This document shows, one piece after another, positions 1-59,728 of a stretch of 59,728 nt of DNA (position 1 is its first letter; the number at the start of each line of letters is the position of its first letter). The notes under the pieces are model-generated. The model ran no database searches, was not told the origin of the DNA, and was given only the letters and a program-made list of their open reading frames with translations. A program made the translations under genes and the position numbers. The stretch is from positions 1 through 59,728 of the IMG/VR virus record IMGVR_UViG_3300009104_000024; one strand, written 5' to 3'. The stretch is from a virus (taxonomy: Duplodnaviria; Caudoviricetes).

Positions 1-230
1 TATTAAGTAACCCCCCCTTTTATATATAAAGACCCAGGATTCCTAGACCCCCATATTATTTTTTTTAAAAAACTATTGCTTTTTTTGTGAAGGGGGTGCA
101 ATATGTTAAAATCTTGTAGTTCCTATACCTAGTAATTATTACTTAATAAGTAAATACCTAATATATTAGGTACTTATTAAAGATTTTATTTAAGAAGTAT
201 TTATTAAATAAGTATATACTATCTATATGT

Positions 231-1727
231 ATGAATAAAAAAGTTCTTAGTAAGGTAAAGAATTTATCTCCTGTTCAGAAACAAGAGTTATTGTCTTTAC
301 TTGAAGAATTAGAACAAGCCAAGAATAGAGAGAAATGCCACGATGATTTTATGACCTTTGTTGGGGAGATGTGGTCAGCTTTTATTCATGGTAAACACCA
401 CGAAATAATGGCTGATGCGTTTGAGAGGGTCGCTAAAGGCGATTTAAAGCGTTTAATCATCAATATGCCTCCTAGACACACTAAGAGTGAGTTTGCTTCT
501 TATTTGCTTCCTGCGTGGTTTCTAGGTAAATACCCAGATAAGAAGATAATTCAGACTGCTCACACGGCTGAATTAGCTGTAGGCTTTGGTAGGAAGGTTA
601 GAAACCTAGTAAATAGCAAAGATTATAAAGAAGTCTTTCCAGATGTTAGCTTACAATCTGATAGCAAAGCAGCAGGTAGGTGGAATACAAACAAAGGTGG
701 CGAATACTTTGCGATAGGTGTGGGTGGTGCAGTAACTGGTAAAGGTGCTGACCTCCTAATCATTGATGACCCACATTCAGAACAAGAAGGTGCAAGTGCC
801 GACATAAACGTATTCAATAGAACATACGAGTGGTACACATCAGGTCCAAGACAGCGTTTGCAACCAAATGGTTCTATCGTTGTGGTAATGACAAGGTGGC
901 ACAATAAAGATTTAACTGGTCAGGTAGTAGATGCCAGCATAAAACGTGGTGGTGCTGACCAATGGGAAGTAATAGAACTTCCTGCCATTATGCCTTCAGG
1001 TAATCCTTTGTGGGCAGAATTTTGGAAAATGGAAGAATTACAGGCTTTGAAAGCCGAGCTACCCAATAGTAAGTGGATGGCTCAATACCAGCAAGACCCT
1101 ACTTCAGAAGAAGGAGCGTTGGTTAAAAGAGAATGGTGGCAGGTTTGGCAAGGCAGAGAGCCACCTCAATGCGAGTTTGTTATCCAATCTTGGGATACGG
1201 CTTTTATGAAGAATCAAAGAGCTGACTATTCTGCTTGCACTACCTGGGGTGTCTTCTATAGAGAAGATGATGACGGAATGCTAGCACCTAACCTTATACT
1301 GTTAGATGCCTATAAAGAGCGTTTAGAGTTTCCAGATTTAAAGAAAATGGCTTTTGAGAAGTACAATGCTTATAAGCCTGATGCGTTCATTGTGGAAGCA
1401 AAAGCAGCAGGTATGCCTTTAATCTTTGAATTAAGGGCAATAGGAATACCAGTACAAGAATACACTCCTAGCAGAGGAAATGATAAGATATCAAGGGTAA
1501 ACGCTGTATCTGATTTATTTGCTTCAGGTGTAGTTTGGGCTCCAGAAACACGCTGGGCAGAAGAAACAATAGAAGAGTTTGCTGGATTTCCAAATATGGA
1601 ACATGACGATTTAGTTGATAGCACCACGCAAGCTCTGTTAAGATTCAGACAAGGTGGTTTTATTTCATTGCATTCTGACGAAGAAGATGAGCCTTTGGAA
1701 CATAACCGAATTGCAAATTATTATTAA
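231..1727 (+). CDS. terL: Terminase large subunit
   Basis: Walker A-like PPRHTKS, Walker B LLIIDD, coupling motif MTRW, C-terminal RNase H-like nuclease (SWDTA...HDDLVD). Confidence 0.95.
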   Translation: MNKKVLSKVKNLSPVQKQELLSLLEELEQAKNREKCHDDFMTFVGEMWSAFIHGKHHEIMADAFERVAKGDLKRLIINMPPRHTKSEFASYLLPAWFLGKYPDKKIIQTAHTAELAVGFGRKVRNLVNSKDYKEVFPDVSLQSDSKAAGRWNTNKGGEYFAIGVGGAVTGKGADLLIIDDPHSEQEGASADINVFNRTYEWYTSGPRQRLQPNGSIVVVMTRWHNKDLTGQVVDASIKRGGADQWEVIELPAIMPSGNPLWAEFWKMEELQALKAELPNSKWMAQYQQDPTSEEGALVKREWWQVWQGREPPQCEFVIQSWDTAFMKNQRADYSACTTWGVFYREDDDGMLAPNLILLDAYKERLEFPDLKKMAFEKYNAYKPDAFIVEAKAAGMPLIFELRAIGIPVQEYTPSRGNDKISRVNAVSDLFASGVVWAPETRWAEETIEEFAGFPNMEHDDLVDSTTQALLRFRQGGFISLHSDEEDEPLEHNRIANYY

Positions 1728-1743
1728 GGTATAAAATGAAAAC

Positions 1744-4224
1744 ATGGCGATAGAAAGAAAACCAGCTACACCTATAGATGGTACTATAGAACAAGAACCT
1801 GAAGAAGAACTTACGATTGCTATTGAAAACCCTGAATCAGTCTCTATAGATACTGACGATGGTGGCATGATAATCGACTTTGATCCTAACGCCAAAGAGG
1901 TTGGCGATGAGGATTTTGATTCTAATTTAGCTGAGTTCATGGAAGACCAGAAATTAAGTGAACTAGGTAACGAATTAATAAGTGCTTATAACGGAGATAA
2001 AGAATCACGTTCTGAATGGGAAGAGACTTATACTAAAGGACTAGATCAGCTAGGATTAAAAATAGAAGAAAGAACACAACCTTGGTCTGGTGCTTGTGGA
2101 GTATTTCACCCAATGCTTTCAGAGGCAGTAATACGTTTTCAGTCACAATCAATAACGGAAATGTTTCCAGCTCAAGGACCTGTAAGAACAAAAATAGTTG
2201 GCAAAATTACTGACGATAAAGAAAAACAGGCACAAAGAGTAGAAGATTACTTAAACTACTTACTGACGTATGAAATGTCAGAATATAGAACTGAAACAGA
2301 AAAGATGTTGTTTTCATTGCCTTTAGCTGGTTCAGCTTTCCGAAAAGTTTACTTTGACCCCAGTTTAGATAGACCTAGTTCTATATTCGTTCCAGCAGAA
2401 GATGTAGTAGTTAATTATGGTGCTAGCGATTTAGAAACTTGTGAACGTGCTACTCATGTAATGCGTAAATCTTCTAATACAATTAGAAAGATGCAAGTCA
2501 ATGGTTTCTATAGAGATGTGGAGTTACCTGAAGGTTCGCAGAATATCTCCGATATTACGAAGAAATACAATGATATAACAGGAGAACAAGACACTTATAA
2601 CTACGATCAAAGCCATACTATCCTAGAAATGCAGGTAGATTTGGACTTAGAAGGGTTTGAAGACACAGATGAACAAGGAGAACAAACAGGTATAGCTATA
2701 CCATACGTTGTCACTATTGATTGTCCTAGTGGAGTTATACTAAGTATTCGTAGAAATTATTACCAAGATGATGTCAAGAAGATTAGAAGAATGCACTTTG
2801 TTCATTATCAATATCTACCAGGATTAGGATTTTATGGGTTTGGTTTAATACATATGGTAGGTGGTTTAGCTAAATCAGCTACGTCTATACTAAGACAACT
2901 TGTAGATGCAGGAACATTATCTAATCTTCCTGGTGGTTTAAAAGCAAGAGGCTTGCGTATAAAAGGCGATGATACCCCAATAATGCCTGGAGAGTTTAGA
3001 GATGTTGATGTGCCAGGTGGTGCTATTCGAGATAATATAACTTTCTTACCATACAAAGAACCATCAGGAACTCTTTATCAGCTATTACAGAACATAGTAG
3101 AAGAAGGTAGGCGTTTTGCTAGCATATCTGACATGAAGATATCTGACATGAATAACCAAGCTCCTGTAGGAACAACACTTGCATTACTTGAACGAAATCA
3201 AAAGGTTATGAGTGCAGTACAAGCTAGACTCCATGCTTCTATGAGAAAAGAATTTGATATCTTAGTAGGTATAGTTAAAGACTTTACTGAGCCTGCATAT
3301 CCTTATGAAATGGATGAGGAAGAATATATTAAAGCTGAAGATTTTGATAATAGAGTTGATATATTGCCTGTATCAGACCCGAATGCAGCAACTATGGCTC
3401 AAAGGATAATGCAATATCAAGCTGCTATGCAATTAGCACAATCATCTCCTGAAATGTATAACTTACCAGAATTACATAGACAGATGTTAGAAGTATTGGG
3501 CATAGAAGATGTTGATGCAATTGTGCCTGACGGAAATGATATTAAACCTGTTGATCCTATTACAGCAGTACAAAATTTAATCAATGGGAAACCTGTTAAA
3601 GCATTTATAGAGCAAGACCATGAAGCACATATAGAGACCTTACTTTCAACTCAACAAAATCCTGAAATAATGCAGATTGTTGAACAGAGTCCTAAAGCAC
3701 CAATAATACTTGCAGCAGCATCCGACTATGTTAATCAACATCTAACAATGTTATTTAGAAAACAAGTTGAACAAGAAATGGGTATAGAGCTTCCACCTGA
3801 AGGTGAACCTTTACCAGCAGACGTTGAAAAACGTATTTCAACACTTGTAGCAGAAGCAGCACAAAGAGTTGCTGGTACATCGCAACAAAGAGCTGAACAA
3901 GAAAGGATAGAAGAACAACAGAAAGACCCACTTATTCAAATGAAAGAAAGAGAGGTTGCTGTTAAAGAGGCTGAAGTTCAGCGTAAGGCTGCTGAAGGTC
4001 AAGGCAGATTACAGCTTGATGCAGTAAAAGCAGCTAGTAGAGATGAACTGGAAAAAGAAAGATTGAAGTCTCAAAATGAATTAGCTGGTATAAAAGTTGG
4101 TCAACAAATTGCAAGCGATTTGCAAGAAAATGAACAAGAAAATAAGAAACAAAAAAGAGAAGATTACAAGTTAGGGCTTGACATTGGAATAGATTTAGCT
4201 AAAGATATCAATAAGAATGAGTAA
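1744..4224 (+). CDS. Portal protein
   Basis: 826 aa directly after terL; podovirus portal-like motifs (GSAFRKVYFD, GFYGFGLIH) and long helical C-terminus. Confidence 0.88.
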   Translation: MAIERKPATPIDGTIEQEPEEELTIAIENPESVSIDTDDGGMIIDFDPNAKEVGDEDFDSNLAEFMEDQKLSELGNELISAYNGDKESRSEWEETYTKGLDQLGLKIEERTQPWSGACGVFHPMLSEAVIRFQSQSITEMFPAQGPVRTKIVGKITDDKEKQAQRVEDYLNYLLTYEMSEYRTETEKMLFSLPLAGSAFRKVYFDPSLDRPSSIFVPAEDVVVNYGASDLETCERATHVMRKSSNTIRKMQVNGFYRDVELPEGSQNISDITKKYNDITGEQDTYNYDQSHTILEMQVDLDLEGFEDTDEQGEQTGIAIPYVVTIDCPSGVILSIRRNYYQDDVKKIRRMHFVHYQYLPGLGFYGFGLIHMVGGLAKSATSILRQLVDAGTLSNLPGGLKARGLRIKGDDTPIMPGEFRDVDVPGGAIRDNITFLPYKEPSGTLYQLLQNIVEEGRRFASISDMKISDMNNQAPVGTTLALLERNQKVMSAVQARLHASMRKEFDILVGIVKDFTEPAYPYEMDEEEYIKAEDFDNRVDILPVSDPNAATMAQRIMQYQAAMQLAQSSPEMYNLPELHRQMLEVLGIEDVDAIVPDGNDIKPVDPITAVQNLINGKPVKAFIEQDHEAHIETLLSTQQNPEIMQIVEQSPKAPIILAAASDYVNQHLTMLFRKQVEQEMGIELPPEGEPLPADVEKRISTLVAEAAQRVAGTSQQRAEQERIEEQQKDPLIQMKEREVAVKEAEVQRKAAEGQGRLQLDAVKAASRDELEKERLKSQNELAGIKVGQQIASDLQENEQENKKQKREDYKLGLDIGIDLAKDINKNE

Positions 4225-4420
4225 TGATATCACACAGCTATCACTTTCAGAACATATGAAATTGAAGTTGCGTGGTATGATGAATGAACACGCTGATCAT
4301 ATAGCTTCAGGTGCTTGCAAAGATTATAGTGAGTATCAGAAGATGACTGGCGTTATCGAGGGTTTAGCCCTCGCAGAGCGAGAACTTCTAGATTATGTCG
4401 AAAGAGTTCTCACAGAATAG
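4217..4420 (+). CDS. Small head-module hypothetical protein
   Basis: Overlaps portal stop; helical, YSEYQKMTGVIEGL. Confidence 0.7.
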   Translation: MSNDITQLSLSEHMKLKLRGMMNEHADHIASGACKDYSEYQKMTGVIEGLALAERELLDYVERVLTE

Positions 4421-4450
4421 GAACTCGACTCCTTAAAGTCGTGCAATAAT

Positions 4451-4852
4451 ATGAGTAAAGCTGAAGTAAAGATACCAGAGCCAGAAAGTGTTGAAACACC
4501 CAAGATTGATGTAGATGTTAAAAGTCAACTGCCTGAACCTAAAGGTTGGAAGATTTTAATTGCTATGCCAAAGGCGGATGAGAAAACTGATGGTGGTATT
4601 GTTAAAGCTTCCCAAACCATGAAAGACGAAGAAGTAAGTAATATTTGCGGATACGTTATAAAGTTAGGACCTGAGTGTTATAAAGATACCAATAGATTTC
4701 CGAGTGGACCTTGGTGTCAATCAGGTGATTGGGTTGTATTTCGTGCTTACTCTGGCACTCGCATGAAAATGTACGGACAAGAGTTTCGCTTAATTAATGA
4801 CGATACTGTAGAAGCAGTAGTAGATGACCCAACAGGAGTGGTTAGAGCATGA
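4451..4852 (+). CDS. groES: GroES-like co-chaperonin
   Basis: P-x-GWKILI, mobile loop EKTDGGIV, GDWVVF..YSGT, INDDTVEAVV follow the Cpn10 pattern. Confidence 0.9.
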   Translation: MSKAEVKIPEPESVETPKIDVDVKSQLPEPKGWKILIAMPKADEKTDGGIVKASQTMKDEEVSNICGYVIKLGPECYKDTNRFPSGPWCQSGDWVVFRAYSGTRMKMYGQEFRLINDDTVEAVVDDPTGVVRA

Positions 4853-5868
4853 GTGAAACAGAAATAATAAACGAAGAACCTAATATTCCAGAAAGAGTTC
4901 CTCAATCACAAGAGGATAAATTTTTTGGCAAACATACGGAAATTGACAACGAAATACCTGAAGGCTTAGAGGTTGAGGTAATTAATGATATTCCTATAGA
5001 AGATCGTAGACCAGAGAGAGAAGATGATTCTTCTCCTGATATTGACGAAGAAGCCTTAGATAAAGAAATAGCCGATTACAGCGATAGAGCTGGAAAAAGA
5101 ATAGCTAAAATTAAATACGAATATCACGAAGAGCGTAGAGCAAAAGAAGCTGCAACACGAGAATCTCAAGAAGCAGTACAACGCTTACAAACATTAATGT
5201 CTGAAAATCAGCGATTGCAGGCTATGGTTGCCCAAGGTGGAGAAGTCTTAAATAAACAAGCACATAACAATGCTTTGTGGGCAAAACAAAATGCACAAGA
5301 AGCATTTAAAAAAGCTTACGAAGAAGGCAATGCTGATGAAATGACTAAGGCTCAAGAGTTATTATCAAAAGCTACATTAGCTGAACAACAATCACCTAAT
5401 ATGGCTGCAAGCCTTCAACAACAAATTGCACAAAATTTACCTGAAGCACAAATACCAGCACGAGAACAACTCGATCCTGATATGCAAGAGTGGTCATCTA
5501 AAAATCCTTGGTTTATGAGCACAGTACCCGAACACAAAGAAATGACATCTTATGCTTTTACAATAGATACAAGATTACGCAATCAAAAAATACTGCCTGA
5601 AGAAAATCCAAAGGCATATTATGAAGAAGTAGATAAAGCTATGCGTAGAGAATACCCCAGTTTCTTTGGTGTATCTTCTGAAGAGGTAGGAATACCTGAA
5701 GAAGAAACATCAAAACGACAACCTTCAACAGTTGTTGCATCCGCAACGAGGGATAGCGGAAACAAAAAACCCACGCAAATCCGTCTTACTCAGACACAAG
5801 TTAAGCTAGCTCGCCAACTTGGAATTAGTCCTGAGCAATACGCAAATCAATTATTAAAGGAGACTTAA
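4849..5868 (+). CDS. Putative scaffolding protein
   Basis: Acidic coiled-coil protein between portal and capsid; short C-terminal helix ARQLGISPEQYA. Confidence 0.65.
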   Translation: MSETEIINEEPNIPERVPQSQEDKFFGKHTEIDNEIPEGLEVEVINDIPIEDRRPEREDDSSPDIDEEALDKEIADYSDRAGKRIAKIKYEYHEERRAKEAATRESQEAVQRLQTLMSENQRLQAMVAQGGEVLNKQAHNNALWAKQNAQEAFKKAYEEGNADEMTKAQELLSKATLAEQQSPNMAASLQQQIAQNLPEAQIPAREQLDPDMQEWSSKNPWFMSTVPEHKEMTSYAFTIDTRLRNQKILPEENPKAYYEEVDKAMRREYPSFFGVSSEEVGIPEEETSKRQPSTVVASATRDSGNKKPTQIRLTQTQVKLARQLGISPEQYANQLLKET

Positions 5869-5869
5869 T

Positions 5870-6391
5870 ATGTCAGAAGAAAATAATAACACTAATGAAG
5901 TGGAGGCAGTTTCTACTGATACTCCTGTAGACCAAGAGCGTACTCCTAGAGAGACAGAAAGCCGAGAGGCTACTCAGCACACAGAAAGCTGGGAAAATCC
6001 TACTAATTTACCTACCCCAACACCTCAAGAAGGCTGGGTTTTTAGGTACATCAGAACAGCCTTATTAGGTCAAGCTGATAATCCTAATGTATCCAGACGT
6101 TTTCGTGAAGGGTGGATTCCATGCGAACTTCAAGATCATCCTGAACTTCAAATTACCATGATGGACCACGGCTCTGAATGGGCAAAAAAGGGAAATATAG
6201 AAATTGGTGGGCAATTATTATGCAAAATGCCAGCAGAAAAGGCGAAAGCTAGAGATGAACATTTCGGAAGAATGGCACAATCTCAAATGGAATCTGTTGA
6301 TAATGTATATTTTAAAGATCAGGATAATAGAATGGCGACCAAACAAGTGTTTGAGCGTAATTCTAAAACAACTTTTGGCAAAGATTCTTAG
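5870..6391 (+). CDS. Head-module hypothetical protein
   Basis: AAGGAG RBS; 173-aa ORF in head operon. Confidence 0.7.
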   Translation: MSEENNNTNEVEAVSTDTPVDQERTPRETESREATQHTESWENPTNLPTPTPQEGWVFRYIRTALLGQADNPNVSRRFREGWIPCELQDHPELQITMMDHGSEWAKKGNIEIGGQLLCKMPAEKAKARDEHFGRMAQSQMESVDNVYFKDQDNRMATKQVFERNSKTTFGKDS

Positions 6392-6427
6392 AATCTTTAA
6401 TAATTAATTTAATTTAAGGAGACAATT

Positions 6428-7015
6428 ATGTCATCTAGTGCAACTCCTCACGGAGCTAGACCAGTTGGAACAGTTGTTGGAAGCCCTTATCAAGGAAAAG
6501 TTACTCACTACAAAATTAAAAATGCGTATGGAACTTCTATATTCTATGGCGATTTTGTAAAGTGGGGTGATGACAACCCTAATACCACTATTCAAAAAGA
6601 TACTGGTACTACGGCTTGTACCCCTATTGGCGTTTTTCTTGGCTGTGCTTACACTGACCCTACTACTGGTCAATTCACACCCAATCAATATTTCCCAGCT
6701 TCAACTGCTGCGGATGATATTGTTGCGTATGTTGCCACTGATCCTTACATTGTTATGCAAATGCAATGCGATGGTGCTGCTGACCAAGACGATCTTGGAA
6801 AGAATTGTGCTGTTGTTCAAACCGCAGGTAGCACAGCAATCGGAACAAGCAAAAATTCGGTTGATATATCTACTGTAGCAACCACTAACACATTACCTGT
6901 GAAAATCATCGATTTTGTTGATGGTCCAGATAGTGCAGTTGGTGATTCCTATACAGATGTATTGGTAATGTTTAACGTAGGGCATCAATTGCTCAACACA
7001 ACAGGTATTGGTTAA
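6428..7015 (+). CDS. Putative capsid decoration/minor capsid protein
   Basis: AAGGAG RBS; beta-rich, immediately before major capsid gene. Confidence 0.6.
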   Translation: MSSSATPHGARPVGTVVGSPYQGKVTHYKIKNAYGTSIFYGDFVKWGDDNPNTTIQKDTGTTACTPIGVFLGCAYTDPTTGQFTPNQYFPASTAADDIVAYVATDPYIVMQMQCDGAADQDDLGKNCAVVQTAGSTAIGTSKNSVDISTVATTNTLPVKIIDFVDGPDSAVGDSYTDVLVMFNVGHQLLNTTGIG

Positions 7016-7026
7016 GGAGTACAATT

Positions 7027-7941
7027 ATGGCAGCTATATCAAGAGCTAATGAGCTCAAGCAGCTTCTCCCAGGACTTAATGCCCTGTTTGGAGAGGAATA
7101 CAATAACTACGAGAATGAGCATGAAGAAATCTATGTAACTGAGAACTCTGAAAGAAGTTTTGAAGAGGAACTCAAGTTATCAGGTTTTGGAGCTGCTCCA
7201 GTAAAAGATGAAGGTTCGGCTATCAATTACGATACTGCACAAGAATCTTTTGTGGCTCGTTACACACACGAAACAATAGCTATGGGCTATTCAATCACAG
7301 AAGAAGCTATGGAGGATAACCTCTATGTTTCTCTCTCTGGTAGATATACTAAAGCTTTGGCTCGTGCAATGGCTTACACAAAACAAGTTAAAGGAGCGTA
7401 TCCATTAAACAATGGATTCTCAACTACTTTTTCTTCAGGTGATGGTGTTGCTTTATTTAGCACAGCTCACCCACTTGTAAGTGGTGGAACTAACAGCAAT
7501 AGACCTTCTTCAGGTGCTGACTTGAATGAAACATCTTTAGAAGATGCAATTATTCAAATCAGTAAATATACTGATGAAAGAGGTCTTAAAATTGCAGCTA
7601 GACCAAGAAAACTAATAGTACCAACTGATCTTCAGTTTGTTGCTACTAGACTATTGCAAAGTGACTACAGAGTCGGTACTGCTGACAATGATGTTAATGC
7701 AATCAAAACAAATGGCGTGATCCCAGAAGGCTACGCAGTTAATCATTATTTAACTGATACTAATGCTTTCTTCATCACAACAGATGTACCTGATGGCATG
7801 AAGCATTTCGTCAGAGCACCAATGACTACATCTATGGATGGTGACTTTGATACTGGTAATGTTAGATACAAAGCTAGAGAAAGATATTCCTTTGGAGTAT
7901 CTGATCCACTAGGTATCTTCGGATCACCAGGTAGTTCGTAA
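7027..7941 (+). CDS. Major capsid protein (Mu gpT-like)
   Basis: 304 aa, AAGGAG RBS, PRKLIVP and YKARERYSFG motifs, followed by strong terminator. Confidence 0.88.
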   Translation: MAAISRANELKQLLPGLNALFGEEYNNYENEHEEIYVTENSERSFEEELKLSGFGAAPVKDEGSAINYDTAQESFVARYTHETIAMGYSITEEAMEDNLYVSLSGRYTKALARAMAYTKQVKGAYPLNNGFSTTFSSGDGVALFSTAHPLVSGGTNSNRPSSGADLNETSLEDAIIQISKYTDERGLKIAARPRKLIVPTDLQFVATRLLQSDYRVGTADNDVNAIKTNGVIPEGYAVNHYLTDTNAFFITTDVPDGMKHFVRAPMTTSMDGDFDTGNVRYKARERYSFGVSDPLGIFGSPGSS

Positions 7942-7948
7942 GAACTTT

Positions 7949-7981
7949 AAGGGAGACTCTTTATGGGTCTCCCTTTTTTTT
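7949..7981 (+). terminator. Intrinsic terminator after capsid gene
   Basis: AAGGGAGACTC-TTTAT-GGGTCTCCCTT hairpin followed by T tract. Confidence 0.9.
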
Positions 7982-7983
7982 AT

Positions 7984-8043
7984 CTAGGGATTTTTTTTAA
8001 TTTGTCTATCAACTGCCCTAGCAGACTTGCCAAGATGATAGAC
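7984..8043 (+). ncRNA. Pseudoknotted RNA element downstream of capsid gene (candidate Mu-gpT-DE motif)
   Basis: Interleaved pairings CTAGGG 7984-89/CCCTAG 8016-21 and GTCTATCA 8004-11/TGATAGAC 8036-43; family name inferred from location only. Confidence 0.65.
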
Positions 8044-8063
8044 TTTTTCCTTTAGGAGGAAAT

Positions 8064-8621
8064 ATGGCTAACACAACTTTTAATGGTCCAGTTAGATCAG
8101 AAGGCGGATTTGAACAAATCAGCAAGAGCTCTAGCACAGGAGCAGTAACAACTAATTTAGATGTAGATACAAGTGGTAATTTAGTTACTACAGGTTATGT
8201 ATCTTCTTATGATAATGTTGTTTCAATTGAAGATGCTACTTATTCAGTAGAGTCAACTCAATCTGGAGCAGTATTTACTCTAAATAGAGCAGGAGGTATT
8301 GTAGTAACATTACCTACAGCAGCAGCAGGTTTACAATATACATTTATTGTAGGCACAACTTTCACAGGTGCAGGACAAATCAATACAGACAATTCCAGTG
8401 ACTTATTCTCTGGTTTTGCTACGATCTTTGATCCAGCAACTGCAACCGATAACAACACTTTCATTCCTGATGCCAGTGATGACGATACTATTGATTTAGG
8501 AACGGCAGCTCAGGGTTGGCTTGTAGGCGGAATTATCCGTTTAAAAGCAACCACAGCAGCAGTATGGCACTGTGAAGCCTTTCTTCATGGTGATGGTACA
8601 CTAGCTACTCCATTCGAGTAA
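8064..8621 (+). CDS. Virion structural protein (capsid fibre/decoration-like)
   Basis: AGGAGG RBS; Thr/Gly/Ser-rich beta protein. Confidence 0.65.
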   Translation: MANTTFNGPVRSEGGFEQISKSSSTGAVTTNLDVDTSGNLVTTGYVSSYDNVVSIEDATYSVESTQSGAVFTLNRAGGIVVTLPTAAAGLQYTFIVGTTFTGAGQINTDNSSDLFSGFATIFDPATATDNNTFIPDASDDDTIDLGTAAQGWLVGGIIRLKATTAAVWHCEAFLHGDGTLATPFE

Positions 8622-8632
8622 GGGGGTAACTA

Positions 8633-9040
8633 ATGGCTGATGCAGTAACTTCACAAACCATCATTGATGGTGAAAGAAACTGTATTATGAAGTTTACCAA
8701 TGTCAGCGATGGCACAGGCGAATCAGCAGTAGCTAAAGTAGATGTTTCTGCTTTAACTTCTAACTCTGAAGGAGTTTCTTGCTCTGAAGTAAGAGTAATG
8801 AGGGTTAGCCATGCCATTGTTGGTATGTCGGTTCAATTGTTTCTTAATGCAACAAGCAATGTTTTACTTATGGAACTAGCTGAAAGCAGTAATGGGCATA
8901 TGGACTTTAAGGATTTCGGTGGTATTCCTAATAATGCAGGGAGTGGTAAAAATGGAGACATCCTTTTTACTACTAAAGGTCACAGTTCAGGAGATACTTA
9001 TTCCATAGTTTTAGAAATGGTAAAAGTATATTCTGATTAA
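8633..9040 (+). CDS. Virion structural protein
   Basis: Position and composition. Confidence 0.6.
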   Translation: MADAVTSQTIIDGERNCIMKFTNVSDGTGESAVAKVDVSALTSNSEGVSCSEVRVMRVSHAIVGMSVQLFLNATSNVLLMELAESSNGHMDFKDFGGIPNNAGSGKNGDILFTTKGHSSGDTYSIVLEMVKVYSD

Positions 9041-9052
9041 TTTGGAGAAATT

Positions 9053-9370
9053 ATGGCTAAAAAACAATATGTAATTTCAGAAACTGGTGAATTCCCAGCA
9101 CAATATAAAGTTCTTAAATTGGATGATGACGGAATCTATAGACCTGTATTTGGTCCTGATCCTGACTTGGAAGATGCAGAACGTAAGTGCGATGAGATGA
9201 ATGGTGAAAGGGCTAAAAATGATAAAGGTCATTTTATAGCTGACGATCCATCTACGCCTGATGTTAATGAAGCTTATGTTGGTGGTAAAGCACCAAAGAA
9301 AAAAGCTGCTAAAAAAGCACCAGCTAAGAAGAAAGCACCAGCTAAGAAAAAATCTGTTAAAAAGAAATAA
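9053..9370 (+). CDS. Hypothetical protein with Lys/Ala-rich histone-like tail
   Basis: GGAG RBS; C-terminal KKAPAKKKAPAKKK repeats. Confidence 0.75.
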   Translation: MAKKQYVISETGEFPAQYKVLKLDDDGIYRPVFGPDPDLEDAERKCDEMNGERAKNDKGHFIADDPSTPDVNEAYVGGKAPKKKAAKKAPAKKKAPAKKKSVKKK

Positions 9371-9442
9371 TTTTAACCTAGTATGTTTATAATGCCTTGT
9401 TAGTTCAAGGTATTATAGATGTATGCAATTTAAGGAAAAACT

Positions 9443-9607
9443 ATGAGTAAAGGACTTGGTAGAAATACTAGATTTAAACAAAAAAATAAAAAAGTTGCCA
9501 GTAAAGGCAAAAAATCTTATATGGGCGGAGGAGCTACCGAAGTAGGTAAGCAAGCTCAATCTTATAAGGAATATGTCAAAAAAACATTTGGCGGTGGCAA
9601 AACTTAA
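9443..9607 (+). CDS. Small basic protein (54 aa, not in ORF track)
   Basis: AAGGA RBS; [17 protein letters not shown]...FGGGKT*. Confidence 0.7.
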
Positions 9608-9609
9608 TC

Positions 9610-9738
9610 ATGCCTCTTTCAGTAGGTCGTTCTAGAAAAGTAATTAGTAAGAATATTTCTAAATTAATTAAAGAAGGAACACCAAAGAAACAAGCTGTTG
9701 CTATAGCTTTAGATAAAGCAGGGAAGAAAAAGAAATGA
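9610..9738 (+). CDS. Small basic protein (42 aa, not in ORF track)
   Basis: [42 protein letters not shown], tightly packed between neighbours. Confidence 0.75.
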
Positions 9739-9848
9739 CTACTAAAAAAAAGAACAGAGTTACAGTTGCACCTGCATCAAAAAGAAATAAAAAAATACAG
9801 ACTACTAAATCTGGTATAACAATAACTAGAGTTAAAAAGGATAAATAA
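9735..9848 (+). CDS. Small basic protein (37 aa, not in ORF track)
   Basis: ATGA overlap at start and TAATG overlap with next gene. Confidence 0.6.
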
Positions 9849-10546
9849 TGGCTACAAGTGGAACTACATCATTTACCTTAGATATAAGCGATATAATGGA
9901 AGAAGCTTATGATCTTTGTGGTCTAGAATTACGTTCTGGCTATAGTTATCGTGGTGCTAAGAGAGCATTAAATCTTGTTTTTCTAGAATGGCAGAATAAA
10001 GGATTAAATCTTTGGACTATAGAGCAAGGAACAGCAACAATGACTGCTGGTACAAGTAGTTATACAGCAGATTCAAGTGCTTTAGATATAGTTGATGTTT
10101 TCGTCAGAACTGATGCTGGCAATACAAGCAAACAGTTTGATCAAAGGTTAAATCGTATTTCTAGAACTGAATATAATCATCAGGCTAATAAGTTAGTGCA
10201 AGCTAAACCAACACAATTTTATGTAGATAAGGATAATGATGCAGTCAAAATAGTGGTTTGGTCTGTTCCAGATGCAGCAGATACTTATACGTTAGTTTAC
10301 GATTACGTTAAAAAAATAGAAGATGTTGGAACTATTGCTAGCAATAATGCTGATGTGCCAACAAGATATCTTCCTTGTTTAACATATGCTTTGGCATATA
10401 ACATTGCTTGTAAATCACCTGAAGCACAGAATAGAATCCCTATGATAAAACAAAGATATGATGAGCTTTGGAGAGATGTAAGTGATGCTGATAGAGAAAA
10501 AGCAGCAGTTAGATTTGTTCCTGATTTATCTATAAGTGGTTATTAA
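9848..10546 (+). CDS. Head-tail adaptor / neck protein
   Basis: Size, position and RALNLVFLEWQNKGLNLWT motif typical of podovirus adaptors. Confidence 0.65.
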   Translation: MATSGTTSFTLDISDIMEEAYDLCGLELRSGYSYRGAKRALNLVFLEWQNKGLNLWTIEQGTATMTAGTSSYTADSSALDIVDVFVRTDAGNTSKQFDQRLNRISRTEYNHQANKLVQAKPTQFYVDKDNDAVKIVVWSVPDAADTYTLVYDYVKKIEDVGTIASNNADVPTRYLPCLTYALAYNIACKSPEAQNRIPMIKQRYDELWRDVSDADREKAAVRFVPDLSISGY

Positions 10547-10887
10547 TGGCATACGCAAAAGCAAGCAAGGCATTAGGGCAATGTGATCGTTGTGGGTTTT
10601 CTTATAAACTCAATACTTTGCAGTATCAAATAGAAGATAGTAAAAGAAATGGATTACGAGTTTGTTATGATTGTTTAGATGAAGACCAACCTCAATTAAA
10701 ATTAGGTGAAGTAGACACATCTGATCCACAAAATTTATACAACGCAAGAGTGGATACAGGTAAGGCAAGTTCTACAACATATGCTGCTTTTGACCCTATT
10801 GGAGGAGGTGTTACTGAATTTGGTTCTTCAACAATGGGTTTAGATATTAAAGGCGAAGTTGGTAAATTAACAGTGAGTACAGAATGA
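10546..10887 (+). CDS. Hypothetical protein with CxxC..CxxC zinc motif
   Basis: CDRC and CYDC; translationally coupled. Confidence 0.7.
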   Translation: MAYAKASKALGQCDRCGFSYKLNTLQYQIEDSKRNGLRVCYDCLDEDQPQLKLGEVDTSDPQNLYNARVDTGKASSTTYAAFDPIGGGVTEFGSSTMGLDIKGEVGKLTVSTE

Positions 10888-11528
10888 GTTGGACATACAC
10901 GACATTAAAATCGGCTATACAAGATTATACGCAAAATACTGAATCAACTTTTGTAGCTGATTTAGGAACTATTATTAAACAGGCAGAAGATAGAATAGTT
11001 AAATCTGTCGAATTGCCTAATTTTAGAAAAAATGTAACTGGTTCATTAACAAGTGGCAATCAGTATTTATCAACACCATCTGATTATTTATATCCTTTTT
11101 CTTTAGCAGTCTTAGATAGCGATAGTGCATACACTTATCTTTTGAGCACAGACGTAAGTTTTATAAGAGAAGCATATCCATCAGCTTCTTCTACAGGAGT
11201 GCCAAAACACTATGCACAGTTTGACGATAATACTTTTATTGTTGGACCTACACCTAATGCAAATTTAACTGCTGAATTGCACTATTATTATATTCCACAA
11301 TCAATAACAGAATCATCTGACGGCACTAGCTGGTTAGGAACAAATGCTCCAGAATTATTATTATACGGAAGTTTATTAGAAGCTTATACATTTATGAAAG
11401 GTGAGCCTGACATAATGGTCAATTATGAAAAAAGATTCCAGGAAGCATTACAAAGACTTACTTTATTATCTGATGGATATAATAGAAAAGATGCTTATAG
11501 GGATGGTCAAAGAAAACTAGATGTCTAA
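10884..11528 (+). CDS. Putative adaptor / tail tubular protein
   Basis: Position; adaptor-like motifs (GVPKHYA, PELLLYGSL). Confidence 0.6.
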   Translation: MSWTYTTLKSAIQDYTQNTESTFVADLGTIIKQAEDRIVKSVELPNFRKNVTGSLTSGNQYLSTPSDYLYPFSLAVLDSDSAYTYLLSTDVSFIREAYPSASSTGVPKHYAQFDDNTFIVGPTPNANLTAELHYYYIPQSITESSDGTSWLGTNAPELLLYGSLLEAYTFMKGEPDIMVNYEKRFQEALQRLTLLSDGYNRKDAYRDGQRKLDV

Positions 11529-12258
11529 TGATTCCATAACAACGCTAGAAGGCAAAAATATTGCAATTGTAGCTATGGGTCAAAGTCAAATAGATTTTCA
11601 TCTTTCACAGACACATAGCGTTGAATTTGACGAAGTTTGGGCTATTAATGCAATGATAGGAGTTCTACCTAATATAGACAGGGCTTTTATATTAGACCCA
11701 ATGAGTAGATTTTTAGACACAGAAGATGCTGGCACAATGACTTCAATGATGAGAAATAAACTGCCATTAGTTGATTATCCTATTTATTCTTGTGAATTAG
11801 ATGAAAGAGTACCTGCTGTGGAAGAATATCCTTTAAAACAAATAATTAAATATTCTAGAAGTGCTTACTTAAATAATACAGTAGCTTATGCAATAGCTTA
11901 TGCTTTATGGAGTAAAGTAAAACAAATATCTATTTTTGGTGTAGATTTTACTTATCAAACTAATATGCACTTTGCAGAAGCTGGAAGAGGATGTGTAGAA
12001 TTTTGGATCGGAAAATGTATTAATCAAGGTATAAAAGTGGGGATAGCACCACGATCATCTCTTTTAGATACAGATGTAGACACAAAAAATAAACTATATG
12101 GATATCATAGACTGAATAATCCACAAGTTACTTTCCAAGATAATTATGGCAATATAAATGTTTGTAAATGGTCTGATATGCAACAAACTGAAATAAAAAA
12201 ACCAATAGGTATAATAGGTAGAGAAGATTTAAAACCAGTAGAGCCAAAGGAATATTAA
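11521..12258 (+). CDS. Rossmann-like enzyme, possibly glycosyltransferase-like
   Basis: IAIVAMGQS, VWAIN, ISIFGVDF motifs; function inferred. Confidence 0.5.
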   Translation: MSNDSITTLEGKNIAIVAMGQSQIDFHLSQTHSVEFDEVWAINAMIGVLPNIDRAFILDPMSRFLDTEDAGTMTSMMRNKLPLVDYPIYSCELDERVPAVEEYPLKQIIKYSRSAYLNNTVAYAIAYALWSKVKQISIFGVDFTYQTNMHFAEAGRGCVEFWIGKCINQGIKVGIAPRSSLLDTDVDTKNKLYGYHRLNNPQVTFQDNYGNINVCKWSDMQQTEIKKPIGIIGREDLKPVEPKEY

Positions 12259-12548
12259 TGCAAACAGATAAATTTGAATTATCAATAGGTGATTTAGGAG
12301 TAACTACTACTCATAATAGAGGTCATTCTGTTGAAGAATTAGCTGAAATGGCTACAAATAAACTAATTTCTATAAGTGATGACGCTGATCCTATGGTAAA
12401 AGCACAGGCTCACGCATTTAGAGATAGATGTAAATGGATCATTCAATTCTATGTAAATGAAGGAATAAAAAACCACATTTGCACAGTATGTAATGAATTA
12501 GAAAAACAAGGTCATAAAGACCTATCAAATATAATAAGGAGACTATAA
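12258..12548 (+). CDS. Hypothetical protein
   Basis: Coupled ORF with AAGGA RBS. Confidence 0.7.
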   Translation: MQTDKFELSIGDLGVTTTHNRGHSVEELAEMATNKLISISDDADPMVKAQAHAFRDRCKWIIQFYVNEGIKNHICTVCNELEKQGHKDLSNIIRRL

Positions 12549-12979
12549 TGGCAATTACACAAGCAATGTGTACTTCTTTTAAAAGTGAACTTTTACAGGC
12601 AGTACATAATTTTAAAGCTTCTGGAGGTAACTCTTTTAAGCTGGCTTTATACACAAGTTCTGCAACTATGACTGCAGCTACTACAGCGTATAGCACAAAC
12701 CAAGAAGCATCAGGAACAAACTATACTGCGGGTGGAGCGGCATTAACAAATGTTAATCCAACTACTTCTGGAACTACTGCGTTTACAGATTTTTCTGATT
12801 TGACTTTTGGTACAGCTACCATCACTGCTAGAGGTTGTATGATTTACAACGATACAGCATCTGGTGATCCAGCAGTAGCAGTATTTGATTTTGGTGCAGA
12901 TAAAACATCTACAGCAGGATCATTTACTATTACTTTTCCTACTGCTGATGCTTCAAACGCTGTTATTAGAATAGCTTAA
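12548..12979 (+). CDS. Virion/tail structural protein
   Basis: AAGGAG RBS; Ala/Thr-rich beta protein before fibre genes. Confidence 0.65.
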   Translation: MAITQAMCTSFKSELLQAVHNFKASGGNSFKLALYTSSATMTAATTAYSTNQEASGTNYTAGGAALTNVNPTTSGTTAFTDFSDLTFGTATITARGCMIYNDTASGDPAVAVFDFGADKTSTAGSFTITFPTADASNAVIRIA

Positions 12980-12991
12980 AGGAATTAGCCA

Positions 12992-13654
12992 ATGGCTAAT
13001 ATAACAGGCTGGGGTCGAGGCACTTGGGGTCAACTTACATGGGGTGAACCCATCCCCGTTGAACTCACGGGTCTTGCAGGAACTTCAGCATTAGGGTCTT
13101 TAGCAATAACGGCAGATGCTAATGTAGCAGAGACAGGGGTTGCAGCAACTGGAGCTTTAGGTACTGAAACTGTAACAGGTATTGCTAATGTTTTTCCTAC
13201 TACTGTAGTAGGAACTACTGCATTAGGCTCAGAAACAGTTAGTGGAGATGCTAATGTAGCAGAGACAGGATTAGCAGGAACAGGAGCTGTTGGAACTATA
13301 CTAGCTGCTGGTTTTGCAATTACTGGTGTTAGTGGTACTGCGTCTACTGTTGGACTTGGCGATGAAACTGTAACAGGTGATGCTAATGTTTATCCTACAA
13401 ATGTAGTAGGAACAACAGCTTTAGGTAGCATAAGCTTAGTAACTGTAAATATAATTGCAGTTACACTAGGAGCAGCAACAGGATCAGTAGGAAGCCTTAG
13501 TATAACAGCTCACGCAAATATCTATCCCACAGGAGTAGAAGGTATAGGTAGAATTACTAATCTTTTAGTTTGGGGTTTAATAGATGATTCACAAACACCA
13601 AACTATTCAACAATTTCTACAACTCAATCTCCTGATTGGAGCGAAGTGGCATAA
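12992..13654 (+). CDS. Tail-associated protein with Gly/Thr/Val repeats
   Basis: Recurring GTTALGSETVxGDANV-type units. Confidence 0.65.
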   Translation: MANITGWGRGTWGQLTWGEPIPVELTGLAGTSALGSLAITADANVAETGVAATGALGTETVTGIANVFPTTVVGTTALGSETVSGDANVAETGLAGTGAVGTILAAGFAITGVSGTASTVGLGDETVTGDANVYPTNVVGTTALGSISLVTVNIIAVTLGAATGSVGSLSITAHANIYPTGVEGIGRITNLLVWGLIDDSQTPNYSTISTTQSPDWSEVA

Positions 13655-13685
13655 TAATATATAATTTTTTACAAGAGGAAAATAA

Positions 13686-15830
13686 ATGGCAAGTACATAC
13701 GTTAATGATCTAAGACTCAATGAAATGGCGACAGGTGATGCGTCAGGAACTTGGGGTACGACTACAAATACAAACTTAGAATTAATCGCAGAAGCTTTTA
13801 GTTATGGCACAGAAGCTATAACTACAAACGCTGACACACACACAACCACAATAGCAGATGGAGCAACTGATCCTGGTAGGTCTATGTTCCTTAAATACAC
13901 AGGTGCATTAGATTCTGCCTGTACTGTTACTATTGGACCTAATACAGTTTCAAAGATGTGGTTTATAGAAAACGCTACTACAGGTTCACAAAACTTAGTT
14001 ATTAGTCAAGGCACAGGTGCAAACATAACCATACCTGCTGGCGATACTAAAATTATTTATGCTGATGGTGCAGGTGCTGGTGGTGCTATGGTAGATGCAC
14101 TAGCTAGTATTTCTGCTGTTGATTTAAAAGTACAAGACGATTTAACAGTTACAGATGATGTAACTATAGGTGGTGATATAGACGTAGATGGCACAACTAA
14201 CCTAGATGTCGTAGATATAGACGGAGCTGTAGATATGGCTTCAACGCTAACATTAGCAGGAAATGCTGATTTTAACGGAGATTTAGATGTTGATGGCACT
14301 AGCAATTTAGATGTTGTTGATATTGACGGAGCTGTTGATATGGCTTCTACCTTAACCCTAGCTGGTAATGCAGACTTCAACGGAGATTTAGACGTAGACG
14401 GCACTAGCAATCTAGACGTTGTTGACATTGATGGTGCTGTGGATATGGCTTCTACATTAGCAGTAACAGGTATAGTTACACTAACTGACGACCTTATTAT
14501 TGGTGATGGCAAAACTATTGGCTCTGCATCAGATGTAGATGCTATGACTATTGCTTCTAATGGACAAGTAACATTTACACAAACACTTATTGGTACTGCT
14601 TTAGATATTTCAGGTGATGTAGATGTTGATGGAACACTAGAAACAGACAATTTAACAATCGGTAGTGCACAAGGTAGTGATGGACAAGTATTAACTTCAA
14701 CAGGAAGTGGGGTAGGTTGGGAAGACGCTGCTAGTGGTGGTGTGTCAGGACTAACAGGTTTAGTAGAAAATAATTCAATCTGGCTTGGTGATGACCCGTC
14801 AAGCACAACAGATACAGCTAGTTATAATGTAGCCCTCGGCACAACGGCTTTAGATGCTATAACGACTGCTGATAATTGCACAGCTATTGGTTATGCTGCT
14901 TTAGGAGCAAACACCACGGGGGCAGATAACGTAGCCGTTGGCTCAAGTGCTTTGTCAGCAGCAACTACAAGAGTAAATCTGACTGCTGTTGGTTTTGAAG
15001 CAGGTAAAGTAACCGAAGGTGCTTATGCTGGTAATAGTGTGTTTGTTGGTTATCAAGCTGGTGCAGCAGTAACAAACGCAGGAAACCTTATTTGTATAGG
15101 TTCAGGTGCTGCTGATACCGAAACAACAGGAAATGACTCTATATATATTGGCAAGGTCAGCAATGGTGGTAATAGTGCTTCAAATTCACAAAATACAGCA
15201 CTCGGTAATGAAACAATGGCAGCAGCCTCCGCAGGATATGGAAATACTGCAATCGGTTTCCAAGCTTTGAACGACCATACTTCTGGCATAAGCAATACTT
15301 GTGTAGGAAGAGAAGCGGGAGATAAAATAACCAGTGGTGGTAATAATGTTTGTATTGGTTATGACGCAGGGTCTGATGCTATGGAGAGCATAACAACTGA
15401 CAGTAATAATGTAATTATTGGTAATAACAGCATAAATAATGCAGAAGTAAAAGTAGACTGGACTGTAGGTTCTGATGAAAGAGATAAAACAGATATAGAA
15501 AATTTACCTAATAATGCAGGTTTAAATTTTGTTAATCAACTAAGACCAGTTACTTATGTTTGGGATAATAGAAGTAATTATTATAAACCTACAGATGAAA
15601 ACTTTGGCGAAAGAGACCACTCTAAAAAATCAACTACAAAACAAGTAGGTTTTATAGCCCAAGAAGTTAAAGCTATAGAAGAATCAATAGGCTGGACAGA
15701 TGACCATATTGTTAATACAAGCAATGAACAATCTTATAAATTAATGTATAGCCAAGTAATACCTATGCTAACTAAAGCAATACAAGAACTTTCAGCGAAA
15801 GTTGAAGAATTAGAAAATAAAGGAGAATAA
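13686..15830 (+). CDS. Tail fibre with C-terminal intramolecular chaperone (peptidase S74-like)
   Basis: NTAIG-type beta repeats; SDERDKTDI...LRPVTY...GFIAQEV...C-terminal coiled coil. Confidence 0.88.
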   Translation: MASTYVNDLRLNEMATGDASGTWGTTTNTNLELIAEAFSYGTEAITTNADTHTTTIADGATDPGRSMFLKYTGALDSACTVTIGPNTVSKMWFIENATTGSQNLVISQGTGANITIPAGDTKIIYADGAGAGGAMVDALASISAVDLKVQDDLTVTDDVTIGGDIDVDGTTNLDVVDIDGAVDMASTLTLAGNADFNGDLDVDGTSNLDVVDIDGAVDMASTLTLAGNADFNGDLDVDGTSNLDVVDIDGAVDMASTLAVTGIVTLTDDLIIGDGKTIGSASDVDAMTIASNGQVTFTQTLIGTALDISGDVDVDGTLETDNLTIGSAQGSDGQVLTSTGSGVGWEDAASGGVSGLTGLVENNSIWLGDDPSSTTDTASYNVALGTTALDAITTADNCTAIGYAALGANTTGADNVAVGSSALSAATTRVNLTAVGFEAGKVTEGAYAGNSVFVGYQAGAAVTNAGNLICIGSGAADTETTGNDSIYIGKVSNGGNSASNSQNTALGNETMAAASAGYGNTAIGFQALNDHTSGISNTCVGREAGDKITSGGNNVCIGYDAGSDAMESITTDSNNVIIGNNSINNAEVKVDWTVGSDERDKTDIENLPNNAGLNFVNQLRPVTYVWDNRSNYYKPTDENFGERDHSKKSTTKQVGFIAQEVKAIEESIGWTDDHIVNTSNEQSYKLMYSQVIPMLTKAIQELSAKVEELENKGE
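14172..14459 (+). repeat. 105-bp (35-aa) tandem repeat in tail fibre, about 2.7 copies
   Basis: GDLDVDGTSNLDVVDIDGAVDMASTLTLAGNADFN units start at 14172, 14277, 14382. Confidence 0.9.
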
Positions 15831-15831
15831 T

Positions 15832-16101
15832 ATGTCAGCAGAATTTCCACTATCAAAATGGTATGCGTTAGCCGATGATTGTGCAGCTTTAATTAATGGT
15901 GTAGTAGCTGGAACTTGGGATATGTCTCAATGTGCTAGTGGACAAACACAAGCTGATTATACGGATTATGTAAAAAGAACAACTGATTCATTGGGGCAAA
16001 TACTTAAGAAGCCTGAAGTAGTGGCTGATAGTTCAACAGATAAATCATCTTACATAACAACTATTGCTGCTGGCGATAACTATGTAGAAACTCATTCATA
16101 A
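15832..16101 (+). CDS. Hypothetical protein (fibre-associated)
   Basis: AAGGAG RBS, directly after fibre. Confidence 0.7.
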   Translation: MSAEFPLSKWYALADDCAALINGVVAGTWDMSQCASGQTQADYTDYVKRTTDSLGQILKKPEVVADSSTDKSSYITTIAAGDNYVETHS

Positions 16102-16114
16102 CAAGGAGAAAAAT

Positions 16115-16270
16115 ATGGCAGTAACTAAAACATTAACTAACGCTATTTCTTTTGAAAAGGATAGTAAAGTTGAAAAGTGGGATGTTGTGTTTGCTAGTCA
16201 AGTAGATTCAGTTATTACAAATCCGCCAACAGTAAGCACAGCAGACGCAGATTTTAACGTACCTAGTTAA
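16115..16270 (+). CDS. Small hypothetical protein (51 aa, not in ORF track)
   Basis: AAGGAG RBS; MAVTKTLTNAISFEKD...FNVPS*; TAATG overlap with next gene. Confidence 0.7.
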   Translation: MAVTKTLTNAISFEKDSKVEKWDVVFASQVDSVITNPPTVSTADADFNVPS

Positions 16271-17001
16271 TGGCTGAAGTAACAGTACATAATATGCCTA
16301 GTGTTTTTGTCATGGAGACACAAATGCCAGAAGGTATGGTTGAGGATTTGAATGATTATCTTGATGAATACGTTGAAGATGAAAATAAAAAATCTTTAGC
16401 AGATACTTTGGTTGGGCAAATAACACAAGGCGAACAGTTATTGATGGATAATAATGAACCTAGATTAAAAGAATACAATCAACTTATAAGTTCGCTAGGA
16501 GCAGATTATATAAACTTCTTTTCACAACAAACGGGCACAAGGTTAAAAGCACCTAAAGCAGTAGCTATAGATGAAACTTGGTCAGTACACAGCTATGAAG
16601 GCGACTACAATCCTATACACGATCACGGCACTAAAACCATTATGGGTATATCCACTACTGCTTGGACCAAAGTACCACAACAAATACTAGATCAACCGAC
16701 TGCTGCATCAGGTAATTATTCTTTATACAAAGCATCTGGTGATTGTGATGGTTACATAGCTTTTAATTATGGTTTGAATCAATTAATGGACACAGATAGA
16801 CTGCGACCACCGCAGTCTTTTGTAATGCAACCACAAGTAGGGAAGTTGTTGGTTTTTCCTTCTTGGTTGCAACACATGGTATATCCTTTTAAGGGAGAGG
16901 GCGAAAGAAGAACTGTTGCTTCCAACCTTAATTGTTGGGATATGCAAGAACAACCAACAGAAACAGAAACAGAAGGAGAAGAAAATGGAAATGATAGTTA
17001 A
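16270..17001 (+). CDS. 2OG-Fe(II) oxygenase superfamily protein
   Basis: YNPIHDH, LLVFPSWLQHMV and RRTVASN motifs. Confidence 0.85.
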   Translation: MAEVTVHNMPSVFVMETQMPEGMVEDLNDYLDEYVEDENKKSLADTLVGQITQGEQLLMDNNEPRLKEYNQLISSLGADYINFFSQQTGTRLKAPKAVAIDETWSVHSYEGDYNPIHDHGTKTIMGISTTAWTKVPQQILDQPTAASGNYSLYKASGDCDGYIAFNYGLNQLMDTDRLRPPQSFVMQPQVGKLLVFPSWLQHMVYPFKGEGERRTVASNLNCWDMQEQPTETETEGEENGNDS

Positions 17002-17161
17002 TGCAATAACTGGGATAACCATAATTGTAACTGTTGCTAGTTTAATAGCAGCTTCAACACCAACACCTGTCGATGATAAATGGATTGGTAAATTGTATAA
17101 ATTACTAGATTTGCTAGCATTAAATATTGGTAAAGCTAAAGATAAAGCAATTAAAAAATAA
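16985..17161 (+). CDS. Small membrane protein, possible holin
   Basis: AAGGAG RBS before ATG 16985; hydrophobic helix then TPTPVDD, basic tail. Confidence 0.55.
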   Translation: MEMIVNAITGITIIVTVASLIAASTPTPVDDKWIGKLYKLLDLLALNIGKAKDKAIKK

Positions 17162-17344
17162 ATGGCAACTGCAAAAGATGCTCTTAATGCCATAGAATCA
17201 CATGAAAGAGAATGTAAACTCTTATATAAGAGTATTGATGCCAGGTTAGAAGCTGGTTCAAAAAGGTTTGACAAGCTAGAAGTAATGCTTTGGGCTGTTT
17301 ATCCTTTTATCGTAGCATCAGTTGTAGTTGCTAAATTTATATAA
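17162..17344 (+). CDS. Small coiled-coil protein with C-terminal transmembrane helix
   Basis: HERECKLLY...MLWAVYPFIVASVVV. Confidence 0.65.
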   Translation: MATAKDALNAIESHERECKLLYKSIDARLEAGSKRFDKLEVMLWAVYPFIVASVVVAKFI

Positions 17345-17375
17345 ATAAGTCAAAAATAACAAAAGGATATAGTTA

Positions 17376-17795
17376 ATGTATGAGTATGCTTGTAAAGTTG
17401 AAAGAGTTGTCGATGGTGACACTGTGGATGTTGTATTGGACCTTGGGTTTGATATTCTTCATAAGTGTCGTGTTCGTTTATATGGTATTGATACTCCCGA
17501 ATCACGCACTCGTAACTTGGATGAGAAAGCTAGAGGAAAAATGGCTGGAGCTTTCTTAAAAGATGCTATAGATACAGGAAAAAAGGTAGTAATCCAAACT
17601 AAGCTAAAAGATTCTAGAGGTAAATTTGGTAGAGTTTTAGGTAATATAATTGTAGATGGAAAAAATATTAACCAGTCAATGATAGACAACTATCACGCTG
17701 CTGCTTACTTTGGACAAAGTAAAGAAGCAATTGAAGCAGTGCATGATTCAAATAGAACAAGACTTATAGAGTTAGGATTATTTAAACCTGTTTAA
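17376..17795 (+). CDS. Thermonuclease (SNase) family nuclease
   Basis: VVDGDTV, VRLYGIDTPE, GKFGRVLG. Confidence 0.9.
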   Translation: MYEYACKVERVVDGDTVDVVLDLGFDILHKCRVRLYGIDTPESRTRNLDEKARGKMAGAFLKDAIDTGKKVVIQTKLKDSRGKFGRVLGNIIVDGKNINQSMIDNYHAAAYFGQSKEAIEAVHDSNRTRLIELGLFKPV

Positions 17796-17809
17796 TTTGG
17801 GAAATATAT

Positions 17810-18199
17810 ATGAATGACAGTTCAGGCAGATTTGGTGGAGACATGGATAGAAATGAGGTCGAAATTGATCTCAATAAATTTATGGAATTATTACAAGAAC
17901 AATCCAGATTAAAGGATAGAATAAGAGAGTTAGAAGATGAAGGAACTAAAAACCCTCATCAAAAATGGATATTTTTAGCACAAGCAGTAGATTCATGGAG
18001 AATATTTCCAAGAGCATTTTTAACAGTGTATATCTTCTTGCTTTATTACACTGTCATGTGGTTTATGGAATTGGAAGCACCTAGTTTTGAACAATCAGGT
18101 TTAATCTCTATTGTCGTGGGTGCAGGTGCAGCTTGGTTTGGTCTTTATGCAGGAACTTCAGGTTCATCTAAAAGTTTTAAAGGTGAAAAAGATAAATAA
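17810..18199 (+). CDS. Membrane protein with two TM helices
   Basis: DSWRIFPRAFLTVYIFLLY and LISIVVGAGAAWFGLY. Confidence 0.7.
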   Translation: MNDSSGRFGGDMDRNEVEIDLNKFMELLQEQSRLKDRIRELEDEGTKNPHQKWIFLAQAVDSWRIFPRAFLTVYIFLLYYTVMWFMELEAPSFEQSGLISIVVGAGAAWFGLYAGTSGSSKSFKGEKDK

Positions 18200-19338
18200 T
18201 GAAAAAGGATATTTACAAATTAATTCTTTTTGGATTAGTGTTTTTTAATGTTAATCTTTACGCTGATGCACCAGATCAGACTGGAACAGGATGTGCTAAT
18301 GGTACGCAATATTGTGAAAATAATAATTTAAATACCACAAATACTACGACTACAAATAATACAAACTCGAACACAAACACAAACACAAACACAAACTCGA
18401 ACACAAACACAAACACAAACACAAACACTACGACTGCAACAAATACTAATACTTCGACTTCAACTGCAACTAACTCGAACACAAACGTAAATACTTCGAC
18501 AGCTACGAATACAAATGTAAATACAACAACAGCTAATTCAACAGCTACAACAAGTAATACAAACGCAAACACTAATGTTAATACTTCGACATCAACATCT
18601 GAATCGACAGTAAATTCAACAGTAAATCAAACTGTTAATAACACTAGCACTACTGATAATACAAATACGAATGTAAACACTTCAACATCTACAAGTAACA
18701 ACACAAACGTAAACAAGAACGAAAGTAAGTCTGAATCAAACGTACAAACAAACAACGTAAACGAAAACAACAATAACACTAAATCAGACAATACAAATAG
18801 AAATATAAATGAGTCAAATTCAACTCAAACTATTAACCAAAATATTAAAACCGAAGCACCACCAGCTTCTGCTATCGCACCAAGTATCATGTCTTATTCA
18901 CAAGACCTTTGTACTGTTGGCAGATCAGGAGCATTTCAAGGACAAGTCTTTGGTATATCTGGCGGAAGAACAGTTACAGACGAAAATTGCGAAAGATTAA
19001 AATTAAGTAAATATATCTATGATATGGGTATGAAAGTTGCAGCAGTTTCTGTACTTTGCCAAGATACTAGGGTGTTCCAAGCAATGGAAATGGCAGGCAC
19101 TCCATGTCCTTATATGGGAAAAATAGGTAAAGAAGCTTCCGAAGGTTGGAAAAATAATCCTTCACAAAGACCTGATGCAAAAGAATATAAAGCTAATTGG
19201 ATAAAAAACTGTAAAAAAGGGTTAAACCCCAACGATACAGGATATAACAAAGATGTTGTAAGTGGTGTAAGAAAGGTTTTTACTAAGAAGAAAAAATCCA
19301 CCAAACAGTGTAAAAAAGAATGGAACAATGCCACATAA
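18199..19338 (+). CDS. Secreted Asn/Thr-rich protein with Cys-containing C-terminal domain
   Basis: Signal-peptide-like N-terminus, long N/T low-complexity tract, Cys-rich C-terminal part. Confidence 0.75.
   Translation: MKKDIYKLILFGLVFFNVNLYADAPDQTGTGCANGTQYCENNNLNTTNTTTTNNTNSNTNTNTNTNSNTNTNTNTNTTTATNTNTSTSTATNSNTNVNTSTATNTNVNTTTANSTATTSNTNANTNVNTSTSTSESTVNSTVNQTVNNTSTTDNTNTNVNTSTSTSNNTNVNKNESKSESNVQTNNVNENNNNTKSDNTNRNINESNSTQTINQNIKTEAPPASAIAPSIMSYSQDLCTVGRSGAFQGQVFGISGGRTVTDENCERLKLSKYIYDMGMKVAAVSVLCQDTRVFQAMEMAGTPCPYMGKIGKEASEGWKNNPSQRPDAKEYKANWIKNCKKGLNPNDTGYNKDVVSGVRKVFTKKKKSTKQCKKEWNNAT
18361..18428 (+). repeat. (ACAAAC)n coding microsatellite
   Basis: Hexamer array with 30-bp higher-order duplication encoding NTNTNT. 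Confidence 0.9.
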
Positions 19339-21649
19339 AGATGAATGGCAAACTCTATGTTTTACTGCAAGTTTAGTTTTATCAGCAATCTTTGCATTAG
19401 GTGTTAATCAGCTTAAAGCTGAATATATTTATGAAGCTAATCAACCTTTATACCATTTACAAACGAATGCTAATAATTATGAAGGAGAGTTAGCTTACTC
19501 AATTTCAGATGATGGAGTTTCTCCCGCTATAGATTTATCTTTTAATTTTACTTTCTATGGAGAAACATTTAGTCAAGCTAGAATAGCAACTAATGGTTGT
19601 TTGCATTTTAAAACCACTGGTTCGTATTGTAATGACTACACTCCAGACCCAATAACAGGACAGCATACTTATACACTATATCCATTTTGGACAGACTTAA
19701 TTAGAGATAACAACTCAAGAATAAAGTCTTGGGGTGATTCTTCTAAGATGATATTTGGTTGGTACGATCTTAGAGAATACAACAGAAGCAATACAGATAA
19801 TAGTTTTGAAGTAATACTTTGGGCTAATAATACTTTTGAATACAGATATGGTGGCTTAAACGTAATTAACCACGATGTGTTAATAGGAGAGATTGGTAGC
19901 GGAACGTCAGAAAGCTATACTTATTTATACCATGACGAATGTAGCACAGGCACAACTAATTCTAGTTCTTGCGTAAATACTAATTGGAATAGCACTTCAT
20001 CTAATACATTATTAGAAAATGGTGGTTCTCTATATGGAGTGGGAACAGGTAATGCTATAGATTGCAGTGACCCTTTAAATAATGAATCTTGTTCAGGATA
20101 TGCAGCAGCTTACCTAACTCAACAATGTAACCTTACTCAACTTTATAGCGAATCTTGTCCTAATTATTGGGCAGCCTATGACGACCAACAATGTGATGAA
20201 GACCCACAGTATGCTCCTTTCTGTGCAGGTTACACACAAGAGGCATCAGTGGCTTACTATATAGAAGAAGAATTTGATTATGGTTATCAAGATGATATGC
20301 AGGGTGGAAACTTTAGTTTTGATGATGACTTTGGTTATGGAGAAGATATTTTTTCTTACATAGAAGAATTTGATTTTGAGCCAAACGAAGAAATATTAGT
20401 ATTTGAGTATGAAGAAGTTTTTATTGAGTTCGATTTTCAAGAACCTTTTTCAGAAGATATAGACCCTTTACCAGACTTTAATGTTATAGACGCTATCTAT
20501 GATATTCAAGTATTTGATGAACCTGAGTTTCTATTATCCCATAATGAATTTGAAAGAAATGATGTAATTACTATAAACCCAAGTGAGGAACTTATAGAAG
20601 AATTTATATTACAAGAAACTGTTTTAGTAGAAGATTTTGAACAGATTAATACTTTTATAGAGTTTGAAACCATTGAGGAATTAGAAGAATGGTTTGAAGA
20701 AGAAATTAGAGAAGAAATAGCAGAAGAAACAGAAGAAGCTGAAGAAGAACTTTATGCTGAAGAAGAAGTTTTTGAAGAAGAAGTGGTAGAAGAAATATTT
20801 GAAGAAATAGAGGAACAATTTGAGGAAGAAGAAAGAGTAGCTTTAGAGGAAAGGGAAGAAGAGGTTTTAGAGGAAGATGAGGTTGAATTAGTTGCTGAAG
20901 AGAGAACATCAAGAAGTGGAATAACTTCAACTATGTTAAATGTTGTTGGACAATCTATAAGAACAGCATCTAGCAGCAATACATCTTCTAGTAGTTCTTC
21001 TGGGGGTTATTCAAGTGGAAGTAATAGTGGTGGAAATTCTAGTAGTGTAAACAGTAGTGCTGTTAATTCTTCTGTTACAGGTGGTGGAATAAGTACAAGC
21101 AGTTCACCAAGTATGTCTGACCAAATAGCTTCTGCTAATGTGCAAACAAACACTATTCTTTCTTTAAGCCAAGACACAAGCAGTATGTCAGGGGGAAGCT
21201 CTCAAACAGTTAGTAGTGTTTCTACAGTTATAACGCCTATGCCAACATTTGATAATAACCCACAAGTAGTTATGGCAGATGTTCAGGTTCAGAATATGCA
21301 AGGTGAGATAGATACAGCAGTATCAGGAGTTATGACAGCTAGTGAAGCAGATCAAATAGCTGACGAAATTATTGCCAATAATATAAAAGAACAACAAGAA
21401 CAGGCAGAAAGTGAGCAACAAGAAACAGGACAATACGCAGACGAATCAACATTAATAGCTTATTTAGGTTATGTACCAGCATTTGAAGTATATAAGACTT
21501 ATGAAATACCTAAACAAGAAACTTGGTATCAATCTAGAGATATTTATAATGATATAAATATAAGTGATAATGTTAATGCTTTTTATAGTTTAGCAAGCAA
21601 TAATATAAGTTTAATGAATAATATGATTGGACAACAACCTAATTTATAG
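19328..21649 (+). CDS. Large secreted protein: nidogen-like domain, Cys repeats, Glu-rich and Ser-rich tracts
   Basis: Signal-like N-terminus; FNFTFYG, LYPFWTDL, SFEVIL motifs resemble NIDO; domain call by eye. Confidence 0.65.
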   Translation: MPHKDEWQTLCFTASLVLSAIFALGVNQLKAEYIYEANQPLYHLQTNANNYEGELAYSISDDGVSPAIDLSFNFTFYGETFSQARIATNGCLHFKTTGSYCNDYTPDPITGQHTYTLYPFWTDLIRDNNSRIKSWGDSSKMIFGWYDLREYNRSNTDNSFEVILWANNTFEYRYGGLNVINHDVLIGEIGSGTSESYTYLYHDECSTGTTNSSSCVNTNWNSTSSNTLLENGGSLYGVGTGNAIDCSDPLNNESCSGYAAAYLTQQCNLTQLYSESCPNYWAAYDDQQCDEDPQYAPFCAGYTQEASVAYYIEEEFDYGYQDDMQGGNFSFDDDFGYGEDIFSYIEEFDFEPNEEILVFEYEEVFIEFDFQEPFSEDIDPLPDFNVIDAIYDIQVFDEPEFLLSHNEFERNDVITINPSEELIEEFILQETVLVEDFEQINTFIEFETIEELEEWFEEEIREEIAEETEEAEEELYAEEEVFEEEVVEEIFEEIEEQFEEEERVALEEREEEVLEEDEVELVAEERTSRSGITSTMLNVVGQSIRTASSSNTSSSSSSGGYSSGSNSGGNSSSVNSSAVNSSVTGGGISTSSSPSMSDQIASANVQTNTILSLSQDTSSMSGGSSQTVSSVSTVITPMPTFDNNPQVVMADVQVQNMQGEIDTAVSGVMTASEADQIADEIIANNIKEQQEQAESEQQETGQYADESTLIAYLGYVPAFEVYKTYEIPKQETWYQSRDIYNDINISDNVNAFYSLASNNISLMNNMIGQQPNL

Positions 21650-21658
21650 GAGAATGAT

Positions 21659-22003
21659 ATGGATTGGTTTCAAAATAAAACAACGCAATTAATAGCTTTA
21701 GTATCGATTGTAGGTACTTTGGCTGGTTTTGGTTACACAGGAGCTACTTACGTTAATCGTTTAGAAAATCTTGAAGCTAAAATAGGTGGTTTAGGTGAGA
21801 CAGAAGATGCTCAACAAGCCATTGAAGAACGCTTTGCCAGTATAGAAACTCAAGTTACATATTTAGAAAAACAAATAAACAGTATAAAAATACCTGACAA
21901 TAGCGATATGCAAGCTTCTGTTGCTTCATTAACTAGCGATGTTGAAAGAATTTGGATTGAATTAGATAAGCTAGAAGATAGTAAAAATCCTTTAGCTAAC
22001 TAA
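21659..22003 (+). CDS. Membrane-anchored coiled-coil protein
   Basis: AGGAG RBS; N-terminal TM helix. Confidence 0.7.
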   Translation: MDWFQNKTTQLIALVSIVGTLAGFGYTGATYVNRLENLEAKIGGLGETEDAQQAIEERFASIETQVTYLEKQINSIKIPDNSDMQASVASLTSDVERIWIELDKLEDSKNPLAN

Positions 22004-22234
22004 ATGGCAATAAAATTAAAATTAGTTTTAAACTGGTTTGTAGATTTATTTAAAACCAGATACAAAATAACAGTATCTTTTAATAAAGAATATGGAGATG
22101 CTGATGATAAAATTTATATAACAAAAAAAATTATTACTAAAAAAGAAAAACATTTAAAGTTTAAAGATGAAAATAATAATTTAATTGAATATAGAAGTGC
22201 ATCAGGTCTTAATTATATTATAGAGGATGTGTAA
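22004..22234 (+). CDS. Hypothetical protein
   Basis: Coupled ORF. Confidence 0.6.
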   Translation: MAIKLKLVLNWFVDLFKTRYKITVSFNKEYGDADDKIYITKKIITKKEKHLKFKDENNNLIEYRSASGLNYIIEDV

Positions 22235-22629
22235 TGAATCAAGCATTAGCAGGAATAATAATAGTATTAGGATTTCTAACTTATTATTTATACAATCAAA
22301 ATCAAATACTTACAGCTAATAACATGGCATTAGAAGGTGCTATAGCTACACAAGAAGAAGCCATACAAAGTTTGCAAGATGACTTTGAGTTACAAACCAC
22401 ACAATTAAATGAACTTAATTTAAAAAGTCAGGCTGCTCAAAGAGAGTTAAATAGATATACACAGTTTATACAAAACTACGAGTTAGCAGCTAAAATACTT
22501 GCAGACCCTGTAGAAATGCAAAGGAAAATAAATAATGGAACTAAACACATTATGGAAGACATTGAGAAAATCAGCGTTACAATTGATAGTCTTGATGACG
22601 ATATGCAGTTGCAGTCTTATTCCAACTAA
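22234..22629 (+). CDS. Putative inner-membrane spanin (Rz-like)
   Basis: N-terminal TM plus coiled coil; overlaps a downstream lipoprotein; next to lysozyme. Confidence 0.65.
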   Translation: MNQALAGIIIVLGFLTYYLYNQNQILTANNMALEGAIATQEEAIQSLQDDFELQTTQLNELNLKSQAAQRELNRYTQFIQNYELAAKILADPVEMQRKINNGTKHIMEDIEKISVTIDSLDDDMQLQSYSN

Positions 22630-22924
22630 ACAAATAGAAATATCTGCAAAACCTCTAGAGCGTAAAATTGCTCATCCTGTTATGCCAAGAGAAATAGATT
22701 TGCATGAACCTATGTGGATTACTATTACACCTGAGAATGTAGATGAGCAGTTAGCAAAAATAGAAAAACAAGAAGGTGAATTAGTTTTTCTGGCTATGAC
22801 AATACCTGACTATGAGGTAATGGCATATAATATGCAGGAGTTAAAGAGGTATATAACTGAATTAAAAGAAGTTGTTGTTTATTACAAAACAGTAACAACA
22901 CCTAAATCTAAAACAGGGGATTAA
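22535..22924 (+). CDS. Putative outer-membrane spanin lipoprotein (Rz1-like)
   Basis: Hydrophobic stretch ending in ICSC lipobox-like motif; overlaps Rz-like gene. Confidence 0.6.
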   Translation: MELNTLWKTLRKSALQLIVLMTICSCSLIPTKQIEISAKPLERKIAHPVMPREIDLHEPMWITITPENVDEQLAKIEKQEGELVFLAMTIPDYEVMAYNMQELKRYITELKEVVVYYKTVTTPKSKTGD

Positions 22925-22926
22925 AA

Positions 22927-23370
22927 ATGAATATATCAAGAGAAGGAATAGCTTTAATTAAAAAATTTGAAGGCTGTGAGCTACAGGCATATAAATGTCC
23001 AGCTGGTGTATGGACTATAGGTTATGGACACACAAAAGATGTGAAAGAAGGTGACAGAATAAATAAGGATGAAGCTAATCATTTGTTGGAAGAAGAAATG
23101 ATAGAGTATGAGAGCTATGTAAATGACATGGTTGATGTTGAGCTCAATCAAAATCAATTTGATTCGTTGTGTTCGTTTTGCTACAACTTGGGTCCACATA
23201 ACCTCAAATCATCTACACTTTTAAAAGTTTTGAATGACAAGAAATATCACGAAGTTCCTGCACAAATTAAAAGATGGAACAAAGCTGGAGGAAAGGTTTT
23301 AGATGGTTTAGTAAAAAGAAGAGAGGCTGAAGCTCTTTTGTTTGAAGGCAAAGAATGGATTGAGGTTTAA
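22927..23370 (+). CDS. Endolysin, GH24 lysozyme
   Basis: IKKFEG..L.AY.CPAG.WTIGYGH, NQFDSL, GLVKRREAE. Confidence 0.93.
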   Translation: MNISREGIALIKKFEGCELQAYKCPAGVWTIGYGHTKDVKEGDRINKDEANHLLEEEMIEYESYVNDMVDVELNQNQFDSLCSFCYNLGPHNLKSSTLLKVLNDKKYHEVPAQIKRWNKAGGKVLDGLVKRREAEALLFEGKEWIEV

Positions 23371-23371
23371 T

Positions 23372-25243
23372 ATGCCTTTAGCTAAATATGTTTTTAAACC
23401 AGGAATAAATAAGGAAGGAACTAACTACTCAAATGAAGGTGGTTGGTTTGATGCTGATAAAGTAAGATTCCGTAAAGGCAAACCTGAAAGAATAGGTGGA
23501 TGGACAAAGTTTTCTACAGATGATTTTATAGGAACTTGTAGAAAATTATATCCGTATAAAGCAACAAGTGGTGAAAACTATGTAATTTTAGGAACACACC
23601 AAAAATTATATGTTTTAAATGGTTTTAATTATTACGATATAACACCTATAAGAGCAACAACTTCTGCTGGAGATGTTACTTTTTCTGCGAGTAATGGCAG
23701 TTCAACGATAACTGTAACCGATACAAGTCATGGTGCAGTAACGGGAGATTTTGTTACTTTTAGTGGTGCTGCTACTTTAGGAGGATTGGTTACTGCTACT
23801 GTATTAAATCAAGAATATCAAATAGATTTAGTCACCTCAGCGAATGCTTATACAATAACAGCTAAAGATACTTCTGATGCCACAGTTACAGCGAATGCGA
23901 GTGATTCAGGTAATGGCGGTAGTTCTGTAGTAGGTGCTTACCAAATTAATTCAGGTCTAGACGTTTATGTAAGAAGCACAGGCTGGGGTGTAAATACTTG
24001 GGGAGCAGGTGCATGGGGTGAAGAATCTGATTTATCTTTAACTAATCAATTAAGATTATGGTCTATAGATAATTTTGGTGATGACACTATAGCAGCTCCT
24101 AGAGGGGGTGCTTTGTATTTTTGGGATAAATCAGATGGTTTAACTACAAGAGCAGTTGCTTTATCAGCAGAATCAGGTGCTAGCGATGTGCCAACAATTT
24201 GTTTGCAAGTTATGACATCAGATGTTGATAAGCACGTTATCGCTTTTGGTTCTAACCCTATAGGAAGTTCTGCTATTGATCCTTTATTAGTTAGATTTTC
24301 AGATAGAGAAAGTGCAGTAGATTGGACTCCTACAGCTACTAATCAAGCGGGTGGTGTGCAGTTGTCACAAGGTTCTACAATAATAAGTGCATTAAGAACA
24401 AGACAAGAAATACTTATATGGACAGATGCAGGTATTGTTTCTATGCGTTTTGTTGGAGAGCCTTTTATATTTAGTTTTACAGAAGTAGCTGAAGGTGTAA
24501 GTTTAATATCGCCTAATGCTGCAACAAATGCCAATAATAGAGTGTATTTTATGGATCGCAGTGGTTTTCATGTCTATTCAGGAACATCACAAAGATTGCC
24601 TTGTACTGTGTTAGATTATGTTTTATCTGATTTAAACCAAGACCAGTCTCACAAAGTTTTTGCTGGTTCAAATGAAGGGGTTAATGAGGTTATATGGTTC
24701 TATCCTTCAGGCACTAATACAGAAATAGACAAATATGTTTTGTTTAATTACTTAGAAAATACTTGGTCAATTGGTACAACATCAGATAACTTTGTTAGAA
24801 CTGCATGGAATGAAGCATCTATATATGAGAATCCAATAGCAGCTAGCAAAAATAGCAGCACAGTAAATACAAATTATATATATAACCATGAAGTAGGTCA
24901 TGGAGATGGTAATGATGCTTTTACTGCCTATATAGAATCAAGTGATTTTGATTTAGCTCCTGATGGAGAAAACTTTACTTTTATATCTAAGTTAATACCT
25001 GATATAGAATTTAGAAATCAACAATCAACAAGTGATACTGTTACTTTTACAATAAAAGGCAGAGATTATCCTTTGCAAGATTTGTCTACTTTACAAACTA
25101 TAAATGTAACTCCAGCTTCTACTTTTGAAAATACTAGAGCTAGGAGTAGACAAGCAGCTATGCGTATATCTAATTCATCTAGTGATTATGGTTGGCGATT
25201 AGGTGATTTAAGGTTAGAAATTAGACCAGATGGGAAAAGATAA
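23372..25243 (+). CDS. Tail nozzle / DNA stabilisation protein (P22 gp10-like)
   Basis: About 620 aa, beta-propeller-like, precedes ejection proteins; GAGG RBS favours ATG 23372. Confidence 0.7.
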   Translation: MPLAKYVFKPGINKEGTNYSNEGGWFDADKVRFRKGKPERIGGWTKFSTDDFIGTCRKLYPYKATSGENYVILGTHQKLYVLNGFNYYDITPIRATTSAGDVTFSASNGSSTITVTDTSHGAVTGDFVTFSGAATLGGLVTATVLNQEYQIDLVTSANAYTITAKDTSDATVTANASDSGNGGSSVVGAYQINSGLDVYVRSTGWGVNTWGAGAWGEESDLSLTNQLRLWSIDNFGDDTIAAPRGGALYFWDKSDGLTTRAVALSAESGASDVPTICLQVMTSDVDKHVIAFGSNPIGSSAIDPLLVRFSDRESAVDWTPTATNQAGGVQLSQGSTIISALRTRQEILIWTDAGIVSMRFVGEPFIFSFTEVAEGVSLISPNAATNANNRVYFMDRSGFHVYSGTSQRLPCTVLDYVLSDLNQDQSHKVFAGSNEGVNEVIWFYPSGTNTEIDKYVLFNYLENTWSIGTTSDNFVRTAWNEASIYENPIAASKNSSTVNTNYIYNHEVGHGDGNDAFTAYIESSDFDLAPDGENFTFISKLIPDIEFRNQQSTSDTVTFTIKGRDYPLQDLSTLQTINVTPASTFENTRARSRQAAMRISNSSSDYGWRLGDLRLEIRPDGKR

Positions 25244-25446
25244 TGGCTGATATCAAAACGATAGCATTACCAGCAGTAAATTTAGATTATGATGCTAATA
25301 ATGAAGCTGTTACACGCAGAACTATTGAACAAGCGATAGAAGATATAAATGTTAAGATAACAAACATACAAAGGATGCAATCAACAGTTACAAGTAAAGC
25401 TTCTAAACGACATCAATTTTTATTAATGGGGTTAAAACATGGCTGA
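25243..25446 (+). CDS. Hypothetical virion protein
   Basis: Coupled ORF. Confidence 0.65.
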   Translation: MADIKTIALPAVNLDYDANNEAVTRRTIEQAIEDINVKITNIQRMQSTVTSKASKRHQFLLMGLKHG

Positions 25447-25777
25447 TAGCTTAAAAGTATTAGGTCAATTAGACCCTGCTGCAACAACTGTAACTACGCT
25501 TTATACAGTGCCAGATATGACGCAGACCACAATTAGTTCTATTATGGCAGCAAACAGAACAGGTTCAGCCATAACATTTAGACTAAGTGTTCATGTGGCT
25601 GGAGCAGGTGCAGATGATAAACAGTATTTATACTATGACAAATCAGTTGCAGCTAATGATTCATTGGCTATAGTTATAGGTATAACACTTAATCAAACAG
25701 ATGTATTAAAGGTTTATACAAGTGCGGTTGATATGAGTTTTAATGCCTTTGGTTGCGAAACTAAAGAGGAAAGATAA
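25439..25777 (+). CDS. Hypothetical virion protein
   Basis: Coupled beta-rich ORF. Confidence 0.65.
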   Translation: MADSLKVLGQLDPAATTVTTLYTVPDMTQTTISSIMAANRTGSAITFRLSVHVAGAGADDKQYLYYDKSVAANDSLAIVIGITLNQTDVLKVYTSAVDMSFNAFGCETKEER

Positions 25778-28700
25778 ATGGCAAATGAAAATGATACTTT
25801 AAAAACTTTTACTCCTTCAGTTGATGAAGGATTGTTTGATGTTAGTCCACAACTAACATTAGATGCTCTTTCAGGTATTTTAAATCCTTTTTCAAGACAA
25901 AACACTTTTAGAACACCTGCTAGAGAAGAAGATATAAGGAAAGAACTTAAATCTTCTCATATACCTGAATTTACAGATTTTCTTTTAAAAGGCGGTACTA
26001 GAGGTGTTGGCACAGATGATTTAGATAAAACTTATGCTAAAACAGATAATCCTTTAATTAAACAAGCTATTTTACGAGGAGATGATTTTGTTACAGGTAA
26101 TATTATAAGAAATAATTTTTATGGTCTTGATCTTGATGATAGAAATTTAATTTCTCAAGCGTATGTTATAAATGCTAGATTTAATCCTTTTAGTTCATTA
26201 GGTAAAACAAAAAAAGGTGAAGAAGTACCAAAAAATATAATAGCAGAATTTAATAAATTAAAAAAAGGTAAAAAAGATTTTGATGCTGGCAATATAACGG
26301 AAGAACAATATGAAACTATAAAAGGTAAATCTTATAGAAACCTTACAGAAAATATTAGTAAAGAAGCAAGTATGTCTTTATTTAAAGACCCAAGATCAAT
26401 GGAATCTATTCCTTTCAATGACCCTTATGCAGGTAAACCAAAATCAAGAAAAGCAGCTATAGAAGCAGGAATAGGTCCATTTGAACAAGGTTTTAGTGGT
26501 TTAAGGGCATATGATTTATCTCCATTAGAAGAATTACAATTAAAATCTAAGTATGGGTTTTCTCCTGAAGTGCCAAGTTATTTAGGTCCTCGTACTGGTA
26601 CTAATTATGTGCCAACCAAAAATCAAGAAAGGTTTAGAGTTATACCTCAAAGAAGTAAAGAAGGTTATGAAGGTTTTGAACCAGAAAGAAGAATAGACAG
26701 ATTGGAAGATTTTGTTTCTATGGAAGATTCTAATATGTTAAGTGGACCTGAAGGAGTTTATTATAATCCTGAAACAAAACAATTTTTAAGAGGAGAAACT
26801 ACATATGGTGAACCTCCTGTTTTACAAGGTTACAAATATGATCCAAGACTTATAGAATTAATGCAAATGCAAAGAAGTCCAGCTTTTGCAGAACAGTTTA
26901 AAAATAATGGCGGTTTAACACAATTAGCAAAAGGTGGAACTATGGATATACAACAACAAACTAAAAACGTAGCAGCACAAGGTCGTTATGGTGACTCTAT
27001 GCTTTTGCACGTTAATCCAGCAGAGGTAAAAGGATTAGCGTCAGCTATGCCTATAACAGTCAATCCACAAACAGGACAACCAGAAGCATTCTTACCTTTT
27101 CTAGCACCTTTATTAGGAAGTTGGGCTGGAAGTGCTTTATTAGGTGCAGGAACAGCAGCAGGATTAAGTACAGCAGCAGCAGCAGGTATTGGTGCAGGTC
27201 TAGCACAAACAGCAGTTACAGGTGATATTAAAGAAGGATTAAAAGCAGGTCTTATGGCAGGTTTTGGGTCAAAAATTCTTGGAGAAGCTGGAGCAGAACA
27301 AACAGGAGCACTAGAGGGAGCGGAAGCAACAAAACAGATATCATCAGCACACACACAAAACCTTTTAAAAGACCCTAAACTTACACAACCAGGTGAGCTT
27401 CTAGCTGGTCAAATAGGACCACCACCACCTGTTTTAAATGAATTAGGAAATGTTGAATTAAGTAATTTAATGGCAGATGCACAGAATCGTATAGGTGAGA
27501 GAGCACTAGGAGCTTCTTCTAAATTCTTAGAAGGCAATCCTTCAAACATAGATTCATTGAGAACTGCTTTTGCAGACCCAACAGGTGGTTATAATGTAGG
27601 GCAAGGACTTTCTAATATTGGTTCAGCAGCCATGAATGACCCATTAGCATTAGCTGCACTAGGAACTACTGGAACAATGTATGGCATGGATATGATGCAA
27701 GCTGATTACGAAGAACAAATGCGTAGAATTGAAGAAGAAAGGTTAGAAAGAAAAAGACAAAATGAATTGATGAATCCTGAACCTATACTTTTCTCAGCAG
27801 AAGGAGGAATAACTGGTTACGATCTTGGAGGCATGGTAAGAAGTAAATTTGGTGACTTGCCTGATAATATAGGTGGAGAATTGCCACAAATTTATGCTCC
27901 AGCAAGACAACCTTATCAAATTAATCCTGATTTTATGCCTGGTTTTTCACCTGAAACTATGTATTTTAATCCAGCCACAATATCAGCTCCTGCGTCAGGT
28001 TTACAAGCAGGTGCACCTTCAATAGGAGTAGATACATATGAAGGCTCTAAAGGCGGTTATGGAGGCAGACAGGCTTATATAGCTCCACAAGTATCTATTG
28101 ACCCATATGCTGCTTATACAGGTGAAGCACCAGAAGGATTAAAATTTGGTAAACAACCTAGACCTGTATTTGTAGGACCTGAATTACCAGACCAAGGACT
28201 TGTAAATCCAGGAATACCTGATTTTGATGGACCTGTTGGATTAGGTGGAAGAATAGGTATTCCTAATATAGGAAACTTAGATATGCAATCAATAATAGAT
28301 AGTCTTGACCAATATAATATTCCTGAAAGAGAAATTGGTTTAGGTGAGTTTATGAATCAACAAATTACACCATATCTTGATAATACTATGAATATTGCAC
28401 CTACTTTAGAAGTTGCTCCTAAACTAACTGACATGAGCGAAGACGATCTTCAACCTTTTATTGACGCAAGAAATGAAGCTGGAGGAACGGACAATATGTC
28501 AAGAAGTGTAGAGAATTTCTTACTTAGGTCAACTACTAGACTTTTAGAAAATGCAGGAATGATTCCTCCTTATGAAGATTCCGCTAATAAATATCCCATA
28601 AATACAACTAAATCCGCAGACGTTGTGCAACCTCGTACTCTTGGTAAACAACTACTACCAGGCACAGACAATGGAATAGATATTTCTCAATATTTAGGTG

Positions 28701-29710
28701 GTGATAATAGAGAAGATACATTAAAAGGCTTACAAGGTATTTTTGGTCCACAAGTAGAAGCTGGTAAACCTGAAGCTTTAATTGACCGAAATAATTTAAT
28801 TGAATATATGAAAAATCAAGGGCTTGAACCTGATTTTGCAAGTGGTGGCGATACTGGTTTATTTAGTGATCCTGTATTACTTCCTCCTACTATGCCTATG
28901 ACTGCTCCAGTAGCTCCTTTTGGAGTTAATCCTATGCCAGTAGATATAATGCCAATTCCTGCTTCTTCAAATCCAAATATTGAACCTTATACTCTAGGCT
29001 TTGTTTCTCCTCCTGATCCTGTTATTGCTCCTCCTCTTTCTCCTATTCCTGTTCCTACTGAAGCAGGAGCACTTGCTTCTGATTTAACTCCTGCTCCTGT
29101 TCTTACTCCTGTGATTGCTCCTGCTTCTAATTATGTGGGTGGTTTTAATCCTGCTTCTACTCCTGATATTCCTGTTGAACTATCATCTGTTATAAAACAA
29201 AATTTAGAAGATTTAAAAGAATCAGAACCTGATTTTGCAGGTGGTGGAAAAACTTTATCTAAAATGGGATATCAAGAAGGTGGTATGACAGATATGATGA
29301 GTGACCCTTTAACTCAAGAAGTTGCTAGGTTTATTTTGGGTGAATCTGATAATGAAGAAGCTTTAAATATGTTTTTAACTAAGTATGGAAATGAAGCCTT
29401 TATGGAACTTAGAGAAGCTGTATTGCAATCTATAGTTCCAGGTGCTCAAACAGAAGGTTTAATTGCAGGCGATGGCGAAGGTGGAATGGATGATGACCTC
29501 AGAGGAATGATAGGGAATAAAGAAAAAATAGCCGTATCTCAAGACGAATTTATAGTTCCTGCTGATGTAGTATCTATGTTAGGAGATGGTAGTTCAAATG
29601 CTGGTTCTCAAGAACTCTACGACATGATGGATAGAGTTAGACAAACTAAAACAGGAACTACTAAACAAGCACCTAGATTAGCTAATGCAGGAGGACTATT
29701 GCCAGCATGA
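25778..29710 (+). CDS. Internal virion / ejection protein, modular
   Basis: 1310 aa; Gly/Ala hydrophobic segment, recurrent xxGG linkers, C-terminal DEFIVPADVVS motif. Confidence 0.65.
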   Translation: MANENDTLKTFTPSVDEGLFDVSPQLTLDALSGILNPFSRQNTFRTPAREEDIRKELKSSHIPEFTDFLLKGGTRGVGTDDLDKTYAKTDNPLIKQAILRGDDFVTGNIIRNNFYGLDLDDRNLISQAYVINARFNPFSSLGKTKKGEEVPKNIIAEFNKLKKGKKDFDAGNITEEQYETIKGKSYRNLTENISKEASMSLFKDPRSMESIPFNDPYAGKPKSRKAAIEAGIGPFEQGFSGLRAYDLSPLEELQLKSKYGFSPEVPSYLGPRTGTNYVPTKNQERFRVIPQRSKEGYEGFEPERRIDRLEDFVSMEDSNMLSGPEGVYYNPETKQFLRGETTYGEPPVLQGYKYDPRLIELMQMQRSPAFAEQFKNNGGLTQLAKGGTMDIQQQTKNVAAQGRYGDSMLLHVNPAEVKGLASAMPITVNPQTGQPEAFLPFLAPLLGSWAGSALLGAGTAAGLSTAAAAGIGAGLAQTAVTGDIKEGLKAGLMAGFGSKILGEAGAEQTGALEGAEATKQISSAHTQNLLKDPKLTQPGELLAGQIGPPPPVLNELGNVELSNLMADAQNRIGERALGASSKFLEGNPSNIDSLRTAFADPTGGYNVGQGLSNIGSAAMNDPLALAALGTTGTMYGMDMMQADYEEQMRRIEEERLERKRQNELMNPEPILFSAEGGITGYDLGGMVRSKFGDLPDNIGGELPQIYAPARQPYQINPDFMPGFSPETMYFNPATISAPASGLQAGAPSIGVDTYEGSKGGYGGRQAYIAPQVSIDPYAAYTGEAPEGLKFGKQPRPVFVGPELPDQGLVNPGIPDFDGPVGLGGRIGIPNIGNLDMQSIIDSLDQYNIPEREIGLGEFMNQQITPYLDNTMNIAPTLEVAPKLTDMSEDDLQPFIDARNEAGGTDNMSRSVENFLLRSTTRLLENAGMIPPYEDSANKYPINTTKSADVVQPRTLGKQLLPGTDNGIDISQYLGGDNREDTLKGLQGIFGPQVEAGKPEALIDRNNLIEYMKNQGLEPDFASGGDTGLFSDPVLLPPTMPMTAPVAPFGVNPMPVDIMPIPASSNPNIEPYTLGFVSPPDPVIAPPLSPIPVPTEAGALASDLTPAPVLTPVIAPASNYVGGFNPASTPDIPVELSSVIKQNLEDLKESEPDFAGGGKTLSKMGYQEGGMTDMMSDPLTQEVARFILGESDNEEALNMFLTKYGNEAFMELREAVLQSIVPGAQTEGLIAGDGEGGMDDDLRGMIGNKEKIAVSQDEFIVPADVVSMLGDGSSNAGSQELYDMMDRVRQTKTGTTKQAPRLANAGGLLPA

Positions 29711-30180
29711 ATGAGCCAGCAATGAATCAAGAAGCTTCAGGTATTTATGAAATATCTTTAGTTCCAATAGAACAAATGCCTTTAATTTGGTCACAAGTTG
29801 AAGGATTTTTAAAAAAATCTGCTAAAAGATCAGGTGGCAGAACAAGAATTGAAGATATTTATTATGATTTAATAAATAACCAATCTCAATTATGGATAAT
29901 ATTTGATACAGGAGATTTAAAAATAAATGGAGTACAGATAACTTTATTTAATGATTATCCAACTGGTAAAAGAATGCTTAATCTTGAGCATACATCAGGC
30001 AAAAATATGCAAGATTGGGTCGAAGAAGGTATAGAAGTAATGATGAAATTTGCCAAATCTAATGGATGTGAAGGATTAGAAGGTATGGGTCGTCATGGTC
30101 AATGGAATTGGGTCAAAAACAAAAGAGGCTGGAAGAAGCCTGCAACATTTTACGAATATATATTTGAGGATGATAAATGA
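29707..30180 (+). CDS. Hypothetical protein, possibly GNAT-like
   Basis: FAKSNGCEGLEGMGRHG motif; among ejection genes. Confidence 0.5.
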   Translation: MNEPAMNQEASGIYEISLVPIEQMPLIWSQVEGFLKKSAKRSGGRTRIEDIYYDLINNQSQLWIIFDTGDLKINGVQITLFNDYPTGKRMLNLEHTSGKNMQDWVEEGIEVMMKFAKSNGCEGLEGMGRHGQWNWVKNKRGWKKPATFYEYIFEDDK

Positions 30181-31373
30181 AAAAATTTAAAGGTGGTGGT
30201 GGAAGTTCTGCACCAACAGAACAAACTGTATATAGCACAGACTTACCTGAATACGTTGAGCCGTATTTTAAACGGCTATTGCAACGTGGAGAGGCTGAAT
30301 CATTACAAGGATACACTCCTTATGGGGGTCAAAGGCTATCTTATTTTTCACCTGATGAATTAACCAGTCAGGCAATGACTAGAGGTTTTGCAACTGCTGG
30401 TACTCCACAACAATTTACAGATGCAGCAGCAAGATATGGTGACACACAAGGCTATGCTCCACAATATCAAGCAGGACAATTTGACCCTGGTTATACAGCA
30501 AGGACTAGAGATTCAGGTTATCAAGCTGGACAGGTTGGTCCATCTTATGCACCTATAAACTATGAACAAAACATACAAAGGTTTATGTCACCTTATCAGC
30601 AGAATGTTATAGACGTAGAAAAACGTGAAGCTATGCGTCAATCTGACATAATGGGCAAAGGTATAGGTGATGCAGCTACAGCTCAAGGTGGTTTAGGTGG
30701 TTACAGAGAGGCTATACAACAAGCAGAGCGAGAGCGTAATTTAGGACAGCAACTAGGTGATATACAAACTAGAGGCAGTCAAGCAGCATTCCAATCAGCT
30801 CAACAACAATTAGCAGCAGAAAGAGCTGCTGGTTTAGGTGCAGCTCAATTTGGATTGCAACAATATGGAGCAGGACAACAGGCTCAACAAACACAAGAAC
30901 AGTTAATGCAGTCTGCTATGCTAGCAGGTGAACAGGCAAGAATAGATGCAGCTAAACTTGGATTGACAGCTCAACAACAAGAGGAAGCAGCAAGACAACA
31001 ACAAGAAAAGTTTGGTCAAAGTGCTTATGATTTATCTAATCGTTATAACTTAGCTGCTGCACAAGGATTAATGGGTGCAGGTCAAACTATTGGTCAGGAT
31101 GCTTTATCTAGAATAGCTGCATTACAAGGAATAGGTTCACAGCAAAGAGCATTGAGTCAGGCTAGTATGGATATGGGTTATGAAGACTTTATGCGTCAAA
31201 GAGATTATGCCCAAAATAGACTTGGTATGTTTAGCAATATATTAAGAGGTGTTCCAGCAACTCCACAACAAACAGTTAGTCAATTTCAACAACAACCTGG
31301 ATTATTTCAACAAGCTATAGGAGCTGGTTTAACTGGTTTAGGATTATATAGAGGATTTGGAGGCGGAGGATAA
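30177..31373 (+). CDS. DNA ejection / internal virion protein
   Basis: Gln/Ala/Gly-rich helical protein, FMSPYQQNV motif, C-terminal glycine zipper. Confidence 0.7.
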   Translation: MKKFKGGGGSSAPTEQTVYSTDLPEYVEPYFKRLLQRGEAESLQGYTPYGGQRLSYFSPDELTSQAMTRGFATAGTPQQFTDAAARYGDTQGYAPQYQAGQFDPGYTARTRDSGYQAGQVGPSYAPINYEQNIQRFMSPYQQNVIDVEKREAMRQSDIMGKGIGDAATAQGGLGGYREAIQQAERERNLGQQLGDIQTRGSQAAFQSAQQQLAAERAAGLGAAQFGLQQYGAGQQAQQTQEQLMQSAMLAGEQARIDAAKLGLTAQQQEEAARQQQEKFGQSAYDLSNRYNLAAAQGLMGAGQTIGQDALSRIAALQGIGSQQRALSQASMDMGYEDFMRQRDYAQNRLGMFSNILRGVPATPQQTVSQFQQQPGLFQQAIGAGLTGLGLYRGFGGGG

Positions 31374-31374
31374 T

Positions 31375-32829
31375 ATGGCAAATTTAGTACAATTAGCAAA
31401 TGAATTAGAGTATGTGCCTAAAATGCAATTGGCAGAAATGGCTCAAGACCCTAATAATAGATTTCCACAATACTTAGTCTTGTCAGAAATACAAAGACGA
31501 ACTTTAAATGAAAGGGCTTATGCAGCAGCACAACCTCAACCTACTACTACAGTAGCAGAAGAAGTGGTGCAAAATTTTGTGCAGCCCAAGGGTTTGCAAG
31601 CAGGTATACCTTCTGAATCAGCTCCAACTGATGCTTTCTCTTCAGAGTCTATGGGTATGCCTGCCTCTGCTCCTATGCAACAACCAATGCAACCTCCTAT
31701 GGCTATGGCTTCTGGTGGTTTAACTGGTTATGCCAATCAAGGTAGAACTGCTTTGCCTGGAGTTTTACCAAGTTTAACTCCATATGCAGCATCTGAAGCC
31801 GAAGAATACGAAGAAGATGCTAATTCGTTAAAAGAAAGTTTTAAAAATTCCTTTCTTATGGATGCGTTAGTAAATTACATGATGCAGCAGCCTGCAGTTT
31901 CGTCAAGTCTTGATGCAACCATGGCTCTTCATAATATTAAAAAAGATGTTGAAGAATCTGATTATTCAGGACCTACAGGTGCTCAAATTGGAGGAGGTTT
32001 ACTTGCATTAGCAAGTGTAATACCTCATACAAGAAGGATTAAAGCAGCTGGGAAGTGGGGGAAAAATTTATATGAAAAAACAATAAAACCTTTTATGAAA
32101 AAACGATATGGAGCACAACCTGCATCATACCAATACACATCAGGTGTTAATCCTATTGTTGGCTCACAGGTTGCTGGATATACACCTAAAATGAGTGCTT
32201 TGAGAAAAACATTATTAGGAACAGGAGAAGGTAGATTTATTTCTTCAGCACTTCCTATAACGGCTGGCGGATATCTTATGTCAGGTTATAACCCTTTCAG
32301 CAGTGAAACAGGAGAAAATAAAGAACAAACTGAACTGACAAAAGAACAAAAAGATTATATAAAGATGTTGCAAGAAATAGAGTTAGCTAATGCAAAAGCC
32401 TCGCAAGAAAAATCTAAAAAAGGTTTAGATGGTGCTTTTAGTCCTACTGACCTTATACAATTAGGTGGTACTGTTATGGGTGCTAGAAATATAAGTGAGT
32501 TAGGACAAGGTATAGCTGGTGTAGCTGGTATAGCTTCTGAAAGAAAAACTAGAGCAGAAGAAGTTGAAATAAATAAAAGACTTAGAGAAGCACAAATAAG
32601 TCAATTAGAAACAGAGACAGCTTTATTGCCAGATAAACAACTTGCTGACGAAATAGAAGGTGTTACTGCTGCTATTAAACAGGCAGAGGAAGGTGGTGCT
32701 GATGAAGAAAGAATTGCTGAATTAAGACAATATTTACAATATTTACTACAACAACAAGCTATGGCTCGTGGCTATAATCCACAAGCTATGTCTGGCACAA
32801 ATCAAAGTCTTATAGCTTCATATACTTAA
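31375..32829 (+). CDS. Internal virion protein
   Basis: GGAGG RBS before ATG 31375; helical, MASGG motif. Confidence 0.6.
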   Translation: MANLVQLANELEYVPKMQLAEMAQDPNNRFPQYLVLSEIQRRTLNERAYAAAQPQPTTTVAEEVVQNFVQPKGLQAGIPSESAPTDAFSSESMGMPASAPMQQPMQPPMAMASGGLTGYANQGRTALPGVLPSLTPYAASEAEEYEEDANSLKESFKNSFLMDALVNYMMQQPAVSSSLDATMALHNIKKDVEESDYSGPTGAQIGGGLLALASVIPHTRRIKAAGKWGKNLYEKTIKPFMKKRYGAQPASYQYTSGVNPIVGSQVAGYTPKMSALRKTLLGTGEGRFISSALPITAGGYLMSGYNPFSSETGENKEQTELTKEQKDYIKMLQEIELANAKASQEKSKKGLDGAFSPTDLIQLGGTVMGARNISELGQGIAGVAGIASERKTRAEEVEINKRLREAQISQLETETALLPDKQLADEIEGVTAAIKQAEEGGADEERIAELRQYLQYLLQQQAMARGYNPQAMSGTNQSLIASYT

Positions 32830-32830
32830 T

Positions 32831-35800
32831 ATGCAAAAAGTTAATCTGCCTGACGGAAGAACATTAAAAATTCCTAACGATTTATCTGCTGAAAAGCGAG
32901 ATGAGTTAGCTAATGCAGTTAAAGCAGAATATAACATTGACATTAATGAAGGTTCTTTAGGTGAATGGTTAATAGATAAACCTAAATCAGTAGTTAGAGG
33001 ATTATCGCAAATGATACCTACAGGAGTAAAAGGTATTGCTGGTTTAACATTAGGAAGCGATAGCGATATAGTTAAAGGCATATCTGATTATCAAAGATAT
33101 ATTGCTACAGAATCGCCATTAGCATCTGACCCTAAATATAGAGATACATTTGGAACAAAACTTTCTGAAGGTGCTGGTTCATTAATTGGTTTTGGTGGAC
33201 TTTCGTATGCAGGTAGAAGATTAGCAGCTAAGGGTGTATTGAGTGATAAAGCAGGTCGTTTTGGTGTTCCTGGTTCATTAGCTGTACCTATGGGCATGGG
33301 TGAACAAGTAGATAGATTGGAGCAATCTAGAGCGTTGGGAGAAGAATCACCAGGTTTTTTAGCTGAAAAAACAGCCATTCTTGCTGGTGGTGTTATAGGT
33401 TTAAGTGAATTAGCACCTTTAGAAAGATTGTTTAGAGGCATTCCCAAAAATGCTTTAAAGAATCCTACAGTACAACAGTTACTTAATACACGATTAAGGT
33501 CAGCGATAGCAACAGGAACTGCTGAAGCTATTCAAGAAGCTGGAGCTGGTGTATTACAAAACTTAACAGCAGCAGGATTATATAGTGATGAAATACCTAT
33601 ATTTGATAGTGCATTAGAAGAGTTTACTATTGGTGGCATTTTAGGAGCAAGTGCTGATTTACTTGTTAATAGTCTTGCCAACAGAAGAAGTATTAGCAGT
33701 CAGCAATTAAGGGATGCAGAAACGAAAGCTAGAGACAATAGAACTAGTCTTCAATCACAAGATAAATTTGCTAGAGCACAAGAGCAAGGAATGGTTGAAG
33801 AGTATCAAGAACCTATTATAAAAGAAAAACCTGAAATAGATGTTCCAGCTATTGTTGATGTAGCTCCACCTGATTTAGGAGTAATAGAAAATCCTGATGG
33901 TCAATTTTCAGTTGTTGATTATAACGACTTAGAAAATCCTATACTAAGCTCACACGCTACCGAAGTTGATGCTCTATTAGAAAAAAATAATCAACAAACA
34001 AATTACGAAAGGAAAGTTTTACAAGTACAAGTTGATAATGACACATACATGATGGGAATGCCTGATAGCGATTCAGCTAAAACATTAGGTAGAACTGTTC
34101 TTGACCCTAACATTACGCAAATAAATTTATCTACTTTAATAGGATATGATTCTTCTATTTCAGAAGATTTAAAAAAAGAATTAAATAAAGAAAAATCTGC
34201 CACATATCCAGCACAGCCATATAGGCAGATGCTTGAAAATAAAAGAAAGAATTTAGAAAAAACTGCTAAATATTTAGAAAGTAAAGGTTTAGATTTAAAA
34301 AGTAGTTTTTCAATGCCTGAAGCTAAAAAAGTTTTAAAGCCTAAAGACTATAATCTAATGTTAGAAAGTTTTGCTAATCATGCTTTTACTGCTTCTGAAA
34401 AAGCAGGTGAACCTTCTATAAGAGAAGATAAATTAGATGTAACAATAAAGAATATTAAAGCTATTGCTGAATCTAAAAATATAGAATTAGACTTTAAAGA
34501 CCCAGCAGTTCGTTATGCAGCAAAACAATGGACAGGTTTTGAAGATATACCTAAAACAAGAAACAGAGGTGCTAAAGAACTTTTCTTAGCCAGAATACAT
34601 TCTCTTCCTGCATTTAATAGTAAAACTAAATTTCCTGATTTTAGACCTAGAGCTTACACAGGTGTAGACATGGCTAACTTTGTGGCTTCTGCACAAGACA
34701 TACAATTTACTGATGCTGACTTATTGGTAGCTGGTCCTGAAAGTATTAGAAATAAACCAGAAAATGTTAAACAATTTTTAAATGATTTAATTGAAAGTGG
34801 TAGAGCTAAAAAAATAAAAAACACAAATAAATATGAATTAACTGATGACTTTGAATACACAGTCGCCAGAAGACAAGAAGGGTTTAATGAAACACCAGAT
34901 GAATTTCGTGCAAGATTAGAAAGAGATAGGTCATTAGGTAAAAATAAATTATCTGATGAAGCTATAGATAGTCTTGTTGCGTCTGAAGAAGTAAGGCAAG
35001 AAAAGGTATTGCCACCAAAAGAAATTGAGAAAAAACTTATAGACTTTAATGAAACAATTGAAGAAGGTCGTACAAATAAATTTGCTAAAGAGTTAAGGAA
35101 AAAACTAAATAAAGTAGGATTAAGAGACACAGGTATAGTTGTTAGTAATGATATTTTATCTACTACTACATTAGCCGAAACTGAAACTGGACAAATAATA
35201 TTTGACCCTAGAAAAACTAGAGAAACTGCTACAGAAGGTGCAGTAGAAGGAGAATACGATAGAGATACAGACATTATTTTCTTATCGCTTAACTCTGTAA
35301 ATCCTGATGGCACAGCTACTGATGAACAAATACTACAAAGGTTAGATAAGATTCTTGACCATGAAATGATTCATGCGTTTAGAAAGAAAGATTTAATTAC
35401 TGAAAAGGAATATCAATATTTAAGAAACGAAGTTAAACGTAAAAAAGTTCCTACTGAATATGATGCTTCCAGCAAGAATGAAACTTTTTACACTAGAAGT
35501 CAAAGAATTAATAGTGGCATGGTACGACAAGCCACATCAGAAGGTAGGGCAAAAGAAGAAATAGAAGAATTTTTAGTAGAAGAAGCTATAGCTGAAATGT
35601 ATAGAGCCAGGGAGTTCAAACCTGTTACACCAAAATCTAAAGGCATATTAAATAGAATAGTTGAGTTCTTTAAATCTATGGGTCAAGCCATGCGTGTATC
35701 AGGCTACAGAGATTCTTCTGAAATATTTGCTGATATAGAAAGAGGTAAAGTAGGAGCTAGAGAAAGAGGACAAATACGAACCTTGCAAGAGCTAGATAAA

Positions 35801-38800
35801 ATATCTATGGCTAGAGAACAAGGTATTGTTGGTGGGTTAGGCATAACGCCTTCTGCTGTGCCTGAAGAACCTCGTGGTGAGGATAAATTAGATACTTCTG
35901 ACCCTCAATCAATAGCAGATGAATGGGGTGAAGGTGTTTTAATTACTCCAACTGTATCTTTTAATGATGTTAAATCAGATACAGACCCTATAACAGGTGT
36001 TACGTTGCCTTTGGAAGCTAGACAAAGAGGGGGTTTATACAATAAATGGGAATTAACACCAGAAGAATATGAAGCTGATAGAAAACAAATTTTAGATGAA
36101 TTTTATAGACCAACTGGTATTGGTGATGGAATTGAAAATATTAAAAGTATAGAAGTATTAAAGTGGCTTAGTAAAAATGGACCAACAGAAGATTATAGAG
36201 TTATTGCCAATAGACTATTAGTTCAACAAAGAAAATTAAAAAGAATAGTTGGCATTGAGGGATACTTTGCAATATTTAATGATGAACACGGAGGAAAACA
36301 AAGATTTATTGGTAAAGGTACGGATTACCAAAGTTTTCTTGGTGTTTCATATGCACCTTTTTTAAATGATGGTAGTTATAATGTTAAAGATTATAATCCT
36401 TATGGCGATAGCAAATTAGTACAACAAGTATATTTAAAAGATACCTCTTACACATCTTCACCAGGTCATAATGGTGTAAGTTTTGATACTATGTTGCACG
36501 AATTAGTGCATCAAACTACACAAGCTGCTACTAATTTTTATAGAGGTAGTAGAGCAACTGAACAATCTAAAAAACTTGTAAAAGATTTAGAAGAAGTTAG
36601 AAAAGAATTAATAAAAGAAATTGAAAAAAGAACTGACACTAAAGGTTCTATTGTTGAGGGTCAATATGTCAATGAAGATGCTGAAAATAAATTAAAGAGT
36701 GAATTTGGACAAGACGGAGCAGCAAAAATAGTATATGCAGCAAGTAAAATACAAGAAACTTTAGCAGTTGGATTTACTAATAGATATGCTCAAGACTTTA
36801 TGGATAGTATTCCATATAAAGGAACTAAAAAAACTTTATGGGATAAGTTTACTGAATCAATAAGAAAGCTATTAAGTTTACCTGCTAAAACTAATAGTTT
36901 ATTTTCTGAATTTTTAAGGATAAGTGGAAAATTAACAAATTTATCTAACGCACAATTAGAAGAACTAAATAGAGTTGGTGCTGATTATGATTATGGTCCA
37001 CCTGTTGCTAGCCTTGAAATGTCCGACCCTTCTATAGAATCAGAACTTTCTGATTTAAGAAGAGAACTATATGATGCAGAAAGTTTAGAGTCTGCCGATA
37101 GAGGTTATGTAGATGTAGAGGTAGGCAATCGTAATATGAGAAGAGTACAAAATATAAGAAATAAAATTGAAAGACTTGAAGAACAATTAAAACGAGAAGC
37201 AGAATTAAAACAACCAGTCACACCAGAACAGTTGCCTTTATTTAGTAGAACTCAAAAAGATGAGAAAAAAATAAGAACTATAGCTAGAGAAAATAGAAAA
37301 AGATTAAAGGAAGAATACAAAAATGATCCTGATGCTGTAGATGAAATTATTAAAGAATTTGAAGGCGAAGAATTATTTAGTGATGGTAGTGGTTTTATAG
37401 AAGGAATTACTACAAATAGAGGATATATGGATGACATTCCCTTGTCTTTTTCTTCTGAAAGATTATCTAAAAAAGTATTAGAAGATTATGGTTATGAAGA
37501 AATATTTGAAGGAGAAATGTCATCAGAGTTAAGAGATAAAGATAATCAACAAAATTATTATGTAGATTTAGGACAGAATAAATTTAGAGTTTACTTTAAT
37601 CGTTATGGTAATAAAAGAAACCAAGCGACTATTACTAATCCTACTTTAGATGAGTTAATGAATGAATCATGGTTTGAAAAAGAACGTAGGTCTTCTGACA
37701 TTCCTTTATTTAGTAGAGGACCTAGAGATGAATCGTCAGGTCATTTAGCTGATTATGTGCCTGCAGAATATGGTCCACCTGCACATCAACTAGATATAGT
37801 ATATGGCGATGAAAAAACAAAAGATGGTTATTATCCAGTTAGTTATGGTTTTACATATCCTAAAACTTCTCCAGATTATAGAACAAGAGAATTTACAGTT
37901 TATAGCACAGCTAGAACACCACTAGAACAACAAGAAGAGCGTGAGTTTATAAATAAACTTATGGAAATAAGAGGCAATCCAAATGCAGAAATAACTATGT
38001 ATCAAGCTGCACCACAAAGAGATTTAAGAGAAGGAGATTTAATAACTCCATTTTTAAGTGAAGCTGAAGCTCTTGTAGAAGATTCTAAAGTTACACAACA
38101 AGAAATTAGAGAAGCAGATAGAGCTAGAAGAAGGCAAGAACAGATAGATAAAAAAGGTGCTGTAGATTTACAACAAGAAAGATTGTTTAATCAAATGGAA
38201 GGAATATCAGATATTCTTGGTAGACCTGAAGTTACTCCATCAACAATACATACTTTTAAATTAAAAGCAGGAGATGTTCGTTGGGATGGTAATAATGGTT
38301 GGGCAAGATGGGGTTACTTCCCAAGAATAAAAGCTGTAGAAGATTTACCTTTATTTAGTAGAGCTGCCACAGATACTAAGCCTCCATATATGGACTTTAA
38401 TCGTAAACAGATTAGGAATTTTAGTAGTAATAAAGTTGGTTTTTATGATGGAGTAGAAATACCTTTAACTCATGTTGCACGAATGCGAGTTGAAGATTTT
38501 TTAAAACTTACTACAGCCAATCAAGAGGTAATTGATAATATAATAACAGGAGGTCCAACAGTTGCTTTATCTTCAGAGCCTATGGGCTTACTTCCAGCTT
38601 CTATAAGAAATCCTGATGCTATATTTGACTCAGAAATAGCAGATACTGCAATAATTCCTTCATTACCAAATTTAGAAATTAGAGGAAATGGTCAAGTAAT
38701 TAGCCATGAAGGCAGACATAGAGTTGCATTAATAGGACAAGGAGGTGGTAGAACTGTTCCTGTATTTATAAATTTTCCTGAAGGTAATGTAGAACAAAAT

Positions 38801-41800
38801 ATACCTAATCCTAGTGGTCAAACTTTACAAGAACAAGGTGTTACTTTTTTAAGAAATCAGGAATTTAATAACTTTACTGTTCCTATAAATAGGTTAGGAG
38901 AAATTGCACCTTTACATAGAGATAGTGCCCAAACTAAAGATAAATTAGATTATGCAGTAGAGATTGCTAGTCAGCCTGACTTACTTGCACCCTCTGGAAA
39001 TATACCTTTATTTTCTAGGCAATCTAAAACACCTTCAATAAAAGAACTTCCTGGAGAAGTTTCTGAGTATCGTGATAATTACAATATAACAGATACAGAA
39101 TTACTAAATGCTATAGAAGCTACAGAAATGAGCAGAAAATCAGGAACAAGAGAAAATCCTGGTCAGTTAGATACTACTATAGTAGAAATATTTGAAAACA
39201 ATCCCAACCTTTTAGAAGCTAGTAAAAACTTTCTTAGAAAGTTTACTAATAAAAAAGGTAACTTAATTGTATACAGAGCTTTAAATATACCTGCCTCTAT
39301 GCGTATAAAAAACTATGGGCAGTTTCCTCAAGATATTTACGCAAGTGCAACTATAGACCATAGAGAAGCTAAACAAATAGCAAGTAGTGTAGAAATAAGG
39401 TCAAGAGCTAAAGAAGAAGCACAATCAGAAATACTTAGATTTGAAGTGCCAATGGATAGAGTAAAAGCTTATGTTCCATCTTTAATAGTGGCTGGTAGAG
39501 AGCGATTAATAGAGATGAAAGAACAAGAATTTATTGATGCAGGGATAGAAAGTGAAATGGATGAAGACTTTAATCCTGATGAATATAATGACTACACTAG
39601 AGAACAATACATAGAAGAATATGAAAATGATTTAGATGCTTCTATAGATGAAGCTGAAGTTTTAGTTGACTTACGAGGAATCAAACCAACTTATCAGTAC
39701 ACACCTGGTAGTGGTATAACAGGTAGAGAACCATCTATAACTAGAGATATACCTTTATTCTCAAGAGCCAGAAGATTTACAGGTGAAGCTAATACACAAG
39801 AAAAAGTAGCATTACAAAAGTCTACAGAAATAATTGAAGATTTTGTAAAGAAAACTCCTAGAGGTGAAATACCTTTATACAATACAAATGCCTCTGATGT
39901 TGCTTTAAAAGCTGCGTATGACTATATAAATGACCCTAGTGCTCCTACTATAAATGAACTTCCTAATTACTCTAGAGTTGAAAAAGAAATACCTGAAGAT
40001 TTACAAGGTGTAGTTAATAGAGGTGGGTATGTTGCTCCAAGGAAGCCTTGGTATGAAAGATTAATTAGTGATGTTTCTGACCCTGTAACTAATATTAGAA
40101 AGTTTTTTAAAGATACAAGACAAAACTATATTGATAAGTTAGATAAAGTAGAAAAGAAAATAGCACAAGGAAGTGAAGAGTTTGAAGAAGTAAGACTTTT
40201 AAATAATATAGCCGACACCTCTGCTATAGCTGCATTAAGAATGGCTGATAAAGCTAGAGGTATATTTCAAGGTATGCTTACAAGAGGATTTGCTACAGAT
40301 GTTATTGACGGAGAAGCTGCATTAACAACTACTGAAGAACTAGAAATAGATACAGTATATAACCCATACATTGATGGCGATACAGGTACTGGTGGTTTAT
40401 TACAAATTACTGCTCCTTTATTTTCTGACCCATTAGTAGATTTAGAAGGAATATTTGGAACATATGCCAAATTAAAAAGAGTTCAAGGATTTCAAAAACA
40501 AAATAGACAAGTTGAATCCCCTTTTACACAACAAGATTTAGAATTTATAAATAATATTGAAGCTAACTATCAAGTTGTTGTTGAGGTATATAACAACTAT
40601 CAAAAATGGAACAATAAATTAGTAGACTTTGCACAAGCTAAAGGCTTATTAAATGAAGCACAAGCTACAAAATGGAGAGAAGAATCAACTTACTATCCTT
40701 TTTATAGAGATATGGTTGAAGAAGAGGGTATAACTGCACCAAGAATAGGTGGTGGTTCTTTACCTAATAACCCATTAAATTTAAAACTTAAAGGTTCTGA
40801 AGCAGAAATAAATGTTTCTCCATTAGAAGCTATAGCAAGAAACTCTTTGTCTATTCTTACTGCTTCCATGAAAAATGACGGAGCAACAAAGTTAATAGAA
40901 AGTTTAGCAATTATGGGTGAAGCAGAATACATCACCCCACAACAATTAAAAAATAAACAAGGTGCAAAAACTATATTTGTTTTTGAAAATGGATTTAAAA
41001 AACACTACAACATAGAAGACCCTGATTTATTCCATAGTATCAGAGCATTAGGTGGAGCAGAAGTTGGATTTATAACTAAACTTTTAGCTATGCCAGCTAC
41101 GTTATTAAGAGATACAGTAACTCGTGACCCTGGATTTATAGCAGTAAACTTACTTAGAGATACGCTATCTGCAACTGTAACATCAGGTGTTAATTTATCA
41201 TCACCTTTTACAGGTGGTGATGGATTTGTGCCAATGATAGATACCATTAAAAATATGTTTGGCGACATGACAGACTTAGAAAAGTTTGGTGTTATTGGTG
41301 GATATGATTTCGCTAATGACGAAGGTGATGTTGTTGACTATATGGCACGAATAAGAAGACAACAAGGTCTTACGGCTAACAATGGTATGTCAGCAGAAAA
41401 AGCTTTCTTTTATGTTTGGGATGGTCTTGGTGGACTAACAACAAAATCTGATGGAGCTACTCGTAAAGGTGTGTTTGATGCAGTTTATAAACGCATGAAA
41501 AACACTATTGATGAAAGAACAGGTGAAGTTTACACAGATGCAGCAGCACAATCAGAAGCAGCTTTTCAATCCTTAGAGGTTATAAACTTTGGTCGTAGAG
41601 GACTATCACCAATGTTTAGAGTTATTACGTCTGCAATACCTTTTTTAAACGCTAGAATACAAGGTCTTGACGTTATATACAGGTCATTTAGAGGAACGTA
41701 TTCAGCACAAGATAAACTACAAGAAGGTGAAACTTTAGATGAATTAAAGAACAGAATAATGCGAAGAACTGCATTGAGAGGTGGAACTATTATGGCTTCT

Positions 41801-42781
41801 ACCTTAATTTACTATCTATTAGTTAGTGATACAGAAGAATACAAGGAAGCCAAGAGAGAACTAAGAGATGACAATTGGTTGATACCAACTCCATTTGATT
41901 ACACATTAAAAGTTCCTATTCCTTTTGAGATTGGAATGATGTTTAAGGCACTACCTGAGAGGTTCATAGACCTCGTTCTAGGAGAGAAAGTGTTAGGACT
42001 AAAGGAATCAGTAGAGAAAGACCCTATCGAGTCTATAAGGAGGCAATTAGGAACTTCTGCAAACATACCTTTCTTATCAGGTGACATCAGCATACAAGCA
42101 TTAAAGCCTATTTTTGAAGCTACAATTAATAGAAATTCTTTTACAGGTCAAGAAATTGTTCCTTACTATAAGCTGAAGAGAGAGCCAGGTTATCAAGCAT
42201 CTCCACAAACTAATGAACTAGCTAGAGTTATCGGTGAAGCCTTAAATATTTCACCAACTAAAATTGAGCACGTTATCAATGGATATACAGGAACACTCGG
42301 AGGTTATGTGTTGGATATTGTGGATTCACTAACTAGAACTGCAACAGGTTCTCCATACATACCAAATAATATTTTTAGTAACCCAACTAACTTTGCCCAA
42401 TACCCATTAATTAAAAGACTGGTCGTGGATAATAAAAAAATGGGAGGGTTGCAACAACAGTTCTATGAACTTAGAGGTGAGGTAGATAGAGCCGTTACGA
42501 CTATGAATAGTCTTAAACAAGAAAAAAGGTTTGATGAACTCAGAGCTTATAAGTCTGATGTAAAAGGCTTAATGAATGTCAAAGGCAGAGTAAGAGCAAT
42601 GGAAAGATACTTGGACAATTGGAGGAAGAGAAGAGATAGATTGATGCGTAGGACTGATATATCGGTTATGGTTAAAGCAGAAATGATTCAAGACTTAGAA
42701 GCAGAAAGAGATAAGCGTTTAGCGTTTATACCTGAACTAAGGAAGAAAGCTAACGTGCCTATCCTCCAGGGAGGACTGTAA
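32831..42781 (+). CDS. Large polyvalent protein (ejected): two zincin motifs, ART-like and ParB-like modules, LPD38-like C-terminus
   Basis: HEMIH (35360) and HELVH (36497); HEGRHR; VYRAL..SAT..EAEV; repeated PLFSR linkers; domain names inferred by eye. Confidence 0.75.
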   Translation: MQKVNLPDGRTLKIPNDLSAEKRDELANAVKAEYNIDINEGSLGEWLIDKPKSVVRGLSQMIPTGVKGIAGLTLGSDSDIVKGISDYQRYIATESPLASDPKYRDTFGTKLSEGAGSLIGFGGLSYAGRRLAAKGVLSDKAGRFGVPGSLAVPMGMGEQVDRLEQSRALGEESPGFLAEKTAILAGGVIGLSELAPLERLFRGIPKNALKNPTVQQLLNTRLRSAIATGTAEAIQEAGAGVLQNLTAAGLYSDEIPIFDSALEEFTIGGILGASADLLVNSLANRRSISSQQLRDAETKARDNRTSLQSQDKFARAQEQGMVEEYQEPIIKEKPEIDVPAIVDVAPPDLGVIENPDGQFSVVDYNDLENPILSSHATEVDALLEKNNQQTNYERKVLQVQVDNDTYMMGMPDSDSAKTLGRTVLDPNITQINLSTLIGYDSSISEDLKKELNKEKSATYPAQPYRQMLENKRKNLEKTAKYLESKGLDLKSSFSMPEAKKVLKPKDYNLMLESFANHAFTASEKAGEPSIREDKLDVTIKNIKAIAESKNIELDFKDPAVRYAAKQWTGFEDIPKTRNRGAKELFLARIHSLPAFNSKTKFPDFRPRAYTGVDMANFVASAQDIQFTDADLLVAGPESIRNKPENVKQFLNDLIESGRAKKIKNTNKYELTDDFEYTVARRQEGFNETPDEFRARLERDRSLGKNKLSDEAIDSLVASEEVRQEKVLPPKEIEKKLIDFNETIEEGRTNKFAKELRKKLNKVGLRDTGIVVSNDILSTTTLAETETGQIIFDPRKTRETATEGAVEGEYDRDTDIIFLSLNSVNPDGTATDEQILQRLDKILDHEMIHAFRKKDLITEKEYQYLRNEVKRKKVPTEYDASSKNETFYTRSQRINSGMVRQATSEGRAKEEIEEFLVEEAIAEMYRAREFKPVTPKSKGILNRIVEFFKSMGQAMRVSGYRDSSEIFADIERGKVGARERGQIRTLQELDKISMAREQGIVGGLGITPSAVPEEPRGEDKLDTSDPQSIADEWGEGVLITPTVSFNDVKSDTDPITGVTLPLEARQRGGLYNKWELTPEEYEADRKQILDEFYRPTGIGDGIENIKSIEVLKWLSKNGPTEDYRVIANRLLVQQRKLKRIVGIEGYFAIFNDEHGGKQRFIGKGTDYQSFLGVSYAPFLNDGSYNVKDYNPYGDSKLVQQVYLKDTSYTSSPGHNGVSFDTMLHELVHQTTQAATNFYRGSRATEQSKKLVKDLEEVRKELIKEIEKRTDTKGSIVEGQYVNEDAENKLKSEFGQDGAAKIVYAASKIQETLAVGFTNRYAQDFMDSIPYKGTKKTLWDKFTESIRKLLSLPAKTNSLFSEFLRISGKLTNLSNAQLEELNRVGADYDYGPPVASLEMSDPSIESELSDLRRELYDAESLESADRGYVDVEVGNRNMRRVQNIRNKIERLEEQLKREAELKQPVTPEQLPLFSRTQKDEKKIRTIARENRKRLKEEYKNDPDAVDEIIKEFEGEELFSDGSGFIEGITTNRGYMDDIPLSFSSERLSKKVLEDYGYEEIFEGEMSSELRDKDNQQNYYVDLGQNKFRVYFNRYGNKRNQATITNPTLDELMNESWFEKERRSSDIPLFSRGPRDESSGHLADYVPAEYGPPAHQLDIVYGDEKTKDGYYPVSYGFTYPKTSPDYRTREFTVYSTARTPLEQQEEREFINKLMEIRGNPNAEITMYQAAPQRDLREGDLITPFLSEAEALVEDSKVTQQEIREADRARRRQEQIDKKGAVDLQQERLFNQMEGISDILGRPEVTPSTIHTFKLKAGDVRWDGNNGWARWGYFPRIKAVEDLPLFSRAATDTKPPYMDFNRKQIRNFSSNKVGFYDGVEIPLTHVARMRVEDFLKLTTANQEVIDNIITGGPTVALSSEPMGLLPASIRNPDAIFDSEIADTAIIPSLPNLEIRGNGQVISHEGRHRVALIGQGGGRTVPVFINFPEGNVEQNIPNPSGQTLQEQGVTFLRNQEFNNFTVPINRLGEIAPLHRDSAQTKDKLDYAVEIASQPDLLAPSGNIPLFSRQSKTPSIKELPGEVSEYRDNYNITDTELLNAIEATEMSRKSGTRENPGQLDTTIVEIFENNPNLLEASKNFLRKFTNKKGNLIVYRALNIPASMRIKNYGQFPQDIYASATIDHREAKQIASSVEIRSRAKEEAQSEILRFEVPMDRVKAYVPSLIVAGRERLIEMKEQEFIDAGIESEMDEDFNPDEYNDYTREQYIEEYENDLDASIDEAEVLVDLRGIKPTYQYTPGSGITGREPSITRDIPLFSRARRFTGEANTQEKVALQKSTEIIEDFVKKTPRGEIPLYNTNASDVALKAAYDYINDPSAPTINELPNYSRVEKEIPEDLQGVVNRGGYVAPRKPWYERLISDVSDPVTNIRKFFKDTRQNYIDKLDKVEKKIAQGSEEFEEVRLLNNIADTSAIAALRMADKARGIFQGMLTRGFATDVIDGEAALTTTEELEIDTVYNPYIDGDTGTGGLLQITAPLFSDPLVDLEGIFGTYAKLKRVQGFQKQNRQVESPFTQQDLEFINNIEANYQVVVEVYNNYQKWNNKLVDFAQAKGLLNEAQATKWREESTYYPFYRDMVEEEGITAPRIGGGSLPNNPLNLKLKGSEAEINVSPLEAIARNSLSILTASMKNDGATKLIESLAIMGEAEYITPQQLKNKQGAKTIFVFENGFKKHYNIEDPDLFHSIRALGGAEVGFITKLLAMPATLLRDTVTRDPGFIAVNLLRDTLSATVTSGVNLSSPFTGGDGFVPMIDTIKNMFGDMTDLEKFGVIGGYDFANDEGDVVDYMARIRRQQGLTANNGMSAEKAFFYVWDGLGGLTTKSDGATRKGVFDAVYKRMKNTIDERTGEVYTDAAAQSEAAFQSLEVINFGRRGLSPMFRVITSAIPFLNARIQGLDVIYRSFRGTYSAQDKLQEGETLDELKNRIMRRTALRGGTIMASTLIYYLLVSDTEEYKEAKRELRDDNWLIPTPFDYTLKVPIPFEIGMMFKALPERFIDLVLGEKVLGLKESVEKDPIESIRRQLGTSANIPFLSGDISIQALKPIFEATINRNSFTGQEIVPYYKLKREPGYQASPQTNELARVIGEALNISPTKIEHVINGYTGTLGGYVLDIVDSLTRTATGSPYIPNNIFSNPTNFAQYPLIKRLVVDNKKMGGLQQQFYELRGEVDRAVTTMNSLKQEKRFDELRAYKSDVKGLMNVKGRVRAMERYLDNWRKRRDRLMRRTDISVMVKAEMIQDLEAERDKRLAFIPELRKKANVPILQGGL

Positions 42782-43102
42782 CTCTTTTATTAGCTTCTCT
42801 TCCTTCAAAGGTTTTAGTTTAAAGAAGTCTTTGTGTTCAGGGTTATAAGCGATAAATGTGCGAGCATAGAAGCATATGTAGTCATTACTTATCTTGAACT
42901 CACCTCCGTTAGTCTCTATCTCCCTGTTCCACCTTATGCGATTGATTATCGCCCAATGAGAGTAATGCTTTCTACCTGTAGCGATAGCTTCTAAAGTGTA
43001 CTCTTCAAACTTCTCATAGACTTGTGGGTTAGCGTTGTGCCAATCCCAAAAGTCTCTCTTCCTTTTCTGCAAATCATCTTTTAATTGTTCAACTAACATC
43101 AT
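42737..43102 (-). CDS. Conserved phage hypothetical protein
   Basis: GAGGAG RBS; WHNANPQVY...RIRW...FYAR. Confidence 0.75.
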   Translation of the reverse strand: MMLVEQLKDDLQKRKRDFWDWHNANPQVYEKFEEYTLEAIATGRKHYSHWAIINRIRWNREIETNGGEFKISNDYICFYARTFIAYNPEHKDFFKLKPLKEEKLIKELQSSLEDRHVSFLP

Positions 43103-43322
43103 AGTCATACTCCTCATTCAAGAAAATAGGTTGGTCTTTGCTTACAGTAGATAAAATTGCGTTAAAATACATATAATCCAAAGCCTCCTCTCTAGTCATT
43201 CCGTCACGTTCAATTAGTATATCCACGCATTTTTCAAAAGAATAAATAAGACGTTCTTCCTGAACTGCCATATCGTAGGTCTGTCCTATTATTGCTTTAT
43301 CAAATCCTTCTGCTTTTAACAT
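43089..43322 (-). CDS. Conserved phage hypothetical protein
   Basis: AEGFDKAIIG...IYSFEKC...GMTREEA. Confidence 0.7.
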   Translation of the reverse strand: MLKAEGFDKAIIGQTYDMAVQEERLIYSFEKCVDILIERDGMTREEALDYMYFNAILSTVSKDQPIFLNEEYDYDVS

Positions 43323-43729
43323 ATTTCTTTTATCGTTAATCTGCAACGAGGGTTTTCTTTATCCACCCCTCCATACACATAAGTTATAGATTTAATTTGT
43401 TTAGAACTATCATCTTCTAAGATTCCAACTTTCACCAAAGCATCACAAGTAAACTTGTCTATAATAGAACAAGGATTACTCACATCTACTCTTCGATTAC
43501 TCTTGGCATAATAAACGTATTCCAAATCCACAGGATTATCAAAACGAGGTATGTCATCCCATTTCTCTTTGATGAATAAATTCTTAATCATTTCTACCAA
43601 GTCATCTGAATAAGTTTTCTTTGCAATAGATAAAACCCTGTAATGAGCGTTCCTGTAATTGTTAAGATTCAAAATAAACTTCTTCTTTTTAGAATAAAAA
43701 ACCTCTAAAGGCAGTATTAAAGTTACCAT
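43316..43729 (-). CDS. rusA: RusA-like Holliday junction resolvase
   Basis: RRVDVSN...DAL...GILEDDS catalytic pattern. Confidence 0.8.
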   Translation of the reverse strand: MVTLILPLEVFYSKKKKFILNLNNYRNAHYRVLSIAKKTYSDDLVEMIKNLFIKEKWDDIPRFDNPVDLEYVYYAKSNRRVDVSNPCSIIDKFTCDALVKVGILEDDSSKQIKSITYVYGGVDKENPRCRLTIKEIC

Positions 43730-43789
43730 CTCAGCTCCTGCTGGAAAAAAATATTCCTAGTCGCCAGAAAAAACAGCAAGTTTCTTGCA

Positions 43790-44047
43790 CTAAAAAAAAA
43801 TATAGTCATTTAATTTGTCCTTTATATGTTGTGGTAGAAACTCATATAAATGTGGTTTATCTTCTACTAATTTATTAACAGTATTGTAAGAATAGTAAGT
43901 GTGAAATTTGTTTTTAGCGTACTCTCTAATTATTTCTTTTTGTTCATCACTCAATATCCAATTTTTACTCAATAACATTTCTATCTTTTTTTCATAAATA
44001 GAAGACATGTGACAAGCCGTCTTGTGAGACAATCTAACTGTACTCAT
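43790..44047 (-). CDS. Hypothetical protein
   Basis: Coupled ORF. Confidence 0.6.
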   Translation of the reverse strand: MSTVRLSHKTACHMSSIYEKKIEMLLSKNWILSDEQKEIIREYAKNKFHTYYSYNTVNKLVEDKPHLYEFLPQHIKDKLNDYIFF

Positions 44048-44361
44048 TACGATAATTTAAAAAGGATATCATTTAGTTTTTTTGTGTATAGCCATTCCTT
44101 AAACATTTCTATTTCTTCATCTGTAAATTCCTCTAATGGGTTAACAGTTAAGTCATCTACTGTTTTAATTGTTTCTTCTATCCAGTTTTTTAAATTAGTA
44201 TGATTTTTATTGTTTAACCTAGTTCTTTTTTTATTAACAAATTCTCGGATTGCTCGGTCACTTATATTGCCACAATGTTTACTGATTGAAGATGCAGTAA
44301 AACCATGCTCTTTAAGTTTTTTTAAATCTTTACGCATCTGTATAGCTTCAATTTCTTTCAT
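44047..44361 (-). CDS. Putative HTH DNA-binding protein
   Basis: FTASSISKHCGNISDRAIREFV resembles an XRE-type HTH. Confidence 0.55.
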   Translation of the reverse strand: MKEIEAIQMRKDLKKLKEHGFTASSISKHCGNISDRAIREFVNKKRTRLNNKNHTNLKNWIEETIKTVDDLTVNPLEEFTDEEIEMFKEWLYTKKLNDILFKLS

Positions 44362-44558
44362 TTTTTCTTCTTTTCTAATTTGTTTCTAATTTTATTCAGT
44401 TCATAATTTTCTTTATTCTGCATATAAATCAAGGCTCTTGTAACTTGCTCTCGTAGTCTTTGTTGGTCTTCTCTGGTCGGTATTGAACATGTATCACATT
44501 TACATATGGGTATAGCTGTAGTTCCTATTTGCGGAGGATCATATTTAATACACTTCAT
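44358..44558 (-). CDS. Small Cys-containing hypothetical protein
   Basis: ATGA-coupled, CKCDTC. Confidence 0.55.
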   Translation of the reverse strand: MKCIKYDPPQIGTTAIPICKCDTCSIPTREDQQRLREQVTRALIYMQNKENYELNKIRNKLEKKKK

Positions 44559-44860
44559 TTTTTTTCTCCAATTAATTCTTCAACTTGAGATAACAGTTCT
44601 TGTTCTGTTCCGTATCTCCTCTCAAACTCTTTCTTCCAGGGATGCCTACTCACCCACAAGCCATTAAATGTTCCTTCTCTATGATGCCTATAACATAAAG
44701 GCAAAACCTTGAAGTGTGCGTTCTCCTTAGTCTTGCCTTCTATATGGTGTATATCACAAGGCACAAAGTCGTTACCCTGATTCTTACAAACAATGCACCC
44801 TAATTGACTAACCTTGTCCATATGCCTTTTCTCTTTAGCAGTAGGGTTTCTTCCTTTCAT
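44555..44860 (-). CDS. HNH-type nuclease (Ref/DUF968-like)
   Basis: GCIVC...IHH...LPLC..HH...YGTEQELL. Confidence 0.8.
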   Translation of the reverse strand: MKGRNPTAKEKRHMDKVSQLGCIVCKNQGNDFVPCDIHHIEGKTKENAHFKVLPLCYRHHREGTFNGLWVSRHPWKKEFERRYGTEQELLSQVEELIGEKK

Positions 44861-45192
44861 GCACCATATCTAGCTTGTTCTTTCCTAGCTGATACTTGTT
44901 TAGTTCTCCACTCCTCAAAACCTACCTCTAATCCTTTCAGATTCACCTTTAGAGCAGATAAAGTTCCTTTAGCCACACCTACCCTCAATCTAGCTTGATA
45001 TAACTCCTCAGAGGCTTCTGCGTAGGTTTCCTGTGCTGATGTTGTTTTGATGCCCTCACCTAAAGCCTTTAGCTTTAACTGTGCTTGTAGTTTCTTTACT
45101 TCTGCTTCGCACTTGTAAACCTCATACTCAGTCTTTTCCATTGTCGGAGCAAGACTCCTGATTTGGTGCATCCAAGTTTCTTGTTGTTCCAT
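44857..45192 (-). CDS. Coiled-coil hypothetical protein
   Basis: GGGAG RBS, coupled ORF. Confidence 0.7.
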   Translation of the reverse strand: MEQQETWMHQIRSLAPTMEKTEYEVYKCEAEVKKLQAQLKLKALGEGIKTTSAQETYAEASEELYQARLRVGVAKGTLSALKVNLKGLEVGFEEWRTKQVSARKEQARYGA

Positions 45193-45197
45193 AATTT

Positions 45198-45344
45198 CTA
45201 CTCCCTTAATTTCTCACGACTAGGAATATTTTTCTCAGGATACCTTTTCCTCCTGGGATATTTTTTTTTCCTTTGGAAAATTCGGTCAAAGTTTTCTTCA
45301 AACTTATCCCTATCTTTTGTTCTATCTTTACTTCCTTTGCTCAA
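45198..45344 (-). CDS. Small basic protein (48 aa, TTG start, not in ORF track)
   Basis: AGGTG RBS; MSKGSKDRTKDRDKFEENFDRIF...; fills the gap exactly. Confidence 0.6.
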   Translation of the reverse strand: MSKGSKDRTKDRDKFEENFDRIFQRKKKYPRRKRYPEKNIPSREKLRE

Positions 45345-45529
45345 AATATATCACCTAATTTTTCCAACAAAGGTTTATTTCCGTATTGTTCACTAAAGAT
45401 TCTTCTTCCTATAGTTATAGAATGTGGTTCTTCATTGTTTTCTCTTTTCTCTTTTTCGTTCATTCGATACCACCTGTTAAAATTATCTTCGTAAGAAGCC
45501 TTATCGTTATATTCAAATATTTCACTCAT
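45341..45529 (-). CDS. Hypothetical protein
   Basis: GGGGAG RBS, ATGA coupling. Confidence 0.7.
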   Translation of the reverse strand: MSEIFEYNDKASYEDNFNRWYRMNEKEKRENNEEPHSITIGRRIFSEQYGNKPLLEKLGDIF

Positions 45530-45810
45530 TTCTCCCCCCTTATTTCTACAATTTCATCAACTATTCTTTTGAGTTTTCCAAACGTACTGTGCAATTCATT
45601 AGAATAATTATCAGAATTTATTTGAAAACCATTATCTGAAGCGTTAGATTCATGTTCAATACAGTAATCTAACCTGTTCACTATATCTTTTATTTTATCC
45701 TTGATGTCTTTTAGCCTACATTCAGGACACCCATAGCCTTTTAAATGTTCTTCAGGTGTGCATAAAAAATCACCATGTTGAGGACACCCAATCGTTGTGT
45801 CCTCATCCAT
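45526..45810 (-). CDS. Zinc-ribbon protein (start uncertain)
   Basis: CPQHGDF..TP..HL.G.GCPEC motif. Confidence 0.6.
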   Translation of the reverse strand: MDEDTTIGCPQHGDFLCTPEEHLKGYGCPECRLKDIKDKIKDIVNRLDYCIEHESNASDNGFQINSDNYSNELHSTFGKLKRIVDEIVEIRGEK

Positions 45811-45826
45811 AATGATATATTTGTCG

Positions 45827-46150
45827 CTAAAATGGGATATCGTCATCTGATAATTCAGGTGTTTCTTCAACAACAGGAGTTATAGGCTTCTCCCTTTTTT
45901 GTTCAGGTATATCCATTCTTGTATAAAAATATTTATTACCTTTCTTAGAAAGGTTATCCCATAAAGCCACCCTTACTTTAACTCCCCCCTCTTCTTCTAC
46001 CTCTCCATTTTTCATCTTATCTACTATTTCTTTCAATAAAGGTTTAGAGATTTCAATGCTTCCTGTAAAGTCGGGTTGTTTAGTTCCTGATTCTTTATAG
46101 TTATTTGGATATATTGCTCCACTTGATTGTGGTTTATCTTCGTATGCCAT
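45827..46150 (-). CDS. ssb: Single-stranded DNA-binding protein
   Basis: QPDFTG OB-fold-like core; C-terminal DDDIPF tail. Confidence 0.8.
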   Translation of the reverse strand: MAYEDKPQSSGAIYPNNYKESGTKQPDFTGSIEISKPLLKEIVDKMKNGEVEEEGGVKVRVALWDNLSKKGNKYFYTRMDIPEQKREKPITPVVEETPELSDDDIPF

Positions 46151-46151
46151 T

Positions 46152-46853
46152 TTATTTCACCTCCTCAGATGTTTCTTTAGCTTTTAAATTTTCAACTAAC
46201 TGTGTAGCTAGTTTGTCTAGTCTTTCTTTCTGTTCAGGAAACCTTTCTTTCAGAACACTTATTGATTCAGCGTTTGACTTGTATTGTTTCTTAACATCAT
46301 CAGGAGTCTCGGCTAATCCTGAAACAGATTTAATAAAACCTTCAACAAAAACATTCGCCCATGCTTCATCAAAATCTGCTACTTTATCTTCTTCGCCTGG
46401 TTCTTCCTTCTTAGGTTCAGGCTTCTTTCCAACAGGCTTCTCTTCTTTAGCATCAGCATCAGGCAAGTCTTCACCCGCATAAATGTAATGCCCTAAACCC
46501 CACATACCTAAACACTTAGTAAGACACCTCATCTTAGAAGTGTTTACTTGAAATGAATTAGGATTGATTACAGGTTGGTTCTTATGGTTCATTATGGGTA
46601 GCCACATTTCCCTAACAAGATCACCTATTGAAACTCTACACCTAACTTCACACGTTCCGTCAGGCAAGGTAACAAAAGGAACATGGTTATCATCCTCATA
46701 GAAACTATACTTAGCTTCAGGATAATGCTCCATTAATATACCCCATGCCCATGCCCAAGAAAGATAAGTTAGTTTCATCTTCTTCTCTGTATGATCAGAT
46801 ACATCTACCTTAGATAAAGTATCCCATACATCCTTATAAGTTAAATCAGCCAT
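46152..46853 (-). CDS. Single-strand annealing protein (Sak3/DUF1071-like)
   Basis: LTYLSWAWAW, MWLPIM, RCLTKCL..GLG.YIYAGEDLP. Confidence 0.85.
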   Translation of the reverse strand: MADLTYKDVWDTLSKVDVSDHTEKKMKLTYLSWAWAWGILMEHYPEAKYSFYEDDNHVPFVTLPDGTCEVRCRVSIGDLVREMWLPIMNHKNQPVINPNSFQVNTSKMRCLTKCLGMWGLGHYIYAGEDLPDADAKEEKPVGKKPEPKKEEPGEEDKVADFDEAWANVFVEGFIKSVSGLAETPDDVKKQYKSNAESISVLKERFPEQKERLDKLATQLVENLKAKETSEEVK

Positions 46854-47206
46854 TACGCTACCTCCTTAATATATTTATTTATGTTCTTTTTATTAGGCTC
46901 AAAGTTCCCTTGTGCATCAGCTATAATATTTTCTAGCTTCCACCCTCCAAGATGTTTTACTAATACCTCATATTCTTTCTTTGTTAATTGTTGGATGTTG
47001 CATATAGTCACAATCCTACAATCACTCCACCACCAACCATCATCGTCTTGGTCTATATAACCAAATTGCCATGCAAGGAAGCAGACTTCCCAAAAGTTTT
47101 TATTTTCGTTTAGTTCTTCAAAAGTCATTTCAGTTTCAACAGGAACGTGATCGTAGTATTCATGTTCACCATCCCTGTTCTTGTCCATTATTAAAAAGTA
47201 ATTCAT
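46853..47206 (-). CDS. Hypothetical protein
   Basis: Coupled at both ends. Confidence 0.65.
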   Translation of the reverse strand: MNYFLIMDKNRDGEHEYYDHVPVETEMTFEELNENKNFWEVCFLAWQFGYIDQDDDGWWWSDCRIVTICNIQQLTKKEYEVLVKHLGGWKLENIIADAQGNFEPNKKNINKYIKEVA

Positions 47207-47973
47207 TATTCACCCACCTCACTAGGGTCATAGTTTTTAGTTAGTTTCCAATATGTTAATAAAGCATTAAACATATCCTTGTGTTTGGAATGAGTCTCTT
47301 CATCCCATACATGACAAGCTATTAAACTTGTGTCCTCCCTATCAACAAAGATAGAAATTCTTTCTGCCTTATCAAACCCACATCCTTGAACGTAGGCTGA
47401 TAACTGCATACCATGTTCGTCAAAAACCAATCTCTTAGGGTCTTTGCCTCTAAGGTCATCTTTGGTTTTAAAATCTATAAATATTCCACTCTCGGAATAC
47501 AAGTCTATCTTCCCCCCATAACCTTCTTTAGCACAAAAGGAATCCTCTGCTATCCAGGTCTCTAAAGGGTAATGTGTATCTAACCAATCAAGTATAGCTA
47601 AATATGAATCTGATTCTTTTCCTGATGCAAAACCTTCTTCAATCTCGTAGTGTATTTCACTACCTCTCTCTGCTGATTTTTGCCCTACTAATTTTGAATG
47701 CTCTCTGCATCTTCTAACGTATTCATCTATGGTTTCATCAGACTCTATATTCAAAACCATTGCTGATTTAATTCCTTCTTTTATTTTCCATTCTTCCAAT
47801 CCTGGTTTTGCAGACACACCAATAATGCCTGTGACTGAAGGAACAAGTCCTAGCTTTCGTGCATCAGCTAATGTTGTATTTCTTTCCTTACCATTTGCAC
47901 CAACAATGGTATACATAGGCTCACCTTCTTGTGTGTACCAATGCCCTGATTCTGAAGTGTGTTTATCTGTCAT
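47206..47973 (-). CDS. PD-(D/E)xK exonuclease
   Basis: PSVTGI, RGSEIH, GKIDL, IDFKT, MQLSAY motifs. Confidence 0.85.
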   Translation of the reverse strand: MTDKHTSESGHWYTQEGEPMYTIVGANGKERNTTLADARKLGLVPSVTGIIGVSAKPGLEEWKIKEGIKSAMVLNIESDETIDEYVRRCREHSKLVGQKSAERGSEIHYEIEEGFASGKESDSYLAILDWLDTHYPLETWIAEDSFCAKEGYGGKIDLYSESGIFIDFKTKDDLRGKDPKRLVFDEHGMQLSAYVQGCGFDKAERISIFVDREDTSLIACHVWDEETHSKHKDMFNALLTYWKLTKNYDPSEVGE

Positions 47974-48232
47974 CTTCACTCTCCCATTTTTTAATTTGCT
48001 CAAGTAAAGCATTAGCAGACTCGACTCTACCTTCTATGATGTCGTCTGTTCCGTCTGTGCATTTAGGTCGTAAACCACCTTCATACTCATTAATAACTTC
48101 CTGTCCTTCTGCTTCTTGCTCTAGCCATTCAGTTATTTTGTCTAATATATCATTGAGATAGAACACTTGATTCCTCAAGTCATTTATCTCGTTATCCATT
48201 AGTTTCATTTCATGTTTACTCATATTCTCCAC
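47963..48232 (-). CDS. Hypothetical protein
   Basis: Overlapping operon ORF. Confidence 0.65.
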   Translation of the reverse strand: MENMSKHEMKLMDNEINDLRNQVFYLNDILDKITEWLEQEAEGQEVINEYEGGLRPKCTDGTDDIIEGRVESANALLEQIKKWESEDDR

Positions 48233-48462
48233 ACTCCTACACCTTCATCTTGGGTTAGGACACGGAATCTAAAGTCAGGGTTTTTGTGTGTGTATCTAAG
48301 ACAATAGTTTCTGATTATCTTAATCTCTTGACGTATCTTGCTCTTGGGTAGTTCAATCATTATATGGTCTCCCTTCTTCATCTGCTCCAAAGGTAAGTCA
48401 TACTTTCTAGGCTTGCCTCTACCTACAGGTAAGGGAATGCCTTCTTTAATTTCAAACTTCAT
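48220..48462 (-). CDS. Small putative DNA-binding protein
   Basis: AGGAG RBS; GIPLP..GKPRKY...GVGVWRI. Confidence 0.7.
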   Translation of the reverse strand: MKFEIKEGIPLPVGRGKPRKYDLPLEQMKKGDHIMIELPKSKIRQEIKIIRNYCLRYTHKNPDFRFRVLTQDEGVGVWRI

Positions 48463-48504
48463 TTTTTACTCCTGATAGCTCCAACTATTTATGATGTATT
48501 AGTG

Positions 48505-48549
48505 ATGATAACATGAGGTCTTGCTAATGTGCAAGTAATGATTTATAGT
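48505..48549. promoter_or_regulatory. Overlapping divergent sigma70-type promoters
   Basis: Minus: TTGCAC(48534-29)-18-TATCAT(48510-05); plus: TTGCTA(48521-26)-17-TATAGT(48544-49). Confidence 0.65.
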
Positions 48550-48555
48550 TTCTGC

Positions 48556-48831
48556 ATGGAGAGAAACTTAGTGATTTTAGATTCTTTAATAGTCAAACAA
48601 GCTGTTAGAGATGTCGCTAGTAAAGACGTTAATACATCTAAAAAAGCACTCTTCTACTTTACCTCAAAAGACTTTAAAAATCTATGCCAAAGAAATAAAA
48701 TTGACGTAGATAAAATTCTTTTGAGCATAAAGGCATTGAATGAATATCCCTTATTGTCACGAAAAAAATTATCTAATGACATAGCAAAAGTTATAGATGA
48801 ATGTTTTGTGGAAGAGGTATTTAGTAAGTAG
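48556..48831 (+). CDS. Hypothetical protein (possibly leaderless)
   Basis: ATG 48556 lies 7 nt after the predicted -10. Confidence 0.6.
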   Translation: MERNLVILDSLIVKQAVRDVASKDVNTSKKALFYFTSKDFKNLCQRNKIDVDKILLSIKALNEYPLLSRKKLSNDIAKVIDECFVEEVFSK

Positions 48832-48892
48832 AAATACTTACTAAGATTTAATAATAAGTATTTACTAAATATAGTAAGTATAAATAACTATA

Positions 48893-50683
48893 ATGGAGAA
48901 AAGTATGCTAAGTCAAGAGCAACAGGAAAAAAATGATATAAGGAATCATATCAATCACAATCCTAAAACTAACAATCAAGCACACGGACAATACAAAATA
49001 ACTTGTCCTAATTGTCAGAGAGAAAGAACAAAGAACAAAGGTGACACACCTTTATCAGTTAATATAAATTCAGAGACTATTGTTTATCATTGTCATCATT
49101 GTGGCATTCAAGGAGCAATGTCTAAATCCCAGGGAGCAACAATGAAAGTAGTTAAAACAGAATCAAAACCAGTAAAAGAAATATCAGTTCCTCCAATAGA
49201 TAAGAAAGGAAAGGCTTCTCAATGGCTGAAAGATAGAGGAATTAGTGTAGAAGTAGCTGAAATGTCAGGTTGCACTCTAACAGAGAAAAATAAAAAACCA
49301 GTCATAGGATTTACATTTGAAAAAGATAGCAAAGCGATAGCAGTTAAGTGGAGAACTTGTAACGGAGAAAAAAGTTATTGGTGGGATAATTCCGCTTCTC
49401 GTCTATGGGGTCGTCAAGTTTACAATGACAGTTTACCTACAGTTGAATCAACAATAGTGATTACAGAAGGCGAATTAGATATGCTTGCAATCAAGGAAGC
49501 GTTTAAAGACCATGCCAACATAGATGTATATAGCGTTCCCAATGGAGCACCAAACAAGATAACAGAGAACAAGATAGACCCTTCTGAAGAAGGAAGATTT
49601 AAGTATATATGGGAAGATAGACACCTTTTTGAAGGAGTAGATAGGGTAGTTTTAGCTACAGATGACGATAAGAACGGAGAGATATTGGCTTCAGAGTTGT
49701 CCAGGAGACTCAATAAAGCTAGATGTTATATTGTTGATTATAAAGGGCATAAGGATGCGAATGAGTTATTAGTTGAGTCAGATGCAGAAACAGTCAGACA
49801 TCAGGTTTTAAATGCAGAGCCTGTTCCTCTTCACGGATTAAACAACATAGACTTTTATGCAGATGAATTTCAAAGTTTGTATGACCAAGGACACCCCAAA
49901 GGCATATCAACAGGGTTTGATTCAGTTGATAAGCTATTTTCTTTGCAAACAGGCTACTTAACTGTAGTTACAGGCTATCCTGGTGACGGAAAGAGTATAT
50001 TTTTAGACAATATTATTATAAATGCCTGTAAAAATTATGGTTGGAAGGCTACCTATTGCAGTTTTGAAAAACCTCCTACGCTTCATGCCGTTCAATTGGC
50101 TCAAATCATAACTTCTAAGCCATTTTTTTCTGGACTGAACCAAAGAATGACACAGGAAGAGAAAGACTATGCACAGAAATTTATAAACGACCATATACTT
50201 TTTCAAGACTATCAAGACGGAGGTATGCCTACGATAGAATCTATCTTAGAAAAGAATGCACAGAGTATTATGAGGACAGGTAGTAGAATACTTGTCATAG
50301 ACCCCTTTAACTTTGTTCAAACAAACGATAAGTATGCTTTAGAAACAGATATGGTTAGTGATATGCTTACGAAAGTTCAGCTTCATTGTAAGCAATATGA
50401 TTGTCTTTGTTTCTTTGTCGCACACCCCACGAAACCACAGATGCGTGACGGAAAAAAGAATATTGTCACAGGAGTTGATGTTGCAAAGTCTATGGCATTC
50501 TTCTCTAAATGTGACACAGGGTTGACAGTTTACAGAGGAGAAGGCACAGTAGATATACATTGTTGGAAAGCAAGGTGGCAATGGCAATCTTCTTTAGGAG
50601 TTGCTAGCTTAACTTTTAACCCTGTTAATAACAGATATGCAGAAGCACAACAAATCAAAGACGACTACGATTGGGAGTTCTGA
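48893..50683 (+). CDS. Primase-helicase (T7 gp4/Twinkle-like)
   Basis: CPNC..CHHC zinc finger, TOPRIM ITEGELD and DDDKNG, Walker A GYPGDGKS, LVIDP, VAHP. Confidence 0.92.
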   Translation: MEKSMLSQEQQEKNDIRNHINHNPKTNNQAHGQYKITCPNCQRERTKNKGDTPLSVNINSETIVYHCHHCGIQGAMSKSQGATMKVVKTESKPVKEISVPPIDKKGKASQWLKDRGISVEVAEMSGCTLTEKNKKPVIGFTFEKDSKAIAVKWRTCNGEKSYWWDNSASRLWGRQVYNDSLPTVESTIVITEGELDMLAIKEAFKDHANIDVYSVPNGAPNKITENKIDPSEEGRFKYIWEDRHLFEGVDRVVLATDDDKNGEILASELSRRLNKARCYIVDYKGHKDANELLVESDAETVRHQVLNAEPVPLHGLNNIDFYADEFQSLYDQGHPKGISTGFDSVDKLFSLQTGYLTVVTGYPGDGKSIFLDNIIINACKNYGWKATYCSFEKPPTLHAVQLAQIITSKPFFSGLNQRMTQEEKDYAQKFINDHILFQDYQDGGMPTIESILEKNAQSIMRTGSRILVIDPFNFVQTNDKYALETDMVSDMLTKVQLHCKQYDCLCFFVAHPTKPQMRDGKKNIVTGVDVAKSMAFFSKCDTGLTVYRGEGTVDIHCWKARWQWQSSLGVASLTFNPVNNRYAEAQQIKDDYDWEF

Positions 50684-51185
50684 TACACCAATTCATGTTA
50701 ATGATGTTGGCAGTCCACATCTGCACAAACATCACGAAGTAGTAATAAGAGTATTCAATAATACTAGAGTTGGCAGAGCAGTTGTTCTTGACCAACATTT
50801 AATAGATGTTTTGTTTCATAAAGATTTATTAGATACTAGACAACACAATGTCTGCGATAAGTATTTAGGAATAATTTCTAAATCAGGATGTTTTGCCCAA
50901 TCAAGTTCTGCCGTCAGCGAAAAAATATTTACGACTGGTAGCAGGAAAACAGGCACTATACCCCAAGCCTGTATTCTTCTTGGTGTGCAAAAGAACATAA
51001 AAAATATATGTGGAAATAAAAAAGAAGGTATTTTTTGGAAGTTGATGACTGAAAATCCAAATAGAATCAATCACTTAGAGTTAAGTGTAATTAAAGAATG
51101 TGCTGATGCACTTCTAACTTATTGGTATATCAGTCCTGAAAGTCCAGTTTCTTTGTTTCAGCAATCCCTGTTAAACCCTTCGTAA
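50637..51185 (+). CDS. Hypothetical protein
   Basis: 182-aa ORF overlapping helicase end. Confidence 0.6.
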   Translation: MQKHNKSKTTTIGSSDTPIHVNDVGSPHLHKHHEVVIRVFNNTRVGRAVVLDQHLIDVLFHKDLLDTRQHNVCDKYLGIISKSGCFAQSSSAVSEKIFTTGSRKTGTIPQACILLGVQKNIKNICGNKKEGIFWKLMTENPNRINHLELSVIKECADALLTYWYISPESPVSLFQQSLLNPS

Positions 51186-51453
51186 TAGGAGTAGTTTCAC
51201 TTGTAATACTGCCTGAATAAATCTCCTTACCTATCTGTTCAGACATATCTTCTTCTAATCCTACTGCTTCTTTTGACTCTTTCATAAGCCTGTTCACTTC
51301 AGAAATTTGTTGAAGCGACAAGCCTTTCTCTTCAGCCAGGGTATGTATCATATGAATAATCTGCTTGTTTAAAGAACGACTTTCTTTTTTTGCCAGTTCG
51401 TGTGCAAGGTCGTATGTTTCTTGCGAACATCTAATGAATAGACTTTTGCTCAT
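51130..51453 (-). CDS. Arc-like ribbon-helix-helix regulator
   Basis: LFIRCSQETYDLAHELAKKESRSLNKQI. Confidence 0.8.
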   Translation of the reverse strand: MSKSLFIRCSQETYDLAHELAKKESRSLNKQIIHMIHTLAEEKGLSLQQISEVNRLMKESKEAVGLEEDMSEQIGKEIYSGSITSETTPITKGLTGIAETKKLDFQD

Positions 51454-51766
51454 CTTTTATATCCTCGTTTAATTCATCTTCGTAAACTATCACAGGTGAT
51501 TCTTGCACCTCGGCAATAGCTACACTCTCTCGACCTACTTGATAGAACCTATCTTCTTCTAATTGACGTATGGCAGATTCTAATAGCCACTCGTTTGAGG
51601 TTATCAAAGGGTCATCTAATAATGAAATAGCAAAACTTAAAGCATCCATTTCGGTATCAAAAACCCAAACTAAATGAACCCACTTAGCACTACTCTCTTG
51701 TGAGAAAACATTCTTAGGGTCTGGAATATCTAATTGGTATGTGTGTCTTACTACTGCAAACATCAT
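51431..51766 (-). CDS. Hypothetical protein
   Basis: ORF with TATAAT just upstream of the start codons. Confidence 0.65.
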   Translation of the reverse strand: MMFAVVRHTYQLDIPDPKNVFSQESSAKWVHLVWVFDTEMDALSFAISLLDDPLITSNEWLLESAIRQLEEDRFYQVGRESVAIAEVQESPVIVYEDELNEDIKDEQKSIH

Positions 51767-51890
51767 TACATTATAGGCAAAATGCTATCAAATTGAAAGC
51801 CACATGAAAAATTCTCAGTAGCTCACATCCATACGGAAAAAAAATATTTATGCGACTGGTATTTTGAGCTACGCCAGTAAACTGCTTCTA

Positions 51891-51906
51891 CGTTTCATGT
51901 GAAACA
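51891..51906. promoter_or_regulatory. parS-like palindrome
   Basis: CGTTTCATGTGAAACA, 14/16 to TGTTTCACGTGAAACA. Confidence 0.7.
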
Positions 51907-51949
51907 TAGACTATCTTAAACGACTATCTTATACGATAAAAAAATGGAT

Positions 51950-51988
51950 AAAAAAAAGGGATGAGTTCTAGGAAAACCCACCCCTTTT
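51950..51988 (-). terminator. Intrinsic terminator
   Basis: AAAAGGGGUGGGUU/AACUCAUCCCUUUU stem with G-U pairs only on minus strand, then U tract. Confidence 0.75.
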
Positions 51989-52042
51989 AACATCTACTAA
52001 CTAGACATGGAGGTTATCTTGTTCTAAGTCTTAACAAGATAT
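51950..52042 (-). ncRNA. Candidate ~90-nt sRNA with anti-Shine-Dalgarno seed
   Basis: Promoter TTGCAT-17-TACAGT (52075-52047), 5' hairpin, AACCUCCAUG, terminator 51988-51950; no ORF. Confidence 0.6.
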
Positions 52043-52078
52043 AAATACTGTAATACTTTCGATTGCATAATGCAAGTG

Positions 52079-52110
52079 TTATCCACAAGTTATTCACACA
52101 GTTATCCACA
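52079..52110 (+). promoter_or_regulatory. Three head-to-tail DnaA boxes
   Basis: TTATCCACA 52079, TTATTCACA 52090, TTATCCACA 52102. Confidence 0.85.
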
Positions 52111-52160
52111 GGTTTTCCAGACTCATCCATAAAAATAAATATTCCTAGTTTTTTGCACGC

Positions 52161-52208
52161 CCACTATATCTTGTGTTGATTAGTTGAGAACACCACTAGA
52201 TATAGACG
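52161..52208. promoter_or_regulatory. Tandem NrdR boxes
   Basis: CCACTATATCTTGTGT (52161) and CCACTAGATATAGACG (52193) fit acaCwAtATaTwGtgt; 32-bp spacing. Confidence 0.75.
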
Positions 52209-52338
52209 GAGGACTTCCTGCGACTGGGAAAATATTTCCCTGGGAGCTACAACAGCTCATCAAAACGTAGCAGTAGGTTAGGTTTCAGATTTCCTACAGG
52301 TAATTTTATCTACCTGTAGTATTTGCTTTTTTCAGACC

Positions 52339-52381
52339 AAAAAAAAAGGCAACAACCACTTATTAAAGTAGTTATTGCCTT
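52339..52381 (-). terminator. Intrinsic terminator closing the leftward early operon
   Basis: 16-bp stem fully paired on minus strand plus U tract. Confidence 0.85.
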
Positions 52382-52426
52382 ATTTATTTTAAAGTTAATT
52401 GTTATGAACCCATTGATGAATTTTAT

Positions 52427-52732
52427 TCATATACGTTCCTCCCTTAATTCACACTCTTCTCTAGTACGAATAAAGGCTAGTCTCCTTGCCCTGGTCATTT
52501 CTATAGAATCCTTAGATTCAAACCTCTCAGGATAAAGTTTATCTAACCACCTTTCGACTACGAATATATTTTCGTTATAGAAACTTAGTAAATCAAAGAA
52601 TTCAGCAGACTTACTGCTTGGCTCACCTGATAATTCCTCAATATTAGTGCCTATAATTTTAGTGTAGATATTAGAGTTAATATCTATAAGAGCCTTCAAA
52701 GACTCCTCAAGAATTTCTTTACTCATCATCAT
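52427..52732 (-). CDS. Hypothetical protein
   Basis: AAGGAG RBS before ATG ATG ATG. Confidence 0.65.
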   Translation of the reverse strand: MMMSKEILEESLKALIDINSNIYTKIIGTNIEELSGEPSSKSAEFFDLLSFYNENIFVVERWLDKLYPERFESKDSIEMTRARRLAFIRTREECELREERI

Positions 52733-52973
52733 CACTCCTTGGAAATGCTTGTATGTCGTCAGGTTCAATATCACAACCTGATATACCAAATTCATGACAA
52801 AGTTCGTAATATGGGTCTCGACAAGTTGCAAAAATATCAGCTTGTCTTTCCCAGTCAAAATTTTCTTCTGCTACGTTTAAAGCCTCATTAAGTTCACTTG
52901 CCTCAACAACTTGTGTGAAGATAGCATTATCTTTGTTGGTTTTTATAACCAACCATTCTGTTTTATTACTCAT
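52719..52973 (-). CDS. Hypothetical acidic protein
   Basis: GGAGG RBS. Confidence 0.75.
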   Translation of the reverse strand: MSNKTEWLVIKTNKDNAIFTQVVEASELNEALNVAEENFDWERQADIFATCRDPYYELCHEFGISGCDIEPDDIQAFPRSDDDE

Positions 52974-53004
52974 AATTTTTCCTCCATTTTAAGTAATAGT
53001 TAGT

Positions 53005-53066
53005 AAAACTAATTTCGACCCTTTTGGGTCATCATCAGGGAAAATACACATTTTCCGATTAGTTTT
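53005..53066 (-). ncRNA. Type III hammerhead ribozyme (extra U after A9)
   Basis: AAAACUAAUC^GGAAAA-UGUGUA-UUUUCC-CUGAUGA-U-GACCC-AAAA-GGGUC-GAAA-UUAGUUUU. Confidence 0.88.
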
Positions 53067-53161
53067 TGTAAATTGAACCTCCACACTTCGTTTCTTAGAG
53101 CGAAACTGAAGGCAAGTTGACCTGGGATATCTCCCAAATCAACCTACCCTTAGAATCGTTT

Positions 53162-54412
53162 CTATGCTACGAGACTATTCTTATCCACATAAATAACTTC
53201 ACCAAAAGGTAAATTATTAGAATAAGAACTTTCCTCCGTAACGCACCATATAACAGGAACTTCAGGCTGAACGTCAGCATCAACCAATCCGAATCCGTCT
53301 GTAAAATAAACGAATGCTTTTACATCCTGGACTTCATCCGAATAATCATTGAAGAGATTAAAAGGAGGATTAAATTCTGTTCCTCCTCCTCCTCTAGCTT
53401 CAAGTTTTACCTCTTCGCCCTGGTCAAGTTCATACACATCCCACCATTCACCATTAGAATTTTTTCTTACGACTGTATCGCAATAACAAACTCTAATTTT
53501 TTCTAAACCACACGATTCAGCCATTGAAATAATTTCAGTAGTGAATATGTTTAGTTCGTCTTGGTCAATTGAACAAGATGTATCTATGGCTATAGCTAAC
53601 TCACCTCCCTGGGAAGATTTAACTTTACTAGGTAAATATAAATTTCTCCAGGTATGACGTTTATTAGGTCTCGCCCACGTTCTATCGTCAGCCATAGAAC
53701 TTGAAAGAAAATCGCTTAACAGTTCATGCCAGTTAAAATTGATTTCCTGTAATTCTTGCATTCTGCGACCTATCGCAGAGCCTGAATCACTTCCTATAGA
53801 TTTCTCCAGTTTGTCAGCTTTAGATACTGCATTCCTGATTTCAGTTTGAAGATCAGACAATTCTGAATCACCTAAAGGTTTTCCTTCTTCGTCTTGAGCC
53901 TGTATGACTTCACCTACTGGCACAGGAAGTTCATCCCATTCAGTAGAGGAAACGTCTATCCCCTCACCTTCATGTCCTGTAATATCATCTACAGTATCTT
54001 GTAAAGAATCATCATCTTCTGCCAAAATTTGATACACCTTTTCAGCAGTCATACCTCTATATTTATTATCAAGTAAACCACCTTCAGGTAATTTCATTCC
54101 TAAATCCCACCTAAGATAAGCATTAATTATATAGTCAGTTGCGTAATTCCATAGAACGTGATGCCTACTACTTCCTTTTCGCAAGGGATGTTCCCATATG
54201 ACGTGGCTAGCTTCGTGAACTAAGACTGCTTGTAATTCCTTAACAGAAATACTTTTGACAAAATCTTTATTCCAAAAAATTCTTTGTCCGTCAGTAGCTA
54301 ACGTATCAAAAGAAGCATCTTCAACCAGTTCTAAGTTGAGCAACATTGAAGCCATACCAATATTACCCTTCATTAGTTTTGCTCTAGCTTTTATAAGTTT
54401 TTGTTCAGTCAT
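53162..54412 (-). CDS. VWA domain protein with N-terminal metallopeptidase (DUF2201-like)
   Basis: ATDG, HEASH, WNYATD; MIDAS-like DTSCS, GGGGT, YFTDG; GGAGG RBS before ATG 54412. Confidence 0.88.
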   Translation of the reverse strand: MTEQKLIKARAKLMKGNIGMASMLLNLELVEDASFDTLATDGQRIFWNKDFVKSISVKELQAVLVHEASHVIWEHPLRKGSSRHHVLWNYATDYIINAYLRWDLGMKLPEGGLLDNKYRGMTAEKVYQILAEDDDSLQDTVDDITGHEGEGIDVSSTEWDELPVPVGEVIQAQDEEGKPLGDSELSDLQTEIRNAVSKADKLEKSIGSDSGSAIGRRMQELQEINFNWHELLSDFLSSSMADDRTWARPNKRHTWRNLYLPSKVKSSQGGELAIAIDTSCSIDQDELNIFTTEIISMAESCGLEKIRVCYCDTVVRKNSNGEWWDVYELDQGEEVKLEARGGGGTEFNPPFNLFNDYSDEVQDVKAFVYFTDGFGLVDADVQPEVPVIWCVTEESSYSNNLPFGEVIYVDKNSLVA

Positions 54413-55358
54413 CTTTACCTCCAAAAGCCTTATTAAAGAAACTTCCTTTAAGGTCTCCTACAGAACTTTCTAAATCATCTGCAACCTTCTTTCGTTTAGC
54501 TTCTCCCAATTCAGTTTCATCTCTAAGAGAATCATAAGAATTGATTGAGGCAAAAACAGAAACAAGACTTTGATGAGCATTAGATATGTCTGCATCATTC
54601 CCTAAAATGTCAGAGTTAATTGAGGGAAGCATATCAATAGACTGTTTTAATTTCTCAAAACTGGTCTTATGAAATGTTTCACCATTCTTTAACTTATCGA
54701 CAATATGATTTACTTGTTCAAGTAAAGCCTCAACAGTAACCTTAAAAACATTTCTTACATTGTTTGCAAGTCTGTTTTCAGTCTCTTGTTGAATGCTAGC
54801 TTTCATTTTGTCAGAGACATTTAAACGAATATCAGAAGATTTAGTTATGTCCTGAATTAGTTCTTTCTTAAAATCAAAAACAAATTTGCTTCTAAGTTTT
54901 TCAACGTCAGGATAATCTTCTTCATTAAATGCAGAGCCTAATTTTCTTTCAGCTACAGAAACAAAAGAATCATAATTTTCAAGAAAACTTTCTGCTTCCT
55001 CAAAAAAATCATCTTTAGCTTCTTGCATTTTCTCGTCTAGCAAATCTAATTGTGTACTTGGACACAATCTCCACCCACTAGTGCTAGTTGAATCAGAATC
55101 CGATTCACTATCGCTCCAGGGAACAGTTAAAGCATAATAGTATTCTCTACGAATCCTATTCGTTATACGTCTGAATATCTTATTAATATTCTCTCCGTAC
55201 ATATGCTTAGAAACGTGCAATGTTCTTTCATCTGCACCTACGTTACTTTCTAACCCTTCTCGTAAACTTTTATCTACCTTAATACCACTAGGATGTTTAA
55301 CAGTTAAACTAACCAGTAATGCTTGTTTAGATAAAAGGTTTTTATTATTTTTATTCAT
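54405..55358 (-). CDS. Helical hypothetical protein (DUF3150-like)
   Basis: GGAGG RBS; between ATPase and VWA genes; family call inferred. Confidence 0.6.
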   Translation of the reverse strand: MNKNNKNLLSKQALLVSLTVKHPSGIKVDKSLREGLESNVGADERTLHVSKHMYGENINKIFRRITNRIRREYYYALTVPWSDSESDSDSTSTSGWRLCPSTQLDLLDEKMQEAKDDFFEEAESFLENYDSFVSVAERKLGSAFNEEDYPDVEKLRSKFVFDFKKELIQDITKSSDIRLNVSDKMKASIQQETENRLANNVRNVFKVTVEALLEQVNHIVDKLKNGETFHKTSFEKLKQSIDMLPSINSDILGNDADISNAHQSLVSVFASINSYDSLRDETELGEAKRKKVADDLESSVGDLKGSFFNKAFGGKDD

Positions 55359-55385
55359 AAACCCTCCAGTCTATATTATTAATAA

Positions 55386-55448
55386 TCTGTTTCGCATGAC
55401 CCATAAATGAACAGGTCGCTCTTCAGTATGGTTAATTCCATATACAGA
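55386..55448 (-). ncRNA. Type III hammerhead ribozyme (canonical core)
   Basis: UCUGUA^UAUGG-AAUUAA-CCAUA-CUGAAGA-GCGACC...GGUC(AU)GC-GAAA-CAGA. Confidence 0.9.
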
Positions 55449-55475
55449 AAAAAACGGAGGGCATTTCTGCCCTCC
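55448..55475 (-). terminator. Intrinsic terminator abutting hammerhead
   Basis: GGAGGGCA-GAAA-UGCCCUCC-G-U7. Confidence 0.8.
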
Positions 55476-55481
55476 ATAATT

Positions 55482-56570
55482 TTATACCTCTAAGTCTTGA
55501 TGCTTAACTTTGAACTCATTGAAAGTTGTTGTTTCAACAAGTTCAGTTCTTGCATTGATTAGAGAACGAACAAAAAATACTTCGTATTCAGGAGTTGGAA
55601 ATTGCTCTATATATTTCAGAGCATTTTCAAAATAACTTTCAACCAAAGAATCGCTAACTTCTTTAATTACAGTTATCAGCGCAACGACTGTAGCAAAATA
55701 TATTCCGTTCTGTTTTTTCTTATCCTTAGCCTTTTCAGGAGAATCAATTTTCCCCTCACAAATTTTTTGCAAGTCAGGAACATCTTCTTTGAGTTGCAAG
55801 AAAGATGCAAATTCAATTGATGCAGTTTCGCCTACATTAATGTCTGCGAATTTCTGTATAAATGAATTTTCAGGATTAGTCTTTAAAGTGCTAGACAATC
55901 TTGTCCAGGAACGAGGGCAAGGCTGAGGAGCAATGACTTTAGGATCAAAAACATTCAACCAGTTAGGCTGATAATTTAAGAATCCTAAAATGTCAGGATG
56001 AACATCATTCTTGACTGCCCAATTGAACCAGTCGTTAGAATCGTGAACGAACTCAATCATTGCACACCTGGAATAGCAATGAGAAGGAATCTTATTAGAC
56101 CCCGCCCTATCGCTAGCCTTATTGGAAGCACAAACAATTACCCAATTACCTTTTCCATTTTCAGGAGTTGGTAATTCATAATCTCCTATTCTTTTCTCAT
56201 ACATAAGTTGAGATAGAACAGTTTGCATTGAATGGTGAGACTGCCCAAATTCATCCAGGAAAAGCATACCTTCTCCACTAACAGGAAGATTACCTAAAAA
56301 GGCTCTCTTCTGTTTGCCTTCCTCAATATAAGGAATGCCTGATAGGTCATAAGACTCATACAAACTACTTCTAAAATCTATCCAACCATATTCTTTTGCA
56401 GTTGGATTGACTTTATCTGTAACCACTTTTCTTCCTTCAGCCAAGATGTCTCGCACCTCTTCGACTATTGCAGACTTTCCAATACCAGTTCCTCCTAAAA
56501 GGAATGGCGTATTGTTAGCCTTTATTTCGCATTGCATCATATACAACGCTTCACTAGGTTTATATTTCAT
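55482..56570 (-). CDS. MoxR-like AAA+ ATPase
   Basis: GGTGIGKS Walker A, LFLDE Walker B, ASN sensor, PRSW. Confidence 0.9.
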   Translation of the reverse strand: MKYKPSEALYMMQCEIKANNTPFLLGGTGIGKSAIVEEVRDILAEGRKVVTDKVNPTAKEYGWIDFRSSLYESYDLSGIPYIEEGKQKRAFLGNLPVSGEGMLFLDEFGQSHHSMQTVLSQLMYEKRIGDYELPTPENGKGNWVIVCASNKASDRAGSNKIPSHCYSRCAMIEFVHDSNDWFNWAVKNDVHPDILGFLNYQPNWLNVFDPKVIAPQPCPRSWTRLSSTLKTNPENSFIQKFADINVGETASIEFASFLQLKEDVPDLQKICEGKIDSPEKAKDKKKQNGIYFATVVALITVIKEVSDSLVESYFENALKYIEQFPTPEYEVFFVRSLINARTELVETTTFNEFKVKHQDLEV

Positions 56571-56616
56571 TTTACCTCCATGAAATAATTATAGTTAAGT
56601 TAGCAGAAATGCTAAC

Positions 56617-56696
56617 ACCAATAGAAAACCTTTTTACAGGCTAGAGATACCTCTATTTAATTTCTTTCGTATTGTTTCAAATACTCTTCAGTTGGT
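56617..56696 (-). ncRNA. Type I hammerhead ribozyme with branched stem III
   Basis: ACCAA-CUGAAGA-GUAUU-UGAAAC-AAUAC-GAAA-GAAA...two hairpins...UUUCUA^UUGGU. Confidence 0.85.
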
Positions 56697-56718
56697 TTAA
56701 TAAACAATATTGAATGCC

Positions 56719-56922
56719 TTATTTAAAATGTAAAAAATTTCTCAACATTGCCCTGTTTCCCTCCCAATCTTCAAAATCCTCTAATTGAAATTCTTTTGCT
56801 ATGTCTAAAGCAGTCAACATTCTTTTGACCGAGGACTTGTTCCATTTTTTGTAATAATTTCTTTCAAGTGTAATTCTTACACCTGTGTCGATAATATCTT
56901 TTTCAATTAAATTTCTAGCCAT
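56719..56922 (-). CDS. Hypothetical protein
   Basis: AAGGAG RBS. Confidence 0.75.
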   Translation of the reverse strand: MARNLIEKDIIDTGVRITLERNYYKKWNKSSVKRMLTALDIAKEFQLEDFEDWEGNRAMLRNFLHFK

Positions 56923-56959
56923 TAGCCTTTCTCCTTATTAATATTTTTTTTTCGATAAT

Positions 56960-57014
56960 TAGTTTCTTGAACCCTATAATTAGGATTCTCTTCAGCACGT
57001 TAATTCGTGGACTA
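56960..57014 (-). ncRNA. Type III hammerhead ribozyme (AA insertion before G12)
   Basis: UAGUC^CACG-AAUUAA-CGUG-CUGAAGA-GAAUCCUA-AUUA-UAGGGUUC-AA-GAAA-CUA. Confidence 0.8.
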
Positions 57015-57088
57015 TCTTATTCAACGACTATCTCAAACAATTTTAAAAATAAAAAAAATAATAAAAAAAAATACAAAAAAAAAGAAAC

Positions 57089-57120
57089 AAAAAAAATGCT
57101 ACTCCGTTAAGAGTAGCATT
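57089..57120 (-). terminator. Intrinsic terminator
   Basis: AAUGCUACUC-UUAACG-GAGUAGCAUU then long U-rich tract. Confidence 0.85.
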
Positions 57121-57131
57121 AATTTCCTCCT

Positions 57132-57533
57132 CTATTTATCTAACCATCCTTCCTGGATAGCTTCGTATTTAGCAAGTGAAATATCCCCACTTCCAAAAGT
57201 TATACAATCCAAGTCAACGTGATAATTAATTGCAGTATCAGAATCTATAACCAGGCTTTTATCTTTAAAATTTAAAACCTGGTTGTAGTTCTTTTGCTGA
57301 ATTGAAATAGGATAAGAAAGAATTTCAAACAGGGAATTTAATCTTTCCCTGGTTGTCCTTGTTGTCCATCCACACAAAGAAAAAGATAATATCTTTCCGT
57401 TATGGTCGTTATCCCAATTAGCGATTTTATGACCATGCAGATAATATCCAAACTCATCTGTATGTGTGTTGGAAATAGTTTTAGTTCTCCTATCTCTAAA
57501 CGCAGAAGCAATAACCCTAGATATATTTCTCAT
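57132..57533 (-). CDS. Conserved phage hypothetical protein
   Basis: GAGGAG RBS; LHGHKIA...GWTTRTTRERLN. Confidence 0.8.
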   Translation of the reverse strand: MRNISRVIASAFRDRRTKTISNTHTDEFGYYLHGHKIANWDNDHNGKILSFSLCGWTTRTTRERLNSLFEILSYPISIQQKNYNQVLNFKDKSLVIDSDTAINYHVDLDCITFGSGDISLAKYEAIQEGWLDK

Positions 57534-57721
57534 TAGGTTTTCTCCTCATAAATACAAGCATAAGCTTCCTCAATTTCAAAATCATCAAGGCTTTCAGGCT
57601 CGTTGCCTTCTGCTACTCTCCATTCATTATGGTCTACTAACCATTTATCTAAATTGTTAGTAGTAGCTACATAGTCACGATTGCCACAGCCGTCATGCCA
57701 ATAAATATTAAATATTTCCAT
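57533..57721 (-). CDS. Hypothetical acidic protein
   Basis: GAGGAG RBS, TAATG coupling. Confidence 0.7.
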   Translation of the reverse strand: MEIFNIYWHDGCGNRDYVATTNNLDKWLVDHNEWRVAEGNEPESLDDFEIEEAYACIYEEKT

Positions 57722-57978
57722 TAGCAAGACTCCTCTATGAATTGAATCAGTTCCTCCAGTTCTTCAGTTCGCTGAATCTCGTCAGGTAAACCTTTAAACT
57801 TTGGAAAGAAATTTTCTAACGCTCCCTGGATAAGAGTTATTTCAGATTCTGTAAAAATCTCATTCAAGTCAACTGCATCCCTATAAGTGTTCGCTTCTTC
57901 CTCAATCGCTTCTTCAAGTTCTTTTGGAATTGATACACTAGCAGTAATACTGCCATTTTCATGGTGTACTATTTTCAT
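57721..57978 (-). CDS. Hypothetical acidic protein
   Basis: GAGGG RBS, ATGA coupling. Confidence 0.7.
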   Translation of the reverse strand: MKIVHHENGSITASVSIPKELEEAIEEEANTYRDAVDLNEIFTESEITLIQGALENFFPKFKGLPDEIQRTEELEELIQFIEESC

Positions 57979-58238
57979 ATTTCCCTCGCTTCTAGTTCTT
58001 CCATAAATTCCCAATCTTCATCATACAACTGATTAATTCTTTCATAATCAACTATGAATTTATGAAGTGTTATTGTTCTGTTATAACCATCTACAATGGT
58101 ATTGCCTTCCTCTCCACTAGGTTTAAAAATCCCAGTATCTAAAAAGTTATTCACATAGTATCTGCCTACACTTCCCTCTAACTGTAAAAATAATCCACTA
58201 TTAACATTTTCTAAATGATTTTCATAAAACTCACTCAT
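57975..58238 (-). CDS. Hypothetical acidic protein
   Basis: GAGGG RBS, ATGA coupling; flanked by 20-bp direct repeats. Confidence 0.7.
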   Translation of the reverse strand: MSEFYENHLENVNSGLFLQLEGSVGRYYVNNFLDTGIFKPSGEEGNTIVDGYNRTITLHKFIVDYERINQLYDEDWEFMEELEAREI

Positions 58239-58468
58239 ATTTCCCTCGCTTCTATTTCATCCTCATCTTTTTTAGAGACAAGAAAATCAGATTCAACAAG
58301 TTGCTCAAGAATATCTTCAGGCATTTCTGCTAGAACCCTTGTAACCTCATTAATCATAAAAGCATAAAGACTATAATCCAAGTCTCTAAATCTTGCACAA
58401 AGTCTGTAATGCAATAAATCCAATGGGGATAATTTTATACTTATAGTTTTCGTTTTTTCTTTATTCAT
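58235..58468 (-). CDS. Hypothetical protein, first gene of leftward operon
   Basis: GGAGG RBS before ATG 58468 (MNKEKTK); the longer GTG extension runs through the ribozyme. Confidence 0.7.
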   Translation of the reverse strand: MNKEKTKTISIKLSPLDLLHYRLCARFRDLDYSLYAFMINEVTRVLAEMPEDILEQLVESDFLVSKKDEDEIEAREI

Positions 58469-58474
58469 AATATA

Positions 58475-58633
58475 GACCCTCCAGTCTGTTTCGTTTTTAA
58501 AATTGGCTAGAGGCAATAAACTTAGATTTGTCTTAACAATGCACGTTTTATATTCGTAGGCATTGACCACATAAATTTATTACCTCACTCATTCAGCTAA
58601 CAGAAGCCACCTGTTAGGACATTGGAGGATGTC
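58475..58633 (-). ncRNA. Extended type III hammerhead-like ribozyme (CUGAAUGA core) sequestering an RBS
   Basis: UGUC^CUAACAG-GUGGCUU-CUGUUAG-CUGAAUGA-GU...15-bp stem...AC-GAAA-CA; CCUCCA pairs with UGGAGG. Confidence 0.72.
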
Positions 58634-58906
58634 ACTACTGTCCGATTATCGTTAACGCCTCCCCAACTTAGATTGTGTTGGTTCTTTGGGTACGCATTTT
58701 GTTTTGAAGCTTTACTTCTATCTTCGTGGGTAATTCTTGAGACCCTCATCTTCAGTTAAGCCCTGTCACGACCTGAAGCACTATCTTGTTCTACTCTATA
58801 AAACCTCCATTGGTTTAATTGAATATTTAATAATACAGGAACACACCATAATAGCTAGCATAATGTGAGCATTACATAACCAGGGAAAAAGGAACATAAT
58901 GCAAGC

Positions 58907-59395
58907 ATGAAGGAAAATAAAAAAACCAGTCTCAAAATTGTTGGGAAGGAAGACGACCTAACAATTAAACAAAGAAAATTCGTTGATGCAATTGTTAAAG
59001 GGACTTACCCCACATATAAAGAAGCCTACTTCAATAGCTATGATGTTAAGCCTAACAAGAATGGAAGCATACCTAAATGGGTAGAAGTAGAAGCCAGTAG
59101 ACTACTTAGCACTAACCCTAAGATAACCCAAAGTATCAGGAAGGCATTAGAGAGGAAGGAGGATCATGCAGTTGCTTCAAGCATACGGACAAGGAGTTAC
59201 GTTCTTGAGAGACTATATAAAGAATCTACTGAAGCAGATACGTCAGCATCTAAAATTAGAGCATTAGAGCTGTTAGGCAAAAGTGTGGCATTGTTTAGTG
59301 ATGTAGTAGAGACAAAAGAAGCACGAGCAAGCACGGACATAGAAGCAGATATAGAGGAAAAGATTAATACCCTGTTAGATAGCCAGGAAGATTAA
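58907..59395 (+). CDS. terS: Terminase small subunit
   Basis: LTIKQRKFV N-terminal HTH, ASRLL, IRALELLGK; precedes terL across the window junction. Confidence 0.8.
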   Translation: MKENKKTSLKIVGKEDDLTIKQRKFVDAIVKGTYPTYKEAYFNSYDVKPNKNGSIPKWVEVEASRLLSTNPKITQSIRKALERKEDHAVASSIRTRSYVLERLYKESTEADTSASKIRALELLGKSVALFSDVVETKEARASTDIEADIEEKINTLLDSQED

Positions 59396-59400
59396 CCAGG

Positions 59401-59460
59401 CATAAGACTATCTTAATCAATTATAAGACTACCTTAATCAATCATAAGACTACCTTAATC
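59401..59460 (+). repeat. 21-bp tandem repeat x3
   Basis: (C/T)ATAAGACTA(T/C)CTTAATCAAT units at 59401, 59422, 59443. Confidence 0.9.
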
Positions 59461-59728
59461 TAGGACTAAATTAATTCATTCCTGGTTGTTCCCTGGACAA
59501 GAGAAATTAACCAGGCGAATTGACCAGGGAGCTACTCCAGGTATTTGACCAGAGCGAAAGATATTCCAGGCGAATTTATACGGATATGTGCGTAGTTGTA
59601 AGGTATTTAAAATTATATAAGTTCTTTTCTTTTCTTGAACCCTACCTTTTTCCTGAGAAAGACTGCTTGACATTAGACCCCCCACCCCCCTGTGTATAAT
59701 TACGTTACTTGACTGACTATAATACATA

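Follow-up and report, generated by a model that had tools for sequence, protein, structure and literature searches.

Phages borrow host transcription factors, and in T4 late transcription is coupled to replication. In bacteria and phages, trans-acting small RNAs that carry a C-rich anti-Shine-Dalgarno seed (the RsaE/RoxS type is one example) have their own promoter, a 5' hairpin, a seed that is unpaired and a U-tailed intrinsic terminator. The phage locus described here has the same components, but its RNA has no sequence or Rfam relationship to that group and its promoter lies beside predicted DnaA and NrdR sites. The switch that we propose below would resemble the replication-coupled late transcription of T4 and Mu (for Mu, according to the accessible part of the literature) in being a developmental decision tied to ongoing DNA replication. 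Those phages use the sliding clamp; in the present proposal host DnaA and NrdR act as the sensors, and what they control is a small RNA.

The combination of DnaA and NrdR sites is described for the enterobacterial nrdAB promoter in the available parts of PMC2892513 and PMC12176259; in E. coli and Salmonella, as here, a double DnaA box and a tandem NrdR operator accompany one sigma70 promoter. The phage promoter, in contrast, drives a predicted small RNA and not ribonucleotide reductase (RNR), its NrdR pair is placed farther upstream than the DnaA array instead of overlapping or following the core promoter, and its inputs are interchangeable between lineages. NrdR boxes located wholly upstream of the -35 element are described for S. 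pneumoniae nrdHEF in the accessible part of PMC12051234.

The injection-stop (iss) untranslated region of T5-like phages (bioRxiv 10.1101/866236, in its accessible text) is likewise a conserved non-coding region with DnaA-box pairs 3 bp apart, repeats and palindromes. It differs in that eight boxes lie within inverted repeats in the terminal repeat and a role in DNA injection is proposed; NrdR boxes and a parS-like site are absent, and neither a small RNA nor a register with a promoter is described in that text. Chromosomal parS, according to the part of PMC7022226 available, is a 16-bp palindrome whose half-sites are half-parS heptamers bound by several ParB proteins, a form that the phage site resembles, and the same part cites ParB-family proteins, e.g. 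KorB, as repressors. Unlike chromosomal parS, the phage candidate is single, has a non-CG centre, stands next to a promoter and appears to be accompanied by no par genes. The accessible text of open-access papers and bioRxiv preprints yielded no report of a phage small RNA wired to DnaA/NrdR sites, or of NrdR sites in a phage without ribonucleotide reductase.

Organization of the proposed control region

The window, i.e. the whole 59,728-bp record IMGVR_UViG_3300009104_000024, contains a block which is probably a conserved control region, with candidate host DnaA and NrdR sites beside the promoter of a structured small RNA. The phage thereby probably reads the replication and DNA-precursor state of its host. 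Along the minus strand the order is terminator T1, NrdR pair, DnaA boxes, small-RNA promoter, RNA, direct repeats, parS-like palindrome and gpX-gpY promoter. The analysis itself shows where the sites lie and how well they and their register are conserved, and it likewise shows the promoter, the structure of the RNA and the terminators.

The initial annotation had reported parS-like, DnaA and NrdR motifs clustered within about 320 bp of a gene-free block. All of these motifs were recovered where they had been placed, occur above chance and keep their order in diverged relatives; from the palindrome to the second NrdR box the distance is 318 bp. Conservation in related phages had been named as a check, and the same order of sites recurs where the flanking VWA protein is only ~50-97% identical, which makes it very likely that the predicted host DnaA and NrdR sites are functional. 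The term “gene-free” is correct for protein genes but not otherwise, as the block has promoters, terminators and a structured small RNA. Seven Pfam searches of the whole 59,728-bp record, each run with controls that rang (DNA_pol_A, DNA_pol_B, ParB_N, ATP-cone, Bac_DnaA, Phage_integrase and Ribonuc_red_lgC), gave no match, in agreement with the reported absence of parB, dnaA, nrdR, nrdAB, DNA polymerase and integrase genes. Neither tRNA nor tmRNA was detected in the window, and when positions 51500-52700 were compared by blastn with 50,697 phage records, the sole match was a 45-bp stretch in Escherichia phage nasanit that corresponds to the DnaA array.

At the upstream end of the block, the preceding minus-strand operon terminates at intrinsic terminator T1 (52337..52381, with the stem at 52381 to 52346 followed by a T-run), found by a terminator scan and maintained in relatives by compensatory changes visible in the alignment. 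The same type of scan gave a terminator-like hairpin on the plus strand (52294..52319), which could be aligned only in the window, L002, L004 and L029 among nine aligned sequences. Sequence and alignment also revealed an A/T-centred palindromic motif, “M” (copy 1, 52220..52249), with further copies evident from the sequence at ~52133-52154 (inverted) and 51838-51872; in every lineage read, palindromes resembling M stand on either side of the NrdR and DnaA sites.

Predicted DnaA and NrdR sites at the small-RNA promoter

Three DnaA boxes, assigned on the basis of consensus match, spacing and conservation, are arranged head-to-tail on the plus strand (52079-52087, 52090-52098 and 52102-52110). 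The first and third match perfectly, and the second is still within the stringent consensus quoted in the accessible part of bioRxiv 10.1101/866236. All have the same orientation and are separated by 2 and 3 bp, and boxes 2-3 bp apart are bound cooperatively by DnaA according to the portion of PMC11317965 available, from which this pair-spacing rule was taken. The paired-box pattern gave two overlapping matches in the window and none in any of 100 shuffles, while the genome contains three perfect boxes in total (shuffle mean 0.82; three were reached in 5 of 100 shuffles). Directly upstream of the array there is an A/T-rich tract.

The last box is 3 bp from the -35 hexamer of a sigma70-type promoter on the minus strand (52047..52075; -35 at 52075 to 52070, 17-bp spacer, -10 at 52052 to 52047). 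This promoter was read by eye from the sequence and the alignment, and is absent from the list produced by a simple promoter scan; the -35, the 17-bp spacer and a TAnnnT -10 are nevertheless present in 23/23 distinct versions of the locus. At least two DnaA boxes (<=1 mismatch) in one orientation accompany it in 21 of the 23, at positions -12, -23 and -35, in some versions also -47, counted from the first base of the -35 hexamer, the copy number varying from 2 to 4 across versions.

Further upstream lie tandem NrdR boxes (52161-52176 and 52193-52208; span 52161..52208) with a 16-bp linker, defined by the criteria of PMC13584703, in the accessible part of which positions C4, A6, A8, T9, T11 and G13 are highly conserved; both boxes have all six. 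Since single NrdR cores are common (20 observed versus 17.6 expected), the signal is their pairing: the window contains only one strict pair, and at least one occurred in 4 of 300 dinucleotide shuffles. The pair is kept in 15/23 locus versions, every time with a linker of 16 bp. Among 557,706 scanned bases there are 29 strict pairs, a count in which loci overlapping on one contig were entered more than once; all of them lie within this control region, and the linker is 16 bp in 28 and 15 bp in one. Some relatives have NrdR boxes also in the spacer between TerS and TerL, with linkers of 27 or 18 bp. Linkers of 15-16 bp, or else ~24-27 bp, are expected of NrdR operators, and those in the TerS-TerL spacer are consistent with the available part of PMC12051234.

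The NrdR pair is not found at the promoter of an RNR operon, but upstream of the small-RNA promoter of a phage lacking an RNR large subunit and an ATP-cone. In the window lineage it lies ~85-130 bp upstream of the -35, which is far for simple occlusion, and no conserved promoter overlies the boxes; both points count against the regulatory reading. A minus-strand scan match that would place a promoter over the NrdR boxes was rejected, as by-eye reading found it unconserved in relatives.

Were the sites simply decoys, the amplified genome would titrate DnaA, NrdR and ParB, with the result that host initiation stalls and RNR is derepressed. A phage with neither RNR nor an ATP-cone protein would gain from derepressed host RNR, and the NrdR pairs are canonical and in some relatives recur in the TerS-TerL spacer. 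Titration, however, does not need a fixed promoter register and predicts many dispersed or tandem copies, whereas a single NrdR pair and 2-4 DnaA boxes occur per genome, and one or other class of site has been dropped by lineages; we therefore regard this explanation as most improbable. As for the related idea of the initial annotation, that the phage reprograms its host by means of binding sites, the direction seems to be the reverse, with host proteins programming the phage.

Exchange of sites between lineages

Lineages differ at the small-RNA promoter, which may have the DnaA array, the NrdR pair or both. In L013 and L014, and likewise in L015 and L034, the DnaA array is missing and 9 bp separate the end of the NrdR pair from the same -35. 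In L016 this distance is 11 bp, measured to the corresponding -35 of a small-RNA promoter that has diverged in sequence (identified by eye), and in L017 the pair abuts the gpX promoter instead. No perfect DnaA box exists anywhere in the 6-12 kb loci of L013-L016 and L034. The primase-helicase is kept at 61-65% identity in L013, L014, L016, L017 and L034, and L015 gave an orf182 match only.

These data bear directly on the possibility that the block is a replication origin, at which host DnaA would oligomerise on the boxes, open the A/T tract beside them and help to load the phage primase-helicase and the host polymerase, with transcription from the nearby promoter acting as the activator. The phage encodes a primase-helicase and a recombination module but no DNA polymerase, so host replication proteins would be needed, and the block is ~1 kb from the primase-helicase cassette. 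Moreover, the three consensus boxes adjoin the A/T-rich stretch head-to-tail, in an orientation which we take to be like that of the unwinding element by box R1 in E. coli oriC, and the repeats and palindromes could serve as iterons. The cluster is, however, not present wherever the same replication machinery is (L013, L014, L016, L034): lineages with the same primase-helicase and orf182 have NrdR boxes at this place. The fixed 3-bp register to the -35 is typical of a regulatory site, no DnaA-trio-like repeats were seen by eye, and GC skew, named in the initial annotation as a check, tracks gene orientation without an origin signal. The transcript ends at a strong terminator and so is not a primer. 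We consider an origin unlikely; replacement of the DnaA array by the NrdR pair beside the same primase-helicase, seen in three lineages, favours transcriptional inputs over an origin core.

The overall pattern fits interchangeable regulatory inputs to a promoter and agrees neither with a centromere nor with the core of an origin or with titration alone. The first interpretation of the block had offered a choice between an origin/centromere and a decoy; the conservation on which either would depend is real, the sites being kept in relatives, but neither is the best reading, since the register between array and promoter and the swap of sites fit regulation. Titration as a side effect, or an origin role, might exist besides regulation; these readings, and that of a centromere, are possible though less supported.

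The predicted small RNA

The promoter precedes a predicted RNA of ~90 nt (51947..52040, minus strand), delimited by folding and a covariance model. Its fold comprises a 5' hairpin (SL1, 52038 to 52018), an unpaired motif with the anti-Shine-Dalgarno-like sequence CCUCC (52017 to 52009) and a second hairpin (SL2, 52008 to 51990); these are followed by intrinsic terminator T2 with its U-run (51988 to 51954), recognised by the terminator scan and by compensatory changes. The architecture is common to 12/12 folded versions, with z-scores of -3.2 to -6.0 and, for each, 0/200 shuffles folding as well.

Covariation was counted in an alignment fitted to the covariance model (A5, 13 matches at E<1e-4), a larger set of 29 matches that included weak, terminator-only ones (A4) having been dropped. 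Paired cells amounted to 97.3%, compared with 84.6% in shuffles and 41-55% in slid controls, and changes on both sides were seen at 15 of 29 pairs, a figure matched by 0/500 shuffles. RNAalifold applied to the sequence-only MAFFT alignment (A1) did not recover SL1, because this hairpin had been misaligned by MAFFT. An Rfam search of 51000-53200 at E<=10 gave nothing near a gathering score, the best hit (28.6 versus 55.8 bits) being the T1 hairpin. With its own promoter, an intrinsic terminator and a conserved structure, the element has the attributes expected of a small RNA and is predicted to be one.

Possible targets were sought among phage ribosome-binding sites. When the complement of the seed was compared by eye with those of the AAA and DUF3150 genes, the base 5' of the GGAGG-type core agreed in most lineages; the agreement fails in L028 and L017, and a strong Shine-Dalgarno sequence common to these genes might by itself account for it. 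Ranking of start regions by duplex energy placed DUF3150, VWA and AAA high, but amid spurious ORFs, and was not discriminating. The sequencing runs listed as containing this sequence include no RNA run.

The gpX-gpY operon and its putative operators

The block is followed on the minus strand by an ORF pair (51130..51766). The second gene, gpY (51130-51453), encodes a ribbon-helix-helix, Arc-like protein, which matched the Arc-like repressor family phrog_228 (E 1.3e-4). The first, gpX (51431-51766), is conserved, with a homologue in 24/34 related loci, and had no tblastn match in phages; its predicted structure (pLDDT 79) gave 0 PDB matches at E<=0.001 and therefore no DNA-binding fold is claimed. 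The gpX-gpY promoter (51770..51798; -35 at 51798 to 51793, 17-bp spacer, -10 at 51775 to 51770) was identified by eye and is conserved in all lineages read, although the promoter scan gave an overlapping alternative. Two tandem ATGs follow at distances of 3 and 6 nt from its end, and the mRNA is predicted to be leaderless.

Upstream of this promoter a consensus scan found the parS-like palindrome (51891..51906; 16 bp), which has 7-bp arms and a variable central dinucleotide. It matches the cited parS consensus at 14/16 positions and is the sole site with <=2 mismatches (shuffle mean 0.10); one half agrees fully with a half-parS heptamer, by the definition given in the accessible part of PMC7022226. 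The palindrome is present in 18/23 versions and absent in 5/23.

Taken at face value, such a site would be a working centromere, on which host ParB loads and partitions a plasmid-like carrier-state genome. Besides the fit to the consensus, the symmetrical variation of the arms between two natural parS variants is in keeping with this, as are the lack of an integrase and the palindrome of L015, which is an exact Pseudomonas-type parS as listed in the available portion of PMC7022226. L015, however, is the only version with the central CG of true parS, which is replaced in the window and in all other relatives. The site is also single and missing from some versions, neither ParA nor ParB is encoded, no evidence of lysogeny was found, and in several lineages the palindrome stands just upstream of the gpX -35, as an operator would. 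A centromere is, in our opinion, very unlikely.

Two direct repeats of 9 bp (minus strand, 51909-51917 and 51922-51930) closely precede the palindrome and are kept in relatives. The same 9-mer occurs again on the minus strand at 57010 and 59406, and its 7-bp core at 57027, 58780 and 218, all of these further copies being in intergenic spacers.

Some or all of the sites might then be operators of phage gpY, gpX or orf182 which merely resemble host sites. A ribbon-helix-helix protein, gpY, is encoded beside the block, spacers elsewhere in the genome also contain the direct repeats and M palindromes (to our knowledge these have no host counterpart), and the palindrome centre departs from parS. 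Against this, the spacings are also those specific for the host proteins (2-3 bp between DnaA boxes; a 16-bp NrdR linker, 27 or 18 bp elsewhere), and no DnaA-like or ATP-cone protein is encoded by the phage, which leaves this alternative improbable.

Proposed regulation

We believe, with slightly better than even confidence, that the block is the control region of the early/replication arm and that host DnaA and NrdR regulate the small-RNA promoter. Which proteins bind, the sign of regulation, the targets of the RNA and the timing belong to the inferred part of this proposal. The minus-strand sigma70-type promoter would give rise to the terminated RNA of ~90 nt displaying an unpaired CCUCC, with host DnaA and NrdR as its transcription factors, and small-RNA output would follow the replication-initiation and dNTP state of the host. 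The RNA may pair with strong phage ribosome-binding sites, the candidates being those of the upstream AAA-ATPase, DUF3150 and VWA genes. The leaderless gpX-gpY operon would have the direct repeats and the parS-like palindrome as its operators, to which the phage ribbon-helix-helix protein, host ParB or both would bind.

More tentatively, and with distinctly less confidence, the region can be envisaged as a developmental switch that is coupled to replication and operated by nucleotide-switch proteins of the host, the sensor modules (DnaA array, NrdR pair) being swapped between lineages. The small-RNA and gpX-gpY promoters would be kept in one state by DnaA (ATP), NrdR (dATP plus ATP) and perhaps also ParB (CTP) until phage DNA synthesis drains dATP and DnaA-ATP and the host proteins leave; the small RNA would then silence the ribosome-binding sites of early genes. 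It can be noted that in some lineages an NrdR pair is found also before the packaging/structural operon.

If the proposed regulation is true, an uncultured marine phage lineage measures the replication and dNTP state of its host by means of the host's own sensors, and these inputs are modular and exchanged between lineages by evolution. The locus would then be a system for studying how polymerase-less phages time their programme, and would supply two compact building blocks of natural origin, namely a promoter that takes its input from DnaA or NrdR and a regulatory RNA with defined structure.

With regard to the host, VWA relatives in bacterial genome contigs provided no confirmed clue, and an exact 23-nt seed gave 0 matches in such contigs. 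The packaging genes of the phage are nearest to those of HTVC023P-type pelagiphages.

Conserved organisation of a proposed control region

The putative control region at 51767-52426 is flanked by two minus-strand ORFs and contains three DnaA boxes (52079-52110), two NrdR boxes (52161-52208) and a parS-like palindrome (51891-51906), exactly where the initial annotation had placed them. The paired DnaA-box pattern was not reproduced in any of 100 shuffles. None of the six highly conserved positions (criteria of PMC13584703) is missing from either NrdR box, and with a linker of 14-17 bp they form the single such pair in the genome; any NrdR pair of that strictness appeared in 4 of 300 shuffles. 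The palindrome is the only site in the window with at most two mismatches to the cited parS consensus.

Relatives were collected with the VWA/DUF2201 protein (53162-54424) as the query, which gave 34 loci from viral contigs (35-97% identity), and further ones were added by a 23-nt exact search. Downstream, 24 of the 34 loci have a homologue of gpX (51431-51766, minus strand). In every locus read, gpX is preceded by a gap without protein genes, in which the order of motifs is constant: NrdR pair, DnaA array, palindrome, gpX. Co-conservation in related phages, proposed earlier as a check, is thus borne out.

The anatomy of the minus strand was read from an alignment of nine close versions of the locus, and more distant versions were read besides. 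The terminator T1 of the upstream operon, whose stem shows compensatory changes in relatives, is followed by A/T-centred palindromes (M) flanking the host-type sites, the NrdR pair, two to four copies of the DnaA box, and a sigma70-type promoter (-35, 17-bp spacer, TAnnnT -10) shared by all 23 distinct versions. Next come a putative transcript ending in terminator T2, T-rich DNA and two short direct repeats, the parS-like palindrome, a second conserved promoter (51770-51798), gpX, and finally gpY (51130-51453, minus strand), a ribbon-helix-helix protein by its match to the Arc-like phrog_228 (E 1.3e-4). The M palindromes could be protein sites or RNA hairpins. Besides the three copies in the block, M occurs at 43740-43765 and 45215-45235, just upstream of a RusA-like gene and of the gene starting at 45192, respectively.

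Of the 23 versions, 15 have the NrdR pair; in L043 the flank was too short to judge. In L018, L019, L025, L027, L031 and L033 the block has no NrdR boxes, and a canonical pair is located in the TerS-TerL spacer instead. The linkers of these pairs are 27 or 18 bp (e.g. L033 2275-2333), lengths which fall in helical-phase classes reported for NrdR in PMC12051234. The equivalent spacer of the window (59396-59728 and 1-230) has no NrdR pair.

DnaA and NrdR sites as putative promoter inputs

At least two DnaA boxes, in one orientation and at fixed offsets of -12, -23, -35 and sometimes -47 from the -35 element, are present in 21 of the 23 versions; the array varies in copy number and ends 3 bp before the -35. 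According to PMC11317965, DnaA prefers a spacing of 2-3 bp at E. coli regulatory sites. In the two versions lacking the array (L013-type and L014-type), the NrdR pair ends 9 bp before the same -35. By eye, we also found such a pair in L016, a locus beyond the 23, where 11 bp separate it from the corresponding -35 in that locus's own promoter of divergent sequence. In L017 it is the gpX promoter that the pair abuts. No perfect DnaA box was found in L013-L016 and L034 (6-12 kb fetched). These NrdR-pair lineages retain the primase-helicase and orf182, and all except L017 also retain orf100.

We read the host sites as promoter inputs because the operator of a ribonucleotide reductase repressor should not replace the core site of a replication initiator, whereas one regulatory input can be replaced by another. 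DnaA and NrdR sites likewise meet at the enterobacterial nrdAB promoter (PMC2892513; PMC12176259). Both proteins would report on replication, DnaA through the availability of DnaA-ATP and NrdR through the dATP level, and we infer that either could therefore gate the same phage promoter.

The initial annotation had proposed an origin or centromere, or a DNA decoy. A replication origin is plausible, though rather unlikely: the phage depends on replication proteins of the host, and next to the DnaA array there is an A/T-rich tract, but the exchange of DnaA and NrdR modules between lineages and the fixed promoter register argue against the boxes as its core. That the sites serve as decoys seems very unlikely, since the fixed register and the lineage-specific losses would be left unexplained.

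The window, a complete IMG/VR virus record of 59,728 bp (CheckV completeness estimate 100%), encodes a large terminase with 52-60% identity to those of phages DSL-LC04 and 023Pt_psg01 and of Pelagibacter phages HTVC027P and HTVC023P. Phages of the HTVC023P type carry a family A DNA polymerase (PMC9599517; bioRxiv 10.1101/2019.12.14.876532), whereas searches of the whole window for DNA_pol_A and DNA_pol_B, with working controls, were negative. The same was true of ParB_N, ATP-cone, Bac_DnaA, Phage_integrase and the RNR large subunit, in agreement with the earlier failure to recognise parB, dnaA, nrdR, nrdAB, DNA polymerase or integrase genes. Among the genes present are those for a primase-helicase (48893-50683) and an SSB-like protein, an exonuclease and a Ref-like nuclease, RusA and a Sak-type annealing protein. 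The end of the primase-helicase gene is overlapped by orf182 (50637-51185), which is kept in all lineages (44-92% identity), matches no Pfam or PHROG family and could encode a replication accessory or origin-binding protein. The structural arm contains one ORF of 3,316 aa (32831-42781). The ends of the record (1-60 and 59670-59728) lie within the TerS-TerL spacer, with G-runs and a hairpin-like element resembling the spacer of relatives; the record probably represents a permuted circle that was opened at this point.

A predicted small RNA

The putative transcript corresponds to a predicted small RNA of about 90 nt (51947-52040, minus strand). A common fold was obtained for all 12 divergent versions: a 5' hairpin, a short unpaired stretch containing CCUCC, then another hairpin and a U-tailed terminator; the exception is L017, in which CCUCC lies within the hairpin loop. 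Folding z-scores range from -3.2 to -6.0, and for every version none of 200 shuffles folded as well.

A covariance model built from the window's version gave 13 full-length matches (E<1e-4) in 13 supplied sources, picked from 32 searched; the distant L013, L017 and L018-type versions, scoring weakly or not at all, are omitted from the resulting alignment. In this alignment, which is fitted to the model, 97.3% of cells pair, versus 84.6% in shuffles, and two-sided changes affect 15 of 29 pairs (5 of the 6 pairs of the first hairpin among them), values reached by none of 500 shuffles. In slid controls 41-55% of cells pair. An alignment based on sequence only reproduced the terminator and the second hairpin but missed the first. 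The predicted RNA matches no Rfam family.

Upstream of the block lies a conserved gene trio (53162-56570) encoding a MoxR-like AAA ATPase, a DUF3150 protein and a DUF2201 metallopeptidase/VWA protein, each with a strong GGAGG-type ribosome-binding site. Read by eye, in most lineages a stretch of 8-10 contiguous bases is common to the complement of the CCUCC-containing seed and the ribosome-binding sites of the AAA-ATPase, DUF3150 or VWA genes. From one lineage group to another, the base 5' of the core varies concordantly in the two, with L028 and L017 deviating. Ranking of candidate targets by duplex energy was not discriminating. As targets of the RNA, these three genes are speculative.

The parS-like palindrome and the gpX promoter

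The palindrome is present in 18 of the 23 versions. Its centre is variable, and the arms alternate in a symmetrical manner between the two natural variants of half-parS; in L015 the palindrome is the exact parS listed for Pseudomonas in PMC7022226. Several lineages have it immediately upstream of the gpX -35. It is absent from L017, L037, L039, L044 and L050, less certainly so in L037 because the fetched flank is only 218 bp. We treat the palindrome as an operator-like site, for which host ParB and a phage protein are candidate binders. A centromere, which would leave the fixed register and the lineage-specific losses unexplained, appears very unlikely. No recognisable fold was detected in gpX.

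Two tandem ATGs follow the end of the gpX promoter's -10 at distances of 3 and 6 nt (51761-51775), and the gpX mRNA is therefore predicted to be leaderless. In most relatives the second ATG is the sole one, and the -10/ATG arrangement is kept across lineages.

Precedents and recurring repeats

We class the block among phage promoters regulated by host factors, as a variant whose predicted output is a small RNA not annotated before. Conserved DnaA boxes in an untranslated region have also been described for T5-like phages (bioRxiv 10.1101/866236). Another dense cluster, in which about 100 bp hold five or more consensus DnaA boxes, occurs in the T7-like coliphage nasanit (Escherichia phage, PV245933.1, L051 540-660), within a stretch annotated as tiny hypothetical genes. 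Among open-access papers and bioRxiv, we found nothing relevant on NrdR boxes in phages.

A phage regulator, for instance gpY, may use the short direct repeat beside the palindrome as its operator. Further copies of this repeat are found in other intergenic spacers, all on the minus strand: two near 57010-57027 (57005-57035), one each near 58780 (58775-58790) and 218 (210-225), and three as tandem 21-bp units after the TerS gene (59400-59470).

Follow-up and report, generated by a model that had tools for sequence, protein, structure and literature searches.

The locus described here raises the question of whether a marine phage encodes, beside one of its operons, a small RNA (sRNA) that represses that operon by covering the Shine-Dalgarno (SD) sequences of its genes. 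To our knowledge, phage-encoded regulatory RNAs have been described for only a few model phages, and next to nothing is known of such RNAs in the abundant uncultured marine phages. The original prediction placed a candidate anti-SD sRNA on the minus strand, with its own promoter. We examined its anatomy, its conservation in related phages, and its complementarity to the neighbouring ribosome-binding sites (RBSs).

The phage and its predicted sRNA gene

The window, i.e., the whole stretch of DNA that was analysed, is a complete virus record of 59,728 bp with a G+C content of about 35%. Structural and lysis genes are located on the plus strand, with Rz-like spanins among them. Such spanins, typical in phages that infect Gram-negatives, indicate a Gram-negative host. 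The genome also encodes Sak, an exonuclease, RusA, and a primase-helicase, and a scan of 67 proteins matched neither an integrase nor a DNA polymerase family. Phage DSL-LC04, phage 023Pt_psg01, and the Pelagibacter phages HTVC027P and HTVC023P have large terminases with 52-60% identity to the one encoded here. All 20 runs listed as matching a 9.9-kb stretch were DNA metagenomes, marine or seawater, and no RNA run was among them. A DNA search of a 1.5-kb region against cultured phages gave a single, chance-like 45-nt match only.

A leftward operon of 6.5 kb (58.9 to 52.4 kb, minus strand) lies upstream of the sRNA gene and contains a MoxR-like ATPase gene, DUF3150 and DUF2201/VWA genes, and small genes. 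The features of the sRNA gene and its surroundings are as follows.

52346..52381, minus strand: terminator closing the leftward operon, ahead of the sRNA unit, conserved in relatives
52047..52075, minus strand: predicted sRNA promoter, TTGCAT (52075-52070), 17-nt spacer, TACAGT (52052-52047)
52063-52075: palindrome at the -35 element, TTGCATAATGCAA on the plus strand and TTGCATnATGCAA in the promoter reading
51950..52041, minus strand: predicted sRNA of about 90 nt, its ends placed from the promoter and the terminator
52015..52041, minus strand: 5′ hairpin of 9 bp with a 9-nt loop, arms UAUCUUGUU and AACAAGAUA
52006..52015, minus strand: seed AACCUCCAUG, AACCUCC running into AUG
52014-52008, minus strand: conserved seed core ACCUCCA
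51990..52008, minus strand: small middle hairpin with the loop GUUAG
51950..51988, minus strand: intrinsic terminator, a 16-pair stem (51988-51954) followed by 8 U
51928-51922 and 51915-51909, minus strand: two GATAGTC direct repeats directly past the sRNA terminator, conserved in relatives
within 51892..51928, minus strand: palindrome GTTTCACATGAAAC, likewise directly past the sRNA terminator and conserved in relatives
51763..51798, minus strand: downstream promoter TTGATA-17-TATAAT, taken from sequence reading, sharing a GCA-N3-TGC core with the palindrome of the sRNA promoter

The promoter with its -35 element inside a palindrome, the 5′ hairpin, the exposed seed, and the terminator were thus all found where they had been predicted. 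A simple promoter scan missed the sRNA promoter because it matches the consensus at only 8 of 12 positions. The palindrome TTGCATnATGCAA looks like an operator. When folded alone, the 92-nt sRNA had a predicted energy of -30.3 kcal/mol (z = -3.9; 1 of 200 shuffled sequences was as stable), and its CCUCC bases were unpaired with a probability of at least 0.99 in the predicted ensemble. A CUAGUUAG motif at the middle hairpin was found again in several clades. These properties support a free-standing sRNA gene as the predicted content of the locus. The architecture also combines a long-U-tail terminator with a single-stranded seed, and a long terminator U tail is typical of Hfq-type sRNAs in Gram-negatives.

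Two coding readings of the same DNA were rejected. On the plus strand, GGAGGT precedes only TTG-TTC-TAA. The minus-strand mini-ORF AUG-UCU-AGU-UAG has no SD sequence and is missing from one relative (L031).

Past the terminator, the GATAGTC repeats and the GTTTCACATGAAAC palindrome look like protein-binding sites. The operon leader contains AAGATAGTG, which is similar to these sites. The next downstream gene, with an ATG at 51763 located 7 nt past the -10 element, is apparently leaderless. Its promoter and the sRNA -35 palindrome have the GCA-N3-TGC core in common; therefore, one protein may control both promoters.

Conservation of the sRNA among related phages

We collected two sets of relatives. 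The first comprised 34 viral loci anchored on the upstream-encoded DUF2201 protein (35-97% protein identity). In 25 of these loci, the sRNA module followed the DUF2201 gene on the same strand. In seven of the nine module-less loci, the available sequence ends within 1 kb downstream, and one of these seven is the same contig as a module-bearing locus; L033 and L038 have enough downstream room, and no module was seen in either. The second set was obtained from an ATPase alignment, from which 80 out of 207 relatives were kept, and yielded further variants. In total, 110 loci including the window were scanned, and a candidate was found in 56, corresponding to 33 distinct modules and 31 distinct RNAs from related marine phage contigs.

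The 31 distinct RNAs have a common architecture consisting of the promoter, a 5′ hairpin, an unpaired CCUCC core, and the terminator. CCUCC is present in 31/31, and the conserved core is just 6-7 nt long. The mean probability of the core being unpaired was at least 0.8 in 21 RNAs and at least 0.5 in 28; it was partly paired in the fold of L029. A helix closes within 4 nt on the 5′ side of the core in 25/31 RNAs, built from 18 different arm sequences, and the core lies within a hairpin loop instead in 4/31. The terminator U tail is at least 7 nt in every version, and compensatory changes were detected at 5 of the 8 consensus pairs of the terminator stem (14 sequences). When 14 whole RNAs were aligned with MAFFT and analysed with RNAalifold, the terminator was the only element recovered. 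The 5′ hairpins were too divergent for sequence alignment; therefore, the helix was judged by folding each RNA alone. The -35 palindrome is conserved in relatives as TTGCrwTnTGCAA, with TATATT or TACAGT as the -10 element. Judged by this comparative anatomy, the predicted sRNA gene is real and conserved.

The RNA is outside every family described in Rfam 15. No match was obtained at gathering thresholds across the whole window. At E <= 10 on 51700-52500, the weak matches overlapping the RNA were to unrelated families, all far below threshold: GibS (22.1 bits; gathering threshold 115), Yfr19 (21.5 bits; 70), and L20_leader (19.2 bits; 58.7).

Broader searches defined the range of the module further. 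The DUF2201 gene was absent from the four phage records with the closest terminase in a protein search run without a positive control, and the promoter plus CCTCC pattern was absent from the same four records, two of which are cultured pelagiphages. A search for a prophage or host in bacterial genomes using an ATPase pattern gave 195 matches, none of which was a relative. Scans with a loose promoter pattern returned 22 viral loci and 120 bacterial-genome stretches from many phyla, 80 of which made loci L061-L140, and a regular-expression scan of them revealed no full module; the loose pattern was too short for those collections.

Predicted pairing with ribosome-binding sites of the adjacent operon

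The ATPase RBS had been named as the target of a 9-nt pairing with the seed. This complementarity is present, and the site was the best or near-best predicted target in the window. The putative targets in the operon are listed below.

56574..56582, minus strand: CAUGGAGGU, RBS 3 nt before the AUG of the MoxR-like AAA ATPase gene (55482-56570)
58478..58483, minus strand: UGGAGG, RBS in the loop of the hairpin AGAC-UGGAGG-GUCU, gene start at 58468
55363..55368, minus strand: UGGAGG, RBS of the DUF3150-like gene (54405-55358)
54417..54423, minus strand: UGGAGGU, RBS of the DUF2201/VWA metallopeptidase-like gene, start at 54412
52981..52987, minus strand: AUGGAGG, RBS of an 84-aa gene (52719-52973), accessibility-corrected rank 2

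When a 15-nt seed was used, the leftward operon supplied all four of the strongest duplexes among the 77 called genes. The ATPase RBS ranked first (-15.7 kcal/mol; also first after accessibility correction) and is kept in clade A relatives. It was followed by the RBS of the gene starting at 58468 (-13.9 kcal/mol), the DUF3150-like RBS (-13.8 kcal/mol; accessibility-corrected rank 11), and the DUF2201 RBS (-13.0 kcal/mol; accessibility-corrected rank 8). Late genes have AAGGAG(A) as the SD sequence, and their seed duplexes were predicted at -3 to -7 kcal/mol. Some operon SDs sit in the loops of 4-5-bp hairpins.

The target signal within the window alone depends on the scoring. Under an ungapped-helix score with opening costs, operon genes took ranks 1, 2, 8, and 11, with the remainder at 49 or below. 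When duplexes of the full-length RNA were scored crudely with opening costs, the primase-helicase gene came first and operon genes were at 2, 9, 10, 14, 15, 20 and beyond, with no enrichment of operon genes among the 77.

The original prediction carried the caveat that anti-SD complementarity is generic. This caveat is correct for the 9-nt match: 16 other sites in the window match the 27-nt stretch surrounding the seed over at least 9 contiguous bases, and TGGAGGT occurs 6 times against 5.2 expected. Nine-base complementarity by itself is thus at chance level. What goes beyond chance is clustering and conservation. The 6.5-kb operon has 9 copies of TGGAGG on its coding strand, compared to 17 in the other ~113 kb (both strands), i.e., the motif is about 9-fold denser on the operon coding strand. 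In addition, U directly precedes GGAGG in 5/5 operon GGAGG RBSs and, judged at the start-proximal GGAGG, in 0/5 of the other GGAGG RBSs in the genome. This U pairs with the A after CCUCC of the sRNA. The 3′ end of bacterial 16S rRNA has U after CCUCC, which mismatches the operon SD U.

The caveat was largely answered by comparison between lineages. The bases beside CCUCC differ by lineage and match the SD flanks of the predicted RBSs in the own operon, as listed below.

Clade A: seed CCUCCAUG, (U/A)AACCUCCAUG; operon SD (C/A)AUGGAGG, (C/A)AUGGAGGU(U)
L022, L035, L036, and L028: seed CCUCCAAA, CCUCCAAAAA; operon SD UUUGGAGG
L029: seed CCUCCAAG, CCUCCAAGG; operon SD CUUGGAGG
L214 and L230: seed AGACCUCCAAG; operon SD GGAGGUCU and CUUGGAGG
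L257: seed AAAACCUCCUA (CCUCCUA type); operon SD UAGGAGGUUUU, with 11 bp at two genes
L018 and L201: seed UAUCCUCCAAU; operon SD AUUGGAGGAU
L018-type RNA: seed AUCCUCCAAU
L253: seed AAUCCUCCA; operon SD UGGAGGAUU
L019: seed UAAAUCCUCC; operon SD GGAGGAUUUA, at four genes

L018, L201, L253, and L019 have in common (A)AUCCUCC with GGAGGAU(U). The lineage-specific matches include positions where operon SDs depart from 16S pairing.

We performed a swap test, in which seeds were exchanged among clades and the permutations fitting as well as the true assignment were counted; gene starts and RBS sets were taken from a purpose-made simple gene caller. Since the clades share ancestry, the resulting counts are not exact probabilities: for seven clades they were 22/5040 by contiguous in-register pairs and 1/5040 by duplex energy, and for six clades found afterwards 1106 and 1690 of 100000 (about 0.01-0.02). 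For 17 loci, which are not independent, own seeds formed 7.52 paired bases and exchanged seeds 6.62 (0/100000). Genes downstream of the sRNA were used as a control, which was underpowered, with only 4 usable loci; no own-versus-cross signal was detected (about 25000/100000), and the mean pairing was 5.1 for these genes (4 loci) compared to 7.5 for the upstream operon. Seed and target thus co-vary as in a base-pairing sRNA, with the window, L031, and L032 as exceptions in which the own seed is not the best-fitting one. The L031 RBSs were fitted better by the L029 seed than by their own.

Pairing with the operon leader in two ordered 9-nt patches had also been proposed. Both patches exist. The first (58802..58810, minus strand) is an SD-like AUGGAGGUU in the leader, an orphan in that no start codon lies within range, and the second (58782..58790, minus strand) is AACAAGAUA, part of a conserved CAAGAUAGUG motif; however, the second patch is not conserved together with the sRNA. 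CAAGAUAGUG is kept in the leader of relatives with a very different sRNA 5′ arm (UAGCUAA...), and AUGGAGGUU reads AUAGGAGGUU in L008-L015 and L032. The two-patch model was rejected because the leader motif is kept with unrelated 5′ arms and AUGGAGGUU is replaced by AUAGGAGGUU. Pairing at the second patch would also need opening of the 9-bp hairpin of the sRNA itself. The CAAGAUAGUG motif resembles the GATAGTC repeats past the sRNA terminator.

A description of the target mRNAs as ribozyme-processed was borne out in part. Hammerhead-like cores with compensatory changes are present in the operon, but no Rfam ribozyme model scores. At about 53066-53003 on the minus strand, CUGANGA and GAAA cores allow three helices to be drawn with one extra base after A9, and each helix has a compensatory change between the window and L008. 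Four more CUGAAGA...GAAA cores are located between genes of the operon. The Rfam hammerhead models gave no score at E <= 1 over the operon or at E <= 10 on 201 nt. A second orphan SD-like site, UGGAGGUU (53076..53083, minus strand), lies ~17 nt upstream of the predicted hammerhead-like cleavage site. According to Perreault et al. 2011 (PMC3088659), hammerhead ribozymes flank genes in phage polycistronic transcripts. This arrangement is similar to the hammerhead-like cores between operon genes here, i.e., at the candidate targets; it differs in that the likeness concerns the targets and not the sRNA, and in that the motifs here have no Rfam hammerhead score.

Possible promoter control, proposed function, and alternative roles

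Three DnaA boxes precede the sRNA promoter.

52079..52110, minus strand: three DnaA boxes, TGTGGATAA, TGTGAATAA, and TGTGGATAA, in one orientation and 11-12 nt apart

The boxes are at 52079, 52090 (1 mismatch), and 52102, and 3 nt separate the promoter-proximal box from the -35 element. Exact TTATCCACA boxes occur three times in the window, two of them here. At least two boxes (TTATNCACA, at most 1 mismatch) were found within 48 nt upstream of the -35 element in 26/33 modules, and in 24/33 distinct modules the distance between the -35 element and the closest box is exactly 3 nt. Boxes are absent in seven modules, five of which keep the palindromic -35 element and two of which lack both; several box-less modules carry a CACAAyATnTTGTG-type palindrome upstream instead, and the RNA and its core stay. 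The suggestion that the sRNA is possibly coupled to DnaA was borne out in part, by the fixed box position; in other lineages, another palindrome replaces the boxes. The exact 3-nt spacing argues that the boxes would serve the promoter rather than an unwinding element. Their replacement in other lineages argues that DnaA would be one of several possible inputs, outside the core function of the RNA.

We consider it reasonably probable that the sRNA represses the adjacent operon in trans by an anti-SD mechanism, with specificity given by its seed flanks. It would be transcribed from its own sigma-70-type promoter under the control of DnaA and/or an operator protein, and would present the unpaired ACCUCCA between the 5′ and middle hairpins. 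This core would pair with the (A/U)UGGAGG(U) SD regions of several upstream-operon genes and block 30S binding, so that the operon genes, putatively early ones, are shut off, perhaps followed by mRNA decay. Late genes with AAGGAG SDs would be spared. Because the operon U pairs with the sRNA and mismatches 16S, and late SDs are AAGGAG, one gene set would be silenced without general inhibition.

Three other roles were weighed, and as the main role each is opposed by the co-variation of seed and SD flanks. The locus could mainly be part of a replication origin, in which DnaA binds the boxes, the transcript activates or primes the origin, and CCUCC is incidental. Short transcripts activating or priming origins have been reported for some phages and plasmids. 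The phasing of the three boxes, the presence here of two of the three exact boxes of the window, the missing DNA polymerase match, a primase-helicase gene 1.3 kb away, and the repeats flanking the RNA (the two GATAGTC copies and ACyAGTAAATATTT-like repeats) are in line with such a role. An all-A/T run, ATAAAAATAAATATT, is located beside the box cluster at about 52130-52144. We nevertheless judge an origin as the main role to be unlikely: the exact distance between box and -35 element ties the boxes to the promoter, the modules without boxes, several with the other palindrome, still keep the RNA and its core, and the matching of seeds to SD flanks would be left unexplained. An origin role and an sRNA role are not mutually exclusive, and the DnaA boxes together with the nearby iteron-like repeats leave room for a possible link to replication.

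The RNA could instead act mainly on host messages, or mimic the 16S 3′ end and titrate a factor of the host or of the phage. The 16S anti-SD contains ACCUCC, and any strong GGAGGU SD could pair with this stretch of the sRNA. This role appears improbable to us, since the flanks of the core follow the SDs of the phage's own operon even where these depart from 16S pairing, and such diversification of the seed flanks would not be expected of a copy of an invariant rRNA end.

Finally, the RNA could serve the downstream genes (51766-51130) in cis, as a leader or attenuator in which CCUCC competes with the terminator 5′ arm, or just as an insulating pair of promoter and terminator. We regard this as very improbable: every version has a G-rich arm there (GGGG, GGGAGG, GGAGG), CCUCC:GGGG pairing can be drawn, and the core is partly paired in L029, but the terminator is strong, the core is free in the ensemble of most versions, the downstream gene has its own conserved promoter with the window ATG 7 nt past the -10 element, and L005 and L004 have other sequence after the RNA than the downstream region of the window.

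An sRNA repressing the adjacent operon has counterparts among known systems. The c4 antisense RNA of P1/P7 is a small phage RNA that acts in trans and covers RBSs on phage messages; it is cut from the same transcript as its target, upstream of it, uses two complementary patches, and differs in specificity between related phages through few bases. The sRNA here is similar in being phage-encoded, and it would likewise cover RBSs, with lineage specificity set by few bases. Unlike c4, it has a promoter of its own, which lies downstream of the target operon, and one seed with several candidate targets. The two-patch arrangement of c4 was not found, as the SD patch is conserved and 58790-58782 ignores changes in the 5′ arm; neither was processing from a shared transcript, as the separate sRNA promoter lies past the operon terminator (52381-52346). 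The Rfam C4 model gave no match at E <= 10 (51700-52500).

In the RsaE/RoxS-type sRNAs of Gram-positives, an unpaired C-rich stretch between hairpins pairs with G-rich SDs. An unpaired C-rich seed between hairpins and several SD targets are likewise predicted here, whereas this RNA is phage-borne, has no Rfam match, and carries a CCUCC seed with lineage-specific flanks that track the phage's own SDs. RegB of T4, with RegA, provides a functional analogy only, and no homology is claimed. RegB is a protein nuclease that inactivates early messages via GGAG SDs and aids the early-to-late switch, whereas an RNA would recognise its targets here by base pairing. Lambda LPR1/PreS is, by its abstract and section titles, a phage-encoded trans-acting sRNA tied to replication that acts on host genes and enhances dnaN translation (bioRxiv 10.1101/2024.10.31.621285); it shows that lytic development uses sRNA control. 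The sRNA here would likewise act in trans, but its candidate targets belong to the phage, and it is expected to repress them. By title or abstract, none of the papers listed in literature searches on phage sRNAs, anti-SD RNAs, DnaA-box promoters, and pelagiphages described such an RNA.

Tentatively, and with considerable doubt, the repressor may be extended to an RNA switch for a class of genes. The class would be marked by a private SD flavour, UGGAGG with lineage-specific flanks that partly mismatch the ribosome; a single sRNA, resembling the anti-SD of the ribosome but reading the private flanks, would silence the set, and host DnaA would gate its promoter. Shut-off would then follow the replication state, e.g., through multiplying phage copies titrating DnaA. 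Seed and SD might co-diversify like immunity specificities, keeping the switch of each lineage private, and the sRNA may also act on messages cut into single genes by the hammerhead-like ribozymes.

Sequence comparison by itself revealed a whole RNA family here, whose natural compensatory variants point to its targets. The natural variants of seed and SD are ready-made specificity controls for reporter tests, and the sRNA family could join RNA family databases and aid the annotation of marine viromes. If the proposed function is true, the phage would sort its genes by the exact flavour of their RBSs and switch one class off with a single sRNA, and this gene-class switch would be linked to the replication initiator of the host.

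Leader and hairpins of the leftward operon

The leftward operon, whose minus-strand genes include the MoxR-like ATPase gene, contains a conserved leader and a terminator-like hairpin.
58823-58740 (-): operon leader, conserved in the window and the related viral loci L005-L015 and L032
55477-55440 (-): terminator-like hairpin AUGGAGGGCAGAAAUGCCCUCCGUUUUUUU, 3' of the ATPase gene

The elements of the leader are arranged in the order orphan Shine-Dalgarno (SD)-like site, AGUAGAnCAAGAUAGUG, and hairpin. The hairpin stem co-varies across these sequences (CUUCAG/CUGAAG versus AACUGG/CCAGUU versus UACUGG/CCAGUA), and its loop, GUCGUGACAGGGCUUAA, is conserved despite these changes. The 5' arm of the terminator-like hairpin is a further UGGAGG site, the SD type of this operon.

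Hairpins carrying the SD in the loop, such as CUAAC-UAAUGGAG-GUUAG and CUGAC-UUUGGAG-GUCA, also have co-varying stems and are preceded by the conserved motif GGGGUUCAAGAAAC in L005, L007, L008-L015, L032, L022, L026, L028, and L035. The exact GGGGUUCAAGAAAC-type RBS hairpin is absent from the window.

Hammerhead-like motifs

Intergenic hammerhead-like cores (CUGAnGA ... GAAA) were located in the leftward operon.
57767-57715 (-): hammerhead-like core
56995-56950 (-): hammerhead-like core, containing a GGGUUCAAGAAAC stretch
56691-56665 (-): hammerhead-like core
55426-55390 (-): hammerhead-like core
about 53066-53003 (-): hammerhead-like core

A type III hammerhead can be drawn for the 53.0-kb motif if one additional base is allowed after A9, with predicted cleavage after AUC; 3/3 helices showed a compensatory change between the window and L008. 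None of the Rfam hammerhead models scored on the cores (E <= 1 over the operon; E <= 10 on 201 nt), and thus all are regarded as candidates only.

Giant ORF and surroundings of the sRNA

32831-42781 (+): single 3316-aa ORF, matching only PHROGs of unknown function
51763-51798 (-): promoter/start region of the first gene 3' of the predicted sRNA (MFAVV..., 111-aa ORF)
51843-51862 and 52220-52240: iteron-like motif (G)ACyAGTAAATATTT, also in L019, L020, L029, and L031

The giant 3316-aa product presumably acts as a virion or ejection protein. The MFAVV... gene appears to be leaderless, because its start in the window is only 7 nt past a TATAAT; the L017-lineage orthologue has an ordinary leader with an SD. 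The second gene (51453-51130) weakly matches Arc-like repressor.

Several lineages have two to three copies of the iteron-like motif around the sRNA, and GATAGTC direct repeats directly follow the sRNA terminator. Both are probably protein binding sites and are possibly origin-related.

Follow-up and report, generated by a model that had tools for sequence, protein, structure and literature searches.

A pair of NrdR-type boxes, lying in the genome of an uncultured marine phage in which we found no ribonucleotide reductase (RNR) gene, may form part of the control region of a small phage RNA that would be gated by two host proteins, DnaA and NrdR. We hold this reading with about even confidence; protein binding, the promoter, the ends of the RNA, the direction of regulation and the target are all deduced from the DNA sequence. 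NrdR is regarded as a repressor dedicated to RNR genes, whose tetramer binds DNA in the presence of dATP and ATP and lets go with ATP alone. If the reading is true, phages listen to this host dNTP sensor to time their own programme. Full-text searches (which cover literature outside subscription journals) found no publication on NrdR sites at non-RNR phage loci.

The phage genome and its paired boxes

The window (the whole stretch of DNA that was analysed, 59,728 bp) is a full IMG/VR record with a completeness rating of 100% and a GC content of ~35%. Pfam and PHROG scans of its 61 open reading frames (ORFs) identify the genome as that of a tailed podophage, with a structural and lysis set (large and small terminase, capsid, SU10-type adaptors, lysozyme) and a replication and recombination block (primase-helicase at 48893-50683, Sak, an SSB-like and a RusA-like protein, an exonuclease and a Ref-like nuclease). 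No RNR, ATP-cone or DNA polymerase domain was recognised in these scans; as no polymerase turned up among the 61 ORFs, the phage probably depends on replication proteins of its host. Its large terminase shares 52-60% identity with that of Pelagibacter phages HTVC023P and HTVC027P, phage 023Pt_psg01 and phage DSL-LC04. PolA is a core gene of those phages (PMC9599517), so that only the structural module is common to both. The 111-aa ORF discussed below found no match among named phages with tblastn, and the box region found none among plasmids with BLAST.

Two further parts of the genome deserve mention. A 3316-aa ORF (32831-42781) has LPD38, near its C-terminus, as its sole domain and is probably an ejected internal virion protein. 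On the minus strand, an accessory module of three genes (53162-56570) encodes an AAA+ ATPase (MoxR/dynein-like), a DUF3150-like protein and a DUF2201 metallopeptidase/VWA protein, the last of which carries the PHROGs label HNH endonuclease.

The first-pass annotation of this DNA had pointed to tandem NrdR boxes without an RNR gene to regulate, and both halves of that statement hold. Two 16-mers fitting NrdR boxes are present at 52161 and 52193, with starts 32 bp apart and consequently a spacer of 16 bp; there is one pair per genome and no array. An RNR, ATP-cone or NrdR gene was found neither among the 61 ORFs nor in a six-frame search of the window, and the RNR large subunit was found in 0 of 5 related virus records, with or without boxes (4 of the 5 are at least 95% complete). 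With no RNR gene at the site, this NrdR-type operator would stand outside the classical regulon and would not belong to the nrd promoter class. NrdR is widespread among bacteria, its gene being found in 9 of 14 control genomes and in 24 of 41 genomes of one bacterial order.

Compared with the 16-mer that we take to be the NrdR consensus (ACACWATATATWGTGT), box 1 has two mismatches and box 2 has five, the left half and centre of box 2 being good and its outer right half weak. A matrix was also obtained by palindrome-constrained EM, with no starting consensus, on 18 upstream regions of bacterial nrdR-RNR operons. These were drawn from 30 RNR loci of one bacterial order, which was reached via a genome-collection match. 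The EM output was ACACTAT..ATAGTGT, and in most operons the two best sites are exactly 32 bp apart; a strict core pattern found 0 pairs in the 30 bacterial RNR loci, since the box centres differ there. Scored with the de novo matrix, the phage pair sums to 20.85 bits, the best value of the window (next pair 4.27) and one that 0 of 1000 first-order Markov windows reached (mean 1.87, sd 3.77, max 18.26). The matrix scan that had been proposed as a check thus puts the pair above background, but single boxes match at chance level (with the above consensus, 2 window matches with at most 3 mismatches against 2.14 expected). As a scan of very many windows could yield one chance pair, conservation weighs more than the score. 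The usual spacer of NrdR operators is 15-16 bp (PMC12051234, PMC2892513) and may also be about one helical turn longer (PMC12051234).

Homology to the 111-aa ORF yielded 26 related viral loci, and the 13 closest, chosen regardless of boxes, were compared. All 13 carry an NrdR pair in the same place. Each box has a mean pairwise identity of 0.78; in the spacer this drops to 0.47 and in the flanks to 0.42-0.52. Positions 6 and 8-14 of box 1 and positions 2-6, 8, 9 and 11-13 of box 2 are invariant in all 13 (position 4 of box 1 in 12), and these invariant columns are the strong columns of the de novo matrix; the outer half-sites vary. Another 80 loci were brought in through a shared terminator word. 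Here the pair occurs in 10 of 73 distinct upstream regions, and some pairs are clearly different in letters, with both boxes still near-palindromic and spacers of 15-16 bp. In all, we count 8 or more distinct versions of the box pair, which differ in spacer letters but have the palindromic core and a spacer of 15-16 bp in common. Given both the conservation of the boxes and these diverged palindromic variants, it can be argued that selection acts on the binding of one symmetric protein with NrdR specificity. The two boxes therefore look like a genuine NrdR-type operator, to which NrdR would be expected to bind.

The predicted leftward promoter and small RNA

Two minus-strand ORFs enclose the 660-bp gap (51767-52426) that holds the boxes, and no protein gene is within reach of the pair. 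The earlier remark that no credible gene follows in either direction is correct for protein genes, but it misses a conserved small-RNA gene predicted to the left. The features of this non-coding island are listed in Table 1.

Table 1. Features observed or predicted in the non-coding island around the NrdR-type boxes (window coordinates)
Feature	Position	Strand	Details
Predicted small RNA, ~90 nt	51952..52041	-	5' hairpin, AACCUCCAU, second hairpin, terminator
Small-RNA terminator hairpin	51988-51954, then U run	-	from fold; also found by a separate terminator scan
Small-RNA second hairpin	~52008-51990	-	from fold
Unpaired AACCUCCAU	CCUCC = complement of 52009-52013	-	from fold
Small-RNA 5' hairpin	52041-52015	-	from fold
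Predicted -10	52047..52052	-	TACAGT; 17 bp from -35
Predicted -35	52070..52075	-	TTGCAT; in conserved TTGCA-N-TGCAA repeat 52062-52077
DnaA array, three head-to-tail boxes	52079..52110	+	TTATCCACA at 52079 and 52102 (perfect DnaA boxes); TTATTCACA at 52090 (one mismatch)
NrdR box 1	52161..52176		CCACTATATCTTGTGT; 13.8 bits, rank 2 of all window positions
Spacer between boxes	52177..52192		16 bp; length kept, sequence not
NrdR box 2	52193..52208		CCACTAGATATAGACG; 7.0 bits, rank 14
Right-hand non-coding stretch	52209..52332	+	fold z -2.6
Palindrome GGGAAAATATTTCCC	52226-52240		in right-hand stretch; centred on AAATATTT
Conserved word CAAAACGTAGCAGTAGGTT	52261-52279		form CAAAAC(A/G)(C/T)AGCAGTAGGTT
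Plus-strand terminator	stem 52294-52319 + T run	+	terminator scan
Two-way terminator	52346..52381		closes island, ends upstream minus-strand operon

The search pattern gave 29 matches, one of which (L080) was left out as unrelated, leaving 28 distinct loci. The predicted -35 agrees with TTGACA at 3 of 6 positions, which makes the promoter weak by consensus, and a stricter sigma-70 scan did not list it. A TAnnnT exactly 17 bp from the -35 was not a selection criterion and occurs in 26 of the 28 loci. Conservation of the TTGC in the -35, by contrast, is partly built in, as these letters belonged to the search pattern. HTVC027P, HTVC023P, DSL-LC04 and 023Pt_psg01 lack the promoter pattern. Two other promoter readings were rejected: a sigma-54 reading of TGG...TTGCA, in which the spacing is one base too short, and a sigma-70 promoter inside the box pair (TTCTCA-16-TATAGT, minus strand), which is not conserved in aligned relatives. 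The repeat that overlaps the -35, of the TTGCATAATGCAA type, is better conserved than any other part of the gap (identity 0.86 among the ORF-selected relatives) and may be bound by a phage regulator, perhaps the nearby 107-aa Arc-like protein.

The three DnaA boxes stand 3, 14 and 26 nt upstream of the -35. The same register (3/14/26, sometimes 38 nt), in one orientation and with at most one mismatch, is found in 25 of the 28 distinct homologous loci, and among the 13 ORF-selected relatives the array has a mean pairwise identity of 0.84. Several matches, helical phasing and conservation together mark a DnaA-box cluster, which DnaA would be expected to bind. Against phages, the only BLAST match consisted of 45 bp of this array in T7-like coliphages: window positions 52075-52119 are 88-89% identical over 44-45 bp to PV245933.1 and MK685668.1, and in Shigella phage A7 the match lies at 78-121, near the genome end. 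Similar DnaA-box arrays thus occur in T7-like coliphages.

The RNA of the window has a predicted folding energy of -30.3 kcal/mol (z -4.4), and stable folds are predicted for the whole set of 28 RNAs (mean z -5.0 against mononucleotide shuffles). The sequence ACCUCCA is invariant among the homologues, with CCUCC unpaired in 21 of the 28 minimum-energy folds. Hairpin 1 adjoins this motif in 21 of 28 loci (15 different arm sequences), while hairpin 2 and the terminator are present in all 28 (13 and 23 different sequences, respectively). Compensatory changes were seen in 7 of 9 terminator pairs (RNAalifold, 22 sequences); hairpin 1 was not alignable by MAFFT and its covariation was counted from separate folds. 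Rfam returned 0 matches at gathering thresholds, the best sub-threshold scores being 19-29 bits against thresholds of 55-115. With its own predicted promoter, a covarying structure, a terminator and no coding potential, the unit has the sequence properties of a new, putatively trans-acting small-RNA family, its ends being predicted. Genes for the 111-aa and 107-aa proteins follow ~190 nt downstream; we read the unit (52041-51952) as a new small RNA, a terminated leader for these two genes being the other possibility. Potential targets of the exposed motif in the phage genome numbered 6, with 4.26 expected, and a second search returned a single non-self match at 3 mismatches; neither result singles out a target.

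To the right of the boxes no conserved RNA structure was found among 8 relatives (4 weak pairs, 0 compensatory changes). The left flank of the two-way terminator, AGACCAAAAAAAAAGGC, is common to 99 viral stretches. The AAATATTT-centred palindrome also occurs as half-copies near 52136-52148 and 51853-51870, and either side of the island (52209-52332 and 51800-51950) carries AAATATTT-centred and AAAACACAGCAGTAGG-like words. These AT-rich repeated words recur in relatives in variable number and orientation; they could be origin iterons or operators of a phage regulator.

Proposed gating of the small RNA and competing explanations

In the model that we favour, the boxes would be a working operator for the host repressor NrdR and form the distal part of the control region of the leftward small-RNA promoter, the proximal part being the phased three-box DnaA array that abuts the -35. 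The exposed AACCUCCAU resembles the anti-Shine-Dalgarno end of 16S rRNA and would pair with phage or host ribosome-binding sites; alternatively, it might be a terminated leader for the genes of the 111-aa and 107-aa proteins. In this way a phage without RNR or a recognisable DNA polymerase would set the level of the RNA by two host signals, DnaA status and the dATP/ATP ratio, which also govern E. coli nrdAB.

In the window, 85 bp separate the pair from the -35 downstream of it, which places the boxes at about -120 to -170 relative to the predicted start. A pair lies within 260 nt of the -35 in 13 of the 28 loci, 10 times distally (71-107 nt) and 3 times proximally; the proximal cases are the loci that have no DnaA array (L067, L086, L025), where the pair is only 5-6 nt from the -35. 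At the other 15 loci the pair is missing, so the RNA does not need it. With an NrdR pair in place of the DnaA array at three loci and a distal pair at ten, the two kinds of box behave as interchangeable or additive input modules of one predicted promoter. It is on these modular inputs, together with the same logic at E. coli nrdAB, that our best explanation is based. Its weak points include the position of the pair, far from where NrdR normally blocks RNA polymerase and at a distance that varies among relatives, the modest promoter consensus, the weakness of box 2 on its own and a matrix drawn from one bacterial order. The first-pass annotation had offered a dNTP-sensing gate at a nearby origin or small-RNA promoter. 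Of its readings this one fits best, with the pair in the upstream region of the predicted small-RNA promoter and close to the -35 in the three relatives; the register of the DnaA boxes to the -35 speaks for promoter control over origin unwinding.

The comparison with E. coli nrdAB is close in several respects. Its promoter has two DnaA boxes 12 bp apart that touch a TTGCAA -35, followed by the NrdR boxes. That this promoter also carries DnaA boxes, as the first-pass annotation had stated, was confirmed by the two seen in its sequence, in an order that agrees with PMC2892513. Shared with the phage are two 16-bp palindromic boxes with a 16-bp spacer, the same order of DnaA and NrdR sites, and head-to-tail DnaA boxes 11-12 bp apart beside a -35 that begins with TTGCA. 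On the other hand, the phage has a small-RNA unit and no nrd gene nearby, in a virus without RNR; its pair stands well upstream of the -35, whereas the nrdAB pair overlaps the promoter; and its DnaA boxes point the other way relative to transcription. NrdR is also active at a non-RNR promoter: at P. aeruginosa topA an NrdR box activates (PMC4409342), which shows that sites other than those where it merely obstructs a promoter can be functional. The topA site resembles ours in being outside RNR genes, at a gene linked to DNA metabolism, but it is a single chromosomal box at a protein gene, unlike the canonical pair found here at a predicted phage RNA gene.

Instead of acting on the promoter, the pair might be a repressor decoy, the NrdR sponge of the first-pass annotation, through which multiplying phage genomes would soak up NrdR tetramers (and DnaA), derepress host RNR and raise dNTPs. 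Such a role would suit a site that has no protein gene in reach, whose distance to neighbouring elements is not fixed, and which belongs to a phage that, like five relatives, has no detected RNR large subunit; moreover, a site of this kind lies in non-coding DNA of an unrelated inovirus-like element. Several strong sites would however be expected of a decoy, where we find a single pair per genome with a suboptimal box 2. The lack of a pair at more than half of the related loci (15 of 28) also argues against it, and the placement 5-6 nt from the -35 in three relatives looks like control in cis. The host NrdR regulon is strongly induced in lytic pneumococcal phage infection (PMC6755750), but dNTP consumption explains that induction equally well. 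We consider a decoy unlikely.

A further possibility is an origin-linked gate, in which the island (~51954-52381) would be a replication origin and the DnaA boxes, the AAATATTT-centred words and either NrdR-induced bending or a rightward transcript (52209-52332) would control its firing or priming. The fixed register of the DnaA boxes to the -35 points to promoter control rather than to origin unwinding, even though the array itself is conserved and the island adjoins replication genes. GC skew follows gene orientation and gives no origin signal, and we identified no unwinding element or initiator. In its favour, a phage with no DNA polymerase recognised among its 61 ORFs would probably need host replication proteins, repeated words stand on both sides of the island, terminators insulate it, and the rightward stretch folds (z -2.6) and ends in a terminator. 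The DNA to the right of the boxes yielded neither a conserved structure nor a promoter. We hold an origin-linked role to be unlikely, to about the same degree as a decoy.

It is very unlikely that the boxes are operators of a phage protein (such as the 107-aa Arc-like or the 111-aa protein) that merely resemble NrdR boxes. Small putative regulators do lie beside the island (a weak Arc-like PHROG match, E 1.3e-4), and the outer half-sites do vary among relatives. However, the columns that do not vary are those that score strongly in the matrix built from bacterial nrdR-RNR operons, the spacer length is that of NrdR, and the same motif pair is found in the unrelated inovirus-like element and in at least 118 viral stretches (26-70% GC in the 80 examined). 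A passive remnant of a captured host nrd promoter, as the first-pass annotation had also suggested, or a random match is hardly credible: the DnaA-then-NrdR order is that of E. coli nrdAB and single boxes match at chance level, but 0 of 1000 simulated windows reach the pair score, the boxes appear to be under selection (box-specific conservation across diverged relatives), no RNR gene was found in the 5 related records, and any resemblance to the E. coli nrdAB promoter or the bacterial-assembly match is confined to the boxes.

NrdR pairs away from RNR genes

The exact letters of the boxes (14+12), joined by any 18 bases, gave one match in the bacterial genome collection. This match (L136, on the 11,332-bp contig C16 of G001) lies in ~1.93 tandem copies of an inovirus-like element with a period of ~5.9 kb (about 5.88 kb), the copies being 82-99% identical and encoding a Zot-like ATPase and a 648-aa protein. 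The NrdR pair of the element is placed in non-coding DNA beside DnaA boxes, and its spacer is identical to that of the window at 5 of 16 positions; no similarity between the two regions was found outside the boxes. Given the different spacer and the lack of other similarity, the element is an unrelated virus with the same kind of orphan site. Its bin, an incomplete one from an uncultured bacterium, gave no NrdR or RNR match. The same intergenic region of L136 also holds ~110 nt of hairpins ending in a T run.

A degenerate NrdR-pair pattern was then the basis of a census of viral DNA, which yielded at least 118 stretches; in the 80 that were examined (L167-L246) the nearest outward-facing ORF on each side was annotated, 113 ORFs in all. 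Only 1 of the 80 pairs adjoins an RNR gene (anaerobic RNR), while 11 adjoin portal genes and 4 large terminase genes, directly before or inside the 5' ends of these genes; for 25 of the 80, the pair falls within an open frame 100 codons long or longer. The portal and terminase cases hint at a link between packaging genes and NrdR in some phages. Judged by pattern matches of this kind, the census suggests that viral NrdR pairs away from RNR genes are widespread and not a curiosity. The phage pair shares with these orphan operators its canonical form and its distance from RNR genes. The others are mostly at or inside portal, terminase or uncharacterised genes, or occur as arrays, whereas the window has one pair, joined to a DnaA array at a predicted small-RNA promoter.

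Two known systems are related to other aspects of the island. The c4 RNA of P1/P7 is a phage regulatory RNA that pairs with ribosome-binding sites. Like c4, the RNA predicted here is short and highly structured, with an exposed stretch complementary to the Shine-Dalgarno sequence; unlike it in descent, it has no sequence or Rfam relationship to c4, and we know of no description of control through host DnaA or NrdR sites for c4-type RNAs. DnaA-regulated promoters occur beside origins, as does mioC at E. coli oriC, and DnaA titration sites are exemplified by datA. These resemble the island in that DnaA boxes cluster beside a promoter whose short transcript is non-coding or reads through, close to replication functions, but the island, a candidate origin at most, adds an NrdR-type operator.

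Combining these lines, we tentatively propose, at somewhat less than even confidence, that a marine phage family uses an anti-Shine-Dalgarno small RNA as a riboregulatory checkpoint with DnaA and NrdR inputs, by which translation of a gene set would be matched to dNTP supply, and that this is one instance of a broad, so far undescribed phage use of NrdR operators at non-RNR genes. The predicted RNA would belong to a new compact family with a testable feature, the exposed CCUCC, and the 48-bp operator lends itself to direct testing with purified NrdR and reporters.

A last observation concerns the bacterial order from which the matrix was derived. RNR genes without an adjacent nrdR (L141, L143, L145, L150-L152, L154 and L156) are preceded there by a different, conserved leader, GCCACTTGACA ... 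CTGCCCGG ... GGTCTGCCCCC, which we take to be possibly a cobalamin riboswitch.

Follow-up and report, generated by a model that had tools for sequence, protein, structure and literature searches.

A cluster of five hammerhead ribozyme motifs ahead of gene starts in an uncultured marine tailed phage

Five hammerhead motifs lie ahead of gene starts on the minus strand

The genome of an uncultured marine tailed phage carries five hammerhead motifs within 5.6 kb, each ahead of a gene start, in the window analysed here (the whole 59,728-nt IMG/VR record IMGVR_UViG_3300009104_000024). The five elements are very probably genuine hammerhead RNAs under selection, an identity that is well supported at the level of sequence by conserved cores, covarying stems and variation at N7 and H17. 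We propose that they act as self-cleaving ribozymes in a minus-strand replication/accessory block, where they probably provide transcript processing and insulation. The kind is already known: the cluster is a further example of phage ribozyme clusters, the role of which is still unproven. The elements are labelled A to E, and with their surroundings they are:

53005..53066, minus strand: hammerhead A, type III, canonical apart from an extra U after A9; cut after C17, 53057/53056
53162-54424, minus strand: DUF2201 metallopeptidase/VWA-like gene, downstream of B
54405-55358, minus strand: DUF3150-like gene, downstream of B
55386..55448, minus strand: hammerhead B, type III, canonical core; cut after A17, 55443/55442
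55454..55477, minus strand: terminator-like hairpin, 10 bp then T7, after the ATPase gene
55482..56570, minus strand: AAA_5 (MoxR-like) ATPase gene, downstream of C and flanked by two ribozymes
56599..56616, minus strand: 7-bp hairpin GUUAGCA-UUUC-UGCUAAC, 5 nt past the C cut
56617..56696, minus strand: hammerhead C, type I, canonical core; cut after A17, 56622/56621
56719..56922, minus strand: 67-aa gene between D and C, flanked by two ribozymes
56960..57014, minus strand: hammerhead D, of type III, in which an AA separates stem II from G12; cut after C17, 57010/57009
57095..57120, minus strand: terminator-like hairpin, 11 bp then a T run, after gene 57132-57533
58473..58489, minus strand: stem III 3' strand of E, holding the Shine-Dalgarno (SD) sequence GGAGGG (58482-58477) of the gene starting at 58468
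58475..58633, minus strand: hammerhead E, a variant-core type III copy located in the operon leader; cut after C17, 58618/58617
58619..58630, minus strand: stem III 5' strand of E, holding the anti-SD sequence AUCCUCCA immediately 5' of the cut

Direct reading of the sequence places all five elements where a first-pass annotation had put them, and the recomputed cut sites are the ones it claimed. It had the motifs ending within about 50 nt of the start codons; the measured distances from motif 3' end to start codon are 32 (A), 28 (B), 47 (C), 38 (D) and 7 nt (E), on the sense strand and before each ribosome-binding site. All five are in gene gaps on the sense strand, as it described, E being in the leader before the first gene rather than between genes. 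The claimed CUGANGA core is present in A to D, but E reads CUGAAUGA in the window, with one extra base, after A6; the other deviations from the core and GAAA are the AA before GAAA in D and the extra U after A9 in A. The stem sequences are unrelated, as claimed, but B and D have a common loop I, AAUUAA. Types I and III are mixed among the five, and a type II copy is absent.

Detection by descriptor and by Rfam

A strict descriptor (CUGANGA, GAAA and UH, with minimum stem lengths of 4/3/3 bp) matched the window at exactly two places, 55386-55448 (type III) and 56617-56696 (type I), and A was also matched once one extra base after A9 was permitted. When the window was dinucleotide-shuffled 300 times, the strict rule matched 0.14 times on average, and 1.7% of shuffles reached two matches; the insertion-tolerant rule gave three matches versus a mean of 0.25 in shuffles, none of the 300 reaching three. 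An extended descriptor (1–2 nt at N7, 0–1 nt after A9, 0–2 nt before G12) recovered all five elements and three weak minimal-stem matches in coding sequence (34949-35052, plus strand; 44853-45065 and 54861-54969, minus strand). Across 16 related loci, descriptor matches numbered 87 on the sense strand versus 4 antisense.

Against the Rfam families Hammerhead_3 (RF00008) and Hammerhead_1 (RF00163), a search that the first-pass annotation had suggested, all five elements fall below the gathering cut-off of 48.5 bits; A and B were matched to RF00008 below it in small windows. With default filters none of the five is picked up in larger searches: there was no match over the whole window and none at E<=10 over a 6-kb stretch. 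RF00008 was the top Rfam family for A (34.3 bits, E = 1.8e-6, 81-nt search) and for B (24.8 bits, 79-nt search), and both align over all 54 positions with the core intact. In contrast, C gave only a partial RF00008 match with the wrong topology (17.2 bits), D had no Rfam match, small-window search included, and E had no Rfam hammerhead match even in a 175-nt search.

Cores are kept and stems covary among relatives

Related marine virus contigs retain the cores, and their stems show compensating changes. N7 varies freely, H17 is A or C, and in the pair counts of the A and D families G-U pairs are seen only when the sequences are read as the minus strand.

The stems of A are 9, 6 and 5 bp, and its minimum free energy (MFE) fold is the hammerhead fold (z = -4.1). 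Among relatives it is 99.3% paired, five pairs spread over all three stems have changed on both sides, and the covariation score was reached in 0 of 500 shuffles. B (stem I UAUGG/CCAUA; stem II with a 2-nt bulge) also has the hammerhead as its MFE fold; it is 100% paired with just one pair changed on both sides, and its N7 is A, C or U in relatives. The T run of the hairpin at 55454..55477, which is kept in relatives, continues directly into stem III of B.

C has an open stem I (ACCAA/UUGGU), a stem II of GUAUU/AAUAC and a branched stem III, and its H17 is A or C in relatives. Two relatives jointly drop one base from each side of stem III, the branched stem III is retained through compensating changes in L160, and in L009 and L010 the core is kept with different stems II and III. 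Among 80 loci from a scan with a 14-base pattern, eight parse as type I hammerheads; five distinct loci among those eight have other stem II sequences. The hairpin at 56599..56616, which would sit at the 5' end of the ATPase mRNA if C cuts, shows a compensating change from C-G to U-A in the alignment (L006, L010, L011, L013-L016).

D has stem I CACG/CGUG and stem II GAAUCC/GGGUUC, and a T-rich spacer of ~80 nt separates it from the hairpin at 57095..57120. Its exact 21-nt 5' half is present at 48 IMG/VR loci, and all 48 parse with AAGAAA after stem II, the AA being invariant. N7 among 39 distinct copies is U in 18, A in 11, AU in 8 and C in 2. In the pair count (30 distinct rows) stem II is 100% paired, with both partners altered in two of its pairs; five pair types occur at a single pair of stem III, and none of 500 shuffles reached the covariation score. 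The AA before G12 has no counterpart in section 8, or in the other text passages compared, of Perreault et al. 2011 (PMC3088659). A 9-mer overlapping the D cut site, AAGATAGTC, is found again within repeat clusters in two further intergenic regions.

Stem I of E is CUAACAG/CUGUUAG, its GAAA is at 58492-58489, and its stem II consists of two closing base pairs around an insert of ~100 nt, a long covarying hairpin. The pair count gave 99.3% of cells paired and six pairs changed on both sides (three in stem I, three in the stem II insert), and the covariation score was reached in 0 of 500 shuffles. Eight of 16 aligned copies have the canonical CUGANGA. The single tested example of an A6a-type core insertion had low activity (PMC3088659), which counts against E cleaving in the form it has in the window.

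The core insertions of D and E, and their lack of an Rfam match, raise the alternative that some or all copies, above all these two, are non-cleaving leader structures such as plain hairpins or protein-binding sites, and the recurrence of the 9-mer in repeat clusters elsewhere would suit a DNA or protein site. We consider this improbable. Every catalytic base beyond the insertions is invariant at 48 loci (D) and 20 loci (E) in spite of stem covariation, the position that varies is N7, the one left free in the hammerhead family, and the 2-nt form of N7 is found in two unrelated ribozyme lineages.

A Shine-Dalgarno sequence in stem III of hammerhead E

The 11 pairs of stem III in E are all invariant and 100% paired, and in the MFE fold the anti-SD strand (58619..58630) is paired with the SD sequence. 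Covariation is uninformative on the SD/anti-SD pairs because they never vary. The duplex of the stem III 3' strand with the 5' cleavage product has a predicted stability of -16.0 kcal/mol at 37 °C and -22.0 kcal/mol at 20 °C, so cutting alone need not free the ribosome site.

Homology breaks just past the ribozymes

In 14 of the 15 loci that cover the place, homology with relatives stops at 56952-56956 (D ends at 56960) and resumes at 56633-56721, and most relatives have other DNA in place of the 67-aa gene. Most loci also lose homology past E (at 58447-58473) and past A (at 52957-52997) and regain it at the next ribozyme or gene. The ribozymes therefore bound swappable gene cassettes. D-type ribozymes precede many different genes in 48 contigs, among them ATPase homologues, whereas in the window the ATPase gene follows the C type.

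Possible roles of the cluster

In the mechanism that we propose, each element would fold to a three-helix junction and cut its own transcript after position 17, 7–47 nt before the start codon. The upstream RNA would keep a 2',3'-cyclic phosphate and would often end just past a terminator-type hairpin; the downstream mRNA would receive a 5'-OH and a structured 5' end, which in the four type III copies would be the ribozyme body and in the type I copy a separate hairpin. Every gene or cassette would receive a defined leader whatever lies upstream, combining insulation with processing, and in E cutting within stem III would part the mask from the ribosome-binding site. On balance we lean towards processing and insulation as the main role, and we infer that the elements cleave in vivo and thereby affect stability and translation. 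It is plausible, as a proposal, that a polycistron is split into mRNAs that are stabilised separately, and the neighbouring genes suggest the label "early operon". The single-polycistron picture is complicated by the terminator-like hairpins directly upstream of B and D, by the position of E in the leader before the first gene and by the core insertions in two of the five; little read-through RNA may get past the terminators ahead of B and D to be processed. The processing idea is not new, having been proposed for clustered prophage hammerheads (Perreault et al. 2011, PMC3088659), and a 2019 review describes the purpose of such hammerheads as still undefined (PMC6765202).

Ribosome access could instead be the main role, with stem III or an extension of it pairing the SD sequence with an anti-SD sequence 5' of the cut; translation of the next gene would have to wait until the ribozyme had cut itself and the upstream fragment had gone, which is compatible with processing. 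E pairs AUCCUCCA with UGGAGGGU around its cut, 20 of 39 distinct copies in the D family carry CUCC no more than 25 nt before the cut and GGAG after it, and a synthetic design of this sort is functional in E. coli (PMC5052635). Within the window, however, the layout is clear only in E; stem III lacks an anti-SD in A, in C and in the window's D. The invariance of the E pairs and the predicted stability of their duplex after the cut also weigh against this role, in a 35% G+C genome GGAGG/CCUCC may be no more than the cheapest way to a strong helix, and we think ribosome access unlikely to be the principal role. We are similarly doubtful that the ribozyme-plus-SD blocks serve mainly as shared homology at the DNA level for cassette exchange among related phages, RNA activity being secondary or only making an inserted gene expressible. 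The breakpoints after D, E and A and the many different genes behind the same D-type ribozyme fit such exchange, as does a 300-nt insertion in L003 that starts with an extra type I hammerhead, and the genes flanked by the clusters of Perreault et al. are not constant either (PMC3088659). Yet the compensating changes and conserved catalytic bases show selection on the RNA fold, not on DNA identity alone, and we found no recombinase site or repeat structure at the junctions. Moreover, breakpoints at gene starts are frequent in mosaic phages that lack ribozymes.

Genes 56719-56922 and 55482-56570 each lie between two ribozymes, so a pair of cuts could free the intervening RNA, whose 5'-OH and cyclic-phosphate ends a ligase would join, an option raised in PMC3088659. 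Such excision or circularisation is very improbable here: Perreault et al. sought such products and reported none ("data not shown"; PMC3088659), the ribozyme types are mixed (I and III), and no RNA ligase gene was found among the 33 window proteins scanned against Pfam.

Comparison with known systems

RNase III, a host protein enzyme, cuts T7 early mRNA at double-stranded sites between cistrons and yields stable hairpin-ended mRNAs; the phage RNA described here would instead cut itself, leaving 5'-OH and cyclic-phosphate ends. In the RiboJ insulator, cleavage by a leader ribozyme strips variable upstream RNA. RiboJ resembles the phage elements in having a ribozyme in the 5' leader and differs in being engineered and tested, whereas they are natural and predicted.

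The cluster resembles the clustered hammerheads known from phages and prophages (Perreault et al. 2011, PMC3088659). There, too, several hammerheads of more than one type are grouped in intergenic DNA, on the sense strand, beside single genes or short blocks that differ between genomes; loop I to loop II pseudoknots are common and rare core insertions include the A6a type. The present cluster differs in that an uncultured marine phage has five copies, none of type II, within 5.6 kb, and in the D lineage with its invariant AA, as set against section 8 and the other text passages compared in that paper. A halovirus hammerhead (HHphage, HF1/HF2) precedes an early helicase gene by 13 nt, and a transcript 5' end has been mapped at most 3 nt from its cut (PMC3088659). 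Like E, 7 nt from its start codon, it has a variant core and lies within a few nucleotides of the start codon of the gene that opens an early polycistronic transcript; unlike the elements here, which are known from sequence alone, its 5' end has been mapped, and its insertions are near C3 and stem I and are linked to high salt (PMC3088659). Synthetic hammerhead and twister switches that mask the SD sequence likewise place a self-cleaving ribozyme in the 5' leader. One of its stems pairs SD with anti-SD, and translation rises on cleavage, expression being up 5- to about 100-fold when the ribozyme is active (PMC5052635); these switches are engineered and tested, whereas the phage elements are natural predictions with SD in the stem only in E.

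The large terminase of the phage is 58-60% identical to its counterparts in Phage DSL-LC04, phage 023Pt_psg01 and Pelagibacter phage HTVC027P.

Identification of the hammerhead elements

We scanned the whole window with a strict hammerhead descriptor (CUGANGA, a stem II hairpin, GAAA, UH, and closed or open stems for three topologies). The only matches were elements B (type III) and C (type I), at the exact coordinates given by the first-pass annotation, which had placed five hammerheads on the minus strand:

53005-53066 (-), element A, type III candidate hammerhead
55386-55448 (-), element B, type III candidate hammerhead
56617-56696 (-), element C, type I candidate hammerhead
56960-57014 (-), element D, type III candidate hammerhead
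58475-58633 (-), element E, type III candidate hammerhead

Element A, which has one extra base after A9, was added once a base was permitted there, and all five elements were recovered at the proposed positions by an extended descriptor that also tolerates two bases in place of N7 and an insertion of one or two before G12. The extended descriptor gave three further minimal-stem matches within coding sequence, which we take as its chance level. In 300 dinucleotide shuffles the strict rule gave 0.14 matches per window, and 1.7% of the shuffles reached the two observed; with the A9 insertion there were 0.25 matches per shuffle, and none of the 300 reached the three observed. A much looser rule was uninformative (six matches against 3.2 expected, equalled in 11% of shuffles).

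The 5' strand of the core (C3-U4-G5-A6-N7-G8-A9) is exact in A, B, C and D, as had been claimed for all five elements; the claim fails for E, whose core in the window, CUGAAUGA, carries an additional base between A6 and G8. Each of the five has GAAA and the A15.1-U16.1 pair; in D, AA separates stem II from GAAA. The cleavage base H17, which follows U16.1, is C in A, D and E and A in B and C, never G, and all five predicted cut sites (53057/56, 55443/42, 56622/21, 57010/09 and 58618/17) agree with our renumbering. For A and B the MFE structure is identical to the hammerhead fold, and stems I and II are present in the predicted fold of the window's D. By our own count, the descriptor matches the sense strand of 16 related loci 87 times and the antisense strand 4 times. 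Judged from sequence, the five elements are very probably real hammerhead ribozymes.

A sixth hammerhead in the leader stretch 58721-58790 was ruled out, as CUGANGA or GAAA is missing there in relatives. The leader contains a conserved hairpin 5' of hammerhead E (58726-58747, minus strand) that is not a hammerhead; it reads GAGGG...CCCUC in relatives and GAAGG...CCUUC in one locus (L011), and has an A-A mismatch in the window.

Conservation and covariation among relatives

A search of IMG/VR with the AAA_5 ATPase gave 16 loci with 83–100% protein identity; an ATPase-alignment scan of metagenomes gave 4 loci only. All five intergenic elements are conserved in the 16 loci (85–100% nucleotide identity). 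Covariation in related contigs, proposed earlier as a check, was found: cores are kept and stems covary, most weakly in B. In the alignments of relatives, 99.3% of cells are paired for A, with five pairs changed on both sides, distributed over all three stems, and likewise 99.3% for E, with six such pairs (three in stem I and three in the long stem II insert); neither covariation score was reached by any of 500 shuffles. For B, 100% of cells are paired and one pair is changed on both sides, a covariation score reached by 20 of 500 shuffles; N7 of B is A, C or U. A scan with a B-type pattern returned 14 loci, every one from contigs already among the relatives, and so gave no further variation.

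The C region is 96–97% identical even where the ATPase protein is only 83% identical. H17 of C is A or C among relatives, two relatives lose one base per strand of stem III jointly, and a 7-bp hairpin 3' of the cut shows a compensating change. In two loci (L009 and L010) the core and stem I of C are kept and stems II and III are entirely different. A scan with a 14-base pattern from C matched at least 118 stretches, from which 80 loci were parsed; among the matches listed, 8 of the 80 loci parse as type I hammerheads and 72 do not, and the type I parses listed include five distinct ones with other stem II sequences. In one pattern match (L160) the branched stem III is kept through compensating changes.

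Two core variants in elements D and E

Among close relatives only, D is 100% paired with no two-sided and three one-sided compatible changes, which leaves its covariation score uninformative; N7 is A or U. Exact matches to the 21-nt 5' half of D were found at 48 loci in IMG/VR, corresponding to 39 distinct copies. Stem II in this family takes the forms GAAUCC/GGGUUC, GCAUCC/GGAUGC, GUGUCC/GGGUAC, GGUUCC/GGGAUC and GAUUCC/GGGAUC. Over 30 distinct rows, six pairs are changed on both sides; stem II is 100% paired and holds two of them, one stem III pair occurs as five pair types, and none of 500 shuffles reached the covariation score. Stem I of the family is fixed by the search pattern and therefore carries no covariation information. 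AAGAAA follows stem II in 48 of 48 loci, placing two A between stem II and G12, and N7 in the 39 distinct copies is U (18), A (11), AU (8) or C (2). This comparative evidence defines D as a conserved subclass in which two A bulge out beside G12.

The variants compared from Perreault et al. (2011; PMC3088659) include A6a, U13a and others, with AA before G12 not among them. We regard the subclass as a minor new detail; figures S6–S8 of the same paper may already show it.

A second minor new detail is the recurrence of a 2-nt N7. Half of the 16 aligned copies of E have a canonical CUGANGA, and the window and seven others have the extra base; the same 2-nt N7 form is found in 8 of the 39 D-family copies. 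A 16-mer preceding the E cut site was found in 38 loci: 20 of them (14 distinct) contain the ribozyme, and the remaining 18, chance matches without relation to it, were set aside. The E-family loci include a form recombining one stem I with another stem II. Loop I of E (UGGCU) could form 5 bp with an invariant AGCCA in stem II (95% of cells paired, with no variation).

The A6a insertion that has been assayed had low measured activity (PMC3088659), and by analogy the core insertions of D and E may make their cleavage slower. Conservation of all other catalytic bases argues that D and E are not dead.

Behaviour in Rfam searches

Rfam, suggested earlier as a check, did not return the elements at its own threshold. 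No family, hammerhead or other ribozyme class, reached the gathering score in the whole window, and no hammerhead was found at E≤10 in a 6-kb search. The RF00008 gathering cut-off (48.5 bits) is a curators' threshold for one model and not a biochemical criterion. In an 81-nt search, RF00008 was the top match to A (34.3 bits, E 1.8e-6), covering the full model with the extra U as an insertion; the same element went unreported at E≤10 in 6 kb or in the whole window. RF00008 was also the top match to B in a search of about 80 nt (24.8 bits, E 8e-4; below the cut-off). Element C gave 17.2 bits in a small-window search, as a partial match in the wrong topology, and D and E gave no hammerhead match even in small-window searches. 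Profile searches of the phage's own genome gave nothing with RF00008 and, with RF00163, one 9.7-bit match (57767-57791) that lies at no candidate element. The misses at larger scale are partly an effect of speed filters; element A is lost to these filters and not to the model. Standard annotation would miss every one of the five, and viral metagenomes therefore probably contain more phage hammerheads than are counted.

Hammerheads and cassette boundaries

Homology with the window ends at 56952-56956 in 14 of the 15 loci covering D and resumes at 56633-56721, around C. In most loci there are two further breaks, one behind E (58447-58473) and one behind A (52957-52997), and most relatives have other cassettes following D, E and A. 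Three relatives bear extra hammerhead-like elements absent from the window (L003 3460-3519, L007 1942-2023 and L010 1530-1631); the first, with which a 300-nt insertion begins, is a canonical type I element whose stems measure 5, 5 and 9 bp. The hammerheads are clearly linked to cassette boundaries. In two D-family loci (L026 and L057) a D-type hammerhead precedes a gene starting MFKPSEA, comparable to the window ATPase (MKYKPSEA). The window ATPase follows the unrelated C-type element, so different ribozyme lineages can stand in for one another ahead of one gene.

In prophages, single genes or short blocks of varying identity are often flanked by several hammerheads (PMC3088659). The present locus is similar, with five elements in 5.6 kb flanking genes that differ among relatives.

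Sequences around the cut sites bear on ribosome-site masking. Of the 39 distinct D-family copies, 20 have CUCC just 5' of the cut and GGAG 3' of it; upstream of the remaining 19, to which the window's copy belongs, there is instead a T-rich tract together with two AGATAGTC copies. The MFE fold of E contains stem I, the long insert and a pairing of AUCCUCCA with UGGAGGGU, the latter being the ribosome-binding site of the gene starting at 58468. Given the predicted energy of this duplex (-16 kcal/mol at 37 C), cleavage by itself would not necessarily release the ribosome site.

Terminator-like hairpins precede two of the elements:

57120-57095 (-), terminator-like hairpin just before D
55477-55454 (-), terminator-like hairpin just before B, its T run continuing straight into B stem III

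A consensus scan listed no promoter between the terminator and D, and promoter-like matches in the region numbered 16, fewer than in shuffles (22.2).

5'-end-dependent RNases act poorly on 5'-OH RNA, and RNA of T7 is processed by RNase III. The first-pass proposal that the ribozymes process a polycistronic transcript seems reasonable and is already the standing hypothesis for the known arrangement: long phage transcripts were proposed to be perhaps processed into shorter mRNAs in PMC3088659, where a hammerhead of a halovirus is described that lies 13 nt ahead of an early helicase gene and has its cut site no more than 3 nt from a mapped 5' end.

A broader reading, which we put forward tentatively and think rather unlikely, is that a hammerhead and the ribosome-binding site following it form, in this group of marine phages, a portable module with two jobs, one in RNA and one in DNA. 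In RNA, the module would cut off upstream sequence and, in many copies, unmask the ribosome site by severing the anti-Shine-Dalgarno stretch, so that any gene inserted behind it would be expressed in a standard way. In DNA, its conserved sequence would provide shared homology for cassette swaps between phages. Engineered ribozymes that hold Shine-Dalgarno and anti-Shine-Dalgarno stretches within a stem increase expression if they are active (PMC5052635), and a 2026 paper describes hammerhead self-cleavage in fungal virus leaders as needed for translation initiation (PMC13725137), a eukaryotic parallel only.

RiboJ is a ribozyme insulator, and the two-job module, if real, would be a natural counterpart of engineered insulators of this kind and form the joints of a gene-cassette system; AA before G12 with a tolerated 2-nt N7 would then be a previously undescribed active core subclass. 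A review states that the purpose of genomic hammerheads in bacteria and phages still needs defining (Weinberg, Weinberg and Hammann, 2019; PMC6765202). Links to cassette boundaries, terminator hairpins and ribosome-site masking offer concrete, testable ideas on function. The locus is a compact test case: a single gene block holds five ribozymes that represent two topologies and three forms of the core, and natural variants in relatives already supply compensating changes and pairs with and without insertions that would otherwise be built at the bench.

The phage and its gene block

The window, a virus record of IMG/VR (59,728 bases, G+C 35%), looks complete (CheckV 100%). Terminase, capsid and tail genes lie on the plus strand, as does a single ORF of 3316 aa (32831-42781) with an LPD38 (large polyvalent protein associated) domain near its C-terminus. 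The minus-strand block (~42.7-58.6 kb) encodes a Sak-type annealing protein, a RecA-dependent nuclease, the AAA_5 ATPase, a DUF3150-like protein, a DUF2201 metallopeptidase/VWA protein and numerous small genes without known family. The ATPase, DUF3150 (a weak match below the Pfam cut-off) and DUF2201 genes form a trio at 53162-56570 (-); the PHROGs label 'HNH endonuclease' for the DUF2201 protein is unsupported by Pfam domains.

The large terminase is 58–60% identical to homologues in Phage DSL-LC04, phage 023Pt_psg01 and Pelagibacter phage HTVC027P. In the parts compared, the replication modules of these phages are unlike the window's, and the descriptor found no hammerhead in HTVC027P 1-50000, 023Pt_psg01 1-20000 or DSL-LC04 14000-40000. 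A blastn search of the 5.8-kb region against a phage collection gave no match. A sequencing-run search listed the region in 20 DNA runs, from marine or seawater metagenomes, and in no RNA runs.

A 9-mer, AAGATAGTC (or AAGGTAGTC / GAGATAGTC), clusters at three intergenic sites:

59400-59456 (-), three 21-nt direct repeats
57010-57034 (-), two copies, with a long T-rich tract before
51909-51930 (-), two copies, with a long T-rich tract before

In hammerhead D, both the cut site and the 5' strand of stem III are overlapped by the copy at 57010-57018. The 9-mer may be an operator or promoter motif. Three closely spaced TGTGGATAAC-like copies, resembling DnaA boxes, lie at 52078-52125, in a ~660-nt stretch (51767-52426) that contains no minus-strand ORF of at least 40 aa and may be a replication origin.
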